Assembly (NCBI GenBank): GCA_001798595.1
Contig: MGSS01000114.1
Coordinates: 2,034 to 66,033, forward strand
Length of the DNA stretch: 64,000 bases
Origin: Deltaproteobacteria bacterium RIFCSPLOWO2_12_FULL_60_19
Lineage (GTDB): Bacteria > Desulfobacterota > Binatia > UBA9968
Direction of reading: 5' to 3'
Shown here: in pieces, positions 1 through 64,000 of the stretch
Layout of the letters: each line of letters starts with the position of its first letter
How positions within the stretch are numbered: position 1 is the first letter of the stretch
Translations under genes and position numbers: made by a program
The notes under the pieces: model-generated
What the model was told of the DNA's origin: nothing
The model's database searches: none
Seen by the model: the letters and a program-made list of their open reading frames with translations, nothing else

Positions 1-229
1 AGGTCGTCCCTTTTCCTTCCTCGCTCTCGACCCAGATCTTGCCGTTGTGGGACTCGACGATCATTTTGCAGATGACCAGGCCGAGGCCGGTGCCTTTGTG
101 CTTGGAGGTTTTGCCGGTGGTGGTCTGGCGGTATTTCTCGTCGGAAAGATAGATTCCCGTCTTTTCCTCCAGCAGATTTCTCAACCTGAGAAGATCCGCG
201 CGAGCGTAAGCCAGAGATGAATTCGGCAT
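1..229 (-). CDS. Partial ORF, 3' end beyond window start. Its C-terminal part carries a histidine-kinase-like ATPase G2-box region ([30 protein letters not shown]). Likely a truncated HATPase_c fragment.
   Basis: Hand translation of the minus strand from ATG 229..227. The GxGLGL motif and the following I..HGG.I.VES..G.GT consensus of HK C-termini are present, but no N-box or G1 box lies upstream. The divergent yggS gene starts at about 300, so the ORF cannot be longer. Confidence 0.35.
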
Positions 230-336
230 CGCTTCGTCCTGGCCAAGGGTAGATTTAGCGTCCGGGAAAGTCAAGGTGATTCTGGAAATCGGCGGGAGTG
301 ATTTATCGAGGTGAATGTGATATTCAACACACGCTC

Positions 337-1029
337 ATGGTTGATGTGGCGGCCAATTGTCGCGGTGTGTTGGAACGCATCCGCGAAGCGGCGGCCCGCT
401 CCGGCCGGGACCCGCAGACGATCAAACTGCTGGGCGCCTCCAAGTCTCAACCGGCCGGCCGGATTCAGGCGGCGATCGATGCGGGCGTTCGGTTGTTCGG
501 CGAGAACTACGTCCAGGAGGCTGAGGCGAAGCGGGCCGCGATCCGCGAGGCCGTCGAGTGGCACATGATCGGCCATCTCCAGAGAAACAAGGTCAAGGCG
601 GCACTGGACCTCTTCGATCTGATCGAGTCGGTCGATAGCATTCAACTTGCGCGCGAGCTCGATAAAGAGGGAAAAAAGCGCGGGCGCGTGGTGCGGGCTT
701 TTGTGGAGGTCAATCTGGCCTGCGAGGAGAGCAAGAGCGGGATCGCGAGAGAGCAGGTCGCCGCGCTGCTGGAAGATGCCGGAAAGCTCTCCCACATCAG
801 GATCGAAGGGCTGATGGCGGTGCCGCCGCTCAGAGAAGACCCGGAGGAGTCGCGCCCCTATTTTCGCGCGCTCAGGGAATTGCGCGCGGAACTTCAAGCA
901 AAAAAGATTCCGAATGCCGATCTCAAAGAGCTGTCGATGGGAATGACGCACGATTTTCCGATCGCGATCGAAGAGGGGGCGACGCTGGTGCGGATCGGCA
1001 CCGCGATTTTCGGCCCGAGGAGCGGGTAG
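337..1029 (+). CDS. yggS: YggS-family pyridoxal-phosphate-binding protein (PLP homeostasis protein)
   Basis: ORF track 298..1029. The protein is alanine-racemase-N-like with the conserved motifs ([38 protein letters not shown]). ATG 337 is the preferred start; GTG 298 is an alternative. The conserved yggS-yggT pairing is present. Confidence 0.85.
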
Positions 1030-1037
1030 GAGGGAAA

Positions 1038-1337
1038 ATGATCATTCTGGCCTATATGGTCGACGCCTTGGCGGCGCTACTGGGTATGTTGCTCCAAATC
1101 TATATGTGGATCATCATCGCGCGCGCCGTGATCTCGTGGGTCAACCCGGACCCCTACAACCCGATCGTTCGCTTTCTTTACAGCGCTACCGAACCTGTAC
1201 TTTACCGTGTGCGGCGGCTTCTTCCGCTCTATGTGGGCGGCGTTGATTTTTCTCCCATAGCTGTGTTCGCCGCCATTTATGTCCTTCAGGTAGTTTTGGT
1301 CCGATACCTTTACCACTTGGCCCAAACGCTCCAGTAG
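1038..1337 (+). CDS. yggT: YggT-family membrane protein
   Basis: 99 aa, two hydrophobic segments, and the characteristic DPYNP and [11 protein letters not shown] motifs. Lies immediately downstream of yggS. Confidence 0.8.
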
Positions 1338-1349
1338 ACGAACTAACCG

Positions 1350-2306
1350 ATGAAAGTTTCGTTTGTCAGCGATCTGCGCGATAACCAGCCGGTGGACTCG
1401 CACTTTCTGGTGGCGGCCAAGAACCACGGCGTCACCAAGGGCGGGAGCGCCTACCTGGTGCTCCGGTTGATGGACCGGAGCGGCGAAATCGAAGGAAGGG
1501 TCTGGGACCGGGCGGCGGATCTCGGCCGGGGGTTTGAAAAAAACGACTACGTGCGGGTGCGCGGCCAGGCGACGCTTTACCAGGGTCGTTTGCAGGTCCG
1601 CGTGCAGGACATCGCCCGGGTCGATGAGAAAGACGTCGCGGCGGAGGATTTTCTGCCCAAAAGCCCCAACGATCCGGAGGCGATGGCCGGAGAGCTGATG
1701 GCGATTTTGCGCGGGATGAAGAATGCGCACCTGCGGGCGCTCGCCGAGGCCTTTTTCTCCGACGCCGCGTTGATGGATCTCTTCAAGCGGGCGCCGGCGG
1801 GAAAGAGCATCCACCATTCCTATCTGAGCGGGCTGCTGGAGCACACGCTGTCGCTGCTCAAGCTCATTCTCAAAGTGGTCGAGAACTACAAAGGCATCGA
1901 CCTCGATCTGCTGCTGATCGGCGGTTTTCTCCACGACATCGGCAAGATCTACGAGTTTTCTTTCGACCGGTCGGTCGAATACACCGACGGCGGCCAACTG
2001 CTCGGCCATCTGGTCATGGAGGTCGAGCTGGTGAACGAAAAAATCAGATCAGTGCCGGAATTTCCCGATGAGCTGGCGATGCTGGTCAAGCATATGCTGG
2101 TGAGCCACCACGGCTCGCTGGAATTCGGCTCGCCCAAACTGCCGCAGACGGTGGAGGCGGTGATCCTACACTACCTGGACGATCTCGACGGCAAGATCCA
2201 GAGCATCCAGTTTCTCATGGAAAAAGAGCCCGCCTCGCGCTGGACCTCGTTTCACCGCGCGTACGGCAGGAGCTTCTTTCGCGGGAAAATAGAAGACAAA
2301 AACTAG
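1350..2306 (+). CDS. YhaM-like 3'-5' exoribonuclease (N-terminal OB-fold plus HD phosphohydrolase domain)
   Basis: 318 aa with an N-terminal OB-fold-like region, then HD-domain motifs (HHSYLSGLLEHT; GGFLHDIGK; VSHHG). Confidence 0.7.
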   Translation: MKVSFVSDLRDNQPVDSHFLVAAKNHGVTKGGSAYLVLRLMDRSGEIEGRVWDRAADLGRGFEKNDYVRVRGQATLYQGRLQVRVQDIARVDEKDVAAEDFLPKSPNDPEAMAGELMAILRGMKNAHLRALAEAFFSDAALMDLFKRAPAGKSIHHSYLSGLLEHTLSLLKLILKVVENYKGIDLDLLLIGGFLHDIGKIYEFSFDRSVEYTDGGQLLGHLVMEVELVNEKIRSVPEFPDELAMLVKHMLVSHHGSLEFGSPKLPQTVEAVILHYLDDLDGKIQSIQFLMEKEPASRWTSFHRAYGRSFFRGKIEDKN

Positions 2307-2384
2307 AAAATGCAAAATGAAAAATACAAAATGAAAATTTTAAAATTTGCGCTCTGAGTTCACGAGAGTGAGAGGATTACGGAC

Positions 2385-3803
2385 ATGAAGATGTTTTTAG
2401 AAGGAAAGTGGGCGGACAAGCCGAAGCGGATCGAGGTGAAAAATCCCTACGACAACTTGGTGATCGACACGGTGCCCAGGGGCGATGCCGCCGACGTCGA
2501 GCGCGCGCTTAACTTTGCCGAGCGCGGCGCCAAGGCTATGGCGAAGCTCTCAAGCTACGACCGCTGGAAGATTTTACGGAAGGCGGCCGATCTCATGGCC
2601 GCGCGCAACGAAGAGCTGGGCCGCATTATCTCGACGGAAGAGGGCAAGGTCATCGCTGAGGGACGGGGCGAAGCCAACCGGGCCGTGGAAACGATGATGG
2701 GATCGGCCGAGGAGGCCAAGCGCATTCACGGCGAGACGGTCCCGCTGGACGCCGATCCCACCGGGCGCAACAAGCTGGGCTTTACGCTGCGCGTGCCGTG
2801 CGGCGTCGTCGCGGCGATCAGCCCGTTCAACTTTCCGTTGAATCTCGTCTGCCACAAAGTCGGGCCGGCGCTGGCCGCCGGCAATTCAGTCATCATGAAA
2901 CCCGCCACCGACACGCCGCTCTCCGCTCTTAAATTGGTCGAGATCCTGCTCGAAGCCGGGCTGCCGCCCGAGGGGGTGCAGTGTCTCACCGGCTCCGGCG
3001 GCGAGATCGGCGATCCGATCGTCGCCGACAAGCGAGTGCGGAAAATTACTTTCACCGGCAGCCGCGAGATCGGCGACCGCATCTGCCGGATGGCCGGTAT
3101 CAAGAAAGTCACGATGGAGCTGGGCTCCAACAGCCCGCTGATCGTCATGCCTGACGCCGACTTGGAAAAAGTTGCGGCCGCGGTGGCGGCGACCGGCTAC
3201 GCCAACGCCGGGCAGGCGTGCATCTCGACGCAGCGGGTGCTCGCGGCGAAAAAAGTTTACGGCGATCTTCTCGGCGCGTTAATACCCAAAGTCGAGGCTT
3301 TGGCGACCGGCAATCAGCTGGACGAGAAGACCAAAGTCGGCCCGATGGTGAAGGAGAGCGAAGCGGCGCGGGTCGAAGAGTGGATCAACGAAGCGGTCGC
3401 GGCCGGCGCGCGTCTGGCGACGGGCGGCGGCCGGCGCGGCGCGATCTATATCCCGGCGGTGGTGGCGGACGTGAAGCCGGAGATGCGGATTTCGCGCGAC
3501 GAGCTGTTCGGCCCGGCGGTGGCGGTGACGCCGTTCGACACGATCGAAGAGGCGATTCAACTCGCCAACGACAGCGTCTACGGCCTGGCCGCGGGCATCT
3601 TCACCGAGAACGTCGAATGGGCGATGAAGTTCGCGCGCGAGGCGGAGGCCGGCAACCTGCACGTCAACTGGGGGCCGCAGTGGCGCGTCGATCTGATGCC
3701 CTACGGCGGCCTCAAGGAATCGGGCTTCGGCAAAGAGGGCCCGCGCTACGCGGTGGAGGAGATGACGGAACTTAAAATGGTGGTGTTCCATTTAGGAGGT
3801 TAA
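2385..3803 (+). CDS. NAD(P)-dependent aldehyde dehydrogenase family protein
   Basis: 472 aa. ALDH catalytic cysteine context (GQACIS), ELGSNSP glutamate motif, and FTGS.EIG cofactor-binding region. Confidence 0.85.
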
Positions 3804-3805
3804 CG

Positions 3806-4528
3806 GTGCGAATAGACGGCCGCAAAGACAAGCAGCTAAGACCCATCGTCATCACGCCGGGCTACATCAAGCACGCCGACGGCTCGGTGCTGATCGAGAT
3901 GGGCGACACGCGCGTGATCTGCACGGCGAAGCTGGAGGATCGAGTCCCGCCGTTTTTGCGCAACAGCGGCAAGGGCTGGATCACCGCGGAGTACGGCATG
4001 CTGCCGTCGTCGTCGCAGACCCGCATCGCGCGCGAAGCCTCGCGCGGCAAGATCGGCGGCCGGACGCATGAGATTCAACGGTTGATCGGGCGGAGTCTCC
4101 GTGCCATCGCCAAGCTGGAGCTTTTGGGCGAGCGGACGGTGTGGATCGACTGCGACGTGATACAGGCCGACGGCGGCACGCGCACCGCGTCGATCACCGG
4201 CGCCTACGTGGCATTGGTCGAGGCCGCGCGCGGTTGGCTCAAGGCCGGCGCCGTCGAGCAAACCCCGGTGGTAGATTCCGTCGCCGCGGTGAGCGTAGGC
4301 ATCGTCGACGGCAAGGTGCTGCTGGATCTCAACTATCAGGAGGACAGCCGGGCCGAGGTGGACATGAACGTCGTGATGACCGGCTCGGGCAAATTTATCG
4401 AAGTCCAGGGCACGGCGGAGAGCTTGCCGTTTACCAAATCGAAGCTCGACCGCATGACCGAGATCGCCGGAGAAGGCATTCAAGAGCTTCTCAAGGCGCA
4501 GAAAAAAGTCCTGGCTACCATTTCTTGA
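3806..4528 (+). CDS. rph: Ribonuclease PH
   Basis: 240 aa, GTG start. Classic RNase PH signature: R.DGR...[39 protein letters not shown]. Confidence 0.92.
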
Positions 4529-4536
4529 TTCCGCCC

Positions 4537-5157
4537 GTGGAGCTGTTGATCGCCACCACCAACCTCGGCAAGCTCGCCGAAGTCGCGGCGGTTCTGAAAG
4601 CGCTGCCGATTGAGATCGTGCCCTTGAGCCGGATCGAAAACGCGCCGGCCGTGGTCGAGGACGGCAAAACCTTCGAAGAGAATGCCGTCAAGAAGGCCCA
4701 CACGCTGGCGGAATTTTCCGGGCTGGTTACCCTGGCCGACGATTCCGGATTGGAAGTGGACGCCGTGGGCGGAGCGCCGGGCGTCCATTCGGCCCGCTAC
4801 AGCGGGGATGACGCGGACGACGCGCGCAATAACCAAAAGCTGCTGCAAGCGTTGACCGGCGTCCCTGAAGACAAGCGGGGAGCGCGCTTTGTCTGCGTGC
4901 TCGCGCTGTGCGCGCCGGCGGCGTTGAAAGGCGGCGAGCGGCTGTTTCGCGGCGAGTGCGAGGGCCGGATCGCATTCGCCCCGAAAGGAGCGAGCGGCTT
5001 CGGCTACGATCCGCTGTTTTTCTACCCGCCGCTCAATCGCACCTTTGCGGAGCTTGATTGCGACGCCAAAGGCCGCGTGAGCCACAGGGGCGCGGCGCTG
5101 AGAAAACTTGCCGCCGCGCTTCCATCGCTCCTTTCTTGGGTGACCTCAGGGGAGTAG
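4537..5157 (+). CDS. rdgB: dITP/XTP pyrophosphatase (RdgB/HAM1 non-canonical purine NTP pyrophosphatase)
   Basis: The C-terminal 207 aa of track ORF 4141..5157 carry IATTNLGKLAEV, LADDSGLEVDALGGAPGV.SARY and FGYDP.F. The upstream part of that ORF is antisense overlap with rph, so the start is set at GTG 4537. The rph-rdgB pair is conserved. Confidence 0.85.
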   Translation: MELLIATTNLGKLAEVAAVLKALPIEIVPLSRIENAPAVVEDGKTFEENAVKKAHTLAEFSGLVTLADDSGLEVDAVGGAPGVHSARYSGDDADDARNNQKLLQALTGVPEDKRGARFVCVLALCAPAALKGGERLFRGECEGRIAFAPKGASGFGYDPLFFYPPLNRTFAELDCDAKGRVSHRGAALRKLAAALPSLLSWVTSGE

Positions 5158-5245
5158 CCCTCAGACCGGCCGAAATAGGGCGGCGTCCGCACGGCCAACC
5201 TTGATTTCACCCCCTGCATATGTAGAATGAGACGTTGCAGCGTGA

Positions 5246-5322
5246 CGGGGCGTAGCGCAGCCTGGTAGCGCACCTGCCTTGGGCGCAGGGGGTCGGACGT
5301 TCAAATCGTCTCGCCCCGACCA
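5246..5322 (+). tRNA. tRNA-Pro(TGG)
   Basis: Hand-folded cloverleaf: acceptor CGGGGCG/CGCCCCG, anticodon loop CTTGGGC, T-loop GTTCAAATC, 3' CCA encoded. Confidence 0.85.
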
Positions 5323-5418
5323 GCGGATAGTGAGCAGTGAGTAGTGATGAGTGAGCAGCAGAGAGGTCGGGAAGTTGGGCACTGCTCACTACTCACTTTC
5401 TCACTGCTTACTCTTTTC

Positions 5419-5495
5419 GCGCCAGTAGCTCAGGTGGATAGAGCAACGGCCTTCTAAGCCGTAGGTCAGGGGTTCGAATCCCTTCTGGCGCGCCA
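5419..5495 (+). tRNA. tRNA-Arg(TCT)
   Basis: Acceptor GCGCCAG/CTGGCGC, anticodon loop CTTCTAA, GGTTCGAATCC T-arm, CCA encoded. Confidence 0.85.
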
Positions 5496-5611
5496 GCCTC
5501 AGAAGAAGTGAGTGGTGAGTAGTAAGACAGTGAGCAGAAAGAATAGGTTCTCAATTCTCCGCCAGCTACTAACGCCTCACTGGTGGTTGAGGGGGGAGGC
5601 GGAGATATCGT

Positions 5612-5690
5612 GGTGAGTGTAGCTCAATTTGGTTAGAGCACTGGACTGTGGCTCCAGGGGTTGAGGGTTCAAATCCCTTCACTCACCCCA
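5612..5690 (+). tRNA. tRNA-His(GTG) with extra 5' G(-1)
   Basis: G-1 plus acceptor GTGAGTG/CACTCAC, anticodon loop CTGTGGC, discriminator C, CCA encoded. Confidence 0.8.
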
Positions 5691-5782
5691 AGCCCTACGG
5701 GAGGGCGAACCTCAGATTTCAGATTTCAAATAACCTGGGATCTGTAATCTGAGATCTGAGATTCCGAGCGTAGCGAGGATAC

Positions 5783-5858
<76 letters not shown>

Positions 5859-6086
5859 AATTTTCCCAAGTCTTTCAAGGAGTTGTTCATTGATCTAAGA
5901 GCCACTTGTTCTACCACTGTCCGCAAATTGTCCGTGTTTTGTCCGTGTTCTCTCATCCAACCGCCTTTTTCAGCGGGTAGATGACGCCGGCCTTGGCCTG
6001 CCTCTGAAGATGCTTCGTTTCGCCTCAAGTTGCGCAACCGCCCCCGTTGGTATAGCCTTTACTCGTCTACGGAAGGAGAGGGCCGC

Positions 6087-6296
6087 ATGAAACAATTCGT
6101 TGTAACTCTGACACCTGGCGAAGACGGCTACATCGTTGCCGAATGCCCCTCCTTGCCCGGTTGCGTCTCTCAAGGCAAGACCAAAGACGAAGCCTTGCAA
6201 AACATCAAGGAAGCCATCGAAGGCATCCTTGAGGTCCGCCGCGGGATGAACAATCCCATTGCTCCGCCGGAAGTCCGTTTCATCGAAATCGCCTGA
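6087..6296 (+). CDS. hicB: HicB-family antitoxin (UPF0150)
   Basis: 69 aa. ATG 6087 lies downstream of a strong SD (GGAAGGAGAG). Motifs: TLTPGEDGYIVAECPSLPGCVSQGKTKDEALQNIKEAIEG. The reading frame overlaps hicA by 1 nt. Confidence 0.7.
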   Translation: MKQFVVTLTPGEDGYIVAECPSLPGCVSQGKTKDEALQNIKEAIEGILEVRRGMNNPIAPPEVRFIEIA

Positions 6297-6514
6297 TGCC
6301 AGCCCCGCCCGTGATCTCGGGCCGGGAAGCGGCCAAAGCCTTCCAAAAGATCGGCTTTCTTTTTCATCACCAAACCGGCAGCCATATGATCTACTACCGG
6401 TCCGATGGCCGCCATCTTTCCATCCCCGATCATAAAGAGCTTGATCGAGGAACCTTGCGCGGCCTCATCAAAGGCGCCGGGATCACGGTCGAAGAATTCG
6501 TCAATCTGCTGTAG
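6296..6514 (+). CDS. hicA: HicA-family mRNA-interferase toxin (YcfA-like)
   Basis: 72 aa with the HicA pattern: G.E..KA..K.GF...HQTGSH.IY....GR.L.IP.H.KELDRGTLRG.IK.AGI. Confidence 0.7.
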   Translation: MPAPPVISGREAAKAFQKIGFLFHHQTGSHMIYYRSDGRHLSIPDHKELDRGTLRGLIKGAGITVEEFVNLL

Positions 6515-6823
6515 GTTGTCACAGGCGGCAGCCATCTCCAGTGGTTGGCGCTCCGTCAGTGCGCCGTCATCGATGATTTTATTGCCTCCAGACCTGGCCA
6601 AAGACACGGACAATTCACGGACAGGCTGGAGAAAAGGCTTGCACCGTAGGAAGTTAGGATGGCCCGTCTGATTGTCGATCACACCGGCCGCAGCGTGCTT
6701 GTCCGCCTTTTGTCCGTGTGCTGGCGCACCCATCCGCCTACGATGACCGAACAACCGAAAGGGAGCATCTTGAAATGCTTGGGGGTTTTGGTAACATGTC
6801 GCCTGTGGTTCGCCTGGGGAAGC

Positions 6824-6869
6824 ACTCTTAATCAGCGGGTCCAGAGTTCGAGTCTCCGGCGGCCCACCA
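6824..6869 (+). repeat. Partial duplicate of the tRNA-Lys(CTT) 3' half (att-type direct repeat)
   Basis: ACTCTTAATCAGCGGGTCCaGAGTTCGAGTCTCCGGCGGCCCACCA matches 5813..5858 with one mismatch. It lacks the 5' half, so it is not a functional tRNA. Confidence 0.8.
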
Positions 6870-6935
6870 AATTTTTCCCGCGAACAGCGGGGAAAATTTA
6901 GAGCATTCGAGCAATGCCTCCACGATTCCTTTCCC

Positions 6936-7853
6936 GTGAATGACCTGACCCAGGCCCGACCTCCCTTGTCCGTGGTGATCGGCGCTACCCAGCCGTGGCC
7001 CGAGATTCGCGGCTGCCTGGATTCGCTCTATGCGCAGGCCAGCGCCGCCGGGGTGGAAATCCTCGTTGCAGATGGAACCGGCCGCGCCCTGCCGGAAAAT
7101 TCACCCTATCCGGAAGTGCGCCGCCTCGAATCCCTCGGAGCGACCGTTTTCCAACTGCGCGCGCTCGCGATGGCCGAAGCGCAAGGCGAGATCGTCGCGG
7201 TCACTGAAGATCATTGCCGCGTGGCGCCGGATTGGTGCGGGCAGATCTTGCGTGCGCATCGCGAGTTTCCCGACGCGGCCGTGATCGGGGGCGCGGTGGA
7301 GAACGGCGCCACGGCGCGGCTGATCGACTGGGCCAATTTCTTCGCGTCGAACGACCGTTTTCTCCCGCCGCTCCCGGCCGGCCAGGATGGAACGGCGACG
7401 GGGCAAGCCAATATTTCATACAAGAGGCGCGTGATTCCCTGCGAATACCCGGCGCTCGATATCCTGGAAAAGTTTTACAATGAACGGCTTCGGGAGCGAG
7501 GCGAGAAGATCATCAACGACGGCAGAATTATCGTGGCGCACGTTCAGTCGTTGGGCTTTTGGGGCAGTTGTCTCATCCATTATCACGATGCGCGCGTCGT
7601 GGCCGGATTTTATCTCCCGCGCATCTCGACCCTTACCCGGCTGCTGCGCATCGCCAAGTGCCTGGCCTTTCCCCTGAGGGTTCTCGTCGCGACGGCGCGC
7701 ATCACTTTACGGACCATCCTCCGCAAGCCGGGCTACCGCGGGCGCATGTTGATGAGTTGCCCGTTGGTCGCCGTGCTGTTCTGCTTTCATACGGCCGGAG
7801 AGTTGGCTGGGTGCATCGCCGGTCCGGGCGATAGCCCGAGCCGGATGCGTTGA
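6936..7853 (+). CDS. GT2-like glycosyltransferase with C-terminal hydrophobic membrane anchor (candidate polyprenol-phosphate sugar synthase, Dpm1/GtrB-like topology)
   Basis: 305 aa, GTG start. The N-terminal half is a GT-A-like Rossmann region (SVVIGATQPW...EILVADGTG...VTEDHC). The C-terminal 90 aa hold about two predicted transmembrane segments. Size and topology fit Dpm1/GtrB/ArnC-type enzymes. The motifs are divergent, so the family call is tentative. Confidence 0.5.
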   Translation: MNDLTQARPPLSVVIGATQPWPEIRGCLDSLYAQASAAGVEILVADGTGRALPENSPYPEVRRLESLGATVFQLRALAMAEAQGEIVAVTEDHCRVAPDWCGQILRAHREFPDAAVIGGAVENGATARLIDWANFFASNDRFLPPLPAGQDGTATGQANISYKRRVIPCEYPALDILEKFYNERLRERGEKIINDGRIIVAHVQSLGFWGSCLIHYHDARVVAGFYLPRISTLTRLLRIAKCLAFPLRVLVATARITLRTILRKPGYRGRMLMSCPLVAVLFCFHTAGELAGCIAGPGDSPSRMR

Positions 7854-7878
7854 GAGGTTGGCTGGCGCGGCAGCGGCG

Positions 7879-8958
7879 CTAGCGCGATCTGCGCAGGCTG
7901 AAATAGATCGCAGCGCTTCCCACGATCAAGACGGAAACGACGCCGGCCGTTTTGGAATGAAACGACAGGACGGCCATGAGTCCCGAAACCGCAGCGACCC
8001 CGTAGAGAACCAGAACGGCGCGCGATTCTTCCATTCCCATGGCCATGAGCCGGTGATGAATATGCTCCTGGTCCCGGCGGAAGATCGCCAGGAGGCGACC
8101 GAAGAAAACTTCGCGCCCGTTAGCGCTGCCGTTGGCCGGCGACTGCCGGAATCCTCGGCGGATCACGGCCAGCAGCGTGTCCGCGATCGGCAGAGAAAGA
8201 GCGAGAATCGGCGCGAGGAGCGGCACGCCGTCGGCTTGCTGCGCGCCCCGCACGTAGAGCACCGCCAGCAGATAGCCGACGAACATGCTCCCGGAGTCGC
8301 CCATGAAGATCGAGGCGGGGGAAAAATTGTAATAGAGAAATCCGCCGAGCGCGCCGGCCAGCGCGACCGTGAGCAGGGCGACGTCCAGCCGGCCCGTTGT
8401 CAAGCTGATGATCGATAACGTCAAAGAGGCGATCAGGCCGACGCCCGCCGCCAGGCCGTCGAGACCGTCGATCAGGTTAAAGGCGTTGGTGATCCCGATG
8501 ATCCAGAGCAGCGTGATCGGCGCGGCGAGCCAGCCGAGGAGGATCGTATTGCCGGTGAGCGGATCGATGATTCGCCCGACGCCGTGGCCGTCGGCGACGA
8601 CCATCGCCGCGGCTATCGTTTGGAAGACGATCTTGGTGATCGGCTTGAGCCTGTAGACATCGTCGGCCAGGCCGAGAGCCGCGATCAGGATCGTCCCGCC
8701 GAACGCCCAGCGCCAGCTCCAAAATAATGTCCCGAGCACGGCGATGTGCCCTGGATTCACCAGAAGGGCGAGCCCTATCGAGCCGGCCAGCGCGGCCAGG
8801 ACGGCCAGGCCGCCGAGCGACGGCACGGGGCTACGGGTGGAGCGCGGGTCGCTGCGCCGGTCGACGACGCCGAAACGCAATGCCACGGCGCGAACGAGCG
8901 GCGTCGCGAGCAAACTCAATCCGGCAGCGGTGAGTCCCAGGAGTAAGTATATCAGCAC
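7879..8958 (-). CDS. Polyprenol-phosphate N-acetylhexosamine-1-phosphate transferase (WecA/MraY/Alg7 PNPT family)
   Basis: 359 aa polytopic membrane protein, GTG start. PNPT signatures: LGLADD, NAFNLIDGLDGLAAG, FMGDSGS, and HIHHRL near the C-terminus. Divergent from the oligosaccharyltransferase gene. Confidence 0.88.
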   Translation of the reverse strand: MLIYLLLGLTAAGLSLLATPLVRAVALRFGVVDRRSDPRSTRSPVPSLGGLAVLAALAGSIGLALLVNPGHIAVLGTLFWSWRWAFGGTILIAALGLADDVYRLKPITKIVFQTIAAAMVVADGHGVGRIIDPLTGNTILLGWLAAPITLLWIIGITNAFNLIDGLDGLAAGVGLIASLTLSIISLTTGRLDVALLTVALAGALGGFLYYNFSPASIFMGDSGSMFVGYLLAVLYVRGAQQADGVPLLAPILALSLPIADTLLAVIRRGFRQSPANGSANGREVFFGRLLAIFRRDQEHIHHRLMAMGMEESRAVLVLYGVAAVSGLMAVLSFHSKTAGVVSVLIVGSAAIYFSLRRSR

Positions 8959-9343
8959 GTAATGATTTCTCCCGCACCGTCAGCCCGCCTGGGAATCTCC
9001 CTCCGGGCCGATGCGATACGTCGGTGTTACGCTGCTCCCAGGAACTGAGAGTAGCTCCGAGTCACGGTTGTATCTCCTCGGCCCACGCATCGGCCCTTCG
9101 AGAGACCCCCAGGCGGGCGCGATGGCGGCTGTGCTCAATCGCTTCGGTTTCAATCATGCTCACAGAAAAACTCGCGTTCGGCAGAGACTAAAAGTTTTCC
9201 GTCTGAATGGCAAGAACAAAAAAGCCGGACGCGATCGCGGCACATGTTGCGGTTGAAGGGTTTGGCCCTTGCGGATATAGTTTCAGATTCGCCGCCCTCG
9301 AACGCTGGATTTTTTCGCTTGCGGAGGGTGGCCTCTATCACCC

Positions 9344-12163
9344 ATGCGGTCCATTTTAACCAAATTCAGCGGGGAAAGGGCAGTGTGCTGGGCGCTCGTC
9401 CTGGCGTGCACGGCCGTGGTTCTCTGGGTCCGAGCGCTTCCTTCGTCGCTTCCGGCCGCCGAGGAACTTACCGAGAGGATGGCATGGCGCAAAGTGCGGG
9501 AGCGGCTGGCGGCGGAACAGACAAACCGGCCTGCCGGGGAGGAGGGGAAGGCGCGCGTCGAAGAGGCGGCTCGCGAGTGGGTGGAAAATAATCGAGCTGA
9601 ATACGATGCCGCCAAAGCGTCGCTCACGGTCCAGTTGAAATCGGATATGAGCTTCGAAGCCGGAGATGGGCGGCGGTATGCCTATCTCGGCGACTTCGAC
9701 AGCTACGTGTGGCTGCGCAACGCGCGCAACTATCTCCGCCAAGGGACCACGTGCGATGCGGTGGTCGACGGCGAGTGCCGGGACAGCTACGGCCATGCGC
9801 CGGTGGGGTCTCGCATGATCTACAACCGCTCGCTCCACATCGCCGCGATTGTGGGCGTCCATAAACTGGCCACGCTGTTCAATCCCGGCTATCCTCTTTC
9901 GGCGAGCGCGTTTCTCGTGCAAGTCCTGGTCGGGGCGTTGGGGGCGCTCCCCGCCTTCTTCCTCGGCCGCCATTTTGGGGGCAATCTCGGCGGACTCTTT
10001 GCGGCGCTCCTGATATCGCTCCAGCCCGTGTTTCTCTACCGCAGCCTTGGCAGCGACAACGACGTGTGGAACGTGGTGTTGCCGTTGTTTATCGGGTGGG
10101 CGGCGCTCGCGGCGTTAAAATCCCCAAAAATCCTTCTTGCGGGAACCTACGCAGTCCTGGCAGGGGCGTGGACCGGAATCCATGCCTCAGTCTGGCGCGG
10201 GTGGGTTTTTACTTACGCCGTCGTATTGTGCGCCGCGCTCGGCTACTTGGCTCTCGTCGGCATCAGGCAGGCGATGCGTGAGGGGGTGCGGCGCCTGTGG
10301 CAGGCTGAAGAGGTTCGAAAGATCGCCTGCGTGGTCGTGGCTTACTACGTCGCCGCAGGCCTCTTTACGCTGCTCGCCGGCGCCGGCGATTCCGGCTTTT
10401 TCGGTCCGTTGCAGTCCATCGCCGCGGACCTGAGGTCGAGGCTGGACATCAGCGAGAAGGCCGCCACGCGGAACCTTTGGCCGCCGGTGTTCAATACGGT
10501 CGGGGAGCTGAGGAGGCCGTATTCGGAGGGAATCGTGCGGCTGATGGGCGGCGCGCTGTTTTTCTTCGGCGGCTGGCTTGGCCTCTTGTCGCTCCTCCTG
10601 CCCAAGCGAGGCTGGCGATGGCCTGAGTTTACTCTCGCAGGTTCCACGACGGTTCTCCATGTCTTGGGCTATTACGTTTTCGCCGCGAGCGATCTCGGCA
10701 ACGCGGTCGTTCTCTTGTTCGCCCTGTTGCCGGGGGCGTACCTGATCTTTCGGGTATGCAGCCGGAGTTCCGATCGAAACTTCGACCCCGGGCCGGCGCT
10801 GCTGATCCTTGTCTGGTTTATCGTCGCCCTCAGCATGTTTTATTACGGCACCCGTTTTTCGATTCTGTTTGTCGTCCCGTTCGGCGTTGCGTTTGGAGCC
10901 GGCGCCGATCGTGTCCGGCAGTGGCTCGCCGGGCAGATGCTCCGCATGGCGCCGCGCTTTCCGTCGATCGCGAGCGCCGCGAGCTATGCCGTTATGCTGG
11001 CCGTTCTTGCGCCGCCGGTTCTCGCCGGCTATGCGACGGCGAAGAACCATCGGCCGGACATCCATTCGGCGTGGTGGAACAGTCTAGGCAAGATTCGCGA
11101 GGAATCCCGGCCGGACGCCATCGTCAATGTCTGGTGGGACTACGGCTATTGGGCCAAGTACGCGGCCGAGCGGCGAGTCAGCCACGACGGCGGCTCGCTC
11201 CAAACCCACCTTCCCCATTGGTTAGCCAAGGCGCTGGTCGCGCCGACGGAAGCGGAGAGCCGCGGCATCCTGCGGATGCTCGACTGCGGGTCGGATGCCA
11301 CGCCTCTGCCGGAAGGCGCTCAGGGAGCCTATGGCAAGCTCAGGGCGACGGGGCTGGACGACGTCGCAGCCTACGCGATCCTGTTGAAGGTCGTTAAGCT
11401 CAGCCGGGCCGAGGCCGAGCGCTATCTTGCCGACCGGGGGCTGACCCCGGCGCAACAAAGGGACATTCTTGCCGCCACGCACTGCCGGCCTCCCGAGGCA
11501 TTTCTCGTCCTCAGCCGGGACATGATGCGCGCGGAAAAATGGATCAGGCTCGGCACGTGGGACGTGGCGAGAGCCTATCTGGCTCATCGCACGCGGCGGC
11601 TGCCGAGAGACTTGGGCGAGCAGGAGCTTCGAGATCGCTTCGACGCCAGTCCCGCCGAGGCGCGGGCGTTTTACAAGCGGCTCGCGGCGATGGAATCGGC
11701 AACCGAGATAGCCGACTACGTCGCGCCGCCGCAGCGCCTGATATCCAGGGAGTGGGTTTCGTGCGGCAGCGCGGACGGCGGAGCGGAGATGAGTTGCCGG
11801 ATTGCCGTCCCCCACGAGGGACAAACAAAAATTCTCTATTTCTTATACGACCCCGCCTTGCCAAAAGAGGGCAGGTTGAAAGACGACCAGGGCGAAGGCC
11901 GGCCGGCCGTCACTCTCGTGGCCGGAGCCGAGCGGCTGGAAGAGAGCGCCGCTCTGTCGCCGGAGTTTCCCGAGGTGGGCGTGTTGATGGACCCGGCCAA
12001 CCAGCGCATCCTCATCGGCTCGCCGTTGTTGATCCGCTCGACGATAGTGCGCCTGCTTTACCTAGGCGAGCGCTATCCCAAATACTTCAAGCCGTTCGAC
12101 CGCAGGAGCACGCTGCTCGGCGACGAAGTCACAACCTGGAAGATAGAGTGGGAGGGGGAGTAG
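9344..12163 (+). CDS. STT3/AglB/PglB-family oligosaccharyltransferase (GT-C, N-glycosylation)
   Basis: 939 aa with about 13 N-terminal TM helices and a large C-terminal soluble domain. WWDYGYW lies at residues 597-603 (nt 11132..11152). A DGGSLQTHLPHW motif follows it, resembling the eukaryotic/archaeal DNNTWNNTHI (DK-type) region. The first external loop has GDFDSYVWLRNARNY (cf. STT3 DPYFNYR). The second loop has GSDNDVWN (cf. GSYDNE). A 385-nt leader precedes the gene. Confidence 0.8.
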   Translation: MRSILTKFSGERAVCWALVLACTAVVLWVRALPSSLPAAEELTERMAWRKVRERLAAEQTNRPAGEEGKARVEEAAREWVENNRAEYDAAKASLTVQLKSDMSFEAGDGRRYAYLGDFDSYVWLRNARNYLRQGTTCDAVVDGECRDSYGHAPVGSRMIYNRSLHIAAIVGVHKLATLFNPGYPLSASAFLVQVLVGALGALPAFFLGRHFGGNLGGLFAALLISLQPVFLYRSLGSDNDVWNVVLPLFIGWAALAALKSPKILLAGTYAVLAGAWTGIHASVWRGWVFTYAVVLCAALGYLALVGIRQAMREGVRRLWQAEEVRKIACVVVAYYVAAGLFTLLAGAGDSGFFGPLQSIAADLRSRLDISEKAATRNLWPPVFNTVGELRRPYSEGIVRLMGGALFFFGGWLGLLSLLLPKRGWRWPEFTLAGSTTVLHVLGYYVFAASDLGNAVVLLFALLPGAYLIFRVCSRSSDRNFDPGPALLILVWFIVALSMFYYGTRFSILFVVPFGVAFGAGADRVRQWLAGQMLRMAPRFPSIASAASYAVMLAVLAPPVLAGYATAKNHRPDIHSAWWNSLGKIREESRPDAIVNVWWDYGYWAKYAAERRVSHDGGSLQTHLPHWLAKALVAPTEAESRGILRMLDCGSDATPLPEGAQGAYGKLRATGLDDVAAYAILLKVVKLSRAEAERYLADRGLTPAQQRDILAATHCRPPEAFLVLSRDMMRAEKWIRLGTWDVARAYLAHRTRRLPRDLGEQELRDRFDASPAEARAFYKRLAAMESATEIADYVAPPQRLISREWVSCGSADGGAEMSCRIAVPHEGQTKILYFLYDPALPKEGRLKDDQGEGRPAVTLVAGAERLEESAALSPEFPEVGVLMDPANQRILIGSPLLIRSTIVRLLYLGERYPKYFKPFDRRSTLLGDEVTTWKIEWEGE

Positions 12164-12165
12164 GT

Positions 12166-13275
12166 CTACCATCGGCCTTTCATGATCTCCTCGCAGGCGG
12201 CGACTAAGTTCTCCGCCGCGTCGAGCTCGATGGGAAGTTTGGCCGGGCTGGATGAATGCTTTCGGGATTCGTAGTCGCGGAAAAATGAGACGATCTCGGA
12301 CGCCAGCGAATTGACTTCCCACTCTTCTTCCCGGACCCACAACCCTTCCCCCGCTTCTGCAAAGGCCATCGCATTTGGAATCTGGTGATCGGAGGCGGCG
12401 GTGGAGAGAGGCACCAGCAGAGCGGGCAAATTACAGACCCGCAGCTCGGAAATGGTCTGCGATCCGGCGGAGCAGATAGCAAAATCCGCCCAGACGTAGG
12501 CCCCGGCCATGTCGTCAATAAAGGTTGTCACCGACGCGACGACGCCCGCCCGGCTGTAAGCGGAGCGGGTGGGTTCTAAAGAGACCTCGCCCGCCTGGTG
12601 CAGCACCTCAGGAACAAGACCATGCTTTGCAACTTCGGGCAGCAACGCGGGGACGCTGCGATTTAAAAAATTTGATCCGCCGGAGCCGCCGGTGACCAGG
12701 ATTCGCATGCGTGAGCCGGAGAGATCAGAGATGGTCGTTTTTTTGTGCCTGACGGAGACGATCTCTTGACGGACGGGATTGCCGGTCACTATTGTGCGGG
12801 ATTTGGGAAACGCCGATTGGGTCTTCTCGAAAGCGAGATAGATTCTGTCGACCAGACGGCCGAGCCATTTGTTAGTCAGACCGGGAACAACATTGGCCTC
12901 GTGGATCGCGGTGCGTAGTCCCAGGCTCAGCGCGGCGAGTAGGGCACCCCCCGAAGCGTAGCCTCCGAAGCCGATGACCAACTTTATTTTCTTTGTTTTA
13001 AACAGCTGTCGCGCCTGCGCCGTTCCCGCCGCCATGCTTCCCAGAGCGCGAATTTTTCCGCCGACGCCCTCGCCGAGCAGCGGCCCTCCCTGGATCAGTT
13101 CCAGATGGTAGCCGTGGGCCGGAATCAGGCGGGATTCGAGACCGCTCGCCGTGCCGATGAACAAAAATTCCGTCTCCGGGAAAATCCGGTGATACGCATC
13201 CGCCAGCGCCAAGGCCGGATAGACGTGGCCCGCCGTGCCGCCGGCGGCAATGGCTATTCTTCTCTGTGTCGCCAT
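12166..13275 (-). CDS. MurG-like GT28 UDP-GlcNAc transferase (candidate Alg13/Alg14-equivalent adding second GlcNAc; genuine peptidoglycan MurG not excluded)
   Basis: 369 aa. MurG motifs: IAIAAGGTAGHVYPALA, GFGGYASGGALLAALSLGLRTAIHEANVVPGLTNKWL, ILVTGGSGGS, AYVWADFAICSAGSQTISE..LPALLVP. There is no mraY/murD/ftsW/murC context. The gene sits divergently against the ALG1-like gene inside the glycosylation cluster. Confidence 0.75.
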   Translation of the reverse strand: MATQRRIAIAAGGTAGHVYPALALADAYHRIFPETEFLFIGTASGLESRLIPAHGYHLELIQGGPLLGEGVGGKIRALGSMAAGTAQARQLFKTKKIKLVIGFGGYASGGALLAALSLGLRTAIHEANVVPGLTNKWLGRLVDRIYLAFEKTQSAFPKSRTIVTGNPVRQEIVSVRHKKTTISDLSGSRMRILVTGGSGGSNFLNRSVPALLPEVAKHGLVPEVLHQAGEVSLEPTRSAYSRAGVVASVTTFIDDMAGAYVWADFAICSAGSQTISELRVCNLPALLVPLSTAASDHQIPNAMAFAEAGEGLWVREEEWEVNSLASEIVSFFRDYESRKHSSSPAKLPIELDAAENLVAACEEIMKGRW

Positions 13276-13304
13276 CTTATGTGGAAGTGGATTCGCGGCT
13301 CAGT

Positions 13305-13318
13305 TATATTATAATATA
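13305..13318. promoter_or_regulatory. Perfect 14-nt AT palindrome TATATTATAATATA in the 58-bp divergent region between the MurG-like and ALG1-like genes (shared -10/operator candidate)
   Basis: Seen directly in the sequence. It is the only AT-only stretch within about 3 kb of GC-rich DNA. It lies between ATG 13275 (minus strand) and ATG 13334 (plus strand). Confidence 0.4.
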
Positions 13319-13333
13319 GCCGCGCGCTCTGCT

Positions 13334-14653
13334 ATGGCATCCAAACAGGGAACCCGTGTAACCGTCATCGTGCTCGGCGATCTGGGCCGCAGCCCGCGCA
13401 TGAGATACCATGCTCTCGCGCTCGCCGACAGCGGCGTCCAGGTGGATCTGATCGGCTACGCGGGCAGCGCTCTACCGCGGGCGTTGTGCGGCCATCCGCG
13501 GATACGTTGCCATCTGATGGCGCCAATGCCGCTTCGGTTTCTCAATCGCTTTAAAAACGCGCTCTTCCCAGCCGTTTCGCTTGTGAAAATCGTCGTGCAG
13601 GCCGCGCGTCTTTTGTGGCTGCTGCTGTTCGTCGTCGGCAAGCCCGATGCCGTTCTGGTCCAAAATCCCCCGGCGGTTCCGACGCTCATGGTTGCGCTGT
13701 TGTCCGCCCGGCTGCGGTCCGCGAGGCTGATTATCGACTGGCACAATTTCGGCTACACGATGCTCGCTTTGAAATTAGGGTCGTCCAGTTTGATTGTTCG
13801 ATGGATGCGCCGGCACGAGCGGGCGTTGGGCCGCCGCGCGGACGCGCACCTCTGCGTCTCGCGCGCGATGCAGCTCGAATTAGAAAATCACTGGGGGTTC
13901 TCCAAGGCGACTCTGCTCTATGATCGCCCGGCGGCCGGTTTCATGTCCGCCGAGCCGGATGAGCGTCGCGCGCTGCTCCACCGCCTCACGTCCGTCTCGG
14001 CTCTCGTGCCCACGCAGTATCGCCTGGATGCGCCGGCGCGGCCGGCGATCCTCGTCAGCGCGACGAGCTGGACGCAGGATGAAGATTTTGATTTGCTTCT
14101 CGACGCGCTCGCTCGGTGCGATCGGGCCCTTCGACCGTTCGACGGGGCTTACGGCTCAGGGCAGGCCGTCCGCGAGCGCAAACGACTTCCGTTCCCGCGC
14201 CTCCTGATGTTAATCACCGGCGACGGTCCCCTGCGCGAGTCCTATGAAGCCCGCATCCGCGGCATGTCCCTCAACCGCATTCACGTGCAGACGCTCTGGC
14301 TGTCGCCGGAAGATTATCCGCTCTTGCTCCGGGCCGCCGACCTCGGCGTCTGCCTGCACCGGTCTTCGTCCGGGCTCGACCTTCCGATGAAAGTGGCGGA
14401 CATGCTGGGCTCCGGTCTGCCCGTCTGCGCGCTCGACTACGGCCCCTGTCTCGGGGAGCAGCTCCGACACGGCGAGAACGGCCTTCTTTTTTCCGACAGC
14501 GGCGGACTGGCGGAGCAAATCTTGGACTTATTCAATGGATTTCCGGATGAGAGCCCTTTGCTCGATCGATTGCGATGTAACATCTTAGGCTCAACCCGGC
14601 GTCGTTGGTCGGAGGAGTGGCGGGACGCGGCGTTCTCGACCATTATCGGATAG
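13334..14653 (+). CDS. ALG1-like beta-1,4-mannosyltransferase (GT33 family; chitobiosyl-diphospho-polyprenol mannosyltransferase candidate)
   Basis: The similarity to eukaryotic ALG1 covers most of the length (about 40-470 of 472 aa). Matching motifs include PRMRYHALALADSG..V.LIGY (ALG1 PRMQYHALSLA), LVQNPPAVP....ARLIIDWHNFGYTML (ALG1 LQNPPGLP...KLVIDWHNYGYSIM), LCVSRAM..L...W, ILVSATSWTQDEDFDLLLDAL (ALG1 LLVSSTSWTEDEDFSILL), MLITGDGPLRESY, and WLSPEDYPLLLRAADLGVCLHRSSSGLDLPMKVADMLGSGLPVCALDY (near-identical to ALG1). The ORF track starts at 13235. That longer form would add a hydrophobic N-terminal segment, but it would overlap the divergent gene and include the AT palindrome, so ATG 13334 is preferred. 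Confidence 0.78.
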   Translation: MASKQGTRVTVIVLGDLGRSPRMRYHALALADSGVQVDLIGYAGSALPRALCGHPRIRCHLMAPMPLRFLNRFKNALFPAVSLVKIVVQAARLLWLLLFVVGKPDAVLVQNPPAVPTLMVALLSARLRSARLIIDWHNFGYTMLALKLGSSSLIVRWMRRHERALGRRADAHLCVSRAMQLELENHWGFSKATLLYDRPAAGFMSAEPDERRALLHRLTSVSALVPTQYRLDAPARPAILVSATSWTQDEDFDLLLDALARCDRALRPFDGAYGSGQAVRERKRLPFPRLLMLITGDGPLRESYEARIRGMSLNRIHVQTLWLSPEDYPLLLRAADLGVCLHRSSSGLDLPMKVADMLGSGLPVCALDYGPCLGEQLRHGENGLLFSDSGGLAEQILDLFNGFPDESPLLDRLRCNILGSTRRRWSEEWRDAAFSTIIG

Positions 14654-14753
14654 TGACGGTTTTCCCGTTCGCTCTGGCAACGGGCTTGGGGGCCATTTTG
14701 CACGGCGTGGCGGAACCGGATAGAAGCCGGCCTTAACGTAGCCGGATGTAACT

Positions 14754-16595
14754 TTGATGATAGCGCAACTCAAAAAATGCCGGGCGTTATTATCGCCGCG
14801 CACGCGCTGGCGCTGGGCCGCGTTGATTCCGCTGGCGGTGGCGGCGGCGGCAATGGAAGCGTTGGGCGCCGCGGCGGTCTTTTTTCTCATCAAAGTTCTT
14901 AGCGATCCGACGCAAGCGACCGCCTACCCGCTCGTCTCCTCGCTCATCGCCATGCTCCCATGGCACAGCAGCGAGACGGTCGTGCCATCGCTCACGTTCC
15001 TCGTGGCCGTTTTCTATCTGTTCAAAAACAGCCTGTTGGCCTGTGTGACGTACGCGCAGAGGAAGGTGGTGAGCGACTCCCAGGCCGCGCTGGCACGCCG
15101 GATGCTCCAGGGCTATCTCGCGCTGCCGTACGCGGCGCACCTGCGCCGCAACTCGGCGGAGCTGGTGCGCAACATGACGGATTCGGTTCACAAAACCTTC
15201 CACAATGTTCTGTTGCCGGCCTTGGGAGTCGTCACGGAGCTGTTGGTGGTCATAGGCATCATCATCGTGCTGATGGCCACGGCCCCGTGGGTGACGCTGA
15301 TCGCGGTGGGAGTGTTGTTCAGCGCGATGGCCGCGCTATTGAAGCTGACGCGCTATCGCATCGCGCGATGGGGCGCCCAGGAACAGGGGCTGAGAAAGGA
15401 CACGCTCCAGAGTTTGCATCAGAGCATGGGCGGGCTGAAAGAGATCAAGGTGATGGGTCGCGAGCGATTCTTCTACGCCAGGTTTTCCCGCTTGCAGCAA
15501 GCGCTCGCCGACGTCACTTGTTTTTATGAAACCCTCGCTTACATCCCTCCGCTCCTGGTGGAGATGATCTTCGTCTTCGGCATGGTGGTGGTGATCCTGT
15601 CGATCACGGCGCGAGGCGGTCCGGGAGAGAACGCCATTCCGCTGCTTGGGCTTTGCGCGTACGGCGGCTTCCGGGTCATGCCGGCCGTGAACCGGGTTCT
15701 TAGGCATTTGAACCATATCCGGTTCGGCACGGCGGCGATCGATCAGCTTTACCGCGACCTCAAGCTGTTCGACGACAATCCCGGCGGCGGTCTAGGTCCA
15801 TCCGGGGAAAAAGGCACCCGATTCGCGGATCGGATCGTGCTCGAGCGGGTACGCTACACCTACGAAGGCAGCGCGACGCCGGCCCTGCGCGAGATCGACC
15901 TCACTATTCGTTGCGGCGAATCCGTTGGGATTGTCGGTCCAACCGGCTCGGGGAAAAGCACCTTGATCAATGTCATCCTCGGCCTCCTGCGTCCGTCGTC
16001 GGGACGGCTGACGGTCGATGGCAGGGATGCCTTCGATAATCTCCGTCTCTGGCAGCGCAAAATCGGCTTTGTGCCGCAGGAGATCTATCTCACCGACGAC
16101 AGCCTGCGCCGCAACATCGCTTTTGGGCTGGAGGACGAAGAGATCGACGAGCGACAGGTGAAAGCGGCCATCCGCCTGGCGCAGCTCGAGGACCTGGTAG
16201 CGTTGTTGCCGCTCGGCCTCGACACCGTAATCGGCGAACGGGGCATACGGCTGTCGGGCGGCGAGCGCCAGCGCGTGGCGATCGCGCGGGCGCTCTATCA
16301 CGAGCCGGAACTGCTGGTGTTCGACGAAGCGACCTCGGCCTTGGACAACCAGACCGAACGCGCGGTCTCCCGCGCGATCGACGCCTTGCAAGGCAACAAA
16401 ACTCTGATTCTTATCGCCCACCGGTTGAGCACCGTGCGCAAGTGCGGCCGCCTGATATTTTTGTGCGCCGGCCGGGTGGCCGGCAGCGGCACCTTCGAAC
16501 AACTGTTGCAGACCAACAGAGAGTTCCGCGAGCTGGTCGCCAGCTACGATCCCGCCGACGCCGCTGCTACCGAGATCCCGCCGGGCCGGATGTAG
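14754..16595 (+). CDS. ABC exporter, fused permease plus ATPase (MsbA/PglK/Wzk-like; candidate lipid-linked oligosaccharide flippase)
   Basis: 613 aa. The N-terminal domain has six TM helices. Walker [13 protein letters not shown] signature [15 protein letters not shown], Walker [13 protein letters not shown], and the H-loop are all present. Confidence 0.85.
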
Positions 16596-17745
16596 ACGCG
16601 GCATCGAATTCGTTTACGATTTCCCGGATGCGGCGGATGAAATGATCGACGGAGAACAACGACTTCTGCCCGCTTAAATGGGAGCGCAGAGAGAACCGCA
16701 AGTCCGCGTCGGTCATCGCCCGGATAATTTTTGTCGCCGCCTCCTCACGTGTCCCGTATAAGAGACGATCCTCTTTTCCGATAATTTCCGTCAGGCCGCC
16801 GCCGCGGGGGGCGAAGACGATGCAGCCCCCCTGGATCATCTCCGCCACCGCCATCCCGAAGTGCTCCTCTTCCATGCCGTGAATGCCGTAGCGGTGGGTC
16901 GAGACCAACCGGACGAGCCGTTCGCGCGGGACATCCTCTTCAAAAAAGATCCAAGAGGCGTTGGCTCGCACGCGCCGCAGGATGCGCTCGTAGTAATGTC
17001 GGGGATCGTCGCGGCTGCCTATAAGGTGCAGATGGAGATCGGAGCCGCCGCTTCTCAGCCAGGCCAGAATGTCGATAATCTTATCCAGTTCCTTTTCGGG
17101 AGCGATCCGGCCGATGCAGACGAAACCGTTTTCACGCTCCTGCCACGGGATGTCGGGAAAATCGGCGGCAATGGGCGGGTAAAGCACGATGCTTTCGATG
17201 CCATGCCGCTCTCTCACTTTGCTGCCGGTCCAGGCCGAGTTCACGAGGGTGAGATTCTGCCGCATCTGGTCAAAGGAAAATCCCGCAACCTGCGCGCACA
17301 AGCGATGATAGGCGTTCACCACACCCGGAAAGCGGTGGTACCAACTTAAGTCCGCCGGCGGACGGGGCAGGCACGCCCACGGGAAATGGATATATTGGAT
17401 TCCAGGACGGCCAAAGTCGGCTTCGTTGTTGGCCGTGATGATAACGTCATAATCGTTCTTCAACTTTTTGCAGAAGCGCAGCAAGAGATGGTTCTTCAAC
17501 AAGCTTGCCGGCGTGGGAACCAGGGCCAGGAGCCGGCGCAGAGCCGGGGGGACGCCATAGGCCCGGAAGTCCGCCGCGCTGAGCGCGGTGCCGTAGTAAC
17601 GATTGATCGAGTCGAGGTGGACGGGCTCCCACGTCAGCAGCGAAACGGCGTGGTCCCGTTTCAGGGCCTCGACGATCCAGACGGCGACCCCATTGCCTCC
17701 TCCCGGCGGCTGCATCGACGGCTGAACCAGCAGAATTGTTTTCAT
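16567..17745 (-). CDS. GT4 (GT-B) glycosyltransferase, Alg2/Alg11-type mannosyltransferase candidate
   Basis: Track ORF 16567..17811. The preferred start is ATG 17745 (MKTILLVQPS...PPGGGNGVAVW), which matches the GT4 N-terminus. The C-terminal EEHFGMAVAEMIQGGCIVFAPRGGGLTEII matches the GT4 E.FG...E.M..G.P.....GG..E motif. A 29-nt convergent 3' overlap with the ABC gene is present. Confidence 0.72.
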   Translation of the reverse strand: MKTILLVQPSMQPPGGGNGVAVWIVEALKRDHAVSLLTWEPVHLDSINRYYGTALSAADFRAYGVPPALRRLLALVPTPASLLKNHLLLRFCKKLKNDYDVIITANNEADFGRPGIQYIHFPWACLPRPPADLSWYHRFPGVVNAYHRLCAQVAGFSFDQMRQNLTLVNSAWTGSKVRERHGIESIVLYPPIAADFPDIPWQERENGFVCIGRIAPEKELDKIIDILAWLRSGGSDLHLHLIGSRDDPRHYYERILRRVRANASWIFFEEDVPRERLVRLVSTHRYGIHGMEEEHFGMAVAEMIQGGCIVFAPRGGGLTEIIGKEDRLLYGTREEAATKIIRAMTDADLRFSLRSHLSGQKSLFSVDHFIRRIREIVNEFDAASTSGPAGSR

Positions 17746-17971
17746 CGGAGAACTTGAGATGCGAGTGACTTGCAATCCGTGCGCCTCGCGCCACGGAAAC
17801 TTAGCACACAAAACGAAAGATTGTGAACTGCCGGGGCTTCGCGGGTGAGCATCTCCGTCGCCGCGTTACGGTTTGGCCTTGACTTAGGCGCGGTTGTTCC
17901 CTACTCTTTTTTCTGAGTTTGGTTACTTACGGGACTTTGAGTCGCCGGCTTCGGCGTTCCGGCCAAAAAAC

Positions 17972-18054
17972 GCGAGAGTGGCGGAATTGGCAGACGCACT
18001 AGACTTAGGATCTAGCGGGTAACCGTGGGGGTTCGACTCCCCCCTCTCGCACCA
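17972..18054 (+). tRNA. tRNA-Leu(TAG), long variable arm
   Basis: Acceptor GCGAGAG/CTCTCGC, anticodon loop CTTAGGA, 13-nt variable arm, T-arm GGGGGTTCGACTCCCCC, CCA encoded. Confidence 0.8.
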
Positions 18055-18080
18055 GCAATCGCCAGCGGCGCTCCGATTTA

Positions 18081-19397
18081 ATGAAGTTTGACATAGATAT
18101 TGTAAGCTCCACGCAGAGAAAGATCCGCGTCGAGCTCCCCGGCGAAGCGGTGAACCGGGAATTCGTCCGCGCCTACGACAATCTCGGCCGGCGCGCGCGC
18201 ATCAAGGGATTTCGCCCCGGCAAGGCGCCGCGCTCCGTGCTGGAGAAGCTCTACAGCGACGAGGTCAAGGGGCAGGTTCTTTCCCATCTGGTCGAGCACT
18301 CGCTCGGCGAATGCTTCAAGGAGCGCGGGCTCAAGGTGATCGCCGATCCCGAGGTGGAAGCCGATAGCCTCGAAGAGGGCAAGGCCTTCGCTTTCTCGGC
18401 GGTGGTTGAAGTCAAGCCGGAATTCGAAGTCAAAAATTACCGCGGGCTCGAGGTAGAAAAGATCAAGCTCGCCGTGAGCGATGAGCAGGTCGAATCCGCA
18501 CTCGGCCGCCTGCGCGACGGCCACGCGCAGTTGGCGCCCGTGGAAGATCGGGATCAAGTCGAGCAGGGAGACTTTGTCACGCTCGATTTTGTCGGGTCCG
18601 TCGACGGCAAGCCTTTCGAGGGCGGAAAAGCCGAGCATTATGTGATGGAGGTGGGCGGCGGTCATACGCTGCCGGAATTTGAGGCGGCGCTGGTGGGCTT
18701 GAAAAAAGATATCGGAGCGACGATCCGCGTCCCCTATCCTCAAGATCATTTTAACCGCGAGCTGGCGGGGAAAACGGTCGAGTTTTCCGTGAGCGTGCGG
18801 GAGATCAAAAAGAAAGTGCTTCCTCCCCTCGATGACGAATTCGCCAAGGACCACGGCGATTGCGCGACTCTCGCGGAACTCAGAGACAAGCTTCGCACCC
18901 GGCTGGAGAGCGAGCTCCGGGATATTCAAACCCGGGAATTAAAAGAACAGCTGGTGACGCGCCTCGTCGAGGCCCATGGCTTCGACGTTCCTCAGACGCT
19001 GGTCGAGCGCCAACTGCGCTACCTCGTGGAGCGGCGCCAGGGACGGCAGCCGGGCTCGGATCGCGGCGCGCCGGGAGACAAATCCACCGTCGAAGAGCTC
19101 AGAAAAGATCTGGAGCCGCATGCGCGCCGCCAGGTCAAAGCGATGCTCCTGCTGGAAAAGATCGCGGAGCTGGAAAACGTCAGCGTCTCCGACGGCGAGG
19201 TGCAGCAGCGGATCGAAGGCATGGCGCGTTCCGCAGGGGAGCAGGCCGCCTCGCTGCGCCAATTCTACGGCCGCGCGGACGCGCAGGCGCATCTGCGCGA
19301 CCAGATGGCGACCGATCGCACGCTCGGCATGCTTCTGGAATGGGCGAAGATCAGAGAAATAGCCCAGCCCATTGATGCACCGGAGAAAAACAGCTAA
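18081..19397 (+). CDS. tig: Trigger factor
   Basis: 438 aa with the N-terminal ribosome-binding signature GFRPGKAPRSVLEKLY. tig-clpP-clpX-lon synteny is present. Confidence 0.92.
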   Translation: MKFDIDIVSSTQRKIRVELPGEAVNREFVRAYDNLGRRARIKGFRPGKAPRSVLEKLYSDEVKGQVLSHLVEHSLGECFKERGLKVIADPEVEADSLEEGKAFAFSAVVEVKPEFEVKNYRGLEVEKIKLAVSDEQVESALGRLRDGHAQLAPVEDRDQVEQGDFVTLDFVGSVDGKPFEGGKAEHYVMEVGGGHTLPEFEAALVGLKKDIGATIRVPYPQDHFNRELAGKTVEFSVSVREIKKKVLPPLDDEFAKDHGDCATLAELRDKLRTRLESELRDIQTRELKEQLVTRLVEAHGFDVPQTLVERQLRYLVERRQGRQPGSDRGAPGDKSTVEELRKDLEPHARRQVKAMLLLEKIAELENVSVSDGEVQQRIEGMARSAGEQAASLRQFYGRADAQAHLRDQMATDRTLGMLLEWAKIREIAQPIDAPEKNS

Positions 19398-19428
19398 AAT
19401 GTTTTTAAGTGGAAGGAGTCGCTGAGCG

Positions 19429-20022
19429 ATGAACTTCATCCCGATGGTGGTTGAGCAGACCGGGCGGGGAGAGCGCGCCTATGACATCTACTCCCGCCTG
19501 CTCAAAGACCGGATCGTGTTCCTCGGCAGCGTGGTCAGCGACGAGGTCGCCAACGTGGTCACGGCGCAATTCCTCTTCCTGGAATCGGAAGATCCGGAGC
19601 GGGACATTTACTTCTACATCAACACTCCCGGCGGGTCCGTCACCGCGGGTCTTGCCATCTACGACACCATGCAGTATGTCAGGCCCCAGATATCGACGGT
19701 GTGTCTCGGACAGGCGGCCAGCATGGGCGCCGTCCTGTTGGCCGCAGGGGCCAAGGGGAAGCGCTTTGCGCTGCCGCACTCGCGCATCATGATTCATCAG
19801 CCGTTGGGGGGATTCCAGGGGACCGCCACCGACGTGGACATTCAGGCGCGGGAGATTCTCCGCATGAGGGAAGAGCTCAACGACATCATGGTCAAGCATA
19901 CGGGACAGACTCTCAAGAAAATCGAGAAAGACACGGATCGCGATCTCTTCATGACGGGTAAGCTGGCCCTGGAGTATGGGTTGGTGGACGAGGTTATCGT
20001 CACCCGGCCGGACAAGCGATGA
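19429..20022 (+). CDS. clpP: ATP-dependent Clp protease proteolytic subunit
   Basis: 197 aa with the catalytic Ser context GQAASMGA, His (IMIHQP) and Asp (TDRD). Confidence 0.95.
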
Positions 20023-20034
20023 CGCGGGGGGTTT

Positions 20035-21288
20035 ATGCCAAAGCACAGTGACGACCGTTCGGGCAACCTGGTCTGCTCTTTTTGCGGTAAGAGTCAGGAT
20101 GAGGTGCGCAAGCTGATCGCCGGCCCGACGGTTTATATCTGTGACGAGTGCATCGAGCTGTGCAACGACATCATCGCCGAGGAATGCGACCACGAGGAAG
20201 CCCTCGCCTCATCGTCCACCGTGCCTAAGCCCGCGGAGATCAAGCGGGTGCTGGATCAATATGTCATCGGCCAGGAACGCGCCAAGAAGATCCTGGCGGT
20301 GGCGGTCCACAACCACTACAAGCGCATCGATCATCAGATGGTGACGGGCGACGTCGAGCTGCAGAAGAGCAACATCTTGCTGCTCGGCCCTACGGGATCG
20401 GGAAAGACGCTGCTGGCGCAAACCCTGGCGCGTTTCCTCCAGGTGCCGTTCACCATCGCGGACGCGACCAGCCTCACGGAAGCCGGTTACGTCGGCGAGG
20501 ACGTCGAGAACATCATCCTCAACCTGCTCCAGGCCGCGGATTACGACGTGGAGAAGGCGCAGCGGGGGATCGTTTATATCGACGAGATCGACAAGATTTC
20601 GCGCAAATCGGAAAATCCGTCGATCACGCGCGATGTCTCAGGCGAAGGCGTGCAGCAGGCGCTGCTCAAGATCGTCGAAGGAACGATGGCGAGCGTCCCG
20701 CCGAAGGGCGGGCGAAAGCATCCGCAGCAGGAATTTCTTCAGGTGGACACCACGAACATCCTCTTTATCTGCGGCGGCGCCTTTGTCGGCCTGGAAGACA
20801 TCATCCGCAAACGGACCGGACGAAAGCGCATGGGCTTCGGCGGCGAGCTCGATGACCGCGACGGACGGAGGGCGACCGAGCTGTTGCATGAAGTGCAGCC
20901 CGAGGATCTGCTCAAATTCGGCCTGATCCCGGAGTTCATCGGCCGGTTGCCCGTGCTGGCGACGCTGGACGAGCTCGACGACAGCGCGTTGGTCAGAATC
21001 CTGAAGGAGCCGAAAAACGCTTTGACCAAGCAGTACTGCAAGCTTTTCGAGATGGAAAGCGTTCATCTCAAGTTTACCGAAGAGGCGCTTCGGGGGATAT
21101 CCCGGGAGGCGATGAAGCGGAAATCGGGAGCGCGCGGACTGCGGGCGATTATGGAAAACATCATGCTCGACGTGATGTACGAACTTCCTTCGCAGCCGAA
21201 CATCAAAGAGGTCGTCATCTCGGAGGAAGTGGTCACCCGGCATGAGCCGCCGATCATTGTTTACAGCAAGGCCGCAGAGAGCGCGTAG
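20035..21288 (+). CDS. clpX: ATP-dependent Clp protease ATP-binding subunit ClpX
   Basis: 417 aa. N-terminal zinc-binding CSFCGK...CDEC, Walker A GPTGSGKT, and the GYVG pore loop. Confidence 0.95.
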
Positions 21289-21298
21289 GGGGGGGACT

Positions 21299-23767
21299 AT
21301 GTTGTTTCGCAGCGACAAGAAAGACGACAAGGAAAAAGACGCGAGCGCCGTGGCCGTGCCCCTGTTGCCGCTGAGGGACATCGTGGTGTTCCCTCACATG
21401 GTGGTGCCTCTGTTCGTCGGGCGGCAGCGCTCCATCAAGGCGCTCGAAGAGGCCACGCAAAAGCAGGGGCCGATCTTTCTCTCCTCGCAAAAGGACGCCA
21501 AGACCAACGATCCGACGGAGACCGACATTTACCGCATCGGCGTCCTCGGGAATGTCGTCCAGATGTTAAAGCTCCCGGATGGGACGGTGAAGGTGCTGAT
21601 CGAGGGAAAGAAGCGGGCGCAGGTGGCGCGCTTTCTCACTCACCCTGAATTCTTCATGGTCGAAGTGGAGGACGTAACCGAGCTGGTGGAGAAAAACCCC
21701 GAGGTCGAGGCGCTCATTCGCGAGGTCCACAGCACGTTTGAGAACTATGTCAAATTGAGGAAGAAGATTCCTCCCGAAATGGTGATGTCCGTCTCCTCGA
21801 TCGAGGACCCGGGGCGTCTCGGCGACACGATCGTTACGCATCTGGGGATTAAAATCGAGGACCGCCAGAACCTGCTCGAAACGCTCAACGCGACCGAGCG
21901 GCTGGAGAAGATCCTGGGCCACATGCGCGCCGAGATCGAAATCCTTGAAGTCGAGCGGCGCATCCGTTCGCGGGTCAAGAAGCAGATGGAGCGCTCGCAA
22001 AAAGAATACTACCTGAACGAGCAGATGCGGGCGATCCAGAAGGAGCTGGGAGAGAAGGACGAGTTCAAAAACGAGATTCAGGAGATCGAAGAAAAGATCA
22101 AGCAGAAAAAACTCTCCGCCGAGGCTCGCGATAAGGTCGAGAAAGAGCTCAAAAAGCTCAAGATGATGTCGCCGATGTCGGCCGAGGCGACGGTGGTCAG
22201 AAATTACATCGACTGGATTCTGAGCCTCCCCTGGAATGAATTCACCGACGACAAGCTGGACATCAAAGAGGCCGAGAAGGTGCTCGAAGAGGACCACTAC
22301 GGGCTGGGGAAAGTCAAACAGCGGATTCTCGAATACCTTGCCGTGCAGAGTTTGGTCGGCAAGATGAAAGGGCCGATTCTTTGCCTGGTCGGTCCTCCGG
22401 GAGTGGGCAAGACCTCGCTCGGCCGCTCCATCGCCCGGGCCACAGGGCGAAAATTTGTCCGCGTTTCCTTAGGCGGCGTGCGCGACGAGGCGGAGGTTCG
22501 CGGCCACCGGCGCACCTACATCGGAGCGCTGCCGGGAAAAATCATTCAGTCGATGAAAAAGGCCGGCTCGAGCAACCCGGTCTTCCTGATGGACGAGGTC
22601 GATAAGATGTCGACCGACTTTCGCGGCGACCCGTCGTCCGCCTTGCTCGAAGTGCTGGACCCGGAGCAGAACCTGGCCTTTAACGACCACTATCTGGATC
22701 TCGATTACGATCTGTCGAGGGTCATGTTTATCACGACGGCGAACACGCTCGACCGCATCCCGCGGCCGCTGCAGGACCGCATGGAGATCATCCGCATCGC
22801 GGGATATACGGAGCTGGAAAAGCTCAACATCGCGAAAAAATATCTTGTGGGCAAGCAGAGAGAGGCCAACGGTCTGAGCGAGCAGAATATCATTTTGACC
22901 GATAATGCGCTTCTCGGCCTGATTCGCCACTATACGAAGGAAGCCGGGGTGAGAAGTCTTGACCGTGAAATCGCCTCGCTTTGCCGCAAGGTGGCCGTGG
23001 AGGTCGTCAAGACCGATAAGAACGCGAGCATTCAAGTCGGCGGCAAGAGCTTGCACAAGTATCTGGGAGCTGTGAAGTTCCGCTACGGCAAGGCCGAAGG
23101 GGGGGAACATATCGGCGTGACCACGGGTCTTGCCTGGACCGAGCTTGGCGGCGAGCTGCTCGCCACCGAAGTTACCATTATGCCGGGCAAAGGGCAGCTC
23201 ATTATCACGGGCCAACTAGGGGACGTGATGAAAGAGTCGGCCCAGGCCGCCATGAGCTATGTCCGCTCGCGGGCGGTGGAGTTGGGTCTCGACAAAGATT
23301 TTTACCAGAAGATCGATGTCCATCTACATGTTCCGGAAGGTTCTATCCCCAAGGATGGGCCGTCCGCCGGGATCACCATGGCGACTTCGCTGGTGTCCGC
23401 CCTGATCCGAGTGCCGGTAGTGCACGACCTCGCCATGACAGGGGAGATTACGCTGAGGGGCAGAGTGCTGCCGATCGGCGGATTAAAAGAAAAGATACTG
23501 GCGGCTCATCGGGGAGGCATCAAGACGGTGCTGATACCCGAAGAAAATGAGAAAGACATCGAAGAGATACCTTCGACGATCCTCAAGTCGGTGAACCTGG
23601 TCCTGGTCTCCCACATGGATGAGGTGCTGAAAAAGGCGCTCGTTTTGACGGATCCCGACCGCCTTTTCAAGCGCGGCACCGAGCCGACGGTTGCGCCGAG
23701 AGACGAGGCGCCTCCTTTCAGCGAAGAAAAGGACGTCGAAGTTCCCCAGAACATTCTGCCGCAATAG
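21299..23767 (+). CDS. lon: Lon protease
   Basis: Track ORF 21242..23767. The real start is ATG 21299, which follows a G-rich SD and avoids overlap with clpX. Walker [10 protein letters not shown] is present, and the catalytic Ser lies in [10 protein letters not shown]. Confidence 0.95.
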
Positions 23768-23871
23768 GGGCAGGCAAGGCCGGGCGTCTCTTAGGATTGA
23801 CGCCTGGCCCCTCACCTGTTATAAATTCCCGATCATCCGACGGCCGGGTTTGCGGGTTTCTGCATTGCATC

Positions 23872-24144
23872 ATGACAAAGGCAGACTTAATCGAGTCGCT
23901 GGCGCGTAAGGCGGATCTCCTGAGACAGCGGGCCGAGGAGATTGTGAATAGGCTCTTTGACGATATCGTCGCCGCCCTGAAGAACGGGGACAAGGTGAAC
24001 CTCTCCGGCTTTGGGACTTTTTCGGTCTCTGAGCGCAAGGCCAGGACGGGTAGAAACCCGAAAACCGGAGCGGCGATTGAGATCGCTTCCTCGCGCGCCG
24101 TAAAATTTAAGGCCAGCAAGACCTTAAAAGAGTCCCTCAGCTAG
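23872..24144 (+). CDS. hup: HU-family DNA-binding protein
   Basis: 90 aa from ATG 23872: MTKADLIESLA...FGTFSVSERKARTGRNPKTG..IEI..S.AVKFKA. The lon-hup synteny matches E. coli. Confidence 0.88.
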   Translation: MTKADLIESLARKADLLRQRAEEIVNRLFDDIVAALKNGDKVNLSGFGTFSVSERKARTGRNPKTGAAIEIASSRAVKFKASKTLKESLS

Positions 24145-24252
24145 ATCCCTCATTCCGGCTCGCAATCGGCGACGGCCTTGAGCGGCCTTGAGATGGACCA
24201 GCGGTCATGGAGATTGCGAAGTTTGCGGCGTGGGGCTGTCCCGTCCGGGGAG

Positions 24253-24327
24253 GGGCGGTTAGCTCAGCGGGAGAGCATCGGCCTTACAAGCCGGGGGTCA
24301 CAGGTTCAAATCCTGTACCGCCCACCA
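24253..24327 (+). tRNA. tRNA-Val(TAC)
   Basis: Acceptor GGGCGGT/ACCGCCC, anticodon loop CTTACAA, T-arm CAGGTTCAAATCCTG, CCA encoded. Confidence 0.82.
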
Positions 24328-24429
24328 GGGACAATGCAAAAGGAAAAATGGAAAATAGAATCAAAAGAACGCGAGTTTGTCGGGACGTCATTTTGCCTTT
24401 TGCATTTTTCATTTTGCATTGACTTTATC

Positions 24430-24506
24430 GGGGTCGTAGTTCAGCTGGATAGAACGCCGGCCTGTCACGCCGGAGGTCGCGAGTTCGAGTCTCGTCGGCC
24501 CCGCCA
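24430..24506 (+). tRNA. tRNA-Asp(GTC)
   Basis: Acceptor GGGGTCG/CGGCCCC (one G-U pair), anticodon loop CTGTCAC, T-arm GCGAGTTCGAGTCTCGT, CCA encoded. Confidence 0.82.
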
Positions 24507-24567
24507 TAAAATACAGAGGAGTGTTTGGCTGCCGCAGGGCCGCGCGGAATATCTGCGATGAGGGAAG

Positions 24568-25014
24568 ATGGTTATGGGGACATTTCAACTGAAGAAGAGC
24601 GAAGCGCTGAGCCAGCGCCGGTGGCATCTGATCGACGCCAACGGGCAGGTCTTGGGGCGATTGGCGACGCGAGTCGCGGATATCTTGCGGGGAAAGCATA
24701 AAGCGGTCTTCACCCCGAACGTCGACGGCGGCGACTTCGTCGTCGTGATCAATGCGCGCGGCATCAAGCTGACGGGGAAAAAGCTGGAGAAGAAGCTGTA
24801 CTATCGCCACTCGGAATACCCCGGAGGGCTGCGCACCACCGTGGCGCAGAAGTTGCTGGCCGAAAAGCCCGAAAACCTCGTGCGTTTGGCGGTCAAGGGC
24901 ATGTTGCCCAAAAACCGTTTGAGCAGAAGGCTCTATACCAAGTTAAAAGTCTACGCGGGAGGCGATCATCCCCACGCGGCCCAAAAGCCTGAGCCGCTGG
25001 CACTCGGAGCTTAG
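24568..25014 (+). CDS. rplM: 50S ribosomal protein L13
   Basis: W.LIDA.GQ.LGRLAT..A..LRGKHK..FTP..D.GD.VVVINA. rplM-rpsI pair. Confidence 0.92.
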
Positions 25015-25024
25015 GAGCTGAATC

Positions 25025-25417
25025 ATGGCGCAAAAGGTTTTTTCTGCAACTGGAAGACGAAAAACTTCAGTAGCCCGTGTTTTTCTGAAAGAAGGAACGG
25101 GAAACGTGTCGATCAATGACCGCGCCCTGGACGAGTACTTCGGGCGGGAGACCGCGCGAATGATCGTGCTTCAGCCTTTTCGCGTGACTCAGACGGTTGG
25201 AAATTACGACGCCGAGGTCAACGTGCAAGGCGGCGGCATGTCGGGGCAGGCCGGAGCGATCCGGCATGGCATTACCCGCGCCCTGATGGAAGCCAACCCG
25301 GACTTTCGCAGCCCGCTTAAAAAGGCGGGGTTTGTGACGCGCGATCCGCGCGCCGTCGAGCGCAAAAAATACGGCCACCACAAGGCCCGCAAACGGCCGC
25401 AGTACTCCAAGCGTTAA
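25025..25417 (+). CDS. rpsI: 30S ribosomal protein S9
   Basis: 130 aa ending ...[17 protein letters not shown]. Confidence 0.93.
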
Positions 25418-25454
25418 AATCTGCGCGCGGTCTCTCCTCGTAGCGCGAGCGATC

Positions 25455-26570
25455 TTAGGACTCTTCGGAATTGGCGTAGAAATAGAGCGCCACCATGGCC
25501 ATGGTGATGTTTGGGATCCAGGCGGCGATCCAGCCGGGCAACGCGCCGCTGTGGCCGAGCGAGAGACTGAAGGCCCGCAGGAACCAGTAACCGAAGCCGA
25601 TCAGCATCGTCAGGCCGAAGCTGATCGCCAACCCTCCGCTGCGGCCGTGGCGGACGGCAAAGGGAATCGCCAGAAGGACCATGAGAAGAGGAATGAAAGG
25701 GACCGCCATCTTCGCTTGGAGATCGACCCGCTGTTCCGTGGTGTCTATCCCCTTGTCGCTCAAGTCGGCGACCTGCCGGCGAAGGTCGAAGAAACCGAAC
25801 TCCTCCGGGTCGCGCGCGAGGAGCTTTAAATCTTCGGGGGTTTCGGCGATGGCAAGTACAGTGTCGGCTTTGCGCTGCATCATGGTGCCGTCGGGGAGAA
25901 AGAGCCATTCAGAGCCGTTTTTTACTTCCCAGTGGGAGCCGTTCCAGGTCGCCGCCGGCGCCTCGATCAGGCCGCGCAGCGTAAAATCCCGGTTCAGGAG
26001 AAATATCGACACGCCCTCTAAGACGGTCTTTTTCCGATCGAAATAGCTCACGTTGATGAACGCTTCCTCGGTGCGGAGCCACATGTCCTTGGTTCCGATG
26101 GCGCTTTTCGGCTCCCGTTTTTTCACCTCGGTTTTGTAGATGTACTGCGCCTCACGCGCAAAAATAGGCGCCACGGTTTCGTTCCAAAAAAAGTTTAGCG
26201 CTGAGATGACCAGCGCGCAGGCGAAGAGCGGCTGCGAGATGCGGAAGATGCTGATGCCGCCGGCGCGCATCGCGGTGATCTCCTGGCTGCGCGACAACAT
26301 CCCGATCGAGAACAGCGCAGAGAAAAGGACCGCGAAGCCGAACACCCGCGAGAGCAGGAGCGGCAGTTTGTAGGCAAAATAGCGTATCGAGGTCCAAAGC
26401 GAGGCGCCGGCCTTGAGCAGAGATTCAATCTTCTCAAAGAAATCGACAATCAGATAAAGAGCGGTCGTGCATATGAGGCTGATGAGGACGATTTTCAGAA
26501 AGCCGCGTATGATGTACCAGTCCAGGATGCCGCCGACGGGCCACGGGATGATGGATTTGATTTTTTCCAT
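25455..26570 (-). CDS. lptG: LPS export ABC permease LptG (YjgP/YjgQ family)
   Basis: 371 aa, YjgP/YjgQ topology, downstream paralog of the lptF-lptG pair. Confidence 0.7.
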   Translation of the reverse strand: MEKIKSIIPWPVGGILDWYIIRGFLKIVLISLICTTALYLIVDFFEKIESLLKAGASLWTSIRYFAYKLPLLLSRVFGFAVLFSALFSIGMLSRSQEITAMRAGGISIFRISQPLFACALVISALNFFWNETVAPIFAREAQYIYKTEVKKREPKSAIGTKDMWLRTEEAFINVSYFDRKKTVLEGVSIFLLNRDFTLRGLIEAPAATWNGSHWEVKNGSEWLFLPDGTMMQRKADTVLAIAETPEDLKLLARDPEEFGFFDLRRQVADLSDKGIDTTEQRVDLQAKMAVPFIPLLMVLLAIPFAVRHGRSGGLAISFGLTMLIGFGYWFLRAFSLSLGHSGALPGWIAAWIPNITMAMVALYFYANSEES

Positions 26571-26577
26571 AGGGAGC

Positions 26578-27774
26578 CTAGAGGGCTCGCGGTTGCCTGA
26601 GACCCGCGAACCGGCGCCTCAGGTGGAAGGACAGGTCCTCCAGCTTGCTTTGGATTAAAAACGGCGATTCCTTCAGCGCCTTTCTGAAAAAATGGGCGGC
26701 GATCAGAGCCAGGACGATGTTGGGGAGCCAGGCGGCCAGGGCCGCCGGCAGGAGCTCCCGCGAACCGAGCGCCTTGCCGGCGGAGAGCAGTCCATAGTAG
26801 ACCAACAGCCAGGTAAGGCAGAGCGCAAAGCCCCACGAGCGGCTGGCGCGGGAGCGGGTCGGCACGAGGACCAGTGAAACCGCCAGGAGGGCCAAAGCCA
26901 GCGGGGCGAAGGCAAAGGAGAATCTTAAGTGCAGCTCCATGAGTTCCACCGTGAATCTCTCGCCCTGCTCCTGCTTGAGCTGGATGGTTTTTCTCAGGCG
27001 GCGCAGCGACATCTCCTTGGGCGAGGGATCCTGGGGACGCGCGGGGCCCAAAACTTCCGTGGGGTCGAGCTTGAAGTCGTAGGTGTTGAATCGCGTGCGG
27101 CTGAAGCCCGGTCGCTTCGCCTCTTTTTCATAAACGGTGCCTTCGAACAGCCGGAAATTGATGGTCTGCGACTCCTCGTCGGAAAAAATGAAGGCCACCT
27201 TGCTGAAAATGTCTTGCTCCCTGTCCACCCGGCGGCGGTCCACGATCAGCACGCCTTTTGCGGTTTCCCCAGGCGGAACCAGCTCTTCGATGTAGATCAG
27301 AACCTTGGGAAAATCGTCGTTGAAAACTTTTTCCTTAAGTTCGCTTGTGACGCGCGTCTTGGCGATGTTATACAACGCCTTTCTCATGGCGGTATTCGCC
27401 GCGGGCCTTACCTGGGTGGTAATGATGAGCGCGACCACGGAGACTACGAGGGCGATGACCGCTACCGGCCAGACGATCTGAACGGGGCTGACGCCGGAGG
27501 CTTTGAGGGCGAGGATCTCGTGATCGCTCGCCAGCCTGCCCAGCCCGAGAAATATCCCAAGGAGGAGCGCCATGGGCACGGTGCTTTCCAGAAACGTCGG
27601 AAGAATGAGCGCGAAAAGCTTGCCGATTTGCGCGAACGACACGCCGCGAGTTACGACCATATCTACGAGCTTGAGCAGGCGGGCGATCAGGAGAATAATC
27701 GTAAACGCCATCAGTCCGAAGAGGAACGGCGGCAGAATCTCCCGGGCGATGTAAAAACCTAATGTGCGCTTCAC
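26578..27774 (-). CDS. lptF: LPS export ABC permease LptF (YjgP/YjgQ family)
   Basis: 398 aa. The N-terminus YIAREILPPFLFGL...LLIARLLKLVD is typical of LptF/LptG. Upstream member of the pair. Confidence 0.7.
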   Translation of the reverse strand: MKRTLGFYIAREILPPFLFGLMAFTIILLIARLLKLVDMVVTRGVSFAQIGKLFALILPTFLESTVPMALLLGIFLGLGRLASDHEILALKASGVSPVQIVWPVAVIALVVSVVALIITTQVRPAANTAMRKALYNIAKTRVTSELKEKVFNDDFPKVLIYIEELVPPGETAKGVLIVDRRRVDREQDIFSKVAFIFSDEESQTINFRLFEGTVYEKEAKRPGFSRTRFNTYDFKLDPTEVLGPARPQDPSPKEMSLRRLRKTIQLKQEQGERFTVELMELHLRFSFAFAPLALALLAVSLVLVPTRSRASRSWGFALCLTWLLVYYGLLSAGKALGSRELLPAALAAWLPNIVLALIAAHFFRKALKESPFLIQSKLEDLSFHLRRRFAGLRQPRAL

Positions 27775-27840
27775 TACTCGATCATGTTAGCTGGTGGCGC
27801 TATCTTTGTAAAATGATCCGCGCGGAAAAGAACGGCGGCG

Positions 27841-28605
27841 ATGGATAAAGAAGAAGAGTCGCTGGTTATTTTCGGCGTCAACCCGGTGCTGGAAAAGGCC
27901 AGGAGCCGGCCGAGCGATATTGTGGAGATTCTGGTGGCCCGTAAGCCGGGAGGCCCGGCGATCGGCTCCATTCTCGACGAGGCCCGGCGGAGCGGATTGC
28001 GCGTGCGCGAAGTCGCTTCGAGCCTGTTGGACCGTTTGACGGAAAGCCGAGCGCATCAGGGAGTGGCCGCGCGCATCGCGCCCTATGCGTATCGTACTTT
28101 CGACGAGTTTGTGAAAGAGCTTTCGTCGGAGCCTTCGCCGAGTACGGTTCTCATTTTGGACGGCTTGACCGACCCGCGTAATGTGGGCGCCCTGCTGCGC
28201 TCGGCTGAAGCGGCAGGGGTCCGTCATGTGGTGATTCCTAAAGATCGATCGGTGGCGGTGACGCCTGTGGTGGTCAAGACTTCGGCCGGAGCAGTGCACC
28301 ATCTCAAGATCTACCGGGTCGCCAACCTTCGGCGCGTCCTGGAAACACTCAAGGCCAGCGGCTGGTGGATCGTCGGACTGGCCCCGGCCGCCAGGGAGCG
28401 CCTGTACGACCGCTCTTATCCCGCAAAAGTCGCCGTGGTATTGGGCTCCGAGGGGGGCGGGATGCGCTCTTTGATCCAGCGCGAGTGCGATTTTCTGGTA
28501 TCGATCCCGATGGCGGGGAAGATAGCCTCTTTGAACGTGGCGGTGGCTGGAGCGATCTGTCTCTATGAGCTGGTTCGGCAAAGAACGGCCGCTAAAGGGG
28601 GCTAG
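27841..28605 (+). CDS. rlmB: 23S rRNA (guanosine-2'-O)-methyltransferase RlmB (SpoU/TrmH family)
   Basis: 254 aa. SpoU motifs: LDGLTDPRNVGALLRSAEAAGV, VLGSEGGGMR, IPMAGKIASLNVAVA. Confidence 0.8.
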   Translation: MDKEEESLVIFGVNPVLEKARSRPSDIVEILVARKPGGPAIGSILDEARRSGLRVREVASSLLDRLTESRAHQGVAARIAPYAYRTFDEFVKELSSEPSPSTVLILDGLTDPRNVGALLRSAEAAGVRHVVIPKDRSVAVTPVVVKTSAGAVHHLKIYRVANLRRVLETLKASGWWIVGLAPAARERLYDRSYPAKVAVVLGSEGGGMRSLIQRECDFLVSIPMAGKIASLNVAVAGAICLYELVRQRTAAKGG

Positions 28606-28632
28606 CCACCATAGCGCCTGGCCTAAAGGGCT

Positions 28633-28663
28633 GTTGACAAGCGGATTTGAAGGTGCTTTATAT
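28633..28663 (+). promoter_or_regulatory. Sigma70-like promoter candidate (TTGACA, 17-19 nt spacer, TATATA) upstream of the tRNA-Thr-Tyr-Gly-Thr-tuf cluster
   Basis: TTGACAagcggatttgaaggtgctTTATATATT lies in an unusually AT-rich stretch about 150 nt upstream of the first tRNA. Confidence 0.4.
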
Positions 28664-28815
28664 ATTAGTTTACAGCGACTAACCTTGTTACAAAGTATTG
28701 TCTGTCTTAGGCTGAGGTCATAGCAAAATCAGACGGATTTTCCCGGTCTTAAATTTGACGGCCAGCAGGTAAGTTTTTGCATAGCCGGGCGGCGTGGTTT
28801 CTCAAGTTTGTTGAA

Positions 28816-28890
28816 GCTGGCGTAGCTCAACGGCAGAGCAGCTGATTTGTAATCAGCAGGTTGTAGGTTCAAGTCCTATCGCCAGCTCCA
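28816..28890 (+). tRNA. tRNA-Thr(TGT)
   Basis: Acceptor GCTGGCG/CGCCAGC, anticodon loop TTTGTAA, CCA encoded. Confidence 0.8.
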
Positions 28891-29008
28891 GAGACAGGGG
28901 ATCGAGCGGGATGGGATTTGTAATCACCGAGGACCGGCCCTTCGACGTTGCTCAGGACAGGCAAACGAGTAGGGATGCCGGTTGTGGATTGAAGGGAAAG
29001 GGAGAAGC

Positions 29009-29093
<85 letters not shown>

Positions 29094-29097
29094 GTTT

Positions 29098-29173
29098 GCG
29101 GGAATAGCTCAGTTGGTAGAGCGCGAGCCTTCCAAGCTCGGGGTCGCGGGTTCGAGTCCCGTTTCCCGCTCCA
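29098..29173 (+). tRNA. tRNA-Gly(TCC)
   Basis: Acceptor GCGGGAA/TTCCCGC, anticodon loop CTTCCAA, T-arm GCGGGTTCGAGTCCCGT, CCA encoded. Confidence 0.82.
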
Positions 29174-29197
29174 ATTTGTGTCGTCCCCGACTGGCGT

Positions 29198-29270
29198 GCC
29201 CAGGTAGCTCAGTCGGCAGAGCACGTCCTTGGTAAGGACGAGGTCGGCGGTTCGATCCCGCTCCTGGGCT
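29198..29270 (+). tRNA. tRNA-Thr(GGT), CCA not encoded
   Basis: Acceptor GCCCAGG/CCTGGGC, anticodon loop TTGGTAA, T-arm GGCGGTTCGATCCCGCT. It lies immediately upstream of tuf, the classic Thr-Tyr-Gly-Thr-tuf arrangement. Confidence 0.8.
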
Positions 29271-29316
29271 TTTGCCCGGCATTAATTAGGTTAAGGTAAA
29301 CCAGCAGGAGGGAGAG

Positions 29317-30507
29317 ATGAGCAAACAAAAATTCGAGCGCAAGAAGCCCCATTTGAATGTCGGGACGATCGGCCACGTGGACCATGGCAAGACCACGCTG
29401 ACCGCCGCCATCACCAAGGTCTTGGAGAAAAAGGGGATGGCGAAGTTTATGGCCTACGATCAGATCGACAAAGCCCCGGAAGAGAGAGAGCGGGGGGTCA
29501 CCATCAACATCGCCCACGTCGAGTATGAAACCGCCAAGCGGCACTACGCGCACGTGGACTGTCCGGGTCACGCCGATTACATCAAGAACATGATCACCGG
29601 CGCGGCGCAGATGGACGGCGCCATCCTGGTCGTCTCCGCGGCCGACGGCCCGATGCCTCAAACCCGCGAGCATATCCTGCTGGCGCGTCAGGTCGGGGTG
29701 CCGGCTATTGTCGTCTTCCTCAACAAGGCCGACATGGTCGACGACAAAGAGATCCTCGAGCTGGTCGAGTTGGAGGTTCGCGAGCTGCTTTCCAAATATC
29801 AATTTCCCGGCGATACCACTCCGATCATCACCGGCAGCGCGTTGAAAGCCCTGGAGGGGGACGCCTCGGATATGGGGGAGGGGGCCATCTTGAAGTTGAT
29901 GGAGGCCATCGATAGCTACATCAAAGAGCCGGTGCGCGATGTCGACAAGCCGTTTATCATGCCCGTCGAAGACGTTTTTACCATCAGCGGCCGCGGCACC
30001 GTCGTCACCGGCCGTGTGGAGCGAGGCATCGTCAAGGTCGGCGAAGAGATCGAGATCGTCGGCTTCAAGGCCACCCAGAAGACCGTCGCTACCGGCGTCG
30101 AGATGTTTCGCAAGCTGCTCGACGAGGGGCGCGCCGGAGACAACATCGGCGTCTTGCTCCGCGGCACCAAGCGCGAAGAGGTGGAGCGAGGTCAGGTGCT
30201 GGCCAAGCCGGGCAGCATCACCCCGCATACCCAGTTCAAGGCGGAAGCCTACGTCCTCACCAAAGAAGAGGGCGGAAGGCACACGCCCTTCTTCAACGGC
30301 TACCGGCCGCAATTCTACTTCCGTACGACCGACGTGACCGGCGTGGTGAAGCTGCCGGAAGGCACGGAGATGGTGATGCCGGGCGACAGCGTCACCATGG
30401 ATATTTCGCTCATTACCCCGATCGCGATGGATGAGGGGTTGAAGTTCGCCATCCGAGAGGGCGGCAAGACGGTGGGCGCGGGAGTCGTTACAAAAATTAT
30501 TCAATAG
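29317..30507 (+). CDS. tuf: Elongation factor Tu
   Basis: 396 aa with [23 protein letters not shown] and NKADMV. Confidence 0.98.
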
Positions 30508-30525
30508 CCAGGGTGAGGGGCAGCC

Positions 30526-30678
30526 ATGCGGGAATTGATCGGTTTTGCCTGCGATCAGTGCAAACGAAAAAATTACACAACGTCGAAGAACAAGAAAACG
30601 ACCACCGGCAAGTTGGCTTTGAAAAAGTTCTGTCCTTTTTGCCGAACTCATACCCAGCATCGCGAGGTGAAATTATAA
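30526..30678 (+). CDS. rpmG: 50S ribosomal protein L33
   Basis: Hand-called 50-aa ORF (below the track cutoff): MRELIGFACDQCKRKNYTTSKNKKTTTGKLALKKFCPFCRTHTQHREVKL, with the C4 zinc ribbon. tuf-rpmG-tRNA-Trp-secE order. Confidence 0.85.
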   Translation: MRELIGFACDQCKRKNYTTSKNKKTTTGKLALKKFCPFCRTHTQHREVKL

Positions 30679-30688
30679 CGAGAGCCGG

Positions 30689-30766
30689 GGGTCAGTAGCT
30701 CCAACTGGCTAGAGCGCCGGACTCCAAATCCGGTCGTTGCAGGTTCGAGTCCTGCCTGACCCGCCA
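30689..30766 (+). tRNA. tRNA-Trp(CCA)
   Basis: Acceptor GGGTCAG/CTGACCC, anticodon loop CTCCAAA, T-arm GCAGGTTCGAGTCCTGC, CCA encoded. Confidence 0.82.
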
Positions 30767-30788
30767 TCTCATCGCGTTCGGCATTCTC

Positions 30789-31004
30789 ATGGGCGAATGG
30801 ATACAGAAGGCCAAGGATTCGTTTCGGCGCTCGGCGGAATTCTTCAACGAGGCCTGGCAGGAACTGAAAAAGGTCTACTGGCCTACGCGCAAGGAAACCT
30901 ACGTCGCGACGCTGGTCGTCGTCGTGGTGGTTTTGCTCATCGGCCTTTTCCTGGCGTTTGTGGATTTCGGTCTGACCCGGGCCATCCAGGCTATCGTCAG
31001 TTAA
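30789..31004 (+). CDS. secE: Preprotein translocase subunit SecE
   Basis: 71 aa, single C-terminal TM helix; ...ELKKVYWPTRKETYVATLVVVVVVLLIGLFL. Position upstream of nusG. Confidence 0.85.
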   Translation: MGEWIQKAKDSFRRSAEFFNEAWQELKKVYWPTRKETYVATLVVVVVVLLIGLFLAFVDFGLTRAIQAIVS

Positions 31005-31025
31005 CGCTGCAGGTGATCATCCGGC

Positions 31026-31556
31026 ATGGCTAAGCAATGGTACGTGGTGCATACGTTTTCCGGCTTTGAGCACAAGGTCAAAGCCGCTCTTGAGGAGCGC
31101 ATTAAGAGCCTTGGAAAAGCGGAGTACTTTGGCGAGATCTTGGTGCCGGTCGAGAAAGTCGTCGAGCTCGTCAAGGGCAAGAAGAAAACCTCTTCGAGAA
31201 AGTTTTTTCCCGGCTACATCCTGGTTCAGATGGACCTCGACGACGAGACCTGGCATGTCGTAAAAGAAACGCCCAAGGTCACGGGCTTTGTCGGCGGGAG
31301 CACGAACCCTATGCCCGTCACCGACGCGGAGGTCAAGGCGATCACGCAGCAGATGGAGGAGGGGGCGGTGAAGCCCAAGCCGAGGGTGCTCTTCTCGGAG
31401 GGCGAGAGCGTGAAGGTTATCGACGGTCCGTTTTCCGACTTCAATGGGGTCGTCGAAGAGGTCAGGCCGGAAAAAGGCAAGCTGCGGGTGCTGATCAGCA
31501 TCTTTGGGCGCGCCACTCCCGTGGAACTCGATTTTGTCCAAGTAGAACGGAACTGA
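31026..31556 (+). CDS. nusG: Transcription termination/antitermination factor NusG
   Basis: 176 aa. NGN domain [14 protein letters not shown] motif [11 protein letters not shown]. Confidence 0.93.
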
Positions 31557-31557
31557 T

Positions 31558-31983
31558 ATGGCCAAGAAAATCATTGGAGAAATCAAGCTGCAGATTCCGG
31601 CCGGCCAGGCCAATCCGAGCCCCCCGGTGGGACCCGCCCTTGGCCAGCGCGGAGTCAATATCATGGAGTTTTGCAAAGCGTTCAACGCCGCGACGCAGTC
31701 GCAGCAGGGGATGATTATCCCGGTCATAGTGACGGTTTATGCCGACCGTTCGTTCGCTTTTGTGACCAAGACGCCGCCGGCCTCCGTGCTGCTCAAGAAG
31801 GCTGCGGGAGTTGAAAAAGGCTCGGGGGAGCCGGGCAAGGTCAAGGTCGGCAAGGTCACCCGCGCTCAGATCAGAGAGATTGCGCAGGTTAAACTACGCG
31901 ACTTGACCGCAAAAGATCTGGAAGCGGCGGTGAAGACGGTCGAGGGGACGGCCCGCAGCCTGGGTTTGGAGATCGAAGGCTGA
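31558..31983 (+). CDS. rplK: 50S ribosomal protein L11
   Basis: 141 aa; [31 protein letters not shown]. Confidence 0.95.
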
Positions 31984-32014
31984 TTCCGGCGACGGTTGGG
32001 TTGGGAGTAATGCC

Positions 32015-32719
32015 ATGAAACGAAAAACCAAAAGCTACAACACGGCCCTGGCGAGAGTGGACAGGGCTCAGCGTTACCCGCTCGAAGACGGCCTCCGTCT
32101 CCTCCATCAGACCGCGCGCGCGAAGTTCGATGAGACCGTCGAGATAGCGGCTCGATTGGGCGTGGACCCGCGGCAGGCCGATCAGAATGTCCGCGGCACG
32201 GTGGTGCTGCCGCATGGAATGGGGAAAACGGTGAGAGTGGTGGCGTTTGCCAAGGGGGAAAAAGAGAAAGAAGCCACGGAGGCCGGCGCCGATTTCGTCG
32301 GCGCGGATGAGCTGATAAAAAAAATCACCGAGGGGTGGCTTGAGTTCGACAATGCGGTTGCAACGCCGGACATGATGGGGGCGGTGGGAAAAATCGGTAA
32401 AATTCTAGGCCCGCGCGGATTGATGCCCAACCCGAAGACCGGCACCGTCGCGATGGACATCGGCAAGGCGATCAAGGAGATCAAGGCCGGAAAGCTTGAG
32501 TTCAGAGTCGACAAGGCGGGCATCGTCCACGTGCCCGTCGGCAAAGTTTCCTTCGGCGCAGACAAGCTCATCGACAATGCGCGCGCCGTGCTGGCCGCTA
32601 TTTTACGGGCTAAGCCGGCCTCGGCGAAGGGCAACTACGTCCAGGGCGTTACGCTCTCGACGACGATGGGGCCGGGGATCAAGCTCGATGTCAATCTGGT
32701 AAGGGCGCTGGCGGCATAG
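32015..32719 (+). CDS. rplA: 50S ribosomal protein L1
   Basis: 234 aa; [14 protein letters not shown]; position after rplK. Confidence 0.95.
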
Positions 32720-32768
32720 GGCTTGGGCTTGATTGTCCCAGGGAAGCGCGAAGCGAGGAGAATTGAAC

Positions 32769-33317
32769 ATGGCTGAGGCGACGGCGGTAAGACCAAGTCA
32801 ACCGGAGAAGGCCGCCAGGGTTGCGGAAGTTCGCGAGAAGCTCAAGGCGGCGAAAGTCGCGATTGTCACCGAGTACCGGGGTCTCACGCTGACCCAGATG
32901 ACGCGGCTGCGCCGGGCGATACGGGATGCTTCGGGAGAGTACCGCGTGATCAAGAACACCCTGGCGCGCCGCGCGTTGAAAGATACCGCCTACGGCGGTT
33001 TGGACCGCCTGTTGGAAGGGCCGAACGGCTGGGTCCTGGGTTACGAAGATCCCGTGGCGGTTTCCAAGACGCTGGTCAAGTTCGTCGAAGAGAATGAAAA
33101 GCTGGCGATCAAGGGCGGGCTCTTGGAGGGAGAGTTCCTCGATCAGGGCAAGGTCAAGGCCTTGGCTCAGATGCCGAGCCGGCCTGAGCTGCAAGCAAAG
33201 CTGCTTGCACTGATGCAGGCGCCGGTGGTGAGCCTGTTGCGGTTGGCGAAGGAGCCGGCCAGCCGAATGGTCAGGTTGTTAGAATCCGTTCGTAAGCAGA
33301 AAGATCCCCAAGGCTAG
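32769..33317 (+). CDS. rplJ: 50S ribosomal protein L10
   Basis: Track ORF 32733..33317. ATG 32769 is preferred because it follows the SD GAGGAG. The L10 fold is conserved (VTEYRGLTLTQMTRLRR). Confidence 0.92.
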   Translation: MAEATAVRPSQPEKAARVAEVREKLKAAKVAIVTEYRGLTLTQMTRLRRAIRDASGEYRVIKNTLARRALKDTAYGGLDRLLEGPNGWVLGYEDPVAVSKTLVKFVEENEKLAIKGGLLEGEFLDQGKVKALAQMPSRPELQAKLLALMQAPVVSLLRLAKEPASRMVRLLESVRKQKDPQG

Positions 33318-33340
33318 AAATATTTCAATAGGAGGAAGTC

Positions 33341-33712
33341 ATGGAAGTGACAAGAGAGCAGGTTAAGGATTTCATCAAGCAGAGTTCCGTCATGGAGATC
33401 GCGGCGCTGGTGAAAGAGCTGGAGCAGGAGCTCGGCGTGAGCGCGGCGGCGCCCGTGGCCGTGGCTGCCGCCGCGGGTCCCGCCGCTGCCGCAGAGGAAA
33501 AGACGGAGTTCAACGTCATTCTTACCGACGTCGGCGATAAGAAGATCCAGGTGATCAAAGTCGTCAGGGAGCTTACCGGCTTGGGGCTTAAAGAGGCCAA
33601 GGATCTCGTCGACGGTGCTCCGAAGCCCGTCAAGGAAAGCGTCTCGAAGGCCGAGGCGGAAACGATCAAGAAAAAGATCGAAGAAGTGGGCGGCAAGATC
33701 GACATCAAGTAA
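33341..33712 (+). CDS. rplL: 50S ribosomal protein L7/L12
   Basis: 123 aa. Ala-rich hinge, then C-terminal [31 protein letters not shown]. Confidence 0.96.
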
Positions 33713-33786
33713 CGGTCTTGCCGGCTTGGACTTTGAACTCGGCGTTTCACTGATAGCGGTCATACGAAATCGAAAGAAGGAGTATC

Positions 33787-37896
<4,110 letters not shown>

Positions 37897-37916
37897 CTGC
37901 CGACGAGGTGGACGTT

Positions 37917-42044
<4,128 letters not shown>

Positions 42045-42050
42045 AGCGCT

Positions 42051-42079
42051 TTGACAATCGGTGGTTTGTCTGTTAATTA
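42051..42079 (+). promoter_or_regulatory. Sigma70-like promoter candidate for the str operon (TTGACA, 16-17 nt spacer, TTAATTA)
   Basis: TTGACAatcggtggtttgtctgTTAATTAAA lies immediately after the rpoC stop. It is followed by a structured leader (ctcgagacggctccactcgag) upstream of rpsL. Confidence 0.45.
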
Positions 42080-42144
42080 AATCTTTTTACTCGAGACGGC
42101 TCCACTCGAGCAACGGAGAGCCGCAAGATTGATAGTCATAACCT

Positions 42145-42516
42145 ATGCCTACAATTAGCCAGTTAGTGCGCGGCGCGAGAGAGCAGCAGCGCCGCAAGAA
42201 TACGGCGCCAGCGCTGCAGGGATGCCCGCAAAAGCGCGGCGTTTGCATCCGCGTTTACACCACGACGCCGAAGAAGCCCAACTCGGCGCTGCGCAAAGTG
42301 GCGCGCGTGCGTCTGACCAACGGGATCGAGGTGACTTCTTATATCCCGGGCGTGGGGCATAACCTGCAAGAGCACTCCGTGGTGTTGATTCGCGGGGGTC
42401 GGGTGAAAGATCTGCCGGGCGTGAGGTATCACATCGTGCGCGGGACGTTGGATTCGATCGGCGTCCAGGAGCGCCGCCAGAGCCGCTCGAAGTACGGCGC
42501 GAAGAGGCCGAAGTAG
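42145..42516 (+). CDS. rpsL: 30S ribosomal protein S12
   Basis: 123 aa; PTISQLVR......[29 protein letters not shown]. Confidence 0.97.
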
Positions 42517-42521
42517 GAGCC

Positions 42522-42992
42522 ATGCCGCGTAAAGGGGAAGTCAAAAAAAGAGAGGGCTTGTCGGATCCCAAATATGGGGACAAGCAGGTCGCCAAGTTCA
42601 TCAACACGATCATGAACGAGGGAAAGAAGAGCGTGGCGGAAAGAATGCTTTACGGCTCTCTCAATTTGGTGGCGGCCAAGACCAAGGAAGATTCTCTCGC
42701 CATATTCAAGCGCGCCGTGGAAAACGCCAAGCCCACGGTGGAGGTGCGCTCTCGCCGGGTCGGCGGCGCGACCTATCAAGTGCCGGTCGAAGTGAGGCCT
42801 CAACGTCGGATGTCCTTGAGCATGCGCTGGCTGGTGGATTCGGCAAGGGCCCGAGAGGGAAAGTCGATGCAGGACAAATTGGCCGCCGAGTTTATGGATG
42901 CGGCCAATAACCGCGGAGGGGCGATTAAGAAAAAGGAAGATACGCATCGGATGGCGGAGGCCAATCGCGCTTTCGCCCACTATCGTTGGTAG
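42522..42992 (+). CDS. rpsG: 30S ribosomal protein S7
   Basis: 156 aa; ends ...[13 protein letters not shown]. Confidence 0.96.
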
Positions 42993-43066
42993 CTTCGCTT
43001 AGGAATACGACACCGAGCAGGGAGGCGGTTTGACCGCCTCCTTTTTTTCTCTGATAGCTGAAGATC

Positions 43067-45148
43067 ATGGCAAGAACAGTCCCTTTAGAGAAGACGCGTA
43101 ACATCGGGATCATGGCCCACATCGATGCGGGCAAGACCACGACGACCGAGCGAATTCTCTATTATACCGGAACCAACTATAAAATCGGCGAGGTCGATGA
43201 GGGCACCGCCACGATGGACTGGATGGTGCAGGAGCAGGAGCGCGGCATCACCATCACCTCGGCGGCGACGACCGCCCTGTGGCGCGACCATCGGATCAAT
43301 CTCATCGATACGCCGGGCCACGTCGATTTTACCATCGAAGTCGAGCGCTCGCTGCGCGTCTTAGACGGCGCGGTGGCCGTGTTTTGCTCGGTCGGCGGCG
43401 TCGAGCCGCAGACGGAAACCGTTTGGCGCCAGGCGGACAAGTATCAGGTTCCCCGGATCGCCTTCGTCAACAAAATGGACCGCGTCGGGGCGGATTTTTT
43501 CCGGGCGGTGCAGATGATCCAGGATCGCCTGGGCGCCCGGCCGGTCGCAGTGCAACTGCCGATCGGCGCCGAGGACCAGTTTAAGGGCGTGATCGACCTC
43601 GTGCAGATGAAGGCCGTCGTGTGGGAAGAGGAGAGCCTCGGGGCCAAATATCGCATCGAGCCGATCCCCGCGGAGCTGGTGGCGCAGGCCGAAGAGTACC
43701 GCGAAAAATTGCTTGAGGCGGCGGCGGACTGCGACGAATCACTCATGGAAAAGTATTTGGATGGCAAAGAGATCGCCGAAAGTGAAATCCGCCGGGCGAT
43801 CCGCGCGGGAGGGCTGGCCCTCAAGCTGGTGCCGGTGTTGTGCGGCTCCGCTTTTAGAAACAAGGGGGTTCAACCCTTGCTCGACGCCGTGATCGACTAC
43901 CTGCCGTCGCCGCATGACATTCCATCGGTCCAGGGCAAGAATCCGGATTCTCAACAAGCGGAAGAGCGTCCGGCGAGCGACGAGGCGCCGTTTTCGGCGC
44001 TGGCCTTCAAGATCATGACCGATCCGTTCGTCGGGACGCTGACTTTCTTCCGGGTTTACTCGGGGGTGCTGTTCTCGGGCTCCAGCGTCTACAATTCGAC
44101 CAAGACTAAAAGAGAGAGAATCGGCCGGCTGCTCAAAATGCACGCCAACAAGCGCGAGGAGATCAAAGAGGTCTACGCCGGCGATATCGCCGCGGCGGTG
44201 GGGTTGAGAAGCACGACCACGGGAGATACGCTTTGCGATGAAGACCGTCCGATCGTTCTGGAATCGATAGACTTCCCCGATCCGGTGATCTCGATCGCGA
44301 TCGAGCCGAAAAGCAAGGCCGACCAGGAAAGGCTCGGCATCTCGCTCCAGAAGCTGGCCGGCGAAGACCCTTCGTTCAGGGTGCGGACGGATGAAGAGAC
44401 CGGACAGACGATCATCTCCGGCATGGGCGAGCTTCACCTGGAGATCATCGTCGATCGGCTGGTGAGAGAGTTCAACGTCGGGGCCAACGTCGGCAAGCCG
44501 CAGGTCGCCTACAAAGAAACGATCCGCAAGACGGTCGAGCAAGAGGGGAAGTTTATTCGGCAAACCGGCGGTCGCGGGCAATATGGCCACGTCGAGATCA
44601 GAGTCGAGCCGCAAGCGCCGGGAGGCGGTTTTGAGTTCGAAGACGCCGTCAAGGGCGGGCGCATTCCGCGGGAATATATTCCGGCGGTGGAAAAGGGCGT
44701 GCGCGAGGCGACCGAGAGCGGCGGGTTGGCGGGTTATCCCGTGGTCGACGTGAAGGTTACGCTGCTCGATGGGAGCTACCACGACGTCGACTCCTCCGAG
44801 ATCGCGTTCAAGATCGCGGGATCGATGGCCTTTAAAGAGGCCACGAGGAAGGCGTCGCCGGTGCTGCTGGAGCCTATTATGTCGGTCGAAGTGGTGGTGC
44901 CGGAAGCCTTCATGGGCGACGTCATCGGCGACCTCAGCTCGCGCCGCGGAAAAATCCTCGGCATGGGTTCGCGTCCGGCGGTTCAGGTGATCGAGGCGCG
45001 CGTCCCGCTCGCGCAGATGTTCGGTTATGCGACGGATGTGCGCTCGATGACCCAGGGGCGAGCGACCTATACCATGCAGTTTTCGCATTACGAGCCGGTG
45101 CCGGCGACTATTTCGGAAGAGATCAGCGCGAAAGCAGTGGGGCTTTGA
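43067..45148 (+). CDS. fusA: Elongation factor G
   Basis: 693 aa with [15 protein letters not shown] and DTPGHVDF. Confidence 0.97.
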
Positions 45149-45170
45149 GGCGATCTCGTTGGAGTAAGCT

Positions 45171-45479
<309 letters not shown>

Positions 45480-45502
45480 GGCGGGCGGTTCAAGTTGATT
45501 TT

Positions 45503-46135
45503 ATGAACGGACTGATAGGCAAGAAGCTCGGCATGACACAACTCTTCACGGCCGACGGGAGCGTGGTGCCGGTCACCGTGATCCAGACGGGTCCGTGCGT
45601 GGTCGTGCAGAAAAAGGAAGCGGAACGCGACGGCTATACCGCGCTGCAGGTTGGATTCGGCAGCAAAAAAAACCAGCGCGTGCGCAAGTCCGAGCAGGGT
45701 CATCTAGCCAAGGCCGGCAAGGGCGCCTTCGAAGTCCTGCGCGAGCTCAGGTCGGAGGATGTCGCCCAGTACGCCGTCGGGCAGGAGATCAAGGTTGCCG
45801 ACCTGTTTAAAACCGGAGATCGGGTGGACGTAGCCGGCGTCAGCAAGGGCCGGGGATTCGCCGGGGTCATCAAGCGGTGGAGCTTCGCCGGTTTTCCCGG
45901 TTCCCGCGGGACGCACGAGTATTTTCGTCATGGCGGATCGATCGGCAACCGGTCGTTCCCCGGCCGCGTGTTCAAGGGCAAGAAGATGGCGGGACAATTG
46001 GGAAACGAACGGGCTTCCGTGCAGAATCTTGAGGTGATCGAAGTTCGCGCGGAGAGCAATCTGCTCTTCATCAAAGGGTCGGTGCCGGGCGCGCCGCGCG
46101 GAGTGGTGCTCGTGCGGCGGACGGTCAAGGGTTGA
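45503..46135 (+). CDS. rplC: 50S ribosomal protein L3
   Basis: Track ORF 45476..46135; ATG 45503 ([15 protein letters not shown]) matches the L3 N-terminus. Confidence 0.93.
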
Positions 46136-46143
46136 GAGTCGTC

Positions 46144-46740
46144 ATGAGCGCTCAGATCATTCATCCCGAGCTTAAGGCGGAGATTTTTCAGGTCGCGTTG
46201 CGCCCCCATCTGCTCCACGACGTCGTCACCATGCAGCGCGCCAACCGGCGGGCCGGCACGGCGGCGACGAAGAGCAAGGGGTTCGTGCGCGGCGGAGGAA
46301 AGAAGCCCTGGAAACAGAAGGGGACAGGCCGGGCGCGCGCCGGGAGCATTCGGTCGCCTATCTGGGTCGGTGGTGGAACGATCTTCGGCCCCCAGCCGAG
46401 AGATTACTCCTATCGGATGCCTAAAAAGGCGCGTCGCGAGGCGCTCTTGTCGGCGCTCAGCCTCAAGCATAAAGAGGGAAAGATCGTCGTCGTCGATAAG
46501 CTGGAAATGGAACAACCGAAAACCAAGATCATGCGCCAGCTGCTGGAAGGAATGAATGTGAAGAGCGCGCTCATCGTCCTGCCGCAGGCGAATCCGCCCG
46601 TCGAGCTATCGGCCAGGAACCTGCCCAAGGCGAAAGTAATCCGGGTCGAGGGACTGAATGTCTACGATCTGCTCCGCTTCGACCACCTTATCTTGACTGA
46701 AGGGGCGCTGCGGCTGATTGAGGAGAGGCTGCCCGCATGA
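46144..46740 (+). CDS. rplD: 50S ribosomal protein L4
   Basis: Track ORF 46132..46740; start ATG 46144; [16 protein letters not shown] motif. Confidence 0.93.
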
Positions 46741-47027
46741 AAGAGCCTCAACGGATAATTTTGGCTCCGTTGGTGACCGAGAAGAGCACCTTGCTGTTGG
46801 AGAAGGCCAATCAGGTTCTGTTCCGCGTGCGGCCCGACGCCAACAAAATCGAAGTCAAGCGCGCCATCGAGACGCTGTTCAAGGTGAAGGTCGAGAAGGT
46901 GAGGATGAACCGCTATCTCGGCAAGCTGCGGCGCGTCGGGAGAAATGTGGGCCGCCTCCCCCAATGGAAAAAGGCTTACGTGACGTTAAAAGAAGGGGAC
47001 AAGATCGAACTATTTGGCGGCGCCTAA
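46737..47027 (+). CDS. rplW: 50S ribosomal protein L23
   Basis: 96 aa; position and conserved [15 protein letters not shown]. Confidence 0.93.
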
Positions 47028-47090
47028 AGAATTTTAGATTTTGGATTGCCGATTTTCGATTCAATCTAAAATCTAAAATCAAAAATTGGG
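47028..47090. repeat. AT-rich palindromic intergenic repeat, family B copy 1 (between rplW and rplB)
   Basis: gaATTTTAGATTTTGGATTGccgattttcgattCAATCTAAAATCTAAAATcaaaaattgg. Arms of about 18 nt are almost perfectly inverted around a 13-nt loop. The element is about 20% GC in a 65% GC genome and recurs at 50717 and 57555. Confidence 0.7.
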
Positions 47091-47095
47091 GAACG

Positions 47096-47920
47096 ATGGC
47101 GATCAAGACTTACAATCCAACCTCGGCGGGGATGAGGTTTAGGACCGGTCTCGACTTTGAGGAGATTACGCGGACCGGGGCGGAAAAGCGCCTGCTTCTT
47201 CCCGTAAAGCGCAGCGGCGGGCGCAACAACACCGGACGCATCACGAGCCACCATCGCGGGGGCGGCCACAAGCGCCTCTATCGCATAATCGACTTCAAGC
47301 GCGACAAGATGGGGACTCCGGCGCGGGTTGAAGCTATCGAATACGATCCCAACCGTTCCGCGCGCATCGCGCTGCTCTGCTACGCGGACGGAGAGCGCCG
47401 CTATATCGTGGCGCCCGATCAACTCAAGGTGGGAGATTCGGTACTCTCCGGCGGCGAGGGGGTCGATATCAAGCCGGGAAATTCGCTGCCGCTCAAGTTC
47501 ATTCCGGTGGGCACCGTCATCCACAACGTCGAGATCAAGCTCGGCAAGGGGGCGCAGCTGGCGCGCAGCGCGGGCGCCGGGGCGCAGTTGATGGCCAAAG
47601 AGGGACGTTATGCCCTGCTGAAGCTCCCATCCGGCGAGCTGCGCAACGTGCTGGCCGAATGCCGCGCCAGCGTGGGGCAGGTCGGGAACCTGGACCAGGA
47701 AAATGTCTCGTGGGGCAAGGCCGGGAGGATGCGTTGGCTGGGCAAGAAGCCGTGGACTCGCGGAATCGCCAAAAATCCGGTGGATCATCCTCACGGGGGC
47801 GGCGAAGGGCGTTCCAAGGGAAATCACCCGCAGACGCCCTGGGGGAAGCCGACGAAGGGTTACAAAACCAGGAAGCGCCGGCACTCGGATAAGTATATCG
47901 TTCAGCGTAGAGAGGGCTGA
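47096..47920 (+). CDS. rplB: 50S ribosomal protein L2
   Basis: 274 aa from ATG 47096 ([12 protein letters not shown]); the track ORF 46718.. is a frame run-on through the repeat. [11 protein letters not shown] motif. Confidence 0.95.
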
Positions 47921-47925
47921 TCCCG

Positions 47926-48306
47926 ATGGCACGCTCGATTAAAAAAGGTCCGTTTGTCGACGATCACCTCAGGCGGAAGATTGAGGCGATGAACCAGAGC
48001 AAGGATAAGCGGGTCCTCAAGACCTGGTCGCGGCGCTCGACGATTACGCCGGACATGGTGAGCTATACGATCGCGGTCCATAACGGGAGAAAATTCATTC
48101 CCGTTTTTGTGACCGAAAGTATGGTGGGCCATAAGCTTGGCGAGTTCGCGCCGACGCGGACGTTCCACGTGCATTCGGGAGACCGCAAGGCCGAGGCCAA
48201 AACAGGAGTTGTGGGCGCGCCGCGGGCGGCTCCCGGGGCCCCGGCGGCAGCGCCGGCGCCGGCCGCGCCGGCCGCTCCGGCGGCTGCGGCCAAGCCGAAG
48301 GCGTAA
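47926..48306 (+). CDS. rpsS: 30S ribosomal protein S19 with ~35-aa Ala/Pro-rich C-terminal extension
   Basis: The first 91 aa are canonical S19 ([13 protein letters not shown]). This is followed by [39 protein letters not shown]. Confidence 0.92.
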
Positions 48307-48341
48307 TGGATCGAGAGCGGGGAGTTCGGAGATAACGAAAC

Positions 48342-48677
48342 ATGGAAACGCGCGCTCAAACTCGCTTTGTCAGCCTGGCCCCGCGCAAGGTGCAGCTGGT
48401 CGTGGATCAAATCCGGGGGAAGGGTGTTGAGGAGGCTCTGAACATTCTGAAGTTTGTGCCAAAGCGGTCGGCGGCGATTGTGACGAAGACTTTGAGGTCG
48501 GCTGTGGCCAACGCGGAAAACACCCAAAGCGTGGATGTCGATCGGCTTTATGTCAAGCGCATCGCGGTCGACGAGGGCGGCATGCGCAAGGGCTTCATGC
48601 CTCGGGCGATGGGGCGGGGGGCGCGCATTCGTAAACGGCTCAGTCATATCACCGTGGTGGTCGACGAGAGGGGATAG
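48342..48677 (+). CDS. rplV: 50S ribosomal protein L22
   Basis: 111 aa; position and conserved L22 core. Confidence 0.94.
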   Translation: METRAQTRFVSLAPRKVQLVVDQIRGKGVEEALNILKFVPKRSAAIVTKTLRSAVANAENTQSVDVDRLYVKRIAVDEGGMRKGFMPRAMGRGARIRKRLSHITVVVDERG

Positions 48678-48683
48678 GCGCTC

Positions 48684-49346
48684 ATGGGGCAGAAGACTCA
48701 TCCGAAACTTTTCCGCATCGGAGTCATAGACTCCTGGGATTCCAAGTGGTACGCGCAGCACGATTACGCGCGGCTGCTCCATGAGGATCTGAAGATCAAG
48801 AAATTTCTCAAAACCAGGCTCTATCACGCCGGCATCTCGAAGATCGAAATCGAAAGGGCGGCCAACAAGGCGAAGATCAACATCTACACCGCGCGCCCCG
48901 GGATCGTCATCGGCAAAAAGGGCGCGGAGATAGAAAAACTCAAGCAGGAGATCTCGCGTCTCTCGGATCGCGAAGCCTATCTCAACATCATCGAGGTGCG
49001 CCGTCCCGACCTGGACGGGCAGCTCGTCGGTGAAAACGTCGCGCTCCAGCTGGAGCGTCGCGTGGCCTTTCGCCGGGCGATGAAGGAGAGCGTATCGCGC
49101 GCGCTTAGGATGGGAGCCGAAGGGGTAAAGATTCAATGCGCGGGGCGACTGGGCGGGACCGAGATTGCGCGCACCGAGTGGTACCGGGAAGGCCGCGTGC
49201 CGCTACACACTCTGCGGGCGGATATCAGTTACGGATTTGCCGAAGCCAAGACGACCTACGGAGTGATCGGTGTCAAAGTGTGGATCATGAGGGGCGAGGT
49301 TTTAACGGAGCAAGAGGAGCAGCAAAAGGCGGCGATGGGCGCCTAG
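48684..49346 (+). CDS. rpsC: 30S ribosomal protein S3
   Basis: 220 aa; MGQKTHP..FR.G; KH domain. Confidence 0.96.
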
Positions 49347-49392
49347 CGATTCGGGGTTTCAAGGTTCAAGAGTTCAAAGGTTCAAGGGTTGA
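49347..49392. repeat. Short tandem repeat (GGTTCAAG-like units x4-5) in the rpsC-rplP spacer
   Basis: cgattcgggGTTTCAAGGTTCAAGAGTTCAAAGGTTCAAGGGTTGAAAGcag. Seen directly in the sequence. Confidence 0.6.
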
Positions 49393-49398
49393 AAGCAG

Positions 49399-49824
49399 AT
49401 GTTAGAGCCAAAGAAAGTCAAATACCGCAAGCAACAGAAGGGCCGCCGGGCAGGATTTGCTCAGCGGGGATCCACGTTGGCCTTCGGGGATTACGGGCTT
49501 AAGGCGCTCGATCGGGGGTGGCTCGGCGCGCGGGAGATTGAGGCGGCGCGGATCGCGCTCACCCGCTATCTCAAGCGCGGCGGAAAGGTCTGGATTCGGA
49601 TATTTCCGGATAAGCCGATTACCAAGAAGCCGGCTGAGACCCGGATGGGAAAAGGCAAAGGCGCGACTGCGGGCTGGGTGGCGGTCGTCAAGCCCGGCAG
49701 GGTTCTTTACGAGATGGAAGGCGTGGAGCGCGAGCTGGCGCGGGAGGCGTTCCGTTTAGCAGCGCACAAGCTCTCGATTGCCACCATGTTCGTCGAGCGA
49801 AAGGGGCTGAGCCATGCCGGTTAA
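49399..49824 (+). CDS. rplP: 50S ribosomal protein L16
   Basis: 141 aa; [16 protein letters not shown]. Confidence 0.96.
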
Positions 49825-50017
49825 GGAGCTGCGCGAGCTGGGGAAGGACGAGCTGGCGCAGAAGCGCGCCGAACTCAAAGAGGAGATTTTTCATCTCAGG
49901 CTCAGGCGGGCCACAGGTAGGTTGGAGGCCCCGATGAAACTGAGGCAAAACAGGCGGGAGTTGGCCCGGGTCGAGACCATCATGCGGGAGCGGGAGCTTA
50001 AGGGGGCGGAAGGCTAA
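49814..50017 (+). CDS. rpmC: 50S ribosomal protein L29
   Basis: 67 aa; position and coiled-coil-like sequence. Confidence 0.9.
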
Positions 50018-50018
50018 G

Positions 50019-50324
50019 ATGAATCCACGAGGCATGCGCAAAGAGCGCCAAGGCGTGGTGCTGAGCAACCGGATGCAGAAGACCGTCGTGATCGCGGTGG
50101 AACGGATCGTGCTGCACCCGAAATATAAAAAATATCTCAAGCGGCGCACGAAGCTGAAGGCCCACGACGAAAACAATGCTTGCCAGGTGGGGGATCGGGT
50201 ATCGATCGTCGAGTCGCGTCCGCTAAGCCGCGAGAAACGCTGGCGGGTCAGCAAGATTCTCGAGCGGGCGGTGGCGACGGAAGGCGTCGAGCCGGGCTCG
50301 CCGGGCGCGCCTGTTTCGGCTTAA
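50019..50324 (+). CDS. rpsQ: 30S ribosomal protein S17
   Basis: 101 aa; G.V.S..M.KT.VV.VER...HPKY.K. motif. Confidence 0.93.
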
Positions 50325-50347
50325 ACATTGGGGGTTGAGGTCGGCGT

Positions 50348-50716
50348 ATGATTCAGATGCGGACGGTTTTGGATGTCGCGGACAACTCGGGGGCGCGCAA
50401 GGTCCAGTGCATCAAAGTTCTCGGCGGCAGCAAGCGGAGATATGCCTCCGTGGGCGACGTGATCGTGGTCTCGGTCAAGGAGGCGATCCCCAACGCGAAG
50501 GTCAAGAAGGGGGAAGTGGCCAAGGCGGTGGTGGTGCGGACGGCCAAGGAGCTGGGGCGGCCCGACGGGAGTTATATCCGTTTCGACGTGAACTCGGCGG
50601 TGTTGATCGATAACCAGCGGGAGCCGATCGGGACGCGGATTTTCGGACCGGTGGCGCGCGAGCTGCGCGGGAAGAAATTCATGAAGATCATCTCGCTGGC
50701 GCCTGAGGTGCTTTGA
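50348..50716 (+). CDS. rplN: 50S ribosomal protein L14
   Basis: 122 aa; [16 protein letters not shown]. Confidence 0.97.
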
Positions 50717-50781
50717 AATTTTAGATTTTGGATTGCCGATTTTAGATTGAATCGAAAATCAAAAATCTAAAATCGAAAATG
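50717..50781. repeat. AT-rich palindromic intergenic repeat, family B copy 2 (between rplN and rplX)
   Basis: aATTTTAGATTTTGGATTGCCGATTTTagattgaatcgaaaatcAAAAATCTAAAATcgaaaatggg. The first 27 nt are identical to copy 1. Confidence 0.7.
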
Positions 50782-50786
50782 GGAAG

Positions 50787-51098
50787 ATGCATATTCGGAA
50801 AAACGACAGTGTGATGGTGGTCACCGGCAGGGAGCGGGGCAAGACGGGCAAGGTCCTGCGGGTGATGCCCGATCGAGACGCGGCCATCATCGAGCGCGTC
50901 AACCTGGTGAAGCGCCATGCCAAGGCGCGCGGCCCGCAGCAGCCCGGCGGCATCGTGGAGAAAGAGGCGCCGATGCGCCTCTCCAACATCATGCTGATGT
51001 GCGACAAGTGCAACGCGCCGGTCAGGGTCGGGAGAAAAGTCATGGCCGATGGCGACAAGGCGCGTGTCTGCCGGCGCTGCGGGGATCCTATAGATTAG
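50787..51098 (+). CDS. rplX: 50S ribosomal protein L24
   Basis: 103 aa; KOW motif; position. Confidence 0.93.
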   Translation: MHIRKNDSVMVVTGRERGKTGKVLRVMPDRDAAIIERVNLVKRHAKARGPQQPGGIVEKEAPMRLSNIMLMCDKCNAPVRVGRKVMADGDKARVCRRCGDPID

Positions 51099-51134
51099 TC
51101 CCGAGTTTTCAGTCTCGGGCTTCGAGTGTTGACG

Positions 51135-51698
51135 ATGGCGGTTAAAGCAGAAACCAAGATAACGCGGCTCAGGAAGAAATATCAGGAGGAGATCGTCCCT
51201 CTGATGATGAAGGAGTTCGGCTACGGCAATCCGCTTCAGGTGCCGCGTCTGGAAAAGATTACCTTGAACATGTGCCTGAACGAGGCGCGGGAAAACGTCA
51301 AGGTTCTTGACGCCGCCGTCGCCGAGATCGCCTCGATCACGGGCCAAAGGCCGGTGATCACCCGCGCGAAAAAAGCCATTGCGAATTTCAAGTTGCGCGA
51401 AGGCGTGCCCATCGGCTGCATGGTGACGCTCAGGCGCGAGCGCATGTACGAATTTCTGGACCGGTTGATCCACGCGGCGTTGCCGCGAGTGAGGGATTTC
51501 AAGGGAATTCCCGACCGGGCCTTCGACGGCCGCGGCAACTATTCTCTGGGGCTGCGCGAGCAGATTATCTTTCCCGAGATCCAGGTCGACAAGGTGGACA
51601 AGCCCCACGGCCTCACGGTGTCGATCGTTACCACGGCGAAATCCGACCAGGAAGGGAAGGCGCTGCTCAAGCTCTTGGGCATGCCGTTTGCGGGTTAG
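51135..51698 (+). CDS. rplE: 50S ribosomal protein L5
   Basis: The track ORF begins at GTG 51126; ATG 51135 is preferred. Ends ...[13 protein letters not shown]. Confidence 0.93.
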
Positions 51699-51709
51699 GG
51701 AGGGAGCCA

Positions 51710-51895
51710 TTGGCTAAGACGTGTCTCAGGGTGAAGGCCGAACGGCCCGGCAAGTTTAAGGTAAGGCAGTACAACCGCTGCCCGCTCTGCGGGCGGGCGC
51801 GCGCTTTTTATCGTCGTTTTCGGATGTGTCGAATCTGCCTGCGCGACAATGCGCGCAAGGGCCAGATTCCCGGACTGATCAAAGCAAGCTGGTAG
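51710..51895 (+). CDS. rpsN: 30S ribosomal protein S14, zinc-binding type Z
   Basis: 61 aa with the C..C....C..C zinc cluster (CPLCGR...CRIC). Confidence 0.93.
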
Positions 51896-51913
51896 CTGGT
51901 TGGGAGAGAGAAG

Positions 51914-52318
51914 ATGGCAATGACCGATCCGATCGCCGATATGCTGACCCGCATCCGCAATGCGGCCCGCGCCGGGCATGAAAGCCTGGAGATGCCCGCT
52001 TCGCGCGTTAAAGAGGCGATCCTGAAGGTGTTGGTTGCGGAAGGCTACCTGCAAGATTTCAAAAGGGTGAAAGCCAAGGACCGAGGGGGCGAGGCGCTGC
52101 GCGTGCAACTGAGATTCGACAAAGCCCGCAAACCGATCATGGCCGGGCTGCGCCGCATCAGCCGCCCGGGCCGGCGGGTCTATGTGGGCATCGAGCAGAT
52201 ACCGCCGCTGCGCGCGGGGCTGGGAGTCCACATTCTCTCGACCTGCAAAGGCATTTTGGCGGATCGCGATGCCAAAAAGAAAAAGGTCGGCGGAGAAATC
52301 ATCTGCTCGGTCTGGTAG
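51914..52318 (+). CDS. rpsH: 30S ribosomal protein S8
   Basis: 134 aa; MTDPIADMLTRIRNA. Confidence 0.96.
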   Translation: MAMTDPIADMLTRIRNAARAGHESLEMPASRVKEAILKVLVAEGYLQDFKRVKAKDRGGEALRVQLRFDKARKPIMAGLRRISRPGRRVYVGIEQIPPLRAGLGVHILSTCKGILADRDAKKKKVGGEIICSVW

Positions 52319-52335
52319 CGGAATAGGAGAGAAAC

Positions 52336-52887
52336 GTGTCGCGCATCGGACGGTTGCCTATATCGATTCCTGCGGGAGTCAAAGTCGCCCTGGAAGACCA
52401 TGGAGTCCGCGCGGAGGGACCAAAGGGAAAGCTTCGCACGGAACTCCCGCGTGGAATCCAGGTCGCGGTGGCAGCGAACATCATCAACGTCACACGCGAG
52501 GCCGAGGACAGGAAGAGCAAGGCGCTGCACGGGCTGACGCGCAAACTGGTCGCCAATATGGTCGAGGGTGTCAGCCGCGGCTTTACGCGTGTGCTGGATA
52601 TCAACGGCGTCGGTTACCGAGCGGAAGTCAAAGGGACCGAGCTGCATATGACGTTGGGCTATTCGCATCCTATAGTGTTTCCCTTGCCGGCGGGAGTGAC
52701 GGCCTCGGTGGAGCGTCAGATCATTATTACGCTCACCAGCGCCGACCGGCGGGTGCTGGGAGAGACGGCAGCCGCGATCAGGGGCTTTAGGCCGCCGGAA
52801 CCCTACAAAGGGAAAGGGGTCAAATACCGCGAGGAAGTTATTAAACGGAAAGCTGGAAAAGCGGTCGGCGCTGCGAGCTCCGGCTAA
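52336..52887 (+). CDS. rplF: 50S ribosomal protein L6
   Basis: 183 aa; MSRIGRLPI.IP.GV. Confidence 0.95.
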   Translation: MSRIGRLPISIPAGVKVALEDHGVRAEGPKGKLRTELPRGIQVAVAANIINVTREAEDRKSKALHGLTRKLVANMVEGVSRGFTRVLDINGVGYRAEVKGTELHMTLGYSHPIVFPLPAGVTASVERQIIITLTSADRRVLGETAAAIRGFRPPEPYKGKGVKYREEVIKRKAGKAVGAASSG

Positions 52888-52907
52888 ATAGTCGCGAAGG
52901 TCGAGAG

Positions 52908-53276
52908 ATGTTGGACAATCAGAGACAAAGCGCGCGCAAAGCGCGGCAGCAGCGCGTGCGCAAGAAAGTCCGCGGGTCGAACACGCTGCCCAGGGTCTGC
53001 GTCTATCGGAGCCTCAAGCATATCTACGCCCAGATCATATCGGACGATAAGGGCGTGACCCTGGCTTCGGTTTCGACTCTTTCCCCGAATATCAAGAGCG
53101 GCAAGCTCAAGAGCGCCAAGTCGGTGGACGCGGCGAAGCAGGTGGGGCAGGCGCTCGCTCAGGCATGCAGGGAGAAAAATATTTCTCGCGTCGTTTTCGA
53201 CCGCAATGGATTTATGTTTCATGGGCGCGTCAAGGCTTTAGCGGATGCGTTGCGCGAAGGCGGCATTAAATTTTAG
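52908..53276 (+). CDS. rplR: 50S ribosomal protein L18
   Basis: 122 aa; RL.VYRS.KHIYAQIIDD. Confidence 0.94.
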   Translation: MLDNQRQSARKARQQRVRKKVRGSNTLPRVCVYRSLKHIYAQIISDDKGVTLASVSTLSPNIKSGKLKSAKSVDAAKQVGQALAQACREKNISRVVFDRNGFMFHGRVKALADALREGGIKF

Positions 53277-53348
53277 GACTGAGTAACGAGCACCGAGGGA
53301 TGGGTACTTGACTTAGCGCTCACTCCTCATCGCTCAGCGCTGGAGAAT

Positions 53349-53846
53349 ATGGAAAGAATCGATCCACAGGGACTGGAGCTGAAAGAAAAGGTCGTGCACA
53401 TCAGCCGCGTGGCTAAGGTGGTCAAGGGCGGCCGTCGCTTTAGCTTCAACGCCCTGGTCGTAGTGGGCGATGGCCGGTCGCTGGTGGGCTATGGCATGGG
53501 CAAAGCGAAAGAGGTTCCCGAAGCGATCCGCAAGGGACTGGAACAGGCCAAGAAGAGTTTGATCAGAGTTCCAATCATTGCCGGAACGATCCCTTTTGAA
53601 GTGACCGGGCGCTACGGCGCCGGACATGTGATGTTGAAGCCCGCCTCCGACGGCACCGGCGTGATTGCGGGCGGAGGCGTGCGCGCGGTTGTAGAGGCGG
53701 CCGGAATCCAGAACGTTCTCACGAAATGCATCGGCTCCACCAATCCGCACAACAGCGTGAAGGCGGCGTTCGAAGCGTTGAGAGATCTCAAGTTTCCCGA
53801 GGAAGTCGCCGCGCGAAGAGGAAAGCCGCTGGAGGAGATCCGATAA
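53349..53846 (+). CDS. rpsE: 30S ribosomal protein S5
   Basis: 165 aa; [32 protein letters not shown]. Confidence 0.96.
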
Positions 53847-53851
53847 GAGCT

Positions 53852-54304
53852 ATGGACCTGAGCAATTTACATCCCGCGCCGGGATCGACCAAAAAGCGCA
53901 AGCGAGTGGGACGCGGGCCCGGCTCGGGCCACGGCAAGACGTCGTGCCGCGGCCACAAGGGCCAGGGGGCGCGCTCCGGGGGCGGCACCCGGCCCGGCTT
54001 TGAAGGCGGGCAGATGCCGCTGCGACGCCGCGTTCCCAAGCGGGGATTTCACAACCCGTCGCAGAACAAGCCGGCGGTGGTGAATCTCGGGCAGCTGGAG
54101 GTTTTCGACTCGGGAAGCGAAGTGACGCCGGATATCTTACTGGCGCGCGGTTTCATTGCCGGGAAGGGCCGCGCCGTAAAAATTTTGGCGGAAGGCTCGT
54201 TGAGCAAGTCCCTGACGGTCAAAGCCCATGCTTTTTCCTCGAAGGCCAAAGAGAGACTGGAATCCTTAGGGGGCAAGGCGGAGTTGATCACAGCCCATGA
54301 TTGA
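53852..54304 (+). CDS. rplO: 50S ribosomal protein L15 (no L30 gene between rpsE and rplO)
   Basis: Track frame 53726..54304; ATG 53852 ([30 protein letters not shown]) lies 6 nt after the rpsE stop. Confidence 0.93.
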
Positions 54305-55607
54305 AGGCTTTCAAAATGCGAGCAAGATTCCCGAGCTCAGGCGCAGGGTATTTTTCACCCTGTCCATGCTCGTGGTCTATCGCGTGGGAGTCCACATTCC
54401 GACGCCCGGCATCGATCGGGTAGCGCTGGCGTCGTTTTTCGACCGCGTCAAAGACACGATCTTCGGCCTGTTTAACCTGTTCTCCGGCGGCGCGTTGGAG
54501 CAGTTCTCGGTTTTTTCTCTGGGCATCATGCCCTACATCAGCGCGTCTATCATTTTGCAGCTGCTCACGGTGGTCTTTCCGTACCTTGAGCGGTTGTCCA
54601 AGGAGGGCGAAGCGGGGCGCAGGAAGATCACGCAGTACACGCGCTACGGCACCATCGTTCTGTCGATCGTTCAAGGGCTGATGATCGCCATGGGAATGGA
54701 AGGAACCCGCGGCGGGGGCGGGGAGGCGATCGTGCTCGATCCCGGCTGGCGTTTTCGCATCATGACCGTCATCACGCTCACTTCCGGCACGGCGTTCATC
54801 ATGTGGCTGGGAGAGCAGATCACGGAGCGCGGCATCGGCAACGGCATTTCGCTGATTATTTTCGCCGGGATTGTGGCGCGTCTCCCGTCGGCCATCACCT
54901 CAACGTTTCAGTTTGTCCAGGAAGGGGAGCTGAGAATTTTCGTCGTTCTGTTCGTGCTGCTGATCGTGATCGCCTCAGTCGGCGCGGTCATCTTCATGGA
55001 GCGGGGGCAGAGGCGGATCCCGGTCCAGTACGCGAAAAGAGTCGTCGGGCGCAAGATGTACGGCGGGCAAAGCTCGCACCTGCCGCTGAAGATCAACACT
55101 TCGGGCGTGATCCCTCCGATATTCGCCTCGTCGATTTTGATCTTTCCCGCTACGCTGGCGCAATTCGTGCAACATCCCTGGGCGCAATCCCTCGCGAGTT
55201 ATCTCGCGCCGGGCCGGTGGCTGCACGACGCGCTCTACGTCGGATTCATCATTTTCTTCTGTTACTTTTACACGGCCGTGGTGTTCAACCCCGCCGACGT
55301 GTCGGAGAACATGAAAAAGTTCGGCGGCTATATTCCCGGGATCAGGCCCGGACAAAAAACGGCCGAGTTCATCGACCGGGTGCTCTCCAGGGTGACTCTC
55401 GGCGGCGCGCTTTACCTCTCGGCGGTGGCGCTGTTGCCGACGCTGCTCATCGGCCAGTTTAACGTTCCGTTTTTTTTCGGGGGCACGGCGCTGCTGATTG
55501 TCGTGGGCGTGGCTTTGGACACCGTGGCGCAAGTTGAGACTCACATGATCAGCCGAAACTACGAGGGTTTTATGCGCGGCGGCCGTCTCAGAGGGCGAAG
55601 AGGTTAG
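54297..55607 (+). CDS. secY: Preprotein translocase subunit SecY
   Basis: 436 aa, 10 TM helices, conserved SecY motifs ([14 protein letters not shown]). Confidence 0.96.
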
Positions 55608-55609
55608 GG

Positions 55610-56281
55610 TTGGGCAACGAGCGGGTTTTTCGGGTGGTGTTTTTAGGGCCTCCGGGCGCGGGGAAGGGGACTCAAGCGAGGCTCTTGGAAGAAGGGATCG
55701 GCGCTTGCCGCCTGTCGACCGGAGATATCCTGCGCCAGGCGGTTGAAGAGCAGACGCCGCTCGGGAAAGAGGCGGCGGATTATCTCCACCAGGGACAGCT
55801 GGTGCCCGATGAGATGATGCTGAAGCTGATCGGCGAGCGGCTCAGCCAGGCCGATTGCCGGAGCAGTTTCATCCTGGACGGGTTTCCCAGGACGGTTGCC
55901 CAGGCGGACGGACTGGAGCGGATACTCAAAGAGCTCGGCTCGGAGTTGGATTTCGTGCTTTGCCTCCGGGTCCCGAATGAGACGATCATTCAACGGCTGG
56001 CAGGCCGGCGGACCTGCAAGGGATGCGGGGCCGTTCACCATGTCGCGTTTAGTCCGCCGGCTCGGGCCGGGCGGTGCGATGGGTGCGGCGGAGAGCTTTA
56101 CCAGCGAGAGGACGATCGCGAGGAGAAGATCGCGGCGCGGCTCAGCGTTTACGAGACGCAGACCACGCCGCTGGCCGAATACTATCGCAAGCGCGGCCTG
56201 CTGAGAGAGATCGACGGCTCCGGGAACATCGAACAGGTGCGCAGTCGGGCTTTCCAGGCGCTGGGGGCGAACGCGGCATGA
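55610..56281 (+). CDS. adk: Adenylate kinase (with zinc-binding lid CxxC...CxxC)
   Basis: P-loop GPPGAGKGTQA; lid CKGCGAVHH...CDGCGGEL. The start is ambiguous: TTG 55610 per the track, with GTG 55634/55637 as alternatives. Confidence 0.9.
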   Translation: MGNERVFRVVFLGPPGAGKGTQARLLEEGIGACRLSTGDILRQAVEEQTPLGKEAADYLHQGQLVPDEMMLKLIGERLSQADCRSSFILDGFPRTVAQADGLERILKELGSELDFVLCLRVPNETIIQRLAGRRTCKGCGAVHHVAFSPPARAGRCDGCGGELYQREDDREEKIAARLSVYETQTTPLAEYYRKRGLLREIDGSGNIEQVRSRAFQALGANAA

Positions 56282-57036
56282 TCACTCTCAAATCGGCGCG
56301 CGAAATCGAAGTGCTGAGAAGAGCGAATGTGATCGTGGCGGAGATTCTGGAGGAGCTTAAAAAAAAAGTGGCCCCGGGGGTCACGACGCTGGAGTTGGAC
56401 TCCCTGGCGGAGGAGCTGACCTATAAGAAGAAGGCGCTGCCCGCGTTCAAGGGTTACCAGATGGCCGGGCGGGTTTATCCCGGATCGCTCTGCGTCTCGG
56501 TCAACGACGAGATCGTCCACGGCATTCCGGGCGAGCGAGCGCTGAAAGATGGGGATGTGGTCGGGCTCGATTTCGGCGTGATCTATGAAGGTTTCTACGG
56601 CGATTCGGCGTTCACCGTCGGTGTCGGCCAAGTGAGCGAAGAGGCGGCGCGTCTCATGCGGGTGACCGAGCAGTCGCTCTATCGCGGGATCGAGCAGCTG
56701 GTCGAGGGAAAACGGCTCGGAGATCTTTCGTCGGTGGTTCAAAAGACGGTCGAAGAGGCCGGATTTTCCGTGGTCCGCGCGTTCGTCGGGCACGGCATCG
56801 GCAAGCGGCTGCACGAAGACCCGCCGGTGCCCAACTACGGCGAGCCGGATCGAGGCCTTCGCATAAGAGAAGGGATGGTCCTGGCCATCGAGCCGATGGT
56901 CAACGCCGGCGGCTGGGACGTGAAGATGAAAGAGGACGGCTGGACCGCCGTCACCGCGGACGGGAGCTTGTCGGCTCACTTCGAGCATTCCGTGGCGATT
57001 ACCAAAAACGGTCCGTACGTTTTGAGCAAGCTTTAA
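56278..57036 (+). CDS. map: Type I methionine aminopeptidase
   Basis: Track frame 56074..57036. ATG 56278 (MITLKSAREIEVLRRAN) overlaps the adk stop. Metal ligands lie in VGHGIG and HFEH. Confidence 0.93.
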   Translation: MITLKSAREIEVLRRANVIVAEILEELKKKVAPGVTTLELDSLAEELTYKKKALPAFKGYQMAGRVYPGSLCVSVNDEIVHGIPGERALKDGDVVGLDFGVIYEGFYGDSAFTVGVGQVSEEAARLMRVTEQSLYRGIEQLVEGKRLGDLSSVVQKTVEEAGFSVVRAFVGHGIGKRLHEDPPVPNYGEPDRGLRIREGMVLAIEPMVNAGGWDVKMKEDGWTAVTADGSLSAHFEHSVAITKNGPYVLSKL

Positions 57037-57200
57037 CGGAAGGACTGCCGATCCTTCGACTGGCCTGTCCTGAGCAAACCAGTCGCATCCTTCGACAAGC
57101 TCAGGACGAACGGCTGGTTTGTCGAAGGGCTCAGGACGGTGGGCAGAGTCGAACCGTTTTCGGTTTGAGTAACGGCCGGCGAACAAACGAGTGACGGGAC

Positions 57201-57419
57201 ATGCCTAAGGGAGATTCGATCGAGGTGACCGGAATGGTGTTGGAGACATTGCCCAACGCCATGTTTCGCGTGGCGCTCGACAACGGCCACAAGGTCCTGG
57301 CGCACATCTCAGGCAAGATGCGCATGCACTACATCAAGATCCTCCCGGGGGACAAAGTGCGGATCGAGCTGTCGCCTTACGACCTGGGCCGCGGGAGGAT
57401 CACGTACCGTGAAAAATAG
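57201..57419 (+). CDS. infA: Translation initiation factor IF-1
   Basis: 72 aa with an S1-like OB fold; [23 protein letters not shown]. Confidence 0.96.
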
Positions 57420-57440
57420 GGCCGGGGAGAGAGACCAGAA

Positions 57441-57554
57441 ATGAAGGTTCGAGCATCGGTTAAAAAGATCTGCAACAAATGCAAAGTGATCCGGCGCAAG
57501 GGAGTCGTGCGGGTGGTTTGCGAGAACATCAGGCACAAACAGAGGCAAGGCTGA
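57441..57554 (+). CDS. rpmJ: 50S ribosomal protein L36
   Basis: Hand-called 37-aa ORF: [37 protein letters not shown]. Confidence 0.9.
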
Positions 57555-57652
57555 ACAATTTTAGATTTTCGATTTCCGCCAGAGGCGGATCCGCCAAAGC
57601 TTTGTGGCGGAGCCGATCTGATTTTAGATTGGAATCAAAAATCGAAAATTGG
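57555..57652. repeat. AT-rich palindromic intergenic repeat, family B copy 3, with internal GC-rich hairpin insert (between rpmJ and rpsM)
   Basis: caATTTTAGATTTTcGATTTccgccagaggcggatccgccaaagctttgtggcggagccgatctGATTTTAGATTGgaatcaaaaatcgaaaattgg. The terminal A/T arms match copies 1 and 2. The centre carries two GC stems (ccgcc...ggcgg). Confidence 0.65.
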
Positions 57653-57681
57653 CGGGGTTCAGGGGATAAAGGGGTGAAGGT

Positions 57682-58065
57682 ATGGCGAGAATAGCCGGAG
57701 TGGATCTGCCCAGGAACAAGCGGATGGAGGTCGCGCTAACCTACATCTACGGCATCGGCCGGAGCGCTTCGAGAAAGATTCTCCAGACGGCGGGCGTGCC
57801 GTTCGATATGAGGAGCGACAACCTGGGCGATGACGAGGTGGTGAAGATTCGGCAGCTCATCGACCAGGGATATAGGGTCGAAGGGGATCTGCGCCGCGAC
57901 GTCTCCGCCAATATCAAGCGCCACATCGATATCGGGTCGTATCGGGGGCTGCGGCACCGCAAGGGCTTGCCCGTGCGGGGACAACGGACCCACACCAACG
58001 CGCGCACCCGCAAGGGGCCGCGCAAAACAGTGGCGGGGAAGAAGACGGCACCGTCGAAGGGATAG
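57682..58065 (+). CDS. rpsM: 30S ribosomal protein S13
   Basis: 127 aa; [14 protein letters not shown]. Confidence 0.96.
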
Positions 58066-58133
58066 CGAGGCGCATGATGCAAGATGCGGGATGCGAGATC
58101 CAAGATGCCTGCGGGCTTTGAAGGAGTAAGCTG

Positions 58134-58598
58134 ATGGCGAAAGGCGACGAAGTAGCTGAGGAGAAAGAGAAGAAGGCGTCGGCGCGCCCGGAGGAAAAAG
58201 CCGGCGAGAAGGCCGGCGAAAAGGCGGCGCGAAAGAAAAAGAGCCGCAAGAACGTCTCCGAGGGCGTGGTCCACATTCATTCGACCTTTAACAACACGAT
58301 TGTGACGATCACCGACTATCAGGGCAATGTGATTTCCTGGTCGAGCGCCGGAACCGTGGGCTTCAAAGGCTCGCGCAAGGGGACTCCGTTTGCGGCGCAA
58401 CAGGCGGCCGAGAACGCCGCCAAAAAAGCGATGGACCACGGGCTGCGGAGCGTCCAGGTCTTTGTTCGCGGCCCGGGGGCGGGAAGAGAGTCGGCTCTGC
58501 GCTCGCTCCAGTCCGCCGGGGTCCATGTGAGTCTGATCAAGGACGTTACCCCGATTCCCCATAACGGATGCCGTCCGCCGAAACGGAGGAGAGTGTAA
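58134..58598 (+). CDS. rpsK: 30S ribosomal protein S11 with ~25-aa charged N-terminal extension
   Basis: The core ([17 protein letters not shown]...) is canonical. The N-terminus is [40 protein letters not shown]. Confidence 0.93.
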
Positions 58599-58619
58599 TG
58601 AAAAACGGAGGCGAAGACC

Positions 58620-59246
58620 TTGGCTAGGTATTCTGGATCGGTATGCCGGCTTTGTCGGCGCGAGAACTTGAAGCTGTTTCTCAAGGGCGAGCGCTGCTAC
58701 ACGGATAAGTGCGCCATCGAGCGCCGCAACTATCCTCCCGGACAACACGGGCAGGGGCGGCCGAAATTTTCCGAATACAGCGTCCAGCTGCGCGAAAAGC
58801 AGAAGGTCAAGCGGATGTACGGCCTGTTGGAAAAGCAATTCCGCCGCACCTTCGAACTGGCCGAACGGGTGAAAGGGATCACGGGAGAGGCGCTGCTTGT
58901 GTTGTTGGAACGGCGACTCGACAACGTAACGTACCGGCTCGGTTTTGCCAGCTCCAGGGCCGACGCGCGGATGCTGGTGCGCCACGGCCACATCGTGGTC
59001 AACGGCAAGCGCGTGACGATTCCTTCATACTTCGTCCGTCCCGGCGATGTCGTCACGGTGAAAGATCAGAGCCGCAAGCTGGATCGCGTGGTCGCCGCCC
59101 TGGAAGGGGCGCAGCGGCGCGGGGTGCCGGAGTGGGTGGAGCTGGACCGGGAAAGCGTCAGCGGCAAAATCAAATATCTCCCCGCGAGGGGCGACATTAC
59201 AGCGCCGATCAACGAGAAGCTGATCGTCGAGCTGTATTCAAAGTAA
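58620..59246 (+). CDS. rpsD: 30S ribosomal protein S4
   Basis: 208 aa; [15 protein letters not shown]. Confidence 0.96.
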
Positions 59247-59262
59247 ACTTGGGACTGAGGAG

Positions 59263-60288
59263 ATGGCTATGCACAGGCATTGGAATGATTTGATCAAGCC
59301 GAAGCAGCTCGAAGTGGACGACAAAGACCTTACCTCGACTTACGGTAAATTCTATGCCGAGCCTTTCGAGCGAGGCTTCGGCGCGACGGTGGGTAATTCG
59401 CTGAGAAGGATCCTCCTATCCTCGCTCATGGGGTCGGCGATCGTCTCGGTCCGGATCAAGGGAATTCTGCACGAGTTTTCGACGATTCCCGGAGTCACCG
59501 AAGACGTGACCGATATCGTTCTGAACCTCAAGGAAGTCAGGCTCAAGCTCAACGACACCGAGCAGCAGACTCTCAGGATCGAGACCAAAGGGCCCAAAAC
59601 GGTGCAGGCGAAAGACCTCGTGGCCGGCCCGAGCGTCGAGATCCTCAATCCGGAGCAACACATCGCGACTCTCTCGCGCGAGGCCAAGCTCGACATGGAG
59701 CTGGTGGTCAAACTGGGGCGTGGTTACGTGCCGGCGGAGCGGAACAGAGAAGAGGGAGTGCCGGTCGACACGATCTTTATCGACTCGGTTTTTTCTCCTA
59801 TCCGCAAGGTGAACTTCAACGTCACCAACGCGCGCGTCGGGCAGAGAACCGACTACGAACGGCTGGTGTTCGAAGTTTGGACGGACGGCGGGGTGAAGCC
59901 GGACGACGCCGTCGCCTATGCGGCCAAGATATTGCAGGACCAGGTGCAGATGTTTATCAACTTTAACGACGAGCCGCAGCCGAGGAACCGGGACGAATCG
60001 CCGGCGCTCTCGCTCAACGAGAACCTGTTTCGCAGCGTGGACGAGCTGGAGTTTTCGGTCAGGTCGCAGAACTGCCTGCAGAACGCCGATATCAAGTATA
60101 TCGGCGAGCTGGTTCAGCGCTCCGAGCAGGAAATGCTCAAGACCAAAAACTTCGGCCAGAAGTCGCTCAACGAGATCAAAGAAATCCTGCGCGGCATGGG
60201 GCTGGAGTTAGGCATGAAGCTCGACCGCTACCCGGCGCGCGAGGACATTGAGAGCCGTCGGAAAGTAAAAGACAAGGAGACCGCTTAA
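59263..60288 (+). CDS. rpoA: DNA-directed RNA polymerase subunit alpha
   Basis: 341 aa; NTD plus C-terminal domain ([14 protein letters not shown]). Confidence 0.97.
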
Positions 60289-60289
60289 A

Positions 60290-60314
60290 GCAAACGCAAA
60301 AATGCGTTTGCTTT
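60290..60314 (+). terminator. Hairpin (9-bp stem GCAAACGCA/TGCGTTTGC, AAAA loop) followed by TTT; weak intrinsic terminator or attenuator after rpoA
   Basis: Seen directly 2 nt after the rpoA stop. Followed by the tandem GGAGCAATGGAGCAATGGAGCAG and its inverted partners (GCTCCATTG x2) at 60315..60400. Confidence 0.45.
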
Positions 60315-60413
60315 GGAGCAATGGAGCAATGGAGCAGATAGAGCGATGAGTTCGACCAAAAAAGCTCCATTGCGGCCTAATGCTCTAATGCTCCATTGAC
60401 GATCGATAAATCT

Positions 60414-60890
60414 ATGCGTCACCTCAAAGCAGGAAAAAAATTCAACCGCAGCCCCAGCCACCGCTGGGCGCTGCTGCGCAACATGGTCACCTCTCTGCTG
60501 CGCCACGAGCGCATTGAAACGACGGACCCCAAAGCCAAGGAGCTCAGACGTTGGGCCGACTGGATGATCGGCCTGGGCAAGCAGGGGACGCTCCACGCTC
60601 GGCGTCAGGCGCTGGCGATCCTTCAAGACGATGCCGTGGTGCACAAAGTGTTCGACACGCTGGCGGCGCGCTTCAAGGAGCGTCCCGGCGGTTACACGCG
60701 CGTCGTCAAAATAGGGTGGCGGCATGGGGACCATGCGCCGCTTTCGATGATCGAGCTCCTTCCCGTCGACGGAGCCGGCAAGGCGGACACTTCCGGCGGC
60801 GCGAAGAAAGGCCGCAAAACCGCTCGCCCGAAAGCCGAGGCGAAAAAACCGGCGGCAGCCAAACCCAGAGCCAAGAAAGCGACCGCTTAG
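60414..60890 (+). CDS. rplQ: 50S ribosomal protein L17 with ~35-aa Lys/Ala-rich C-terminal extension
   Basis: Track ORF 60396..60890; ATG 60414 ([17 protein letters not shown]). The tail is ...[34 protein letters not shown]. Confidence 0.92.
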
Positions 60891-60933
60891 CCTGGTTCGG
60901 CCATCGCCGGCGACTTCTCTCAAATAAAAAACT

Positions 60934-62610
60934 TCATTCAAAGCGGAATAGTCCCGGCGCCTGGCGCACGGCGGCAGGATTCAGCTTTCGCCGCTGGATC
61001 TCCTCAAGCAGCCACGTTTCCGCAGGGCCGACGCGGAGCTGTCCCTTTGCGACGAAGGGTCTGTCAAAGAGCACCCAAAGCTTTCCTTCCGCGGGGCTGA
61101 ACTTTTCCATGAAGCTTCGCGCCGCTTGTCGAGCCTCCTCGTCCTCCCGTCGTCTCCCGGCGTTTCCTCCCTGAGAATAGATCGGGCACAAGAAGCGACG
61201 ACCGGCGACCGGGTTCTCGCAAACTTCGTCTTGCCAGCGGTACCCCAACAAAGCCAGGTAGTAGATAGCTCGGTTCGCCCGGGGGCGCGCCAGCACGAGC
61301 ACGTCGCCGTTTTGCACCAGCTGATCTATCGCCGCCGCGATCGGCCGGCTCCGCGCGACGGCGGGCGCCTGGTAGTAAAGCGCGAGCTTGGCGCACACGG
61401 GGAGAAAAAACATCAACGCGACCAGGTGCGCTAATACCGGGCCTTTTCCCGGCACGCTTTGGAGCTTGGCGAAGGCGAGGCCCAGGAGAAGAGCATATCC
61501 GGCGAAGGTCATGACCTCGTAGCGTCCGACGGCGTAGAACGGGTGATAAAAAGAGAGGAGCCAGATCGCCACGGTCGGAAACAGCAGCAGCGTCCATAGC
61601 CAGGCCTTGCGCGTCGTCATCCAGGGCAGGCCCAGCGCGTGGTCCCGCCATGGCGCCGCCGCCAAGACGGCCAGGAGCGCGGCGGCAAAAAGTCCCACGT
61701 AGCGTAGCCCTGCCGGCATGAGCAACAGGCCGAACCGCTTGACGTTGACCACCGAAGTAAATCCGTATTCGCTGCCGAGCGTAAAGACCGCGAGGCTTTT
61801 GGGGATGGCGAGCAGGGGCGGCGTGTTCTCCCACATTTGTTTGATCCACTCGATATTTCTCAAGGATCGGGGTGTGAAATAAAATCTCCAAAGAAACCAC
61901 GGAAAAAACAGCAGCACGGCGATCGACATGCCGGCGCAATAGTAGAGCCATCGCTGCTTCCCTCGCTCCCGCTCGGGCCACAGCCAGACCATCAGCGCGC
62001 CGGGCGCCAGGGCGAGAACCGCAAAGTAATGGGAGTAGAGGGCGAGGAGCGCCCAGAGCGAATGGATCGCCCACCAGAGAGGCCGCTCGGTTTCGAGCGC
62101 GCGCCAGAGCGCGGCGTATCCTAAAATCAACAGCAGCGACAGCAGCGCGTAGACCCGCGCTTCCTGGGAATAGTAGATCTGAACCGGCGCGAGCGCGGCG
62201 ACCAGACCGCTCCACAGGGCGGCGCGCGGGCCGACGATCCGCCGGCCGAACAGCAGGAGCGCGCCGACGAACAGAGTGCCGGATAATACGGAGAAAAAAC
62301 GGAGCGCGGTTTCGCTGTAACCGGCGACGGCCGTCCACGCCCACAGGAGAAGGTAGTAGAGCGGCGGAGTGTTGCTTCGGAGGATCTCGCGCGGCCAGTC
62401 CGCAAAGGTTACGGCGAAAGCCGAGATCGCCTCGTCGAACCACAACTCGTCCCGGCCGATGGTGTAGAGGCGCAACAGAAAAGCGATGGCGACGATGGCT
62501 GTGCCCAGCATCCAGAACTGCCGGTCGCTCACGCTGCCGTCGGCGGTTGCCGTCTGCGTTAGGAGTGGCGCATTTCTGGGCTCCTCAGTTGGCATAAGCT
62601 TTCCGGTCAA
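60934..62610 (-). CDS. GT-C fold glycosyltransferase of the PMT/ArnT family (GT39/GT83-like, polyprenol-phosphate-sugar dependent)
   Basis: 558 aa, about 11-13 TM helices. A DE motif lies in the first extracytoplasmic loop (ELWFDEAISAF). A periplasmic C-terminal domain of about 100 aa is present. The architecture matches protein O-mannosyltransferase and ArnT-like enzymes. Confidence 0.6.
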   Translation of the reverse strand: MTGKLMPTEEPRNAPLLTQTATADGSVSDRQFWMLGTAIVAIAFLLRLYTIGRDELWFDEAISAFAVTFADWPREILRSNTPPLYYLLLWAWTAVAGYSETALRFFSVLSGTLFVGALLLFGRRIVGPRAALWSGLVAALAPVQIYYSQEARVYALLSLLLILGYAALWRALETERPLWWAIHSLWALLALYSHYFAVLALAPGALMVWLWPERERGKQRWLYYCAGMSIAVLLFFPWFLWRFYFTPRSLRNIEWIKQMWENTPPLLAIPKSLAVFTLGSEYGFTSVVNVKRFGLLLMPAGLRYVGLFAAALLAVLAAAPWRDHALGLPWMTTRKAWLWTLLLFPTVAIWLLSFYHPFYAVGRYEVMTFAGYALLLGLAFAKLQSVPGKGPVLAHLVALMFFLPVCAKLALYYQAPAVARSRPIAAAIDQLVQNGDVLVLARPRANRAIYYLALLGYRWQDEVCENPVAGRRFLCPIYSQGGNAGRRREDEEARQAARSFMEKFSPAEGKLWVLFDRPFVAKGQLRVGPAETWLLEEIQRRKLNPAAVRQAPGLFRFE

Positions 62611-63701
62611 CGATAGGTTGCGACGAGCCGGTCGAAAGATGGCAGACCGTCTCCGTCGGGAAACTTTACCTGGTGGAATGACGGGGTAAAGTAACCCGCA
62701 AGGTCAAAAAGAAGTTTCGCCTTGCGCGGATCCCATTTCTCTCCCACGCGGATGCTCGGATCCTCGGCTCCGCTCCGCTCCGCGTCGAACTTCGCCATGG
62801 AACGCACAAACTCCCTGTGCTCTTTTTTCCCGGTAATGTACAGGATGAGAAAAGCGATGGATTTCTCCAGAGTCGCTTGCTGCCGCGTCGTGTACCCATA
62901 CAAGTCGATCTTGTTCTTGTCGGCGGCGATGGCCAATTCCACCAGCGGAAGCAGGTCGTACACGTGATAGTGGAGCGCGTCGCGCTGGTGAAAATCGAAC
63001 GTGGAGCCGTCGGGATTGAGATTGACTTCCAAGTGGCGCCTGGCGTCATCCACGACCCAGCGGATGAGATCCGGGTCGGGCAGCAGGAAGGCGACGTGGC
63101 CGGCGATCTTCAACCTGTGGCTGTGATGGTTGTTCTTGGAAGTGGTGCTGGTCGGCCGGATCCCGGCCTTCTGCCGCTCGCTCATGCGCCGCAGCCAGGC
63201 CTCCACTTCCGATCGGCGGGCGCCCGGGAATAGCGTGCGCGTCAGGTCGTAGGCTTTCATAAGACGGGGGAATTCAGTCTCGTTGATCGGATTGCCGTCG
63301 GGCTCGTACACGCCCGCCCAGGCAAGGATGTAGTCGCGCGTCTTCTCGCCGTAAGAGGCCTTTCCCGCCAGCGCATAGGCGAGGCCCAACGCTTCGATCT
63401 TAAAAAGATCCCGGCGCGCCGCGAGGCTTTTCTTTTTTTCAGGATCTGTGTGTAGCCGTCCTTCGGAGACGATTCGCCGGATCGGGTTGGGCGTCTCTCC
63501 GAGCGATTTGTCGGCCAGCTTTTTTACCGAATCGAAAGCTCCGGCTGCGCCGGCGTCGCTTTGGATGGCTTGGCGGAGTTTTTCAAACTGGCTTGCGGTG
63601 AAGGTGATTCGCGATCGCGGGGGTTCGGATTCCGCGCCCCGCGCAGGCGCGGCGCCCAGCACGAGCGCAAAAAACAGACCCCCGGTGTAGCGCAGAAACA
63701 T
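62607..63701 (-). CDS. Secreted alginate-lyase-family-like protein (PL5/heparinase-like alpha/alpha toroid; polysaccharide-modifying)
   Basis: 364 aa with an N-terminal signal peptide (MFLRYTGGLFFALVLGAAPARGA). The NNHHSHR segment resembles the AlgL NNHSYW motif; the call is weak. Confidence 0.4.
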   Translation of the reverse strand: MFLRYTGGLFFALVLGAAPARGAESEPPRSRITFTASQFEKLRQAIQSDAGAAGAFDSVKKLADKSLGETPNPIRRIVSEGRLHTDPEKKKSLAARRDLFKIEALGLAYALAGKASYGEKTRDYILAWAGVYEPDGNPINETEFPRLMKAYDLTRTLFPGARRSEVEAWLRRMSERQKAGIRPTSTTSKNNHHSHRLKIAGHVAFLLPDPDLIRWVVDDARRHLEVNLNPDGSTFDFHQRDALHYHVYDLLPLVELAIAADKNKIDLYGYTTRQQATLEKSIAFLILYITGKKEHREFVRSMAKFDAERSGAEDPSIRVGEKWDPRKAKLLFDLAGYFTPSFHQVKFPDGDGLPSFDRLVATYR

Positions 63702-63812
63702 TCCGGCCTCCCAGCGCTTCGAGGGTAGCCGATAGCGACGAGCGGTGCAACGGTTGGGCTGGCTTGTTCCCCTGTTTTCGCGCGGGCAGCCGTGATATTT
63801 ACTGGAACTGCT

Positions 63813-64000
63813 ATGGCTTTGCTCCGCCGCTCACTCAAGGACCTGCTCAAGATCGAGATCGACCGCGAGGCCCTGGCGAAGCTTCAGTGGAAGGATTTCG
63901 GTAACGGCCTTGCCATGGCGCGGCTCGCGCGCGAGGGAGCGCGCGAGCTGGTGCTCTACCGCGTGGCGGCCGACGCCGATCCGCGGGCGTTTCTCAAACA
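63813..64000 (+). CDS. Partial ORF (5' end), hypothetical protein
   Basis: ATG 63813 opens a frame to the window end (MALLRRSLKDLLKIEIDREALAKLQWKDFGNG...). No family is recognised. Confidence 0.25.
   Translation, partial: MALLRRSLKDLLKIEIDREALAKLQWKDFGNGLAMARLAREGARELVLYRVAADADPRAFLK

Follow-up and report, generated by a model that had tools for sequence, protein, structure and literature searches.

A cluster of seven genes probably encodes a pgl-like bacterial N-glycosylation system, one that would build a Man-β1,4-GlcNAc2 core on polyprenol diphosphate. This proposal is built from demonstrated family assignments, conserved catalytic residues, ALG1 orthology, a MurG subfamily distinct from other MurG proteins, and the finding of the cluster in further genomes. 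The window analyzed is a 64,000-nucleotide stretch of the metagenome-assembled genome of an uncultured Binatia-like bacterium with the NCBI name Deltaproteobacteria bacterium RIFCSPLOWO2_12_FULL_60_19. A preliminary description had named seven adjacent open reading frames, and an ORF check combined with Pfam searches confirmed 7/7 at their coordinates with the folds it gave them; the PF02516, PF00953, PF03033/PF04101, and PF00534 profiles all matched. Because the genes face in both directions and make up four or more transcription units, they form a cluster and not a single operon. The window contains 12 tRNA genes and has an even G+C content (0.57–0.64). Its large open reading frames resemble rpoB and rpoC in size and order, and a gene run near the cluster is presumably trigger-factor/ClpP/ClpX/Lon-like, as identified by eye from the sequence. 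The cluster sits in an ordinary bacterial chromosome. The domain scan and the open reading frames revealed no gene of the Wzy, WaaL, or Wzx type within the cluster.

The gene at 13334–14653 (+ strand) encodes a 439-residue GT33 protein that had been described as an ALG1-like β-mannosyltransferase. Yeast Alg1, a query sequence verified by exact look-up, aligned with it by BLASTP over residues 8–430, essentially full length, with 35% identity (251 bits, E = 2e-83), and yeast Alg2 gave no alignment at E ≤ 10. The AF2 model has a GT-B fold (pLDDT 87.6), and many homologues carry the JGI label 'beta-1,4-mannosyltransferase'. The sequence comparison makes this a strong assignment as an ALG1 orthologue. 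The bacterial ALG1 family has 3161 matches; the 120 listed are 48–100% identical to the window protein, and the organism names among them, where given, are Candidatus Binatia or Deltaproteobacteria. The 39 homologues aligned with the window protein are 51–88% identical to it, and an ALG1 gene is found in every full cluster. ALG1 homologues from Binatia, Polyangia, and Gammaproteobacteria are β1,4-mannosyltransferases on GlcNAc2-PP-phytanyl and complement yeast alg1, the Binatia enzyme making Man-β1,4-GlcNAc2-PP-phytanyl in vitro and rescuing the mutant (bioRxiv 10.1101/2025.10.15.682550). The 'Deltaproteobacteria' homologues DeALG1 and DeALG2 were inactive in the same work (bioRxiv 10.1101/2025.10.15.682550). 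The window genome has the same NCBI label as DeALG1, which may or may not be the window protein.

The gene at 12166–13275 (− strand) encodes a MurG-type GT28 N-acetylglucosaminyltransferase with both the N- and C-terminal domains (PF03033 and PF04101). It exceeds the TIGR01133 murG threshold (266.5, cut-off 250.25) and scores 204 bits with E. coli MurG (1f0k) compared to 23 bits with yeast Alg13 and 18 bits with Alg14. The earlier placement of a GT28 enzyme in the Alg13/14 position stands; the protein is not an Alg13/14 orthologue. The protein keeps a GGTAGH loop and an invariant E125. These are the equivalents of the H14 and E114 motifs, which are common to MurG, Alg14, and Agl24 (PMC8993221). 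The phylogeny was run for the MurG part of the set. In a neighbor-joining tree of 83 MurG sequences, the 7 that are linked to such clusters are monophyletic with a bootstrap of 100/100 and stand apart from the 76 others. Identity is 52% inside the cluster-linked clade and 33% to the other 76, which have a mean identity of 41% among themselves. MurG genes with ≤41% identity lie in the MurD-FtsW-MurG-MurC (dcw) context in 5/5 sampled cases, whereas dcw neighbors were found beside none of the cluster-linked genes. These data identify the gene, by sequence, as a member of a separate MurG subfamily that is bacterial in type and tied to STT3/ALG1 clusters. Its acceptor specificity would be that of a GlcNAc2 (chitobiose)-forming enzyme.

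The 939-residue protein encoded at 9344–12163 (+ strand) matches PF02516 (91 bits) and PF21436 (25 bits), the STT3/PglB/AglB core domain. A membrane domain extends to about residue 563 and is followed by a soluble carboxy terminal domain of about 375 residues that carries WWDYG at 597–601. Among 31 family members, D119, R233, D238, D240, V386, E388, R504, and G601 are invariant, and D117, W597, W598, D599, and Y600 are nearly so (≥90%). The family profile aligns R233/D238/D240 with PglB R147/D154/D156, E388 with E319, R504 with R375, and WWDYG with PglB 457–461. The catalytic acidic residues D238, D240, and E388 are therefore among the invariant positions. In solved structures, the WWD motif contacts the +2 Ser/Thr of the sequon. 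These data support a strong assignment as a single-subunit STT3-family oligosaccharyltransferase, in line with the preliminary description. The transferase is not eukaryote-like: PglB, AglB, and STT3 are about equally far from it (31–37 bits by family profile), and it has no N-X-S/T 'double sequon' after WWDYG. The TIGR04154 archaeal STT3 model gave 49 bits compared to 16.5 bits for the PglB equivalog model (cut-off 1300), and the full-length non-bacterial relatives are DPANN and Methanosarcinales archaea at 24–27% identity. A DK or MI motif was sought in the protein and none was located. The family comprises 748 clusters at 50% identity (E ≤ 1e-30).

The remaining four genes would supply the initiating enzyme, a flippase, and further glycosyltransferases. 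The protein encoded at 7879–8958 (− strand) is a polytopic polyprenol-phosphate HexNAc-1-P transferase of the WecA/MraY superfamily (PF00953, 147 bits) with about 10 hydrophobic segments. It scores 107 bits against the TIGR02380 WecA model (cut-off 326) and 37.7 bits with yeast Alg7; the best match among PDB sequences is MraY at 55 bits, with DPAGT1 at 32 bits. The sequence points to an initiating enzyme of bacterial (WecA/MraY) type and a putative GlcNAc-1-P transferase, so the HexNAc-1-P transferase half of a WecA/Alg7 label holds and the Alg7 half does not. Counterparts occur in the clusters of L002, L003, L013, L083, and L085. The half-size ABC exporter at 14754–16595 (+ strand; PF00005 and PF00664) matches both the MsbA model TIGR02203 (298 bits, cut-off 602) and the PglK model NF050066 (280 bits, cut-off 1000) at scores far under the cut-offs. 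It is about equally MsbA- and PglK-like and, as had been proposed, a candidate flippase, whose substrate is suggested by its context. Counterparts with 44–60% identity are present in L001, L002, L003, L013, L083, and L092.

The protein encoded at 16567–17745 (− strand) is a GT4-type retaining GT-B glycosyltransferase (PF00534, 50 bits; AF2 pLDDT 89.9) whose PDB matches are generic GT4 enzymes only. It has the EX7E motif (EHFGMAVAE) and counterparts in L001, L003, L013, and L085, but not in L002 or L083, and its homologues carry only the JGI label 'glycosyltransferase involved in cell wall biosynthesis'. The Alg2/Alg11-like assignment proposed for this protein was abandoned. It scores 30.8 bits with yeast Alg2 and has PPGGGNG in place of the ALG2 GIGGAER loop, whereas true ALG2 orthologues in sister clusters score 203–255 bits (33–43% identity). 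A divergent GT2-like protein is encoded at 6936–7853 (+ strand; PF00535, 31 bits, cut-off 23.3). It had been counted as a membrane-anchored member of the set. The GT2 match was confirmed, but no counterpart was found in any related locus compared, the GT2 of L083 is unrelated, and the window protein falls in a cluster of just 4 sequences, all from very close relatives. A membrane anchor is suggested by two moderately hydrophobic carboxy terminal stretches. Membership of the GT2 protein in the system is doubtful.

The synteny of related genomes was compared. Genes for the WecA-like, STT3, MurG-like, ALG1-like, and ABC proteins, with or without the second GT4, are grouped in L001, L002, L003, L013, L083, and L085 and partly in L092, which makes at least seven other assemblies where the set reappears with its genes rearranged. 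The grouping is not due to chance, because the same genes adjoin elsewhere in a different order. STT3, ALG1-like, and GT4 matches often share a longest contig size (for example, 17370, 21438, 127434, and 183122), and sequence-identical STT3 and ALG1-like proteins recur on contigs from independent assemblies. The tRNA-Lys and tRNA-Leu genes that flank the cluster are also present in L002, at 64–75% DNA identity. In L005, an ALG2 orthologue lies directly downstream of the STT3 gene, and one sister cluster has an Alg9-like GT-C. The sequence examined of L004, L005, L009, L014, and L081 contains STT3 and no ALG1 or MurG-like gene. The contig ends near the STT3 gene in L005 and L009.

In the proposed pathway, the WecA-like enzyme would transfer GlcNAc-1-P to polyprenol phosphate, presumably undecaprenol phosphate, on the cytoplasmic face. 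The dedicated MurG paralogue would add β1,4-GlcNAc to give chitobiose-PP-lipid, and the ALG1 orthologue would use GDP-Man to attach β1,4-mannose to GlcNAc2-PP-polyprenol. Extension of the glycan past the first mannose could fall to the second GT4 and perhaps also to the GT2. The ABC exporter would then flip the lipid-linked oligosaccharide across the membrane to face the periplasm, and there the single-subunit STT3-family enzyme would attach it to the asparagine of N-X-S/T sequons in exported proteins. We infer the lipid carrier, the sugar specificities of the first, second, and fourth steps, the flipping, and the transfer to protein. Neither an ALG2 nor an ALG11 orthologue was found in the window, and therefore only Man1GlcNAc2 is supported. 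The Man-GlcNAc2 core of the Man(n)GlcNAc2-PP-polyprenol product predicted earlier is a reasonable prediction, and its Man(n) extension is unproven. Nor is the set the complete eukaryote/archaea-style one that had been claimed: the enzymes of the first two steps are bacterial in type.

The lipid-linked oligosaccharide might instead not be destined for asparagine. It could enter an envelope glycoconjugate or be released as free periplasmic oligosaccharides, with the STT3-like protein acting as a ligase or hydrolase; PglB in Campylobacter hydrolyzes its donor and frees periplasmic oligosaccharides. Bacterial pathways for envelope glycans routinely include WecA-type, MurG-type, GT4, and MsbA-like ABC proteins, and the JGI label places the GT4 family in cell wall biosynthesis. 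The transferase clade has no characterized member and is remote from every solved transferase, and no acceptor protein or sequon preference was found. However, to our knowledge, all STT3/AglB/PglB enzymes characterized so far transfer oligosaccharides to asparagine. The conservation of WWD (≥90%) and of the catalytic acidic and arginine residues (invariant or nearly so) argues for the same function here, as does a cluster devoid of Wzy, WaaL, and Wzx type genes. We regard a non-asparagine fate as unlikely.

A partly coincidental neighborhood is markedly less probable. The MurG-like gene would then be the housekeeping murG, the WecA-like enzyme would serve elsewhere, no chitobiose would be made, and ALG1 would use another acceptor. 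The score above the curated murG equivalog threshold and the strong resemblance to E. coli MurG fit this reading, but the separate clade with its low identity to the other 76 sequences and the lack of dcw neighbors do not. Adjacency of the MurG-like gene to ALG1 and STT3 is kept through the shuffling of gene order at seven loci, and GlcNAc2-PP-lipid is the known ALG1 acceptor (bioRxiv 10.1101/2025.10.15.682550). Least credible of all is either an artefact (for example, a chimeric assembly or wrongly binned DNA of a eukaryote or archaeon) or a eukaryotic origin by very recent transfer. In favor of this are the metagenomic assembly of the source genome and at least one related contig (L016) that is labeled Woesearchaeota but appears mislabeled given its 56.5% G+C and SurA-like neighbor. 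Against this, the cluster is contiguous with the bacterial tRNA genes, the rpoB/rpoC-sized open reading frames, and the trigger-factor/ClpP/ClpX/Lon-like run at even G+C; the identical proteins come from independent assemblies; and L002 has the same flanking tRNA genes. Bacterial ALG1 proteins form a large, diverse family, and since the window protein is just 35% identical to yeast Alg1, any transfer is ancient.

The proposed N-glycosylation pathway resembles known systems in different parts. Campylobacter pgl (PglC/A/J/H/I, PglK, PglB) likewise has clustered glycosyltransferases that build on polyprenol diphosphate in the cytoplasm, a half-size ABC exporter that flips the product, and a single-subunit STT3-family WWDYG enzyme that transfers it, the roles predicted here. 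The window clearly differs from this bacillosamine-based system, as the preliminary description held. There are no bacillosamine genes, a polytopic WecA/MraY-type enzyme replaces the PglC-type initiator, and the glycan would be assembled by a MurG paralogue together with an ALG1 orthologue. The transferase is far from PglB (16.5 bits, cut-off 1300; 37 bits by family profile), and the ABC protein is well under the PglK cut-off (280 compared to 1000). The eukaryotic ER pathway (Alg7, Alg13/14, Alg1, Alg2, Alg11, STT3) shares the orthologous ALG1 step and the predicted order of GlcNAc-P, GlcNAc, and β-Man, and sister clusters, but not the window, add ALG2 orthologues and in one case an Alg9-like GT-C. 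In the window, bacterial-type enzymes that are not orthologous to Alg7 and Alg13/14 would carry out the first two steps, ALG2/ALG11 orthologues are absent, an ABC exporter is the candidate for flipping, and presumably undecaprenol, not dolichol, serves as carrier. The single-subunit transferase is not specifically close to eukaryotic STT3 and lacks the double sequon.

Reportedly, Valderrama-Rincon et al. 2012 engineered E. coli with WecA, yeast Alg13/14, Alg1, and Alg2, and PglB to make Man3GlcNAc2 N-glycoproteins. Its components are almost those of the window: it begins with WecA and continues with another GlcNAc transferase, Alg1, flipping, and a single-subunit bacterial transferase, and its further mannosyltransferase would correspond to the second GT4 here. 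It is synthetic, with genes from three organisms, whereas the comparable window set appears to be natural, in a single locus, with a MurG paralogue where the engineered pathway has Alg13/14. The Sulfolobus Agl pathway (AglH, Agl24, AglB) also pairs a HexNAc-1-P transferase with a MurG-fold enzyme to make GlcNAc2-lipid and uses a single-subunit transferase, AglB (PMC8993221). Agl24 is only ~16% identical to MurG (PMC8993221), whereas the window protein is a true MurG family member. The nearest non-bacterial full-length relatives of the window transferase are archaeal, and the archaeal loci compared have Alg7-like genes near AglB where the window has a WecA-like gene. Archaea have no reliable ALG1 homologues (bioRxiv 10.1101/2025.10.15.682550).

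The earlier view that no such bacterial system had been described stands in part. Functional bacterial ALG1 and ALG2 homologues have been reported by Xu et al. 2025, and their ALG1 proteins belong to the same family as the window ALG1 (bioRxiv 10.1101/2025.10.15.682550). That work treats the enzymes singly, as evidence on the origin of eukaryotic genes, and neither STT3 nor an operon or gene cluster comes up in its text (bioRxiv 10.1101/2025.10.15.682550). The window adds the finding that ALG1 is clustered with a MurG paralogue, a candidate flippase, and an oligosaccharyltransferase. These relationships suggest that some bacteria may attach the eukaryotic N-glycan core to their own proteins.

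The seven open reading frames that the preliminary description assigned to a complete Alg-type N-glycosylation set with its oligosaccharyltransferase were all found at their original coordinates, in a region with locus tags A3F90_15345 to A3F90_15365. They encode a GT2-like protein (6936–7853, + strand; PF00535, a weak match of 31 bits), a WecA-like protein (7879–8958, − strand; PF00953, 147 bits), a 939-residue STT3-family protein (9344–12163, +), a MurG-like GT28 protein (12166–13275, −; matches to both GT28 domains and to the murG equivalog model), a 439-residue ALG1-like protein (13334–14653, +), an ABC exporter (14754–16595, +) and a second GT4 protein (16567–17745, −). The ALG1-like and second GT4 proteins each have a GT-B, GT4-type domain. 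The STT3 and murG-like genes are convergent with their stops 2 bp apart (12163–12166), and the ABC and second GT4 genes have a 29-bp tail-to-tail overlap (16567–16595). A scan of the cluster for promoters and terminators gave no clear signal over background.

Judged by its tRNA genes, ORF layout, flanking genes, and G+C, the host DNA is bacterial. The G+C of the window is even (0.57–0.64), and it contains 12 tRNA genes; an Rfam search of the window returned tRNAs and nothing else. Window ORFs match the EF-Tu, rpoB/rpoC, and ribosomal-protein region by size and order alone, and the ORFs immediately past the cluster resemble, on reading of their sequences alone, trigger factor, ClpP, ClpX, and Lon. 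Close relatives are labeled Candidatus Binatia, Binataceae, or Binatus. The cluster is bounded exactly by tRNA-Lys (5783–5858, plus a partial copy) and tRNA-Leu(TAG) (17972–18054). The cluster of L002, one of the related loci from other assemblies (L numbers) compared with the window, is likewise bounded by tRNA-Lys (66–141, plus a partial copy) and tRNA-Leu(TAG) (17078–17162). The 3′ part of the window tRNA-Lys(CTT) (5813–5867) is duplicated at 6824–6878 (55 nt, 96% identity), and a HicB-like antitoxin gene (about 6087–6296) and a HicA toxin gene (6296–6514) lie between the two copies. This arrangement (5783–6878) resembles what an element integrated at tRNA-Lys would leave behind. L002 shares the tRNA-Lys and its partial copy, there with an insert of 4.1 kb.

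The 939-residue protein matches PF02516 at residues 110–556 (91.1 bits, cut-off 24.5) and the STT3/PglB/AglB core domain PF21436 at residues 593–641 (25.3 bits, cut-off 23). The sequence VNVWWDYGYW occupies residues 594–603 at the start of the soluble domain. Conserved positions were defined on 31 aligned homologues with 37–85% identity to the window protein. Residues D119, R233, D238, D240, V386, E388, R504, and G601 are invariant, and at least 90% of the homologues have D117, W597, W598, D599, and Y600. A profile built from this alignment was searched against solved structures, among them Campylobacter lari PglB. The family profile aligns R233 with PglB R147, D238 and D240 with D154 and D156, E388 (within TVGEL) with E319 of the TIME motif, R504 with R375, and WWDYG with PglB residues 457–461. 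The counterpart of PglB D56 was placed by motif alone, in the sequence GDFDSYVWLR inside the Pfam-matched region, which contains the invariant D119 and the nearly invariant D117. The preliminary description made its claim depend on the presence of the catalytic acidic residues, and D238, D240, and E388 are both present and invariant in the family. Because the conserved residues align with the PglB catalytic residues and WWDYG, the alignments indicate an STT3-family oligosaccharyltransferase with intact catalytic machinery. In a hydropathy scan, residues 14–563 contain approximately 11–13 hydrophobic segments (about 13 spans are typical) and are followed by approximately 375 mostly hydrophilic residues. 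Neither a DK nor an MI motif was recognized in the protein sequence or the family consensus. The protein is predicted to move a lipid-linked glycan onto asparagine.

By profile comparison, the transferase is distant from every characterized enzyme. The family profile scored 37 bits with PglB, 35 with Archaeoglobus fulgidus AglB, 31 with human STT3A, and 29 with yeast Stt3, and the window protein scored 49 bits with the archaeal STT3 model compared to 16.5 bits with the PglB equivalog model. A double N-glycosylation sequon after WWDYG marks the eukaryotic, Asgard, and TACK STT3 proteins (PMC8993221). The sequence just after WWDYG in the window protein is AKYAAERRVSHDGGSLQTHLPHWLAKAL, which lacks N-X-S/T. 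The protein was rejected as a eukaryote/Asgard/TACK-type STT3 based on the missing double sequon and on STT3A and yeast Stt3 scores that are no better than those of PglB and A. fulgidus AglB. The family comprises 748 clusters at 50% identity (E ≤ 1e-30). Its non-bacterial full-length relatives come from DPANN and Methanosarcinales MAGs and are 24–27% identical to the transferase. The closest nominally archaeal STT3, which is 37% identical and lies on a contig labeled Candidatus Woesearchaeota UBA10207 (L016, DUGD01000054.1), was rejected as a close archaeal relative; the contig is probably bacterial and mis-binned because its G+C is 56.5% and a SurA-like periplasmic PPIase/chaperone adjoins its STT3 gene. 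STT3 adjoins periplasmic folding factors in two loci, this SurA-like protein (694–2217) and a DsbA/thioredoxin-like protein in L081 (8755–9852). Cysteines 137, 145, 648, 714, and 818 are invariant in the STT3 family and C807 is present in at least 90% of members; the conserved cysteines may form periplasmic disulfides.

An exact look-up of the yeast Alg1 query returned 'chitobiosyldiphosphodolichol beta-1,4 mannosyltransferase [S. cerevisiae S288C]'. BLASTP aligned residues 8–430 of the window ALG1-like protein with residues 40–439 of yeast Alg1 at 35% identity (251 bits, E 2e-83), and yeast Alg2 gave no alignment to it at E ≤ 10. This near full-length match upholds the GT33 assignment of the preliminary description and identifies the 439-residue protein, at the level of sequence, as an ALG1 orthologue. 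The JGI pipeline names many of its homologues 'beta-1,4-mannosyltransferase'. A PDB sequence search with the protein returned nothing relevant, and the PDB contains no closer relative and no ALG1. Foldseek searches of the PDB with models of the ALG1-like and second GT4 proteins returned generic GT4 matches alone, at 12–19% identity, which do not separate the families. According to a 2025 preprint, ALG1 homologues of Binatia, Polyangia, and Gammaproteobacteria transfer a β1,4-mannose onto GlcNAc2-PP-phytanyl and complement yeast alg1; those labeled Deltaproteobacteria and Methylomirabilota showed no such activity or rescue (bioRxiv 10.1101/2025.10.15.682550). By analogy with the active enzymes, the window protein is predicted to be a GDP-Man:GlcNAc2-PP-lipid β1,4-mannosyltransferase. 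Its annotated 439-residue form has no N-terminal membrane anchor. An upstream GTG at 13235 would lengthen it by 33 residues (13235–13333), and this extended form has a hydrophobic stretch at residues 4–22 that resembles the eukaryotic ALG1 membrane anchor. With this extension, the ORF and the murG-like gene on the opposite strand would overlap at the start of the latter. The extension is absent from the homologues, and those listed are mostly about 400–460 residues long.

The MurG-like protein was placed by the preliminary description in the position of Alg13/14. Its GT28 identity held. The protein scored 266.5 bits with the TIGR01133 murG equivalog model, slightly above the cut-off of 250.25, and 204 bits with Escherichia coli MurG (1f0k). 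Similarity to Alg13/14 was low: yeast Alg13 scored 23.1 bits (E 0.004) and yeast Alg14 18.5 bits (E 0.17). The protein was rejected as Alg13/Alg14 on these scores; the GGxGH/E motifs and the fold that it has in common with Alg13/14 are family-level features only. An alignment of the cluster-linked MurG proteins was used to scan metagenome contigs, and three matches were 47–49% identical to the window protein (L085, L092, and L086). The L085 and L092 genes adjoin ALG1-like genes, L085 also has STT3, and the L086 flanks are too short to judge. None of the matches at or below 41% identity had ALG1-like or STT3 neighbors, and all five of the ordinary murG genes sampled in this range lie between ftsW and murC in the dcw cell-wall and division cluster. 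The neighbors of the window gene are STT3 and ALG1, not dcw genes. In a neighbor-joining tree of 83 MurG sequences, the seven cluster-linked proteins were monophyletic with a bootstrap of 100/100, and they are 52% identical within the clade and 33% identical to the remaining sequences. Based on its neighbors and separate clade, this is a distinct MurG subfamily tied to the cluster, and neither gene position nor clade membership agrees with an ordinary dcw peptidoglycan murG. These findings fit the prediction that the protein transfers a second GlcNAc onto GlcNAc-PP-lipid.

The WecA-like protein belongs by sequence to the WecA/Alg7 superfamily because of its 147-bit match to PF00953. It scored 107.5 bits with the TIGR02380 WecA equivalog model (cut-off 326), 55 bits with a solved MraY, and 37.7 bits over 164 residues with yeast Alg7. 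The product of 14754–16595 has ABC exporter architecture, as expected for the MsbA/PglK-like flippase claimed at the outset. Its similarity to the two named families fell short, with approximately equal scores of 279.8 bits for the PglK model NF050066 (cut-off 1000) and 297.7 bits for the MsbA model TIGR02203 (cut-off 602), far below both cut-offs. Conserved linkage points to this exporter as the candidate flippase. The window GT2 (6936–7853) had been counted as a pathway member. No counterpart was found in the related loci, and it is also unrelated to the GT2 in L083; its membership is doubtful. The idea that it is a Dpm1-like synthase supplying a donor for periplasmic extension was rejected because it has no conserved counterpart and the window contains no GT-C partner.

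The second GT4 (16567–17745) had been labeled Alg2/Alg11-like. ALG2 was defined by an N-terminal GIGGAER loop, the EX7E motif EHFGIVPLE, and overall similarity, and the loop is essential in ALG2 (bioRxiv 10.1101/2025.10.15.682550). The yeast Alg2, Alg13, Alg14, and Alg7 queries were each confirmed by exact look-up. Yeast Alg2 scored 30.8 bits with the second GT4, over its C-terminal part alone. The loop of the window protein is PPGGGNG in place of GIGGAER, and its EX7E motif is EHFGMAVAE with alanine where ALG2 has a critical valine. The ALG2 label was withdrawn on these three counts. A yeast Alg11 query that gave no exact match on look-up, so that the comparison is only indicative, scored 54.7 bits at 25% identity over the C-terminal 183 residues alone, and a search for the ALG11_N Pfam domain gave no match at E ≤ 0.01. 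By sequence comparison, the protein is a generic GT4. Thus, the eukaryote-style character claimed for the whole set does not extend to the WecA-like, MurG-like, and second GT4 proteins; these glycan-building parts other than ALG1 are bacterial in type because of their low scores to yeast Alg7, Alg13, Alg14, and Alg2.

The synteny comparison proposed in the preliminary description was performed, and the gene set recurs in related loci with its order and orientation shuffled. It is present in L001 (Binataceae), L002 (labeled Verrucomicrobiia, although its flanking tRNA genes match those of the window), L003 (the 1.8-Mb contig CAWFFN010000005.1, of 72% G+C), L013 (Binatia), L083 (a 183-kb contig), and L085. 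The shorter L092 contig has the ABC, ALG1, and MurG genes only. The available sequence of five loci (L004, L005, L009, L014, and L081) contains STT3 and no ALG1 or MurG-like gene. True ALG2 orthologues were found in L083 (19631–20860), L085 (about 5469–6674, − strand), L001 (17538–18735), and L005 (12569–13765). They are 33–43% identical to yeast Alg2, with best segments of 166–255 bits, and the L083 protein has the motifs GFGGAGR and EHFGYGPIE. The gene is inside the cluster in L083, L085, and L001, with the L001 coding sequence divided between two frames. In L005 it lies directly 3′ of STT3. An ALG2 orthologue is absent from the window and from the L002, L003, and L013 loci. The L083 cluster also includes, at 14990–18154, a small GT2, a 483-residue GT-C, and an epimerase, and the GT-C scores 50 bits with PMT_2 and 31 bits with the Alg9-like GT22 family. 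By analogy with the eukaryotic luminal phase, these three genes hint at periplasmic extension from a lipid-phosphate sugar. The window has neither a small GT2 nor an Alg9-like GT-C of the L083 type. L002 has a radical-SAM/SPASM-cupin fusion and a strong GT2 between its MurG-like and ALG1-like genes (10871–13742), and L013 has an FkbM-type methyltransferase (8345–9295). Since accessory genes differ between clusters, glycan decoration may be lineage-specific.

On the reading that the sequence comparisons support best, the cluster encodes a pgl-like system for N-glycosylation in bacteria whose glycan core is of eukaryotic type. The WecA-like enzyme would initiate the glycan, the MurG paralogue would add the second GlcNAc, and the ALG1 orthologue would add β-mannose. 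The second GT4 would carry out further extension with unspecified sugars, the ABC exporter would flip the lipid-linked glycan, and the STT3-family enzyme would move it onto asparagine. Support for this pathway consists of family assignments, motif conservation, orthology, and linkage; we infer its chemistry except for the ALG1 activity, which is known in a homologue. The main rival explanation is that the glycan ends up elsewhere than on protein. Conservation of the WWD and catalytic motifs makes such a fate less likely, as does the record of the STT3 family itself: to our knowledge, its characterized members perform asparagine transfer or donor hydrolysis and nothing else. A broader proposal builds on the N-glycosylation reading, and we consider it tentative and on balance unlikely. 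It holds that a Man(1–3)GlcNAc2 core is naturally N-linked to the exported proteins of Binatia-like and related bacteria by a pre-assembled module (the MurG paralogue, ALG1, a flippase, a single-subunit STT3-type transferase and, in the sister clusters, ALG2), and that such a bacterial module, not an archaeal one, gave rise to the ALG1/ALG2 steps of the eukaryotic ER pathway. If this were true, a natural bacterial transferase that prefers eukaryote-type donors would exist.

A 2016 survey found no prokaryotic ALG1 relatives and considered ALG1 a possible eukaryotic invention (PMC4973528). Functional bacterial ALG1 homologues were shown later, in a preprint on bacterial ALG1 and ALG2 homologues in which the words STT3, operon, and gene cluster do not occur (bioRxiv 10.1101/2025.10.15.682550). 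A full-text literature search, with most subscription journals outside its scope, found no paper joining bacterial ALG1/ALG2 homologues to an oligosaccharyltransferase or a gene cluster, and none joining STT3/AglB to Binatia, Methylomirabilota, Polyangia, or Myxococcota. Each part by itself is known already or has an automatic annotation. The assembled system appears undescribed in the literature searched, in line with the preliminary description, which knew of no bacterial system of this kind. We know of bacterial STT3-type N-glycosylation only in Campylobacter-like and Desulfovibrio-like systems, whose glycans are unlike the eukaryotic core. For glyco-engineering, the cluster is a natural bacterial source of a candidate transferase and candidate glycan-assembly enzymes with which eukaryote-type N-glycoproteins could be made in bacterial hosts. 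The eukaryote-type core predicted here bears on the scope of bacterial N-glycosylation. The window also indicates the probable purpose of the bacterial ALG1 enzymes, which is to act within a conserved cluster with an oligosaccharyltransferase, a predicted chitobiose-forming MurG paralogue, and a candidate flippase.

Follow-up and report, generated by a model that had tools for sequence, protein, structure and literature searches.

Which class of oligosaccharyltransferase (OST) does this bacterial locus encode, and what kind of glycan would the enzyme transfer? Among bacteria, N-OSTs are so far known as the PglBs of Campylobacterota and of some Desulfobacterota. The window, i.e. the entire 64,000-nucleotide stretch of DNA analyzed here, carries the bacterial markers rpoB, EF-G, tig, clpXP and lon, and contains an OST gene in the midst of glycan-assembly genes (Table 1).

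Table 1. Positions in the window of the OST gene, its sequence motifs, its promoter and the neighboring glycan genes.
Feature	Position	Strand	Remarks
GT2-family glycosyltransferase, hydrophobic C-terminus	6936..7853	+	Pfam Glycos_transf_2 E 2.9e-7
Polyprenyl-phosphate HexNAc-1-phosphate transferase (GT4; WecA/ALG7-DPAGT1/MraY superfamily)	7879..8958	-	Pfam Glycos_transf_4 147 bits
Sigma-70-like promoter of the STT3 gene (predicted), TTGAAG-N17-TATAGT	9253..9281	+	Consensus scan
OST gene (STT3/AglB/PglB superfamily)	9344..12163	+	939 aa, single-subunit
First DXD (EL1), D117-F-D119	9692..9700	+	D119 invariant; D117 in 63/67
Second DXD (EL2), D238-N-D240	10055..10063	+	Both Asp invariant, 67/67
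TIXE-type motif (EL5), T385-V386-G-E388	10496..10507	+	V386 and E388 invariant; T385 in 58/67
R504	10853..10855	+	Invariant; aligned to AfAglB R426 (profile-to-PDB)
WWDYG motif, aa 597-601	11132..11146	+	WWD nearly invariant in family; G601 invariant
DGGK-motif position, D615-G-G-S618	11186..11197	+	Prokaryotic type, without double sequon
DK/MI position, D726-M-M-R729-A-E-K732-W733	11519..11542	+	Kinked helix; probably a degenerate Lys/Arg-type DK variant
MurG-type GT28, predicted β-1,4-GlcNAc transferase	12166..13275	-	TIGR01133 murG 266.5 bits, cut-off 250.25
Putative ALG1-type (GT33-like) β-1,4-mannosyltransferase homologue	13334..14653	+	439 aa from ATG 13334
ABC exporter, MsbA/PglK type	14754..16595	+	NCBIfam MsbA 298, PglK 280 bits; both below cut-offs
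GT1-family (CAZy GT4-like) glycosyltransferase	16567..17811	-	Pfam Glycos_transf_1 E 3e-13

Fold and family of the enzyme

A first-pass annotation of the window had described the product as an STT3/AglB-like OST, and its reading frame and all of its motif coordinates proved correct. The description itself is borne out by the Pfam models STT3 (PF02516; 91.1 bits, E 1.4e-25, cut-off 24.5) and STT3-PglB_core (PF21436; 25.3 bits, cut-off 23); since both scores exceed their cut-offs, the family match is not due to chance. The protein consists of an N-terminal multi-pass membrane domain extending to approximately residue 567, and a periplasmic domain of some 370 residues. External loop EL1 is long (approximately residues 36–163, i.e. 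about 130 residues) and contains a helical hairpin. Three Cys pairs are conserved, one in EL1 and two in the periplasmic domain. One sequon lies within the OST itself.

The AF2 model of the OST (pLDDT 90.6, pTM 0.90) comprises a GT-C membrane domain and a C-terminal globular domain, and is nearer to the OST fold than to other GT-C folds. The top Foldseek match, aligned over the full length, is Campylobacter lari PglB (E 4e-15, TMt 0.65). The gene product is an intact member of the STT3/AglB/PglB (GT66) superfamily, with the OST fold and every catalytic motif.

About 1,300 clusters at 50% identity make up this large OST family, for which we found no published description. One orthologue is 85% identical, and full-length homologues at 24–29% identity are present in metagenome-assembled genomes of Woesearchaeota and Nanoarchaeota. 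In a neighbor-joining (NJ) tree, the bacterial OST clade is sister to the DPANN clade, and the enzyme belongs to a large, separate clade made up of Binatia-type and other uncultured bacteria together with DPANN archaea. An ancient inter-domain transfer is likely.

Catalytic motifs and the Ser/Thr-pocket helix

Conservation was counted in 67 OST homologues of 37–85% identity, and the DXD and TIXE residues were equated with structural residues by motif and position. The acidic residues D119, D238, D240 and E388 are kept in all 67, and the predicted metal ligands in EL1 and EL5 are both present. The EL1 segment GDFDSYVWLRNARN (residues 116–129) includes the D119-x-Y-x-W-x-R-N-A-R pattern that had been noted before; D119, which is kept in nearly all DPANN relatives covering that region, is the predicted catalytic, metal-binding Asp. 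The SDND pattern, likewise noted before, is formed by residues 237–240, where D238-N-D240 matches D161-H-H163 of Archaeoglobus fulgidus AglB (AfAglB) by motif register. In EL5, E388 would be the equivalent of AfAglB E360, an assignment based on motif pattern and invariance, HMMER having misaligned EL5. In the alignment, the OST family shares T-V-x-E with the AglBs of DPANN archaea and Thermococcus; S-V-x-E is found instead in Nitrosopumilus and in one of the two Desulfurococcales sequences. TIXE is the type of EL5 motif found in Archaea and Bacteria, and SVSE is eukaryotic (PMC8342417); T385-V-G-E388 is of the TIXE type, and the earlier label "eukaryotic-type motifs" has to be dropped. AfAglB R426, to which R504 aligns, is situated near the lipid-phosphate site (PMC8342417). 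WWDYGYW covers residues 597–603, at nucleotides 11132–11152 as the first-pass annotation had it. The DPANN relatives keep the same catalytic residues in the alignment.

The stretch following WWDYG, SHDGGSLQTHLPHW (residues 613–626, nucleotides 11180–11221), had been likened to the DK/DNNTWNNTH region of eukaryotic and archaeal STT3. It holds the DGGK-motif position as defined in PMC8342417, occupied by D615-G-G-S. The DNXTZNX[T/S] double sequon, which follows WWDYG in Eukarya, Asgard and TACK (PMC8342417), is absent here, as D615-G-G-S-L-Q-T-H holds no Asn. Nor does the DK/MI element directly follow WWDYG, where it had been placed; the helix D726–W733 lies some 125 residues further downstream, and in the model a strand (719–724) leads into helices 725–729 and 732–738. 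At the position of this kinked helix the DPANN relatives have a strict D-M-x-G-K-x-G-V-W, and the bacterial clade is variable except for W733. No M..I pair is in register with W733 in the OST, and the relatives carry Lys as the second signature. The pocket helix appears to derive from a Lys-type DK variant that is strict in the nearest relatives, the DPANN AglBs. Because the second Ser/Thr-pocket signature residue varies in the bacterial clade, the sequon specificity is uncertain.

Functionally, we expect D119, D238/D240 and E388 to bind a divalent metal and to provide for carboxamide activation. The backbone of the sequon would be paired by T385-V-x-E388, and the +2 Ser/Thr would be bound by WWD597–599 together with the kinked helix.

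These features bear directly on the class of the enzyme. If it were of the PglB type, orthologous to the Campylobacter and Desulfovibrio enzymes and part of a pgl-like locus, this would agree with the bacterial host, the top Foldseek match, the D-x-D in EL2 and the PglK-like ABC transporter in the cluster. We nevertheless consider such an assignment improbable, as the NCBIfam PglB equivalog model (NF050801) gives 16.5 bits against a cut-off of 1300, the profile E-values against AfAglB (3e-9), STT3A (8e-8) and PglB (1e-7) place the family at about equal distance from all three, and it is DPANN archaea, not Campylobacterota or Desulfovibrio, that supply the nearest relatives beyond the bacterial clade. 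All PglBs are MI-type, with the motif MXXIXXX(I/V/W) and Ile as second signature (PMC3703281), which the OST lacks; it is also about 230 residues longer, owns a 130-residue EL1, and is encoded next to a WecA-type GT4 initiator at a locus without a PglC-type initiating transferase. On this point, the first-pass annotation had drawn the right distinction. The eukaryotic-type STT3 that it had proposed instead can draw on the HMMER alignment of D615GGSLQTH with DNNTWNNTH of STT3A, with the terminal T-H in common, and on a pocket from the Lys-type DK motif, as in STT3. Against this, EL5 reads TVGE rather than SVSE, the double sequon is missing, EL2 has D-x-D and not D-x-E (definitions in PMC8342417), and the relatives found by sequence come from DPANN archaea and bacteria, not from TACK, Asgard or eukaryotes, which leaves that assignment with very little credibility. 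We find it equally hard to believe that the OST is a catalytically dead or degenerating paralogue: WWP or QWD does replace WWD in some family members (P0099, L005 and L003), and the bacterial clade has a degenerate DK position, but the enzyme of the window keeps every catalytic and WWDYG residue, its reading frame is intact, its promoter is conserved and an orthologue at 85% identity exists. The archaeosortase-A-associated AglB model TIGR04154 (archaeo_STT3) scores 48.9 bits, below its cut-off of 450. We classify the OST, on its motifs and relatives, as apparently prokaryotic-type and AglB-like with Lys-type pocket ancestry, and place it outside both the PglB orthologues and the eukaryotic-type STT3s.

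The glycan-assembly module and its proposed pathway

The GT4 gene has WecA as its best NCBIfam match (107 bits, below cut-off) and scores 76 bits with the MraY model, which has a cut-off of 192 and for that reason excludes MraY; PDB matches are weak, and include both MraY and human GPT. The protein is predicted to be the initiating enzyme that makes Und-PP-GlcNAc. The MurG-type GT28, which matches E. coli MurG (1F0K) with E 3e-59, is predicted to add a second GlcNAc to give chitobiose, as eukaryotic ALG13/14 does. The ALG1-type protein has a longer version starting from GTG 13235 that overlaps the MurG gene, carries GT4-type and GT1-type Pfam domains, and is 100% identical to A3F90_15365 (NCBI; Deltaproteobacteria bacterium RIFCSPLOWO2_12_FULL_60_19). 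Its label comes from IMG homologues named "beta-1,4-mannosyltransferase", and most of the named matches are Binatia. No PDB relatives were found for this protein or for the GT1 protein. In a preprint (bioRxiv 10.1101/2025.10.15.682550), an ALG1 homologue from Binatia complemented yeast alg1Δ and produced a Man1GlcNAc2-PP-lipid that is accepted by human ALG2; of the five bacterial homologues assayed there, two were inactive. The assayed "BiALG1" may be a protein other than the one in the window. The ABC exporter is a predicted flippase for the lipid-linked oligosaccharide, and the GT1 enzyme (gene-caller start 17745, 392 aa) would extend the glycan by one or more sugars. The GT2 gene occurs in contig L001 and is absent from L083, L089 and L090, marking it as accessory and specific to this genome.

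The order GT4-STT3-MurG-ALG1-ABC(-GT1) recurs in L001, L004, L083 and L091, in the last with three extra ORFs between the STT3 and MurG-type genes. L003 keeps STT3, MurG-type, ALG1-type, ABC and GT1 genes, with no GT4 match, and in L090 the module recurs in an unrelated genomic context, with GT4 and STT3 overlapping as an operon. GT4 adjoins STT3 in L004, L083, L090 and L091; in the same four, the MurG-type gene accompanies STT3 and ALG1, and it accompanies ALG1 in L089 as well. The ABC gene is conserved in the cluster across the relatives' loci, and GT1 follows it at the same position in L090 and L091. A trigger-factor flank is common to L001, L083 and L091, and L083 also shares the Ham1 side. 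The OST gene resides in a bacterial chromosome, within a module whose conservation extends over several genomes and more than one genomic context. A recently acquired horizontal island was considered and rejected, as the GC3 of the cluster genes (0.70–0.82) agrees with that of housekeeping genes (0.75–0.83) and synteny of the locus extends to relatives with STT3 proteins of only 49% identity. On its left, the cluster is bordered by tRNAs and a HicAB pair.

The OST gene had been credited with a 385-nt untranslated leader. The gap (8959–9343) exists, but it separates the divergent GT4 and STT3 genes and contains a conserved promoter, and the leader interpretation is not supported. The consensus scan of the gap gave one site where 0.1 is expected, and neither hexamer differs between the window, L091, L083 and L004, even though the identity of the STT3 proteins is only about 49%. 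Transcription from the predicted promoter would give the STT3 gene a 5' UTR of about 55 nt. An Rfam search of 8959–9343, with gathering and E-value thresholds, returned no match; the 85% orthologue conserves only the proximal ~200 nt of the gap, and the spacer in relatives is 166–206 nt. A riboswitch or structured leader was rejected on these grounds, and the region is best described as a divergent promoter region.

Based on the cluster, we propose that the pathway would begin at the cytoplasmic face, where the WecA-like GT4 would make undecaprenyl-PP-GlcNAc, to which the MurG-type GT28 would add a β1,4-linked GlcNAc and the ALG1-type enzyme a β1,4-linked Man. GT1, and here perhaps also GT2, would add one or a few more sugars, the PglK/MsbA-like transporter would flip the lipid-linked glycan to the periplasm, and the OST would pass it en bloc to exported proteins, at the Asn of their N-x-S/T sequons. 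The OST and its conserved cluster are accordingly predicted to form a bacterial N-glycosylation pathway with a Man-GlcNAc2-type core, the pathway part being deduced from gene content. A GlcNAc-GlcNAc-mannose core also starts eukaryotic N-glycans.

Alternatively, the GT4, MurG, ALG1, GT and ABC proteins could make a surface glycolipid or polysaccharide, or the MurG could be a housekeeping enzyme, with the STT3 loosely coupled, using another glycan or acting on a non-protein acceptor. L089 has, at the same locus, the genes GT4-MurG-ALG1-GT4-ABC without an STT3 gene, from which it follows that glycan-assembly genes can occur without an adjacent OST; more distant clade members adjoin quite different sugar genes, namely a GT2 with a DsbA-like gene, or Epimerase_2, AsnB, GT4s and Bac_transf. 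The MurG-type protein, moreover, is 46–51% identical to MurGs of genuine dcw clusters (ftsW-murG-ftsQ) and passes the murG equivalog cut-off. Its context, on the other hand, is the STT3/ALG1 module and not dcw, and the three dcw-type MurGs group in a single subclade of an NJ tree, the remainder of which consists of contig-linked, cluster-type MurGs. Loose coupling is at odds with the finding that at least five independent contigs have STT3 placed between the GT4 and MurG genes and with the operon-like arrangement in the different genomic context of L090, and the sequon-binding motifs TIXE and WWD are conserved. To our knowledge, all STT3-superfamily (GT66) enzymes characterized so far are protein N-OSTs, which also speaks against these readings. 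We regard these alternatives as unlikely. The best overall explanation, and in our judgment a reasonably probable one, is an intact AglB-like OST of a separate clade that sits in a conserved module and would N-glycosylate proteins by the pathway proposed above. We put forward only tentatively the further idea that a eukaryote-type Manβ1,4-GlcNAcβ1,4-GlcNAc core, built on polyprenyl pyrophosphate by a working bacterial N-glycosylation pathway, may be handed to an AglB-type OST shared with DPANN archaea, and that Binatia-like bacteria might have been the source of the eukaryotes' ALG1 and possibly of a MurG-like ALG13/14 step.

Relation to known systems

The OST gene represents a large, uncharacterized clade of AglB-like enzymes whose members come from DPANN archaea, Binatia-type bacteria and other uncultured bacteria, and its linkage to MurG-type and ALG1-type genes provides a physiological context for active bacterial ALG1 homologues. 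The ALG1 preprint (bioRxiv 10.1101/2025.10.15.682550) mentions neither an OST nor a gene cluster. The origin of ALG1, called "unknown" in Lombard 2016 (PMC4973528), is a long-standing question, and the cluster offers a defined set of genes with which to test it directly. Glyco-engineering in E. coli could also profit from an OST whose natural donor in a bacterial periplasm is of the GlcNAc2-Man type.

Compared with eukaryotic STT3, the OST has neither SVSE nor the double sequon, and accessory subunits are not evident. The second GlcNAc transferase of the cluster is a fused MurG-type GT28, whereas eukaryotic ALG13/14 is split; relative to the ALG7-ALG13/14-ALG1 pathway, the cluster uses an ABC transporter as flippase and has no lumenal GT-C ALG enzymes. 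With the PglBs of C. lari and C. jejuni the OST shares a bacterial, periplasmic, single-subunit organization and the D-x-D of EL2, and with the pgl locus a PglK-like ABC flippase and the arrangement of glycan-assembly genes. It differs from PglB in the MI motif, the equivalog score and its length, and where the pgl locus has PglC/A/J/H/I and bacillosamine genes, the cluster has genes of the WecA, MurG and ALG1 types.

Archaeal AglB (A. fulgidus and P. furiosus AglB-L, both with known structures) resembles the OST in being a single-subunit enzyme of 850–1000 residues overall, with two DXD motifs, a TIXE-type EL5, WWDYG, DGG-x and a large periplasmic domain; the pocket helix of the OST probably also goes back to a Lys-type DK variant. 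The OST is set apart by its bacterial host, an identity of only 24–29% to DPANN proteins, the EL1 of about 130 residues with its helical hairpin and Cys pair, and the two further periplasmic Cys pairs; the signature Lys of the DK motif is not kept in the bacterial clade, the OST having R729 and K732. The donor lipid of AfAglB is dolichol monophosphate (PMC8342417), whereas the predicted donor of the OST is a pyrophosphate-linked undecaprenyl glycan from a WecA-type enzyme. The nearest actual relatives, aligned over their full length, are the uncharacterized AglBs of the DPANN Woesearchaeota and Nanoarchaeota.

Fold and conserved features of the oligosaccharyltransferase

The STT3-like gene (9344-12163, + strand) is an uninterrupted open reading frame encoding 939 aa, and ATG 9344 is the earliest possible start because an in-frame stop lies at 9278. 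In Pfam, the N-terminal 450 residues match STT3 (91 bits, E 1.4e-25), and the STT3/PglB/AglB core domain covers residues 593-641; the STT3 match is real and not a chance hit. The motif strings listed in the first-pass annotation are all in place: GDFDSYVWLRNARN (aa 116-129), SDND (aa 237-240), WWDYGYW (aa 597-603; nt 11132-11152), and SHDGGSLQTHLPHW (aa 613-626). Across 67 aligned homologues (37-85% identity), D119, D238, D240, V386, E388, R504 and G601 are invariant and W597-W598-D599 nearly so. The same alignment reveals three conserved cysteine pairs (C137/C145, C648/C714 and C807/C818), which suggests periplasmic disulfides in the family.

The AlphaFold2 model built on this alignment is confident (pLDDT 90.6, pTM 0.90). 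A multi-helix membrane domain extends to approximately residue 567; its first external loop (~36-163) is unusually long and contains a helical hairpin. The WWDYG motif is borne on a mixed α/β unit, which is followed by a helical insertion (~636-712), a strand (719-724) leading into a broken, or "kinked", helix (725-738), and a β-rich C-terminal unit (805-934). As judged by Foldseek, the closest structure is PglB (E 4e-15, TMt 0.65, full length), then STT3A/STT3 and AglB, with other GT-C enzymes ranking behind the oligosaccharyltransferases (OSTs). The first-pass annotation took an absence of the acidic ligands, or a GT-C fold of an unrelated kind, to speak against an OST; both were looked for and neither was found. 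We regard the assignment of the protein as an OST as secure and very probably correct.

Some family members, namely the homologue P0099 and those on contigs L005 (Binatia) and L003 (Binataceae), have WWDYG replaced by WWP(Y/N)G or QWDYG and keep the DXD and TIXE residues; these may represent paralogues in which acceptor binding has changed or been lost. One family member of 40% identity has a DsbA/thioredoxin-like gene (L084:8755-9852) immediately upstream. The 939-residue protein itself contains a single N-x-S/T sequon, at N161.

Relationship to PglB, AglB and STT3

OSTs are defined by two DXD motifs, an external loop 5 (EL5) motif that is TIXE in Archaea and Bacteria or SVSE in Eukarya, the WWDYG motif, and a DGGK motif, in place of which Eukarya, Asgard and TACK carry the double sequon DNXTZNX[T/S]; a kinked helix bears either the DK motif DXXKXXX(M/I) or the MI motif MXXIXXX(I/V/W), with all PglBs being of the MI type and all STT3s of the DK type (PMC8342417, PMC3703281). 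Here, the DXD motifs are D117-F-D119 and D238-N-D240, the EL5 motif T385-V-G-E388 is of the TIXE type, and the DGGK position reads D615-G-G-S618, with no Asn. The stretch after WWDYG, which had been taken for the DK region, is therefore the DGGK position, in its prokaryotic form. The true DK/MI position is predicted to be D726-M-M-R729-A-E-K732-W733, on the kinked helix of the model. In the bacterial clade W733 is the only conserved residue at this position; the DPANN relatives have an invariant D-M-[VI]-G-K-x-G-V-W in the same columns, a Lys-type variant, and some bacterial members retain E-M-I-x-K-x-x-W-W. The Lys in both groups indicates that the pocket has Lys-type and not Ile-type ancestry.

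This pocket speaks against a PglB, as does the NCBIfam PglB model, which fails by a wide margin (16.5 vs cut-off 1300); TVGE in EL5 and D615-G-G-S618 without the double sequon speak against a eukaryotic-type STT3. The NCBIfam archaeo_STT3 model fails widely as well (48.9 vs cut-off 450), and the family profile matches AfAglB, STT3A and PglB weakly and about equally (E 3e-9 to 1e-7). Judged by sequence, the OST represents a separate deep clade of the superfamily, neither PglB nor eukaryotic-type STT3, in which the motifs are prokaryotic and the pocket ancestry and relatives AglB-like. The earlier reading as AglB-like and not PglB holds; its label "eukaryotic-type" does not, given the TIXE motif and the lack of Asn at DGGK, and neither do its motif assignment and its long leader.

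The family comprises at least 174 clusters at 90% identity in a word-indexed search, and when 1.84 billion representatives were searched exhaustively with a profile, 3,890 matched at E<=1e-3, 1,293 of them at E<=1e-30. Among the hits of the word-indexed search only two carry an organism name, one from Binatia and one from an Acidoferrales MAG. Among species-representative genomes, matches of 32-49% identity that span all or nearly all of the protein, or the larger part of it, come from Binataceae, Binatia, a "Verrucomicrobiia" MAG and an unclassified bacterium, and also from a Deltaproteobacteria MAG where the homologue is cut by the contig end. Whole-length matches of 24-29% identity occur in Woesearchaeota, Nanoarchaeota, MAGs labelled Methanosarcinales, and a few Planctomycetia and Omnitrophota MAGs. 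In a rough neighbor-joining (NJ) tree (768 columns; PglB and eukaryotic sequences left out), the Binatia-type bacterial clade is sister to a DPANN clade, and ordinary AglBs (Thermococcus, Nitrosopumilus, Desulfurococcales, other DPANN) fall outside the pair. This topology suggests one ancient inter-domain transfer, in either direction. The copy from a "Patescibacteria" MAG (L033) nests within Woesearchaeota sequences, and many of the MAGs labelled "uncultured Methanosarcinales" (among contigs L016-L061) group with DPANN; these taxonomic labels, or the binning, may be unreliable.

The predicted glycosylation cluster and its promoter

Genes of the predicted glycosylation cluster in the window
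Gene	Position	Strand	Basis
GT2	6936-7853	+	Pfam Glycos_transf_2
WecA/ALG7-type GT4	7879-8958	-	MraY excluded: 76 bits vs cut-off 192
STT3-like OST	9344-12163	+	Pfam, motifs, fold
MurG-type GT28	12166-13275	-	TIGR01133 266 bits vs 250; E. coli MurG E 3e-59
ALG1-type glycosyltransferase	13334-14653	+	homologues named "beta-1,4-mannosyltransferase" in IMG
MsbA/PglK-like ABC exporter	14754-16595	+	298 and 280 bits, both below cut-off
GT1	16567-17811	-	Pfam Glycos_transf_1

The window is bacterial. Bacterial rpoB, EF-G and trigger factor are encoded on it as well, and ClpP, ClpX and Lon on the identical contig L001. The ALG1-like protein has a 100% match in NCBI protein A3F90_15365 (Deltaproteobacteria bacterium RIFCSPLOWO2_12_FULL_60_19), and its named homologues are mostly from Candidatus Binatia. 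Its mechanical reading frame, from GTG 13235, overlaps the start of the MurG-type gene by 41 nt; the start at ATG 13334 is backed by the gene caller and by homologues, and leaves a divergent spacer of 58 nt.

The order GT4-STT3-MurG-ALG1-(GT)-ABC recurs on four other contigs: in L004; in L083, where the housekeeping flanks are identical and a tandem pair of STT3 paralogues (L083:7146-12790; 927 and 929 aa) takes the place of the single gene; in L091, which encodes the 85%-identical orthologue, with three extra ORFs between the STT3 and MurG-type genes; and in L090, which has an unrelated genomic context and overlapping, co-directional GT4 and STT3 genes. Synteny with L083, kept at an STT3 identity of only 49%, is among the reasons to regard the cluster genes as long-resident in the lineage. 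L003 retains the STT3, MurG-type, ALG1-type, ABC and GT1 genes, with no GT4 match. In L089 (2439-10387), the same locus between the Ham1 and trigger-factor genes holds GT4, MurG-type, radical-SAM, ALG1-type, GT4 and ABC genes and no STT3; the glycan genes can therefore occur without an adjoining OST. More distant bacterial members of the clade adjoin other sugar genes, and no GT4, MurG-type, ALG1-type or GT1 gene was found among the neighbors of the DPANN homologues.

The extra ORFs of L091 (4795-7550) encode 273, 192 and 426 aa, the last with a weak LAGLIDADG_3 match. Immediately to the left of the cluster, at 6087-6514 (L001 gene calls + 2591), is a HicB/HicA toxin-antitoxin pair, and a HicA gene likewise precedes the cluster in L091. 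Twelve tRNA genes form five groups (5246-5855, 17972-18051, 24253-24503, 28816-29270 and 30689-30763), two of which bracket the cluster.

The interval 8959-9343, described in the first-pass annotation as a 385-nt untranslated leader, instead separates two divergent genes and contains a promoter, leaving a short 5' UTR. A sigma-70-like site, TTGAAG-N17-TATAGT (9253-9281), places the transcription start near 9288 and the UTR at ~55 nt. Both hexamers are invariant in four genomes with STT3 proteins down to ~49% identity, the distal ~180 nt of the interval are missing from the 85% orthologue, the GT4-STT3 spacer of relatives measures only 166-206 nt, and an Rfam search of the interval gave no match. 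The short UTR can form a hairpin over GGAGGG (z -2.6), which is not kept in L083 or L004. Upstream of the promoter, a ~60-nt block (9175-9235; GTTCGGCAGAGACTAAAAGTTTTCCGTCTGAATGGCAAGAACAAAAAAGCCGGACGCGATC) is ~97% identical in the 85% orthologue, and the stretch GCAAGAAAAAA within it is shared by L083 and L004 as well; the block may be an operator or the divergent GT4 promoter.

A predicted eukaryote-like glycan core

MurGs from genuine ftsW-murG-ftsQ (dcw) clusters of other bacteria share 46-51% identity with the MurG-type protein. In an NJ tree, these dcw copies, three in number, form part of one subclade, and the remainder of the tree is made up of copies that share a contig with STT3 or ALG1. 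This split and the genomic context of L090 favor a dedicated paralogue in the window cluster.

The origin of ALG1 was listed as unknown by Lombard in 2016 (PMC4973528). According to a 2025 preprint, which mentions neither STT3 nor an operon, a homologue of ALG1 from Binatia rescues yeast alg1Δ and turns GlcNAc2-PP-phytanyl into Man1GlcNAc2, a product that human ALG2 then extends; two of five bacterial homologues tested were inactive (bioRxiv 10.1101/2025.10.15.682550). From the gene content we infer a glycan of composition GlcNAc2-Man-x and protein N-glycosylation itself, and the full pathway predicted in this way is plausible, with an even chance of being correct.

Searches of the literature on Binatia glycosylation, metagenomic bacterial STT3 and DPANN AglB turned up no account of this OST clade or of an STT3-ALG1 cluster. 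The bacterial single-subunit OSTs characterized to date are PglBs, from Campylobacter and Desulfovibrio (PMC12229607); the present locus is of considerable interest because it links an uncharacterized clade of bacterial/DPANN OSTs to enzymes of the ALG1 and MurG types, which would make a eukaryote-like N-glycan core.

Follow-up and report, generated by a model that had tools for sequence, protein, structure and literature searches.

A MurG-type glycosyltransferase gene linked to ALG1-like and STT3 genes in Binatia: a candidate chitobiosyl-PP-undecaprenol synthase for bacterial N-glycosylation

How eukaryotic N-glycosylation arose is a matter of debate, with Alg7 and Alg13/14 usually being traced to archaea. 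For ALG1 no prokaryotic relatives were previously known (Lombard 2016, PMC4973528), until active bacterial homologs were described in a 2025 preprint that does not state the pathway to which they belong (bioRxiv 10.1101/2025.10.15.682550). The locus analyzed here, located in a 64-kb stretch of DNA (the window), raises the question of what a glycosyltransferase of the peptidoglycan MurG type does next to an ALG1-like gene. The answer that we favor, with moderate confidence, is that the gene at 12166..13275 encodes a MurG-derived chitobiosyl-PP-undecaprenol synthase recruited to the lipid-linked-oligosaccharide pathway of N-glycosylation.

The MurG-type protein and its gene cluster

The product of the MurG-type gene is established as a member of the MurG family. 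Besides both Pfam domains of the GT28 family (Table 1), it matches the NCBIfam murG model TIGR01133 with 266.5 bits, slightly over the equivalog cutoff of 250.25, and among solved structures it matches the MurG proteins of E. coli (1F0K, 3e-59; about 40% identity, estimated by eye in the alignment) and P. aeruginosa (3S2U, 1e-57). MurG is also the name given by NCBI to the proteins of its clade. The first-pass annotation had described the MurG motifs in this protein, and they are found at residues 12-17 (GGTAGH, with Ala for the canonical Gly), 134-138 (TNKWL), and 196-200 (GGSGG). No N-terminal transmembrane anchor was evident on inspection of the sequence by eye. The same annotation had placed the gene outside a dcw/mra cluster, and head-to-head with its ALG1-like neighbor. 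Both statements hold, as tblastn searches for FtsW, FtsQ, FtsA, FtsZ, MurE/F, and MraY detected no dcw genes in the window, and the ATG of the neighbor lies at 13334, leaving a gap of 58 bp. The region to the left of the window, inspected because yggS and yggT are often located after ftsZ, contains an opp transporter instead.

Table 1. Genes and intergenic DNA of the cluster, by position in the window.
Feature	Coordinates	Strand	Size	Family matches or accession
GT2-family glycosyltransferase, cluster edge	6936..7853	+	305 aa	Pfam Glycos_transf_2 2.9e-07
Polyprenyl-phosphate HexNAc-1-phosphate transferase, WecA/GPT/Alg7-like	7879..8958	-	359 aa	Pfam Glycos_transf_4 5.9e-43
STT3-family oligosaccharyltransferase	9344..12163	+	939 aa	Pfam STT3 1.4e-25, STT3-PglB_core 2.4e-05
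MurG-type GT28 glycosyltransferase	12166..13275	-	369 aa	NCBI OGQ79729.1; Pfam Glyco_transf_28 N-terminal PF03033 3e-32, C-terminal PF04101 5.8e-29
Intergenic region between the divergent MurG-like and ALG1-like starts	13276..13333	.	58 bp	
ALG1-like (GT33/GT4-fold) beta-1,4-mannosyltransferase homolog	13334..14653	+	439 aa	NCBI OGQ79730.1 (annotated hypothetical protein); Pfam Glyco_trans_4_4, Glyco_transf_4, Glycos_transf_1
ABC exporter, MsbA/PglK type	14754..16595	+	613 aa	Pfam ABC_membrane, ABC_tran
GT4-family glycosyltransferase	16567..17811	-	414 aa (longest ORF); 392 aa (gene callers)	Pfam Glycos_transf_1 3.3e-13

The label "ALG1-like" for the neighbor has support as well. Dozens of homologs of this protein carry the JGI name "beta-1,4-mannosyltransferase", which is presumably the KEGG name for ALG1, and the taxon labels on its homologs are all Binatia or the older "Deltaproteobacteria". 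Its AlphaFold model (pLDDT 88) has a GT-B fold, and a fold search of this model against the PDB, which holds no ALG1 structure, returned generic GT4 folds only. The label is further supported by the activity shown for an ALG1 homolog from Binatia, which is a beta-1,4-mannosyltransferase acting on GlcNAc2-PP-phytanyl and complements yeast alg1 (bioRxiv 10.1101/2025.10.15.682550); OGQ79730.1 is a putative ortholog of that enzyme.

Around the MurG-like/ALG1-like pair lie an STT3 gene, a GPT-like phosphotransferase gene, and an ABC flippase gene, all of which had been overlooked by the first-pass annotation. The STT3 gene is convergent with the MurG-like gene, with 2 nt between the ORFs, and its product has the membrane domain and the WWDYG motif (VNVWWDYGYW) by which STT3/PglB/AglB proteins are recognized, together with the acidic motifs GDFDSY and SDNDVWN. 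Its sole sequence match in the PDB is the C-terminal domain of P. furiosus AglB (3e-4), solved PglB structures giving no detectable match in the same type of search. The GPT-like protein scored 107.5 bits against the NCBIfam WecA model and 75.6 bits against mraY TIGR00445, for which the cutoff is 192, and therefore is not a canonical MraY; all of its NCBIfam scores are under the equivalog cutoffs. By sequence, its PDB matches are MraY (5JNQ, 7e-14) and human DPAGT1 (about 1e-6), and its product would be GlcNAc-PP-undecaprenol. The ABC exporter, a putative lipid-linked-oligosaccharide flippase judging from its family, scored 297.7 bits against MsbA and 279.8 bits against PglK, both under the equivalog cutoffs. 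Convergent with it, and overlapping it by 29 nt, is the GT4 gene, a candidate for a later mannosyl or hexosyl transferase, of which a copy with 85% identity is present in the related locus L009. ENA copies of this contig have the GT2 gene at the same position, at the edge of the cluster. Neither the GT4 nor the GT2 protein matched any solved structure in sequence searches.

Conservation of the neighborhood

We surveyed the neighborhoods of 107 related loci, among them 50 with MurG homologs outside dcw and 52 with dcw-linked MurGs. The ALG1/STT3-linked clade of MurG-like proteins that includes the window protein is referred to here as clade B, and a clade of dcw-linked MurGs as clade A. None of the 50 non-dcw loci, whose MurG homologs are 36-100% identical to the window protein, had dcw genes, and identity of the window protein to the dcw-linked MurGs was at most 51% (52/52 loci); at most of the 52 dcw-type loci ftsW was detected directly upstream. 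The linkage to N-glycosylation genes is conserved: an ALG1-like gene is the immediate upstream neighbor in 32 of the 40 clade B loci with an upstream flank, in 30 of them divergently, and of the 15 clade B loci whose flanks exceed 3 kb on each side, 14 have STT3, 10 an ABC exporter, and 6 a GPT-like phosphotransferase. The MurG-like/ALG1-like pair recurs at identities as low as 36%, with STT3 present in nearly all cases and in surroundings that are otherwise rearranged, and pairwise identities of the two proteins co-vary (r = 0.88, 22 loci). Separate look-ups of five members (P0012, P0033, P0047, P0087, and L114, the last on a 2.0-Mb contig) revealed STT3 linkage in all of them despite non-syntenic flanks. 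The idea that the P0087 subgroup represents a hidden dcw copy was rejected, as it is STT3-linked as well. All the MurGs in dcw context that were looked up fell outside clade B, P0054, P0174, P0149, and P0165 within clade A and P0219 just outside it.

An adjacent ALG1-like gene is missing in 8 of the 40 loci, most of which keep STT3, and in one locus (L122) a shorter GT4 occupies the ALG1-like position. These loci would fit an enzyme that transfers GlcNAc or another HexNAc at a different step of the N-glycan pathway, either as a later sugar or with a first sugar other than GlcNAc, a reading with which the rest of the neighborhood evidence also agrees and in which the first sugar is not fixed by the scores of the GPT-like enzyme. 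We consider it quite improbable, given that clade B has invariant pyrophosphate-binding G-loops, typical of enzymes acting on the first PP-linked sugar, and that the tightest and most conserved partner of the gene is the ALG1-like one, with GlcNAc2-PP-lipid as its published substrate.

The closest relatives of the window are Binatia, and the G+C content of clade B loci (0.56-0.74) lies inside the 53-73% reported for Binatota or borders on it. Because of this composition and of the Binatia and "Deltaproteobacteria" labels, clade B could be the orthologous murG of the Binatota. The gene would then be the sole murG of the phylum, encoding a Lipid II synthase that left dcw in the common ancestor and now stands beside N-glycosylation genes, either with a dual acceptor or merely co-located with them. 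This is unlikely in our opinion, although the named homologs of the cluster are all from Binatia, the nearest relatives beyond clade B (dcw MurGs of Myxococcota-labeled MAGs, about 50% identity) could be explained by vertical descent between related phyla, and homolog searches returned no other MurG of at least 45% identity under the name of this MAG. Against it, a phylum-wide loss of the ftsW-murG adjacency would be unusual, the 52 other sampled loci being in dcw-type contexts, and the MurG-like gene accompanies the ALG1-like and STT3 genes through many rearrangements, from which it follows that it has a role in that pathway, whatever other role it may have. Under our preferred interpretation of a recruited chitobiose synthase, we infer a separate housekeeping murG elsewhere in the genome. 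The homolog searches and the contig look-ups, the latter covering up to 10 kb on each side of a protein, turned up neither a dcw-linked murG from a Binatia genome nor a MAG with both gene types.

Other sources of information on the genomic background were consulted. A scan of a genome collection with query-specific patterns returned one close relative, and neither the murG, ALG1, and STT3 KOs nor the MAG name occurred in the tables that supplement the Binatota genomics paper. Tetranucleotide composition was discarded as a means of placing L007, L115, and L124, all of them dcw loci, in Binatia, as unrelated Gammaproteobacteria correlate equally (about 0.8).

Sequence signatures of clade B

To define the positions under constraint in MurG we used a set of 36 with an invariance of at least 88-90% across 123 dcw MurGs. 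Clade B keeps 35 of these, the one exception being Arg261 (E. coli numbering, as below), which is present in 123/123 dcw MurGs and in 28% of 141 clade B members, the others having C, S, Q, T, or P; the window protein has Ser269 at this position. Among 147 newly retrieved library representatives, Arg261 is missing in 72, all of which have the Pro/Ala65 signature of clade B and most also Leu282, whereas the 75 representatives falling outside clade B all keep it. Retention in every dcw MurG and in 28% of clade B indicates a changed constraint at this residue. The literature searched documents no role for Arg260/261 of MurG, which leaves no basis for linking the loss of this residue to the acceptor.

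The donor-site residues are retained, in agreement with the use of UDP-GlcNAc in the reaction proposed below. Clade B is invariant at E269, H/Q288, Q289, N292, S192, and R164, which we take to form the UDP-GlcNAc donor site on the basis of the MurG:UDP-GlcNAc structure, and in the G-loops with T16, H19, and Y106, described in a review as pyrophosphate-binding. The 35 retained positions and a TIGR01133 score above the equivalog cutoff place the window protein almost on a par with genuine dcw MurGs by sequence and speak for the sole-murG alternative; on the other hand, that alternative has to accommodate the free substitution of Arg261 in clade B and a diversity far greater than that of clade A (mean within-group distance of 0.80 vs 0.50). 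Around 70 clusters at 50% identity were counted for clade B among the top 150 representatives. In neighbor-joining bootstraps the monophyly of clade B received weak support (30-45%), whereas clades A and B together were recovered at 94%.

Three other candidate markers of clade B were rejected. TIGR01133 scores overlap between clade B (239-278 bits) and clade A (275-296 bits), with two clade B members under the 250.25 cutoff (P0053, 248.5; the L114 copy, 239.2). The change from GGTGGH to GGTAGH was dropped because GTAGH also occurs in dcw MurGs, and that from HEQN to HEAN because clade A has HESN.

Proposed pathway and comparison with known systems

As the ALG1 homolog from Binatia mannosylates a GlcNAc2-PP-lipid (bioRxiv 10.1101/2025.10.15.682550), an enzyme making the chitobiosyl-PP-lipid is needed, and the MurG-like protein is the only conserved glycosyltransferase of the cluster with suitable chitobiose-forming chemistry. 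In the pathway that we propose, the WecA/GPT-like enzyme would load GlcNAc-1-P onto undecaprenyl phosphate, and the MurG-like enzyme would use UDP-GlcNAc to add a beta-1,4-linked GlcNAc, yielding chitobiosyl-PP-undecaprenol by the chemistry of MurG, except that the acceptor sugar would be GlcNAc instead of MurNAc-pentapeptide. The ALG1-like enzyme, encoded by the divergent gene, would then add a beta-1,4-mannose, further glycosyltransferases would extend the glycan, the ABC transporter would flip it across the membrane, and STT3 would transfer it to Asn residues of periplasmic or envelope proteins.

With MurG itself (GT28; PDB 1F0K/1NLM; TIGR01133) the window protein has in common the two-domain GT-B architecture, the Pfam domains, the G-loops, and the residues contacting UDP-GlcNAc. 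It differs in that its clade lacks ftsW and other dcw neighbors and belongs to an STT3/ALG1-like cluster, in the absence of a conserved Arg261 and the presence of the Pro65 and Leu282 signatures, and in the acceptor, which would be a GlcNAc-PP-lipid rather than the Lipid I of MurG.

In the first-pass annotation the gene was proposed to be a fused analog of eukaryotic Alg13/Alg14 that makes the chitobiosyl-PP-lipid. The functional part of this idea, a reaction directly before that of ALG1, gains from the conserved neighborhood (32/40) and from the published activity of the ALG1 homolog. The kinship with Alg13/14 did not survive: the protein is a bacterial MurG by sequence, 51-52% identical to dcw MurGs, and at E <= 1e-3 its Pfam matches are PF03033 and PF04101 only, with none to an Alg14 family (PF08660, presumably the Alg14 N-terminal domain family). 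It is consequently a functional analog of Alg13/14 at most, and no closer a relative of them than other MurGs are. Alg14 and Alg13 are distant homologs of the N- and C-terminal halves of MurG, respectively, and published trees place them apart from the bacterial MurG clade (PMC4973528), whereas the window protein consists of one polypeptide instead of two subunits and has a sequence that falls within bacterial MurG.

Another functional parallel might be Agl24 of Sulfolobus acidocaldarius, a chitobiose synthase shown to make GlcNAc-beta-1,4-GlcNAc-PP-dolichol, which is a single chain of MurG fold, with the GGH motif and a conserved Glu as shared elements (PMC8993221). Identity between Agl24 and MurG is only about 16%, and the residues of the MurG donor site are not conserved in Agl24 (PMC8993221), whereas the window protein keeps all of them; if both enzymes have the same function, the window protein would represent an independent recruitment.

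The MglA/MurG-like paralogs of Streptomyces and Kitasatospora, in which such genes are common, resemble the window gene in having both GT28 domains and being encoded outside dcw, and one of them, MglA, substitutes for MurG as Lipid II synthase (PMC8092295). By analogy the window gene could encode a back-up Lipid II synthase replacing MurG, with no functional tie to glycosylation. We regard this as very improbable, as MglA shares only about 31% of its sequence with MurG and has no reported link to oligosaccharyltransferase or ALG1 genes (PMC8092295), whereas ALG1-like/STT3 linkage is the defining conserved feature here, with strong co-variation with the ALG1-like protein.

In its overall composition (a phosphotransferase, cytoplasmic glycosyltransferases, an ABC flippase, and an STT3-family oligosaccharyltransferase) the cluster resembles the pgl locus of Campylobacter (PglC/A/J/H/I, PglK, PglB), from which it differs in the initiating and elongating enzymes. 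The N-glycan of Campylobacter is a diNAcBac-based heptasaccharide, whereas the ALG1-like and MurG-like enzymes here imply a GlcNAc2-Man core of the eukaryotic type.

Whatever the exact reaction, the bacterial ALG1-like genes acquire a pathway context, a conserved cluster that also encodes STT3, a MurG-type enzyme, a flippase, and a protein resembling GlcNAc-1-P transferases. If the MurG-type enzyme does make chitobiosyl-PP-undecaprenol, the GlcNAc2-Man core would be built natively by bacteria, a peptidoglycan enzyme would have been repurposed for protein glycosylation, and the NCBI annotation as MurG would be wrong for the whole clade. Arg261 would then be a candidate determinant of the choice between Lipid I and GlcNAc-PP-lipid acceptors in GT28, and glyco-engineers would have at their disposal a single bacterial enzyme of soluble type for the Alg13/14 step. 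A broader reading, which we find as easy to doubt as to accept, is that Binatota, perhaps together with a small number of other lineages of bacteria, have a native pathway for a eukaryote-like N-glycan core (GPT-like enzyme, MurG-derived chitobiose synthase, ALG1, mannosyltransferases, flippase, and STT3), in which the chitobiose step is carried out by a duplicated peptidoglycan enzyme freed from Arg261; the Alg13/14 step would then have been solved independently for a third time, and the pathway would be a bacterial source of eukaryotic ALG1 and ALG2.

Finally, the DNA between the divergent MurG-like and ALG1-like starts contains a perfect 14-bp palindrome made only of A and T (TATATTATAATATA, 13305-13318). 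Three sigma-70-like matches were found in the region scanned around it, vs 0.4 expected, two of them overlapping on the minus strand. The palindrome is absent from distant loci and kept in L009, a Binatia locus with 82% identity, and from these elements the region is probably shared promoter or operator DNA.

MurG family membership and the gene cluster of the window

The MurG-like protein belongs, by sequence membership, to the bacterial MurG family (GT28): its score on TIGR01133, the murG equivalog of NCBIfam, is 266.5 bits (cutoff 250.25), its closest solved structures are the MurG proteins of E. coli (1F0K, 3e-59) and P. aeruginosa (3S2U, 1e-57), and OGQ79729.1 is annotated as MurG at NCBI. 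The motifs reported by the first-pass annotation were located at residues 12-17 (GGTAGH), 134-138 (TNKWL) and 196-200 (GGSGG). Its claim that the gene lies outside a division and cell-wall (dcw) cluster held, with tblastn of the window (FtsW, FtsQ, FtsA, FtsZ, MurE/F and MraY) finding no dcw gene, as did the divergent pairing with the ALG1-like gene, whose ATG at 13334 gives an intergenic gap of 58 bp. Concerning the proposed single-chain analog of Alg13/14, family membership was ruled out because Pfam detected no Alg14 match, while the functional part of the proposal is plausible and is considerably strengthened by comparative genomics.

The pair is the center of a seven-gene cluster, larger than the pair first noticed. 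MraY was rejected as the identity of the phosphotransferase encoded at 7879-8958, since the mraY score (75.6 bits) is below the cutoff of 192.

Genes of the cluster within the window
Gene product	Position	Strand	Details
GT2	6936-7853		
WecA/GPT-like polyprenyl-phosphate HexNAc-1-P transferase	7879-8958		
STT3-family oligosaccharyltransferase	9344-12163		939 aa; WWDYG motif
MurG-like GT28	12166-13275	-	369 aa; PF03033 3e-32, PF04101 5.8e-29; OGQ79729.1
ALG1-like	13334-14653		OGQ79730.1
MsbA/PglK-type ABC exporter	14754-16595		
GT4	16567-17811		

The STT3 and MurG-like genes are convergent with 2 nt between their ORFs, and the convergent ABC exporter and GT4 genes share the last 29 nt of their 3' ends (16567-16595); both junctions are very compact, without space for terminators. 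A perfect 14-bp palindrome composed only of A/T (TATATTATAATATA, 13305-13318) lies within the divergent intergenic region of this 60% G+C genome, and is kept in the 82%-identical Binatia locus L009 but lost from loci further removed; overlapping -10 elements or an operator are possible readings. The N terminus of the STT3 protein (9344-9700, residues 1-110) is extended by ~100 charged-rich residues that follow the first hydrophobic segment. Its clade relatives span 546-987 aa, and Campylobacter PglB, of ~710 aa, is much shorter than the 939 aa of the window protein. The locus shares its logic with the Campylobacter pgl system but the enzymes differ, and no sequence match between the window oligosaccharyltransferase and solved PglB was detectable in the PDB.

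Housekeeping genes flank the cluster: yggS-yggT, RNase PH and ham1, together with a hicAB pair, lie to one side, and tig-clpP-clpX-lon, lptFG, rpoBC and ribosomal protein operons to the other. The hicB-hicA toxin-antitoxin pair (6087-6514, gene calls in loci L001 and L117) sits between ham1 and GT2 at the left cluster edge, and is missing at the matching position in locus L004. The tandem lptF/lptG genes (25455-27774) mark the organism as a diderm with LPS export, which makes periplasmic or outer-envelope proteins plausible N-glycosylation targets. Proteins of the window are identical at every residue to records of the NCBI MAG "Deltaproteobacteria bacterium RIFCSPLOWO2_12_FULL_60_19". Among the genomes of the species collection, the closest is a MAG labeled "Candidatus Binatia bacterium" (82% identity), which also contains the cluster.

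Genomic linkage of MurG homologs

Hundreds of MurG-like homologs were found in a large protein collection, and a neighbor-joining (NJ) tree divided them into a compact clade A and a large clade B that includes the window protein. For clade A, four members were looked up (P0054, P0174, P0149 and P0165), and each is housed in a genuine dcw cluster, in the order ftsI, murE-murF fusion, mraY, ftsW, murG, ftsQAZ; dcw linkage extends to P0219, which lies immediately beyond clade A. The few taxon names among them are Myxococcota, Myxococcales, Deltaproteobacteria and Pseudomonadota. STT3 and GT4 genes adjoin every clade B member looked up (P0012, P0033, P0047, P0087 and the copy on the 2.0-Mb contig L114), in neighborhoods that are otherwise unrelated.

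A metagenome scan with the clade B alignment added 80 loci, and 107 loci were scored by tblastn with reference proteins. Fifty of them lack any dcw gene and encode a MurG homolog 36-100% identical to the window protein, an identity never above 50.6% in the 52 dcw-context loci. The ALG1-like gene is the immediate upstream neighbor in 32 of the 40 loci with usable upstream flank (divergent in 30), and loci whose two flanks each exceed 3 kb contained STT3 (14/15), ALG1-like (14/15), ABC exporter (10/15) and GPT-like (6/15) genes. Between loci, the pairwise identity of the MurG-like proteins is correlated with that of their ALG1-like partners (r = 0.88); the two genes thus form an old co-evolving unit and are not juxtaposed by chance.

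Several individual loci showed further features. A fused MurE-MurF of ~1000 aa occurs in all clade A dcw clusters examined (L007 4527-7520, L124 4588-7587 and the P0149 contig), with mraY-ftsW-murG-ftsQ and no murD, murC or murB interposed. In locus L031, a gene with PNGase-type N-glycanase domains (PF09112/PF09113, 16153-17097) is separated by a few kb from STT3 and the MurG-like gene (P0033), hinting that such bacteria also take off Asn-linked GlcNAc2-type glycans; the locus further has a separate HEAT-repeat gene directly upstream of the MurG-like gene. In another lineage (L096 10001-13228; also L093, L097 and L099) a 696-aa MurG bears a C-terminal HEAT-repeat fusion, followed directly by a MraY/WecA-family gene with no ftsW nearby. 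In the P0087 version of the cluster, a bacterial eRF1-like gene (baeRF family, L122 12617-13687) lies directly 3' of the MurG-like/GT1 genes.

Sequence constraint and position 261

The reference set comprised 123 dcw MurGs (41 from diverse phyla and 82 from clade A), in which invariance reaches about 90% or more at 36 positions; the 141 clade B sequences retain 35 of these, including H19, E126, N128, R164, S192, E269, H/Q288, Q289 and N292 (E. coli numbering), several of which contact the donor in the MurG:UDP-GlcNAc structure. Likewise kept are T16, H19 and Y106, described in a review as Lipid I/pyrophosphate contacts of MurG. Arg261, present in 123/123 dcw MurGs, is replaced in most of clade B, by Cys in 82 sequences, by Ser in 15 (Ser269 of the window protein among them) and otherwise by Gln, Thr or Pro; the 39 sequences that keep Arg belong to early-branching lineages. 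This division was confirmed when 1.84 billion representatives were searched exhaustively with HMMER: among the 147 newly retrieved top matches, 72 lack Arg261 (C/S/A/T/G/P instead), all with the clade Pro/Ala65 and most with Leu282, and the 75 outside clade B all keep it. No description of a role for Arg261 in MurG was found in the searched literature; we infer that this residue, released from constraint, is a candidate contact of the MurNAc-specific part of Lipid I. GGTAGH, HEAN and the TIGR01133 score were also tried as clade markers, and none discriminates. The eukaryote-derived homolog P0212 (EukProt tig00021795_g23530.t1, 509 aa), with an N-terminal extension of ~65 residues resembling a targeting peptide, has its nearest relatives in clade A, the dcw group of Myxococcota type (mean 52% identity), and retains Arg261.

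Clades A and B are jointly monophyletic (94% NJ bootstrap) and clade B alone is unsupported (30-45%). Clade B may be confined to Binatota: the informative names are all Binatia, and the G+C of clade loci (0.56-0.74) falls inside the range published for Binatota (53-73%) or borders on it. The phylum might accordingly have inherited clade B vertically as its sole MurG, which would have moved away from the dcw genes and might act in both pathways. We consider this rather unlikely, however, given that Arg261 is unconstrained in clade B, that the clade is very diverse (mean within-group distance 0.80 versus 0.50 in clade A; distance to outgroup slightly larger, 1.44 versus 1.33), and that the gene accompanies glycosylation genes across many rearrangements.

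Proposed function

We moderately favor a dedicated paralog acting as chitobiose synthase. The most economical reading, and a plausible one, is a MurG-derived enzyme of an N-glycan lipid-linked-oligosaccharide pathway with GlcNAc-PP-undecaprenol as putative acceptor. It would add the second GlcNAc, with donor chemistry and handling of the pyrophosphate-linked acceptor as in MurG and only the acceptor sugar changed, and the resulting chitobiosyl-PP-lipid would be the substrate needed by the adjoining ALG1-type enzyme. Action at another step of the same pathway appears improbable, and a back-up Lipid II synthase like MglA, for which there is a precedent (PMC8092295), very improbable. Alg13/14 and archaeal Agl24 are parallels in proposed function, but Agl24, with ~16% identity to MurG and without its donor-site residues (PMC8993221), is not close to the MurG-like protein. 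Our search of the literature found no paper on the cluster or on a glycosylation role for a bacterial MurG homolog.

OGQ79730.1 is annotated as hypothetical at NCBI, and JGI names its homologs (labeled Binatia, Binatus and Binatales) "beta-1,4-mannosyltransferase", which we take to be the KEGG name of ALG1; no ALG1 structure for comparison was found in the PDB. According to a 2025 preprint (10.1101/2025.10.15.682550), which makes no mention of gene clusters, oligosaccharyltransferase or MurG in ALG1-bearing bacteria, ALG1 homologs occur only in bacteria, and those of Gammaproteobacteria, Polyangia and Binatia turn GlcNAc2-PP-phytanyl into Man-GlcNAc2, extended next by human ALG2, besides complementing yeast alg1.

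Follow-up and report, generated by a model that had tools for sequence, protein, structure and literature searches.

Introduction

Few gene arrays are as conserved and as tightly coupled as the ribosomal-protein operons, yet in the MAG lineages examined here almost all of their long junctions are filled. The window, which is the whole 64,000-nucleotide stretch of DNA analyzed here, holds a ribosomal-protein cluster in which three gaps are occupied by AT-rich palindromes. A sequence-only reading took them for one repeat and offered three explanations, namely an RNase III/E processing site, a transcriptional attenuator and a MITE-like mobile repeat. What are these palindromes, how do they come to lie between essential genes, and how are they tolerated there?

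The Three Palindromes of the Ribosomal-Protein Cluster

The coding strand of the cluster is the + strand, and the three palindromes, c1 to c3, are intergenic within it. The flanking genes were identified with NCBIfam, and the inner hairpins of c3 were defined by folding.

47030..47087, + strand: copy c1, rplW–rplB gap (rplW stop 47025-47027, rplB ATG 47096)
50717..50780, + strand: copy c2, rplN–rplX gap (rplN stop 50714-50716, rplX ATG 50787)
57557..57650, + strand: copy c3, rpmJ–rpsM gap (rpmJ stop 57552-57554, rpsM ATG 57682)
57575-57589, + strand: nested GC-rich hairpin 1 of c3, TCCGCCAGAGGCGGA
57590-57611, + strand: nested GC-rich hairpin 2 of c3, TCCGCCAAAGCTTTGTGGCGGA
57613..57632, + strand: small AT-rich inner hairpin of c3, CCGATCTG ATTT TAGATTGG

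The palindromes are true copies of one repeat, as first proposed. The 19-mer AATTTTAGATTTTGGATTG, allowing up to 3 mismatches, has 7 matches in the window, every one of them at the c1, c2 or c3 site, and 0 are expected by chance (100 shuffles). The first 27 nt that c1 and c2 were said to share are indeed identical (47030-47056 and 50717-50743), and the GC-rich double hairpin described in c3 is present, accompanied by the third, small one. What has to be replaced is the view of each arm as one unique sequence. The arms are an inverted pair of tandem heptamer arrays, (GATTTTN)n-GATTGCC…(NAAAATC)n, with a single irregular unit per element, GATTGCC or GATTTCC, at the inner edge of one arm. The left array of c1 reads AATTTTA GATTTTG GATTGCC GATTTTC GATT and the right array AATC TAAAATC TAAAATC AAAAATT; period 7 is detected by TRF at 47031-47061, 47063-47086, 50718-50748 and 50750-50780. 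The center between the arms varies, being 13 nt at its shortest and, where GC hairpins are nested in it, reaching about 100 nt. Copies in the window are 58-94 nt long, and those found elsewhere 44-171 nt. The GC content is 22% in c1, 23% in c2 and 41% in c3 (25% in its arms alone), within a window of about 60%.

The strong hairpin expected on either strand is borne out by RNA folding, with z-scores of -3.7 to -5.1 across c1 to c3 on both strands. The fold energies of c1, c2 and c3 are -21, -21 and -43.7 kcal/mol on the + strand, and -17.1, -19.1 and -39.1 kcal/mol on the - strand. The c1 stem has 18 bp including one G-U pair (47031-47048 with 47062-47079) and a loop of 13 nt, while the c2 helix has 11+4+6 bp and also pairs the rplN stop codon at its base (50712-50716 with 50773-50777). 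Pairing of the outer AU arms in c3 (57557-57574 with 57633-57650) produces the closing stem of a three-way junction. The seventh-base positions of the heptamers are Watson-Crick paired in only 47% of cases, and the GATTTTN helix is thus not optimized.

Two of the copies had been placed at classical operon boundaries. This is correct for rpmJ–rpsM, the spc/alpha boundary, and incorrect for rplN–rplX. In E. coli, the S10 and spc operons meet at rpsQ–rplN, the classical boundary, and rplN–rplX falls one gene further in, within spc; the rpsQ–rplN spacer of the window is 23 nt long (50325-50347) and holds no element.

Conservation and Turnover in Close Relatives

The sequences of c1 to c3 are unchanged in independent assemblies of the same species: c1 is identical in contigs L001-L003 and L006, c2 in 7 contigs, and c3 in L001, L002 and L004. 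Copy c2 is diverged in L005 and chimeric in L007. The latter contig shares 96% identity with the window and carries one more GATTTTN palindrome, its fourth, at rpsC–rplP (S3–L16), where the window carries a (GGTTCAA)n-type spacer. At L14–L24 (rplN–rplX), the spacer is empty (6-31 nt) in most relatives and occupied by a GATTTTN palindrome in L269 (72% L24 identity). In L245 (98% L24 identity, flanks about 97% identical), another heptamer palindrome, of the GGACTGAG type, replaces c2. Near-twins of the c3 hairpin TCCGCCAGAGGCGGA lie inside GATTTTN copies at S3–L16 of L247 and L250, direct-only heptamer arrays occupy corresponding junctions in relatives and in the window, and the number of arm units differs among c1, c2, L152, L007, L250 and L253. 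At S3–L16, the arm is identical at 18/18 nt in 10/10 pairs, and the third-codon identity of the adjacent rplP is 0.37-0.69 in 9 of these 10. The presence of GATTTTN at a given junction turns over quickly while its arm sequence stays constant.

Spread across Bacteria and Genomic Location

A pattern with 19 specified bases was searched in contigs representing one genome per species. It occurs at no fewer than 115 loci, with about 0.1 expected in 60%-GC DNA, and an inverse arm lies at most 170 nt away in 61 of the 115 matches listed. Near-identical copies are found in at least 10 bacterial phyla; the sources among the matches listed include Acidobacteriota, Cyanobacteria, Chloroflexota, Planctomycetota, Verrucomicrobiota, Binatia, Syntrophobacteraceae, Omnitrophota and others. 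The arm string of c1 and c2 recurs in L007, in L152 and in many phyla. Named MAGs hold at least 3-4 matches each, further arrays occur near the seed matches at about 3.9 per 100 kb (GC-rich genomes), and recurrence of the same irregular arm string at many unrelated loci of one genome is partly seen in the Syntrophobacteraceae MAGs. Copies of the family are scattered within genomes, and their arms are near-identical across many phyla. No published description of the GATTTTN repeat was found in the literature, nor a paper spelling out its unit.

The element is almost solely intergenic and strongly over-represented, relative to chance, in units of the translation apparatus, that is, ribosomal-protein junctions and tRNA spacers. 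As estimated from the 115 matches listed, an unordered sample, 18 lie at a ribosomal-protein junction (8) or within 12 nt of a tRNA gene (10), the latter including the Ile–Ala spacer of an rRNA operon and a 17-tRNA array. The junctions occupied in other genomes are L3–L4, L2–S19, L23–L2, S3–L16, S17–L14 and L10–L12. Copies stand in either orientation and also in convergent and divergent gaps.

In the window, every copy takes up the space between the stop codon of the gene before it and the Shine-Dalgarno (SD) site of the gene after it. The hairpin begins a median of 3 nt past the stop codon (d5) and ends a median of 11.5 nt ahead of the next start codon (d3). The remainder left unpaired after folding has a median of 16.5 nt (IQR 10-25), as against 17 nt (IQR 10-25) for empty spacers, and the folded element leaves a single-stranded spacer as long as an empty one.

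A Wider Class of Heptamer Spacers

GATTTTN is one unit among several. The best period is 7 in 105 of 232 unique long ribosomal-protein spacers (45%), and the heptamer differs from junction to junction. Nearly all long ribosomal-protein junctions in the MAG lineages examined (Acidobacteriota, Chloroflexia, Omnitrophota and Syntrophobacteraceae, derived from soil, groundwater and sediment) hold a heptamer-built palindrome of roughly 50-150 nt. The window itself contains the following:

49347..49398, + strand: rpsC–rplP spacer, direct GGTTCAA-like 7-8-mers
53277..53348, + strand: rplR–rpsE spacer, palindrome of the GGACTGAG type, same class with another unit
58076..58108, + strand: rpsM–rpsK spacer, direct GATGCGA heptamer array, same class without an inverse arm
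60313..60395, + strand: rpoA–rplQ spacer, inverted arrays of the 8-mer TGGAGCAA, same class with period 8
5323..5418, + strand: tRNA-Pro–tRNA-Arg spacer, inverted AGTGAGC heptamer arrays, -43 kcal/mol
5711..5765, + strand: tRNA-His–tRNA-Lys spacer, inverted TCAGATT heptamer arrays, whole spacer -35 kcal/mol
24331..24424, + strand: tRNA-Val–tRNA-Asp spacer, AT-rich inverted CAAAATG-type arrays, A-rich arm first, -28 kcal/mol
2307..2338, + strand: gap between an HD-domain gene and an aldehyde dehydrogenase gene, direct A-rich AAAATGC heptamer array, no hairpin

Proposed Origin and Tolerance of the Repeat

With moderate confidence, we read c1 to c3 as a small, non-coding and non-autonomous dispersed palindromic repeat of the REP/MITE-like kind, built of heptamers and tolerated since it is folded away. 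Such a repeat would spread from a family consensus by copy-and-paste or gene conversion, and would grow and shrink by 7-nt slippage. Essential, translationally coupled operons may accommodate it because it is folded away in the transcript, which keeps the stop codon beside the following SD and start codon; the terminating ribosome would melt the 5' arm. Effects on expression, such as RNase III/E cleavage, protection from 3'-exonucleases or tighter coupling, would be secondary.

Of the three options first offered, the MITE-like repeat is the best supported. The element has terminal inverted repeats and a size within about 50-500 bp, and its dispersed copies, several per MAG, show insertion polymorphism between close relatives (S3–L16 in L007, L14–L24). 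The nesting of other small hairpins in its center also favors this option. No transposase appeared among the top 25 Pfam families of the 150 flanking proteins scanned, no RAYT was seen among the genes neighboring the copies, and no autonomous or longer element with the same ends was found among those proteins or in the one widely spaced arm pair examined (L178). This pair encloses a response-regulator-like ORF and a second ORF which, by eye, we take to resemble DUF559. The copy flanks carry no consistent direct repeat, and the ends are often AATT…AATT, indistinguishable from the arm itself. With neither a target-site duplication nor an autonomous partner found, dispersal and presence/absence variation stand, while membership among MITEs does not follow. 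The suggestion that GATTTTN is mobile comes from its distribution only, and a selected function could explain equally well both the strict arm conservation and the excess in the operons of highest expression.

Selection for an RNA function is the most serious alternative, one that we regard as possible without favoring it. Here, the AU-rich hairpin in polycistronic mRNA or pre-tRNA would be a signal for processing, stability or coupling. RNase III could cut its stem, RNase E could cut the GA/UUUU units once melted, or a protein with a heptamer footprint (a cold-shock protein or S1, for example) could bind it; in each case the hairpin would set the relative output of neighboring cistrons or separate tRNAs. 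An RNase III substrate is about two turns of dsRNA, and RNase E prefers RN/WUU, which GA/UUUU fits. From its anatomy (an 18-bp AU helix in c1 and GA/UUUU units), the element is a plausible candidate RNase III/E processing site. The over-representation in ribosomal-protein and tRNA units across phyla, arm conservation far above neutral expectation, the tight stop-to-SD placement, the c2 stop codon paired at the helix base and the 18-bp helix of c1 speak for a selected RNA element, as do the TAACTGA heptamers likewise enriched upstream of translation genes (PMC4679880). However, with composition controlled, there is no strand-specific RNA signal (fold z of -4.1 sense and -4.2 antisense), both orientations and convergent and divergent gaps are occupied, the corresponding junction is empty in most relatives, and no Rfam family matches c1 to c3. 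Unrelated heptamer units stand at other junctions, so no single binding sequence is general.

A broader form of this idea, to which we assign a rather low probability, takes inverted heptamer arrays, with GATTTTN as their pan-bacterial consensus type, as an undescribed intercistronic class specific to highly expressed translation transcripts. A conserved host factor would read the arms and so hold them constant from phylum to phylum, the candidates being a single-strand protein with a 7-nt footprint (cold-shock, S1-domain) or an RNase. As a switchable spacer, the hairpin would govern processing or ribosome hand-over between cistrons and between tRNAs.

A role at the DNA level appears improbable. 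The palindrome would then absorb supercoiling or extrude as a cruciform, bind gyrase or a nucleoid protein as REP/BIME do, or serve as an internal promoter in heavily transcribed operons. Both strands of these symmetric palindromes score alike for structure; the palindromes form 22% GC islands within 60% GC DNA, are enriched in the most transcribed loci, and contain TAAAAT hexamers that resemble a -10 box as read from the sequence. Nevertheless, the promoter scan gave only one marginal antisense site, with no excess of sites over shuffles, and GC-richer heptamer palindromes occupy equivalent positions. A center of at least 13 nt and a mismatch every 7 bp would disfavor cruciform extrusion, and the 7-bp spacing would place successive units on different faces of the duplex.

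Birth in place, by 7-nt replication slippage and fold-back duplication with copy similarity as convergence on a favored unit, is more doubtful still. It would account for the direct-only arrays at the same junctions in relatives and window, for a unit type that varies by junction and for the poor pairing at the seventh base, and among the long simple repeats of prokaryotes heptanucleotides are the most frequent (Mrazek 2007, as reported in PMC4679880 and PMC4692102). It is opposed by the 27 bases shared by c1 and c2, including the irregular GATTGCC and the order of the variable bases, and by the identical string in L007, L152 and many phyla.

An intrinsic terminator, attenuator (the second of the original options) or ribosomal-protein autoregulatory leader, suggested by stable hairpins within ribosomal-protein operons, is rejected as highly improbable: no copy has a GC-rich stem followed by a U-run, an A-rich arm comes after the stem on either strand, the terminator scan found no terminator-like site at any copy, no Rfam leader covariance model matches at the gathering score or even at E<=5, the orthologous junction lacks the element in most relatives, and the same element adjoins tRNA genes and unrelated genes.

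The palindrome is common, almost without change, to distant phyla with no known vector; either an unrecognized route of mobilization or an unrecognized conserved reader of 7-nt arrays must exist. The rule of a folded-out spacer gives a simple quantitative account of how essential operons tolerate insertions, and a design rule for placing structured RNA between cistrons. Such repeats may also seed spurious ORFs, break assemblies and confound intergenic motif searches.

Comparison with Known Repeats

Bacterial MITEs of the Correia/ERIC type are co-transcribed and cut as RNA hairpins; their terminal repeats are unique rather than tandem, they come with a target-site duplication and a related IS, and they are confined to a genus or family. 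GATTTTN resembles them in size, inverted ends, insertion between operon genes, a long RNA hairpin and presence/absence polymorphism, but its arms are tandem heptamers and it is spread over phyla.

REP, BIME and REPIN sequences are likewise short extragenic palindromes in hundreds of copies, co-transcribed in operons, forming mosaics with small motifs, and constant in sequence at varying positions (PMC3116915, PMC3733652). REPs are 20-40 bp long, GC-rich, marked by a GTAG or CGTC tag and tied to a RAYT (PMC3116915, PMC3733652), none of which is seen in GATTTTN or among the genes neighboring its copies. Membership in REP/REPIN was rejected on arms of about 22% GC, built of heptamers and free of the GTAG/CGTC tag.

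The heptamer repeats GGGAATC of Xanthomonas and GGGGA(T/C)T of Nostoc (Rehm 2015, PMC4692102) are intergenic arrays, sometimes in inverted pairs, with junction-wise length variation in close species and GATT/AATC within their units. Unlike GATTTTN, they are G-rich, studied as quadruplex formers, lineage-restricted and not reported there at ribosomal-protein junctions (PMC4692102).

Cyanobacterial STRR and heptanucleotide long simple-sequence repeats (LSSR) (Mazel 1990 and Mrazek 2007, as summarized in PMC4692102 and PMC4679880) are, in these summaries, tandem 7-nt units, mostly intergenic, with slippage as the proposed origin and copy numbers that vary between relatives, abundant in Cyanobacteria and scattered in other phyla. 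GATTTTN shares the head-to-tail 7-nt units beyond chance length, the intergenic position and the variable unit number. It differs from the repeats so summarized in that two arrays form an inverted pair and hence a hairpin, the unit and the irregular GATTGCC are almost unchanged across many phyla, and the arm is conserved where synonymous sites are saturated.

The TAACTGA direct repeats of Beggiatoaceae, Cyanobacteria and Bacteroidetes (MacGregor 2015, PMC4679880), for which S1, Csp or CsrA have been proposed as binders, are direct, with one inverted case reported, whereas GATTTTN is a palindrome; they run to about 1 nt from the start codon, often taking the place of the SD, which GATTTTN leaves outside (PMC4679880). 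Like GATTTTN, TAACTGA is a heptamer common to distant phyla without a known vector, lying just upstream of start codons and in excess at translation genes and ribosomal-protein operons (PMC4679880).

The AT-Rich Palindromes of the Window

The tuf–rpoBC–str–S10–spc–alpha gene array lies on the + strand of the window, whose GC content is about 60%. Three of its ribosomal-protein junctions, written here as pairs of flanking genes (assigned by NCBIfam), hold copies of one AT-rich element built of GATTTTN heptamers and the inverse NAAAATC heptamers:

c1: 47030-47087, L23–L2
c2: 50717-50780, L14–L24
c3: 57557-57650, L36–S13

With up to three mismatches, AATTTTAGATTTTGGATTG has seven arm matches in the 64 kb, where shuffles predict 0, and all are confined to c1, c2 and c3. 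This bears out the sequence-only reading of three related copies. The arms consist of successive heptamers, which in c1 read AATTTTA GATTTTG GATTGCC GATTTTC GATT on the left and AATC TAAAATC TAAAATC AAAAATT on the right. The first 27 bases of c1 and c2, previously described as identical, match exactly. Both copies have a GC content of 22-23%; for the c3 arms it is 25%. The fold of c1 is an 18-bp stem (47031-47048 with 47062-47079) with a 13-nt loop, and that of c2 a helix of 11+4+6 bp, with the rplN stop codon paired at its base. In c3, two GC hairpins (the extra double hairpin already noticed) and one small AT hairpin meet in a three-way junction closed by an AU stem. Both strands of all three copies fold well (z-scores of -3.7 to -5.1), and therefore the earlier observation of a strong hairpin on either strand stands. 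The assignment of L14–L24 to the S10/spc operon boundary was wrong; the boundary is S17–L14, here a bare 23 nt.

Nine independent metagenome contigs encode an identical L14 protein, and every contig found for the window's own organism falls within the window region. Since most of the nine carry c1, c2 and c3 base for base, the copies are not assembly artefacts. Two close database loci (named, as all loci below, by three-digit L numbers) differ from the window. L005 is 98.9% identical overall, but about 110 nt with c2 at their centre are about 25% diverged, between identical flanks. L007, with 96% identity, has a chimera of the window and L005 versions of c2, and an additional copy at S3–L16 with its first 24 bases matching and a GC-rich centre, where the window's own 52-nt spacer consists of GGTTCAA-like units in direct repeat.

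Other Features of the Window

A copy of the 3'-terminal 55 nt of tRNA-Lys(ctt) (5813-5867), 96% identical, lies about 1 kb downstream at 6824-6878. The repeats bracket an ORF on the - strand (6170-6754) that has no Pfam match, and close to each end of the segment are short repeats of the TTGTCCG type. The tRNA-Lys repeats resemble att sites that a small element could have left on integrating at the tRNA. Between rpsG and fusA (42993-43066), a GC hairpin, GGGAGGCGG…CCGCCTCC, precedes seven consecutive T, a putative intrinsic-terminator or attenuator-like site within the str operon. The S19 protein (47926-48306) has 126 aa, with the Pfam domain spanning residues 3-83 only; its tail is coded by GC-rich 9-nt repeats (48217-48291), and extended S19 proteins occur in relatives too. 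In the rpsE–rplO region at 53846-53860, the gene tables place no rpmD (L30) between S5 and L15 in this lineage.

Spread and Genomic Placement of the Element

A pattern search with ATTTTAGATTTTNGATTNCCG, using one genome per species, gave at least 115 loci, against about 0.1 chance matches estimated in 60%-GC DNA. The matches lie in Acidobacteriota (Blastocatellia, Pyrinomonadaceae), Cyanobacteria (Nostoc, Calothrix, Tolypothrix, Microcoleus, Oscillatoria), Chloroflexota, Planctomycetota, Verrucomicrobiota, Binatia, Syntrophobacteraceae and other 'delta' MAGs, Omnitrophota, Elusimicrobia, Gemmatimonas, Kapaibacteriota and Chitinophagaceae. A few in AT-rich genomes, as in Bacillus coding sequence, look like chance. 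The inverse arm is found within 170 nt in 61 of the 115 matches listed and, judged by eye, many continue into CCG-ATTTTNGATT, which the search pattern does not demand. Some MAGs hold at least 3-4 matches each, and in GC-rich genomes the surroundings of a seed match contain further arrays at a density of about 3.9 per 100 kb. Of the named genomes among the matches listed, a Syntrophobacteraceae MAG (L152) is nearest to the window: its coding DNA is 74-79% identical, yet its S3–L16 element is 93-94% identical to c1 and c2.

Among the matches listed, nearly all copies are intergenic. They occupy co-directional, convergent and divergent gaps roughly in the proportions expected of any intergenic element, and their neighbours represent 184 Pfam families. 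Ribosomal-protein junctions in other phyla account for 8 of the 115 matches listed (L3–L4, L23–L2, L2–S19 twice, S3–L16, S17–L14 and L10–L12 twice), and a tRNA gene lies within 12 nt in 10 of the 115; examples are a His–Arg spacer, an rRNA operon's Ile–Ala spacer and an array of 17 tRNAs. Sites of these two classes cover far less than 1% of a genome, and on this basis we estimate from the matches listed an enrichment of at least 10-fold.

Four loci (L137, L139, L156, L240) in Syntrophobacteraceae, 'delta' and Verrucomicrobia-labelled MAGs share a 123-147-nt version with a common centre. The AAAATG at the end of this version contains what looks like the start codon of the ORF downstream, which is conserved (MGG(A/V)S…); the Verrucomicrobia label of L156 may be a binning error. 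Five loci in Verrucomicrobiota and Acidobacteriota MAGs (L142, L171, L180, L196, L208) have, 4-11 nt before the mature tRNA 5' end, a lone A-rich array that lacks a partner arm, and its TAAAAT units are located where a -10 box would be expected.

Turnover of the Site and Constancy of the Arm

The sequence-only reading proposed a comparison of orthologous operons, for which an L24 protein scan of JGI metagenomes supplied 80 loci of 98% to 41% identity. Most relatives at 62-87% L24 identity have an empty L14–L24 junction (6-31 nt). At 98% L24 identity and about 97% in the flanks, L245 has it filled by another heptamer palindrome, of the GGACTGAG type; L249 and L251 carry two nested palindromes there, L246, L250 and L266 direct GTTTCGA-like heptamers, and L269, at 72% L24 identity, a GATTTTN palindrome. 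The other junctions repeat this mosaic, and so the element's presence is not a conserved trait of any one junction. Its arm, by contrast, is conserved in sequence. At S3–L16 in five lineages with homologous flanks, an 18-nt left arm is identical at 18/18 positions in all 10 pairs, while third-codon identity in the adjoining rplP is only 37-69% in 9 of the 10 and the element centres differ completely.

A Wider Class of Heptamer Palindromes and Nested Mini-Repeats

Almost all long S10/spc junctions carry a pair of inverted heptamer arrays in the Acidobacteriota, Chloroflexia, Omnitrophota and Syntrophobacteraceae loci, with a unit that varies by junction (GAATTTT, CGTATTG, CAGTGGT, GAGTGAC, TGGAGTA, CACACAG). 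The best period is 7 in 105 of the 232 unique ribosomal-protein spacers of at least 45 nt in the loci collected. The window itself contains the following:

5323-5418: tRNA-Pro–Arg spacer palindrome, AGTGAGC units, -43 kcal/mol
5691-5782: tRNA-His–Lys spacer palindrome, TCAGATT units, -35 kcal/mol
24328-24429: tRNA-Val–Asp spacer palindrome, CAAAATG units, -28 kcal/mol
L18–S5: palindrome of the GGACTGAG type
RpoA–L17: palindrome of 8-mer units
S3–L16, S13–S11 and 2307-2338: direct (non-inverted) arrays

The map–infA gap (57037-57200) holds a 164-nt GC-rich nested palindrome of -67 kcal/mol. Its segment GGGCTCAGGACGGTGGGCAGAGTCGAACCGTTTT reappears at L007:535-580, where it forms the middle of the additional AT-rich copy, and similar TTCGAC…GCTCAGGAC cores occur in element centres from other phyla. 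The map–infA type is a second small repeat family, nesting inside the GATTTTN element. A third nested mini-repeat is the small GC hairpin of c3, TCCGCCAGAGGCGGA (57575-57589), with near-twins, TCCGCCTGAGGCGGA, within the S3–L16 copies of L247 and L250.

Interpretation and Alternative Explanations

The data fit a dispersed, non-autonomous, heptamer-built palindromic repeat with a conserved arm and a free centre, which colonises gaps between co-transcribed units. In 80 period-7 hairpin spacers, the helix starts a median of 3 nt past the stop codon and ends a median of 11.5 nt ahead of the start codon. The unpaired remainder (median 16.5 nt, IQR 10-25) is the same as the length of 453 empty spacers (median 17 nt, IQR 10-25). 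The folded insert would thus restore the native distance from stop codon to Shine-Dalgarno site, and this geometric rule may be why it is tolerated. A ribosome terminating 3 nt ahead of the helix would have to open it. Folding out in the same way within a tRNA or rRNA spacer, the insert would leave the RNAs on either side untouched.

The earlier suggestion of a MITE-like mobile repeat agrees with a dispersed, non-autonomous palindrome, but no vehicle was found. No transposase family or other candidate mobilising gene was seen among the neighbours of the copies (the 25 Pfam families with the most matches in 150 flanking proteins), and the arm ends, being repeats themselves, would mask any target-site duplication. 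A widely spaced arm pair in L178 was rejected as an autonomous element, as it encloses ordinary genes. Phages were rejected as vectors: in viral contigs the loose one-arm pattern gave chance single matches only, and the strict two-arm pattern matched 2 of 2.9 million contigs. Plasmids were rejected as well, with matches only in lineages already carrying the element (cyanobacteria, mostly heterocystous, and Ca. Chlorohelix).

A selected role of the element in RNA processing or coupling is possible, and we consider it rather doubtful. The sense strand folds better in raw comparison (111:48 spacers, p=3e-8), yet shuffled sense sequences show an equal margin. After the mononucleotide-shuffle control, the sense excess is -0.12 kcal/mol (p=0.56), with z of -4.1 (sense) and -4.2 (antisense), and the stronger sense fold was dropped as a sign of RNA-level selection. 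The palindromes show strand symmetry, and there is no sign of selection on a single RNA strand. Watson-Crick pairing joins 47% of the seventh bases of the units, compared with 30% when partners are random, and 84% of the core bases; the arms are better described as tandem copies of a conserved hexamer than as a polished helix. A role in the DNA duplex, for which such symmetry might speak, strikes us as improbable. Purely local birth by slippage is unlikely because the copies share an irregular arm, with GATTGCC or GATTTCC at its inner edge. The reading as an attenuator, also raised from the sequence, or as a leader is contradicted by the lack of any terminator-like site at the elements (scan of 45-61 kb) and of any Rfam family match (searches at gathering score over the whole window and at E<=5 over 46.9-57.8 kb together gave tRNAs and one chance match only). 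A promoter scan of 45-61 kb gave one marginal antisense site at the elements, with totals equal to shuffles.

Relation to Known Heptamer Repeats

Heptanucleotide repeats are the commonest long simple repeats of prokaryotes, and the first to be recorded were the STRR of Calothrix, as cited in PMC4692102 and PMC4679880. Direct TAACTGA repeats are common to Beggiatoaceae, Cyanobacteria and Bacteroidetes and are enriched ahead of translation genes (PMC4679880), and GGGAATC and GGGGATT repeats at times form inverted pairs (PMC4692102). A sequence-string search of the accessible literature returned no paper with the present strings; an earlier description is possible. Compared with the known heptamer repeats, what the present family adds is the hairpin architecture of inverted arrays, the conservation of the unit across phyla, and the rule of placement between stop codon and Shine-Dalgarno site.
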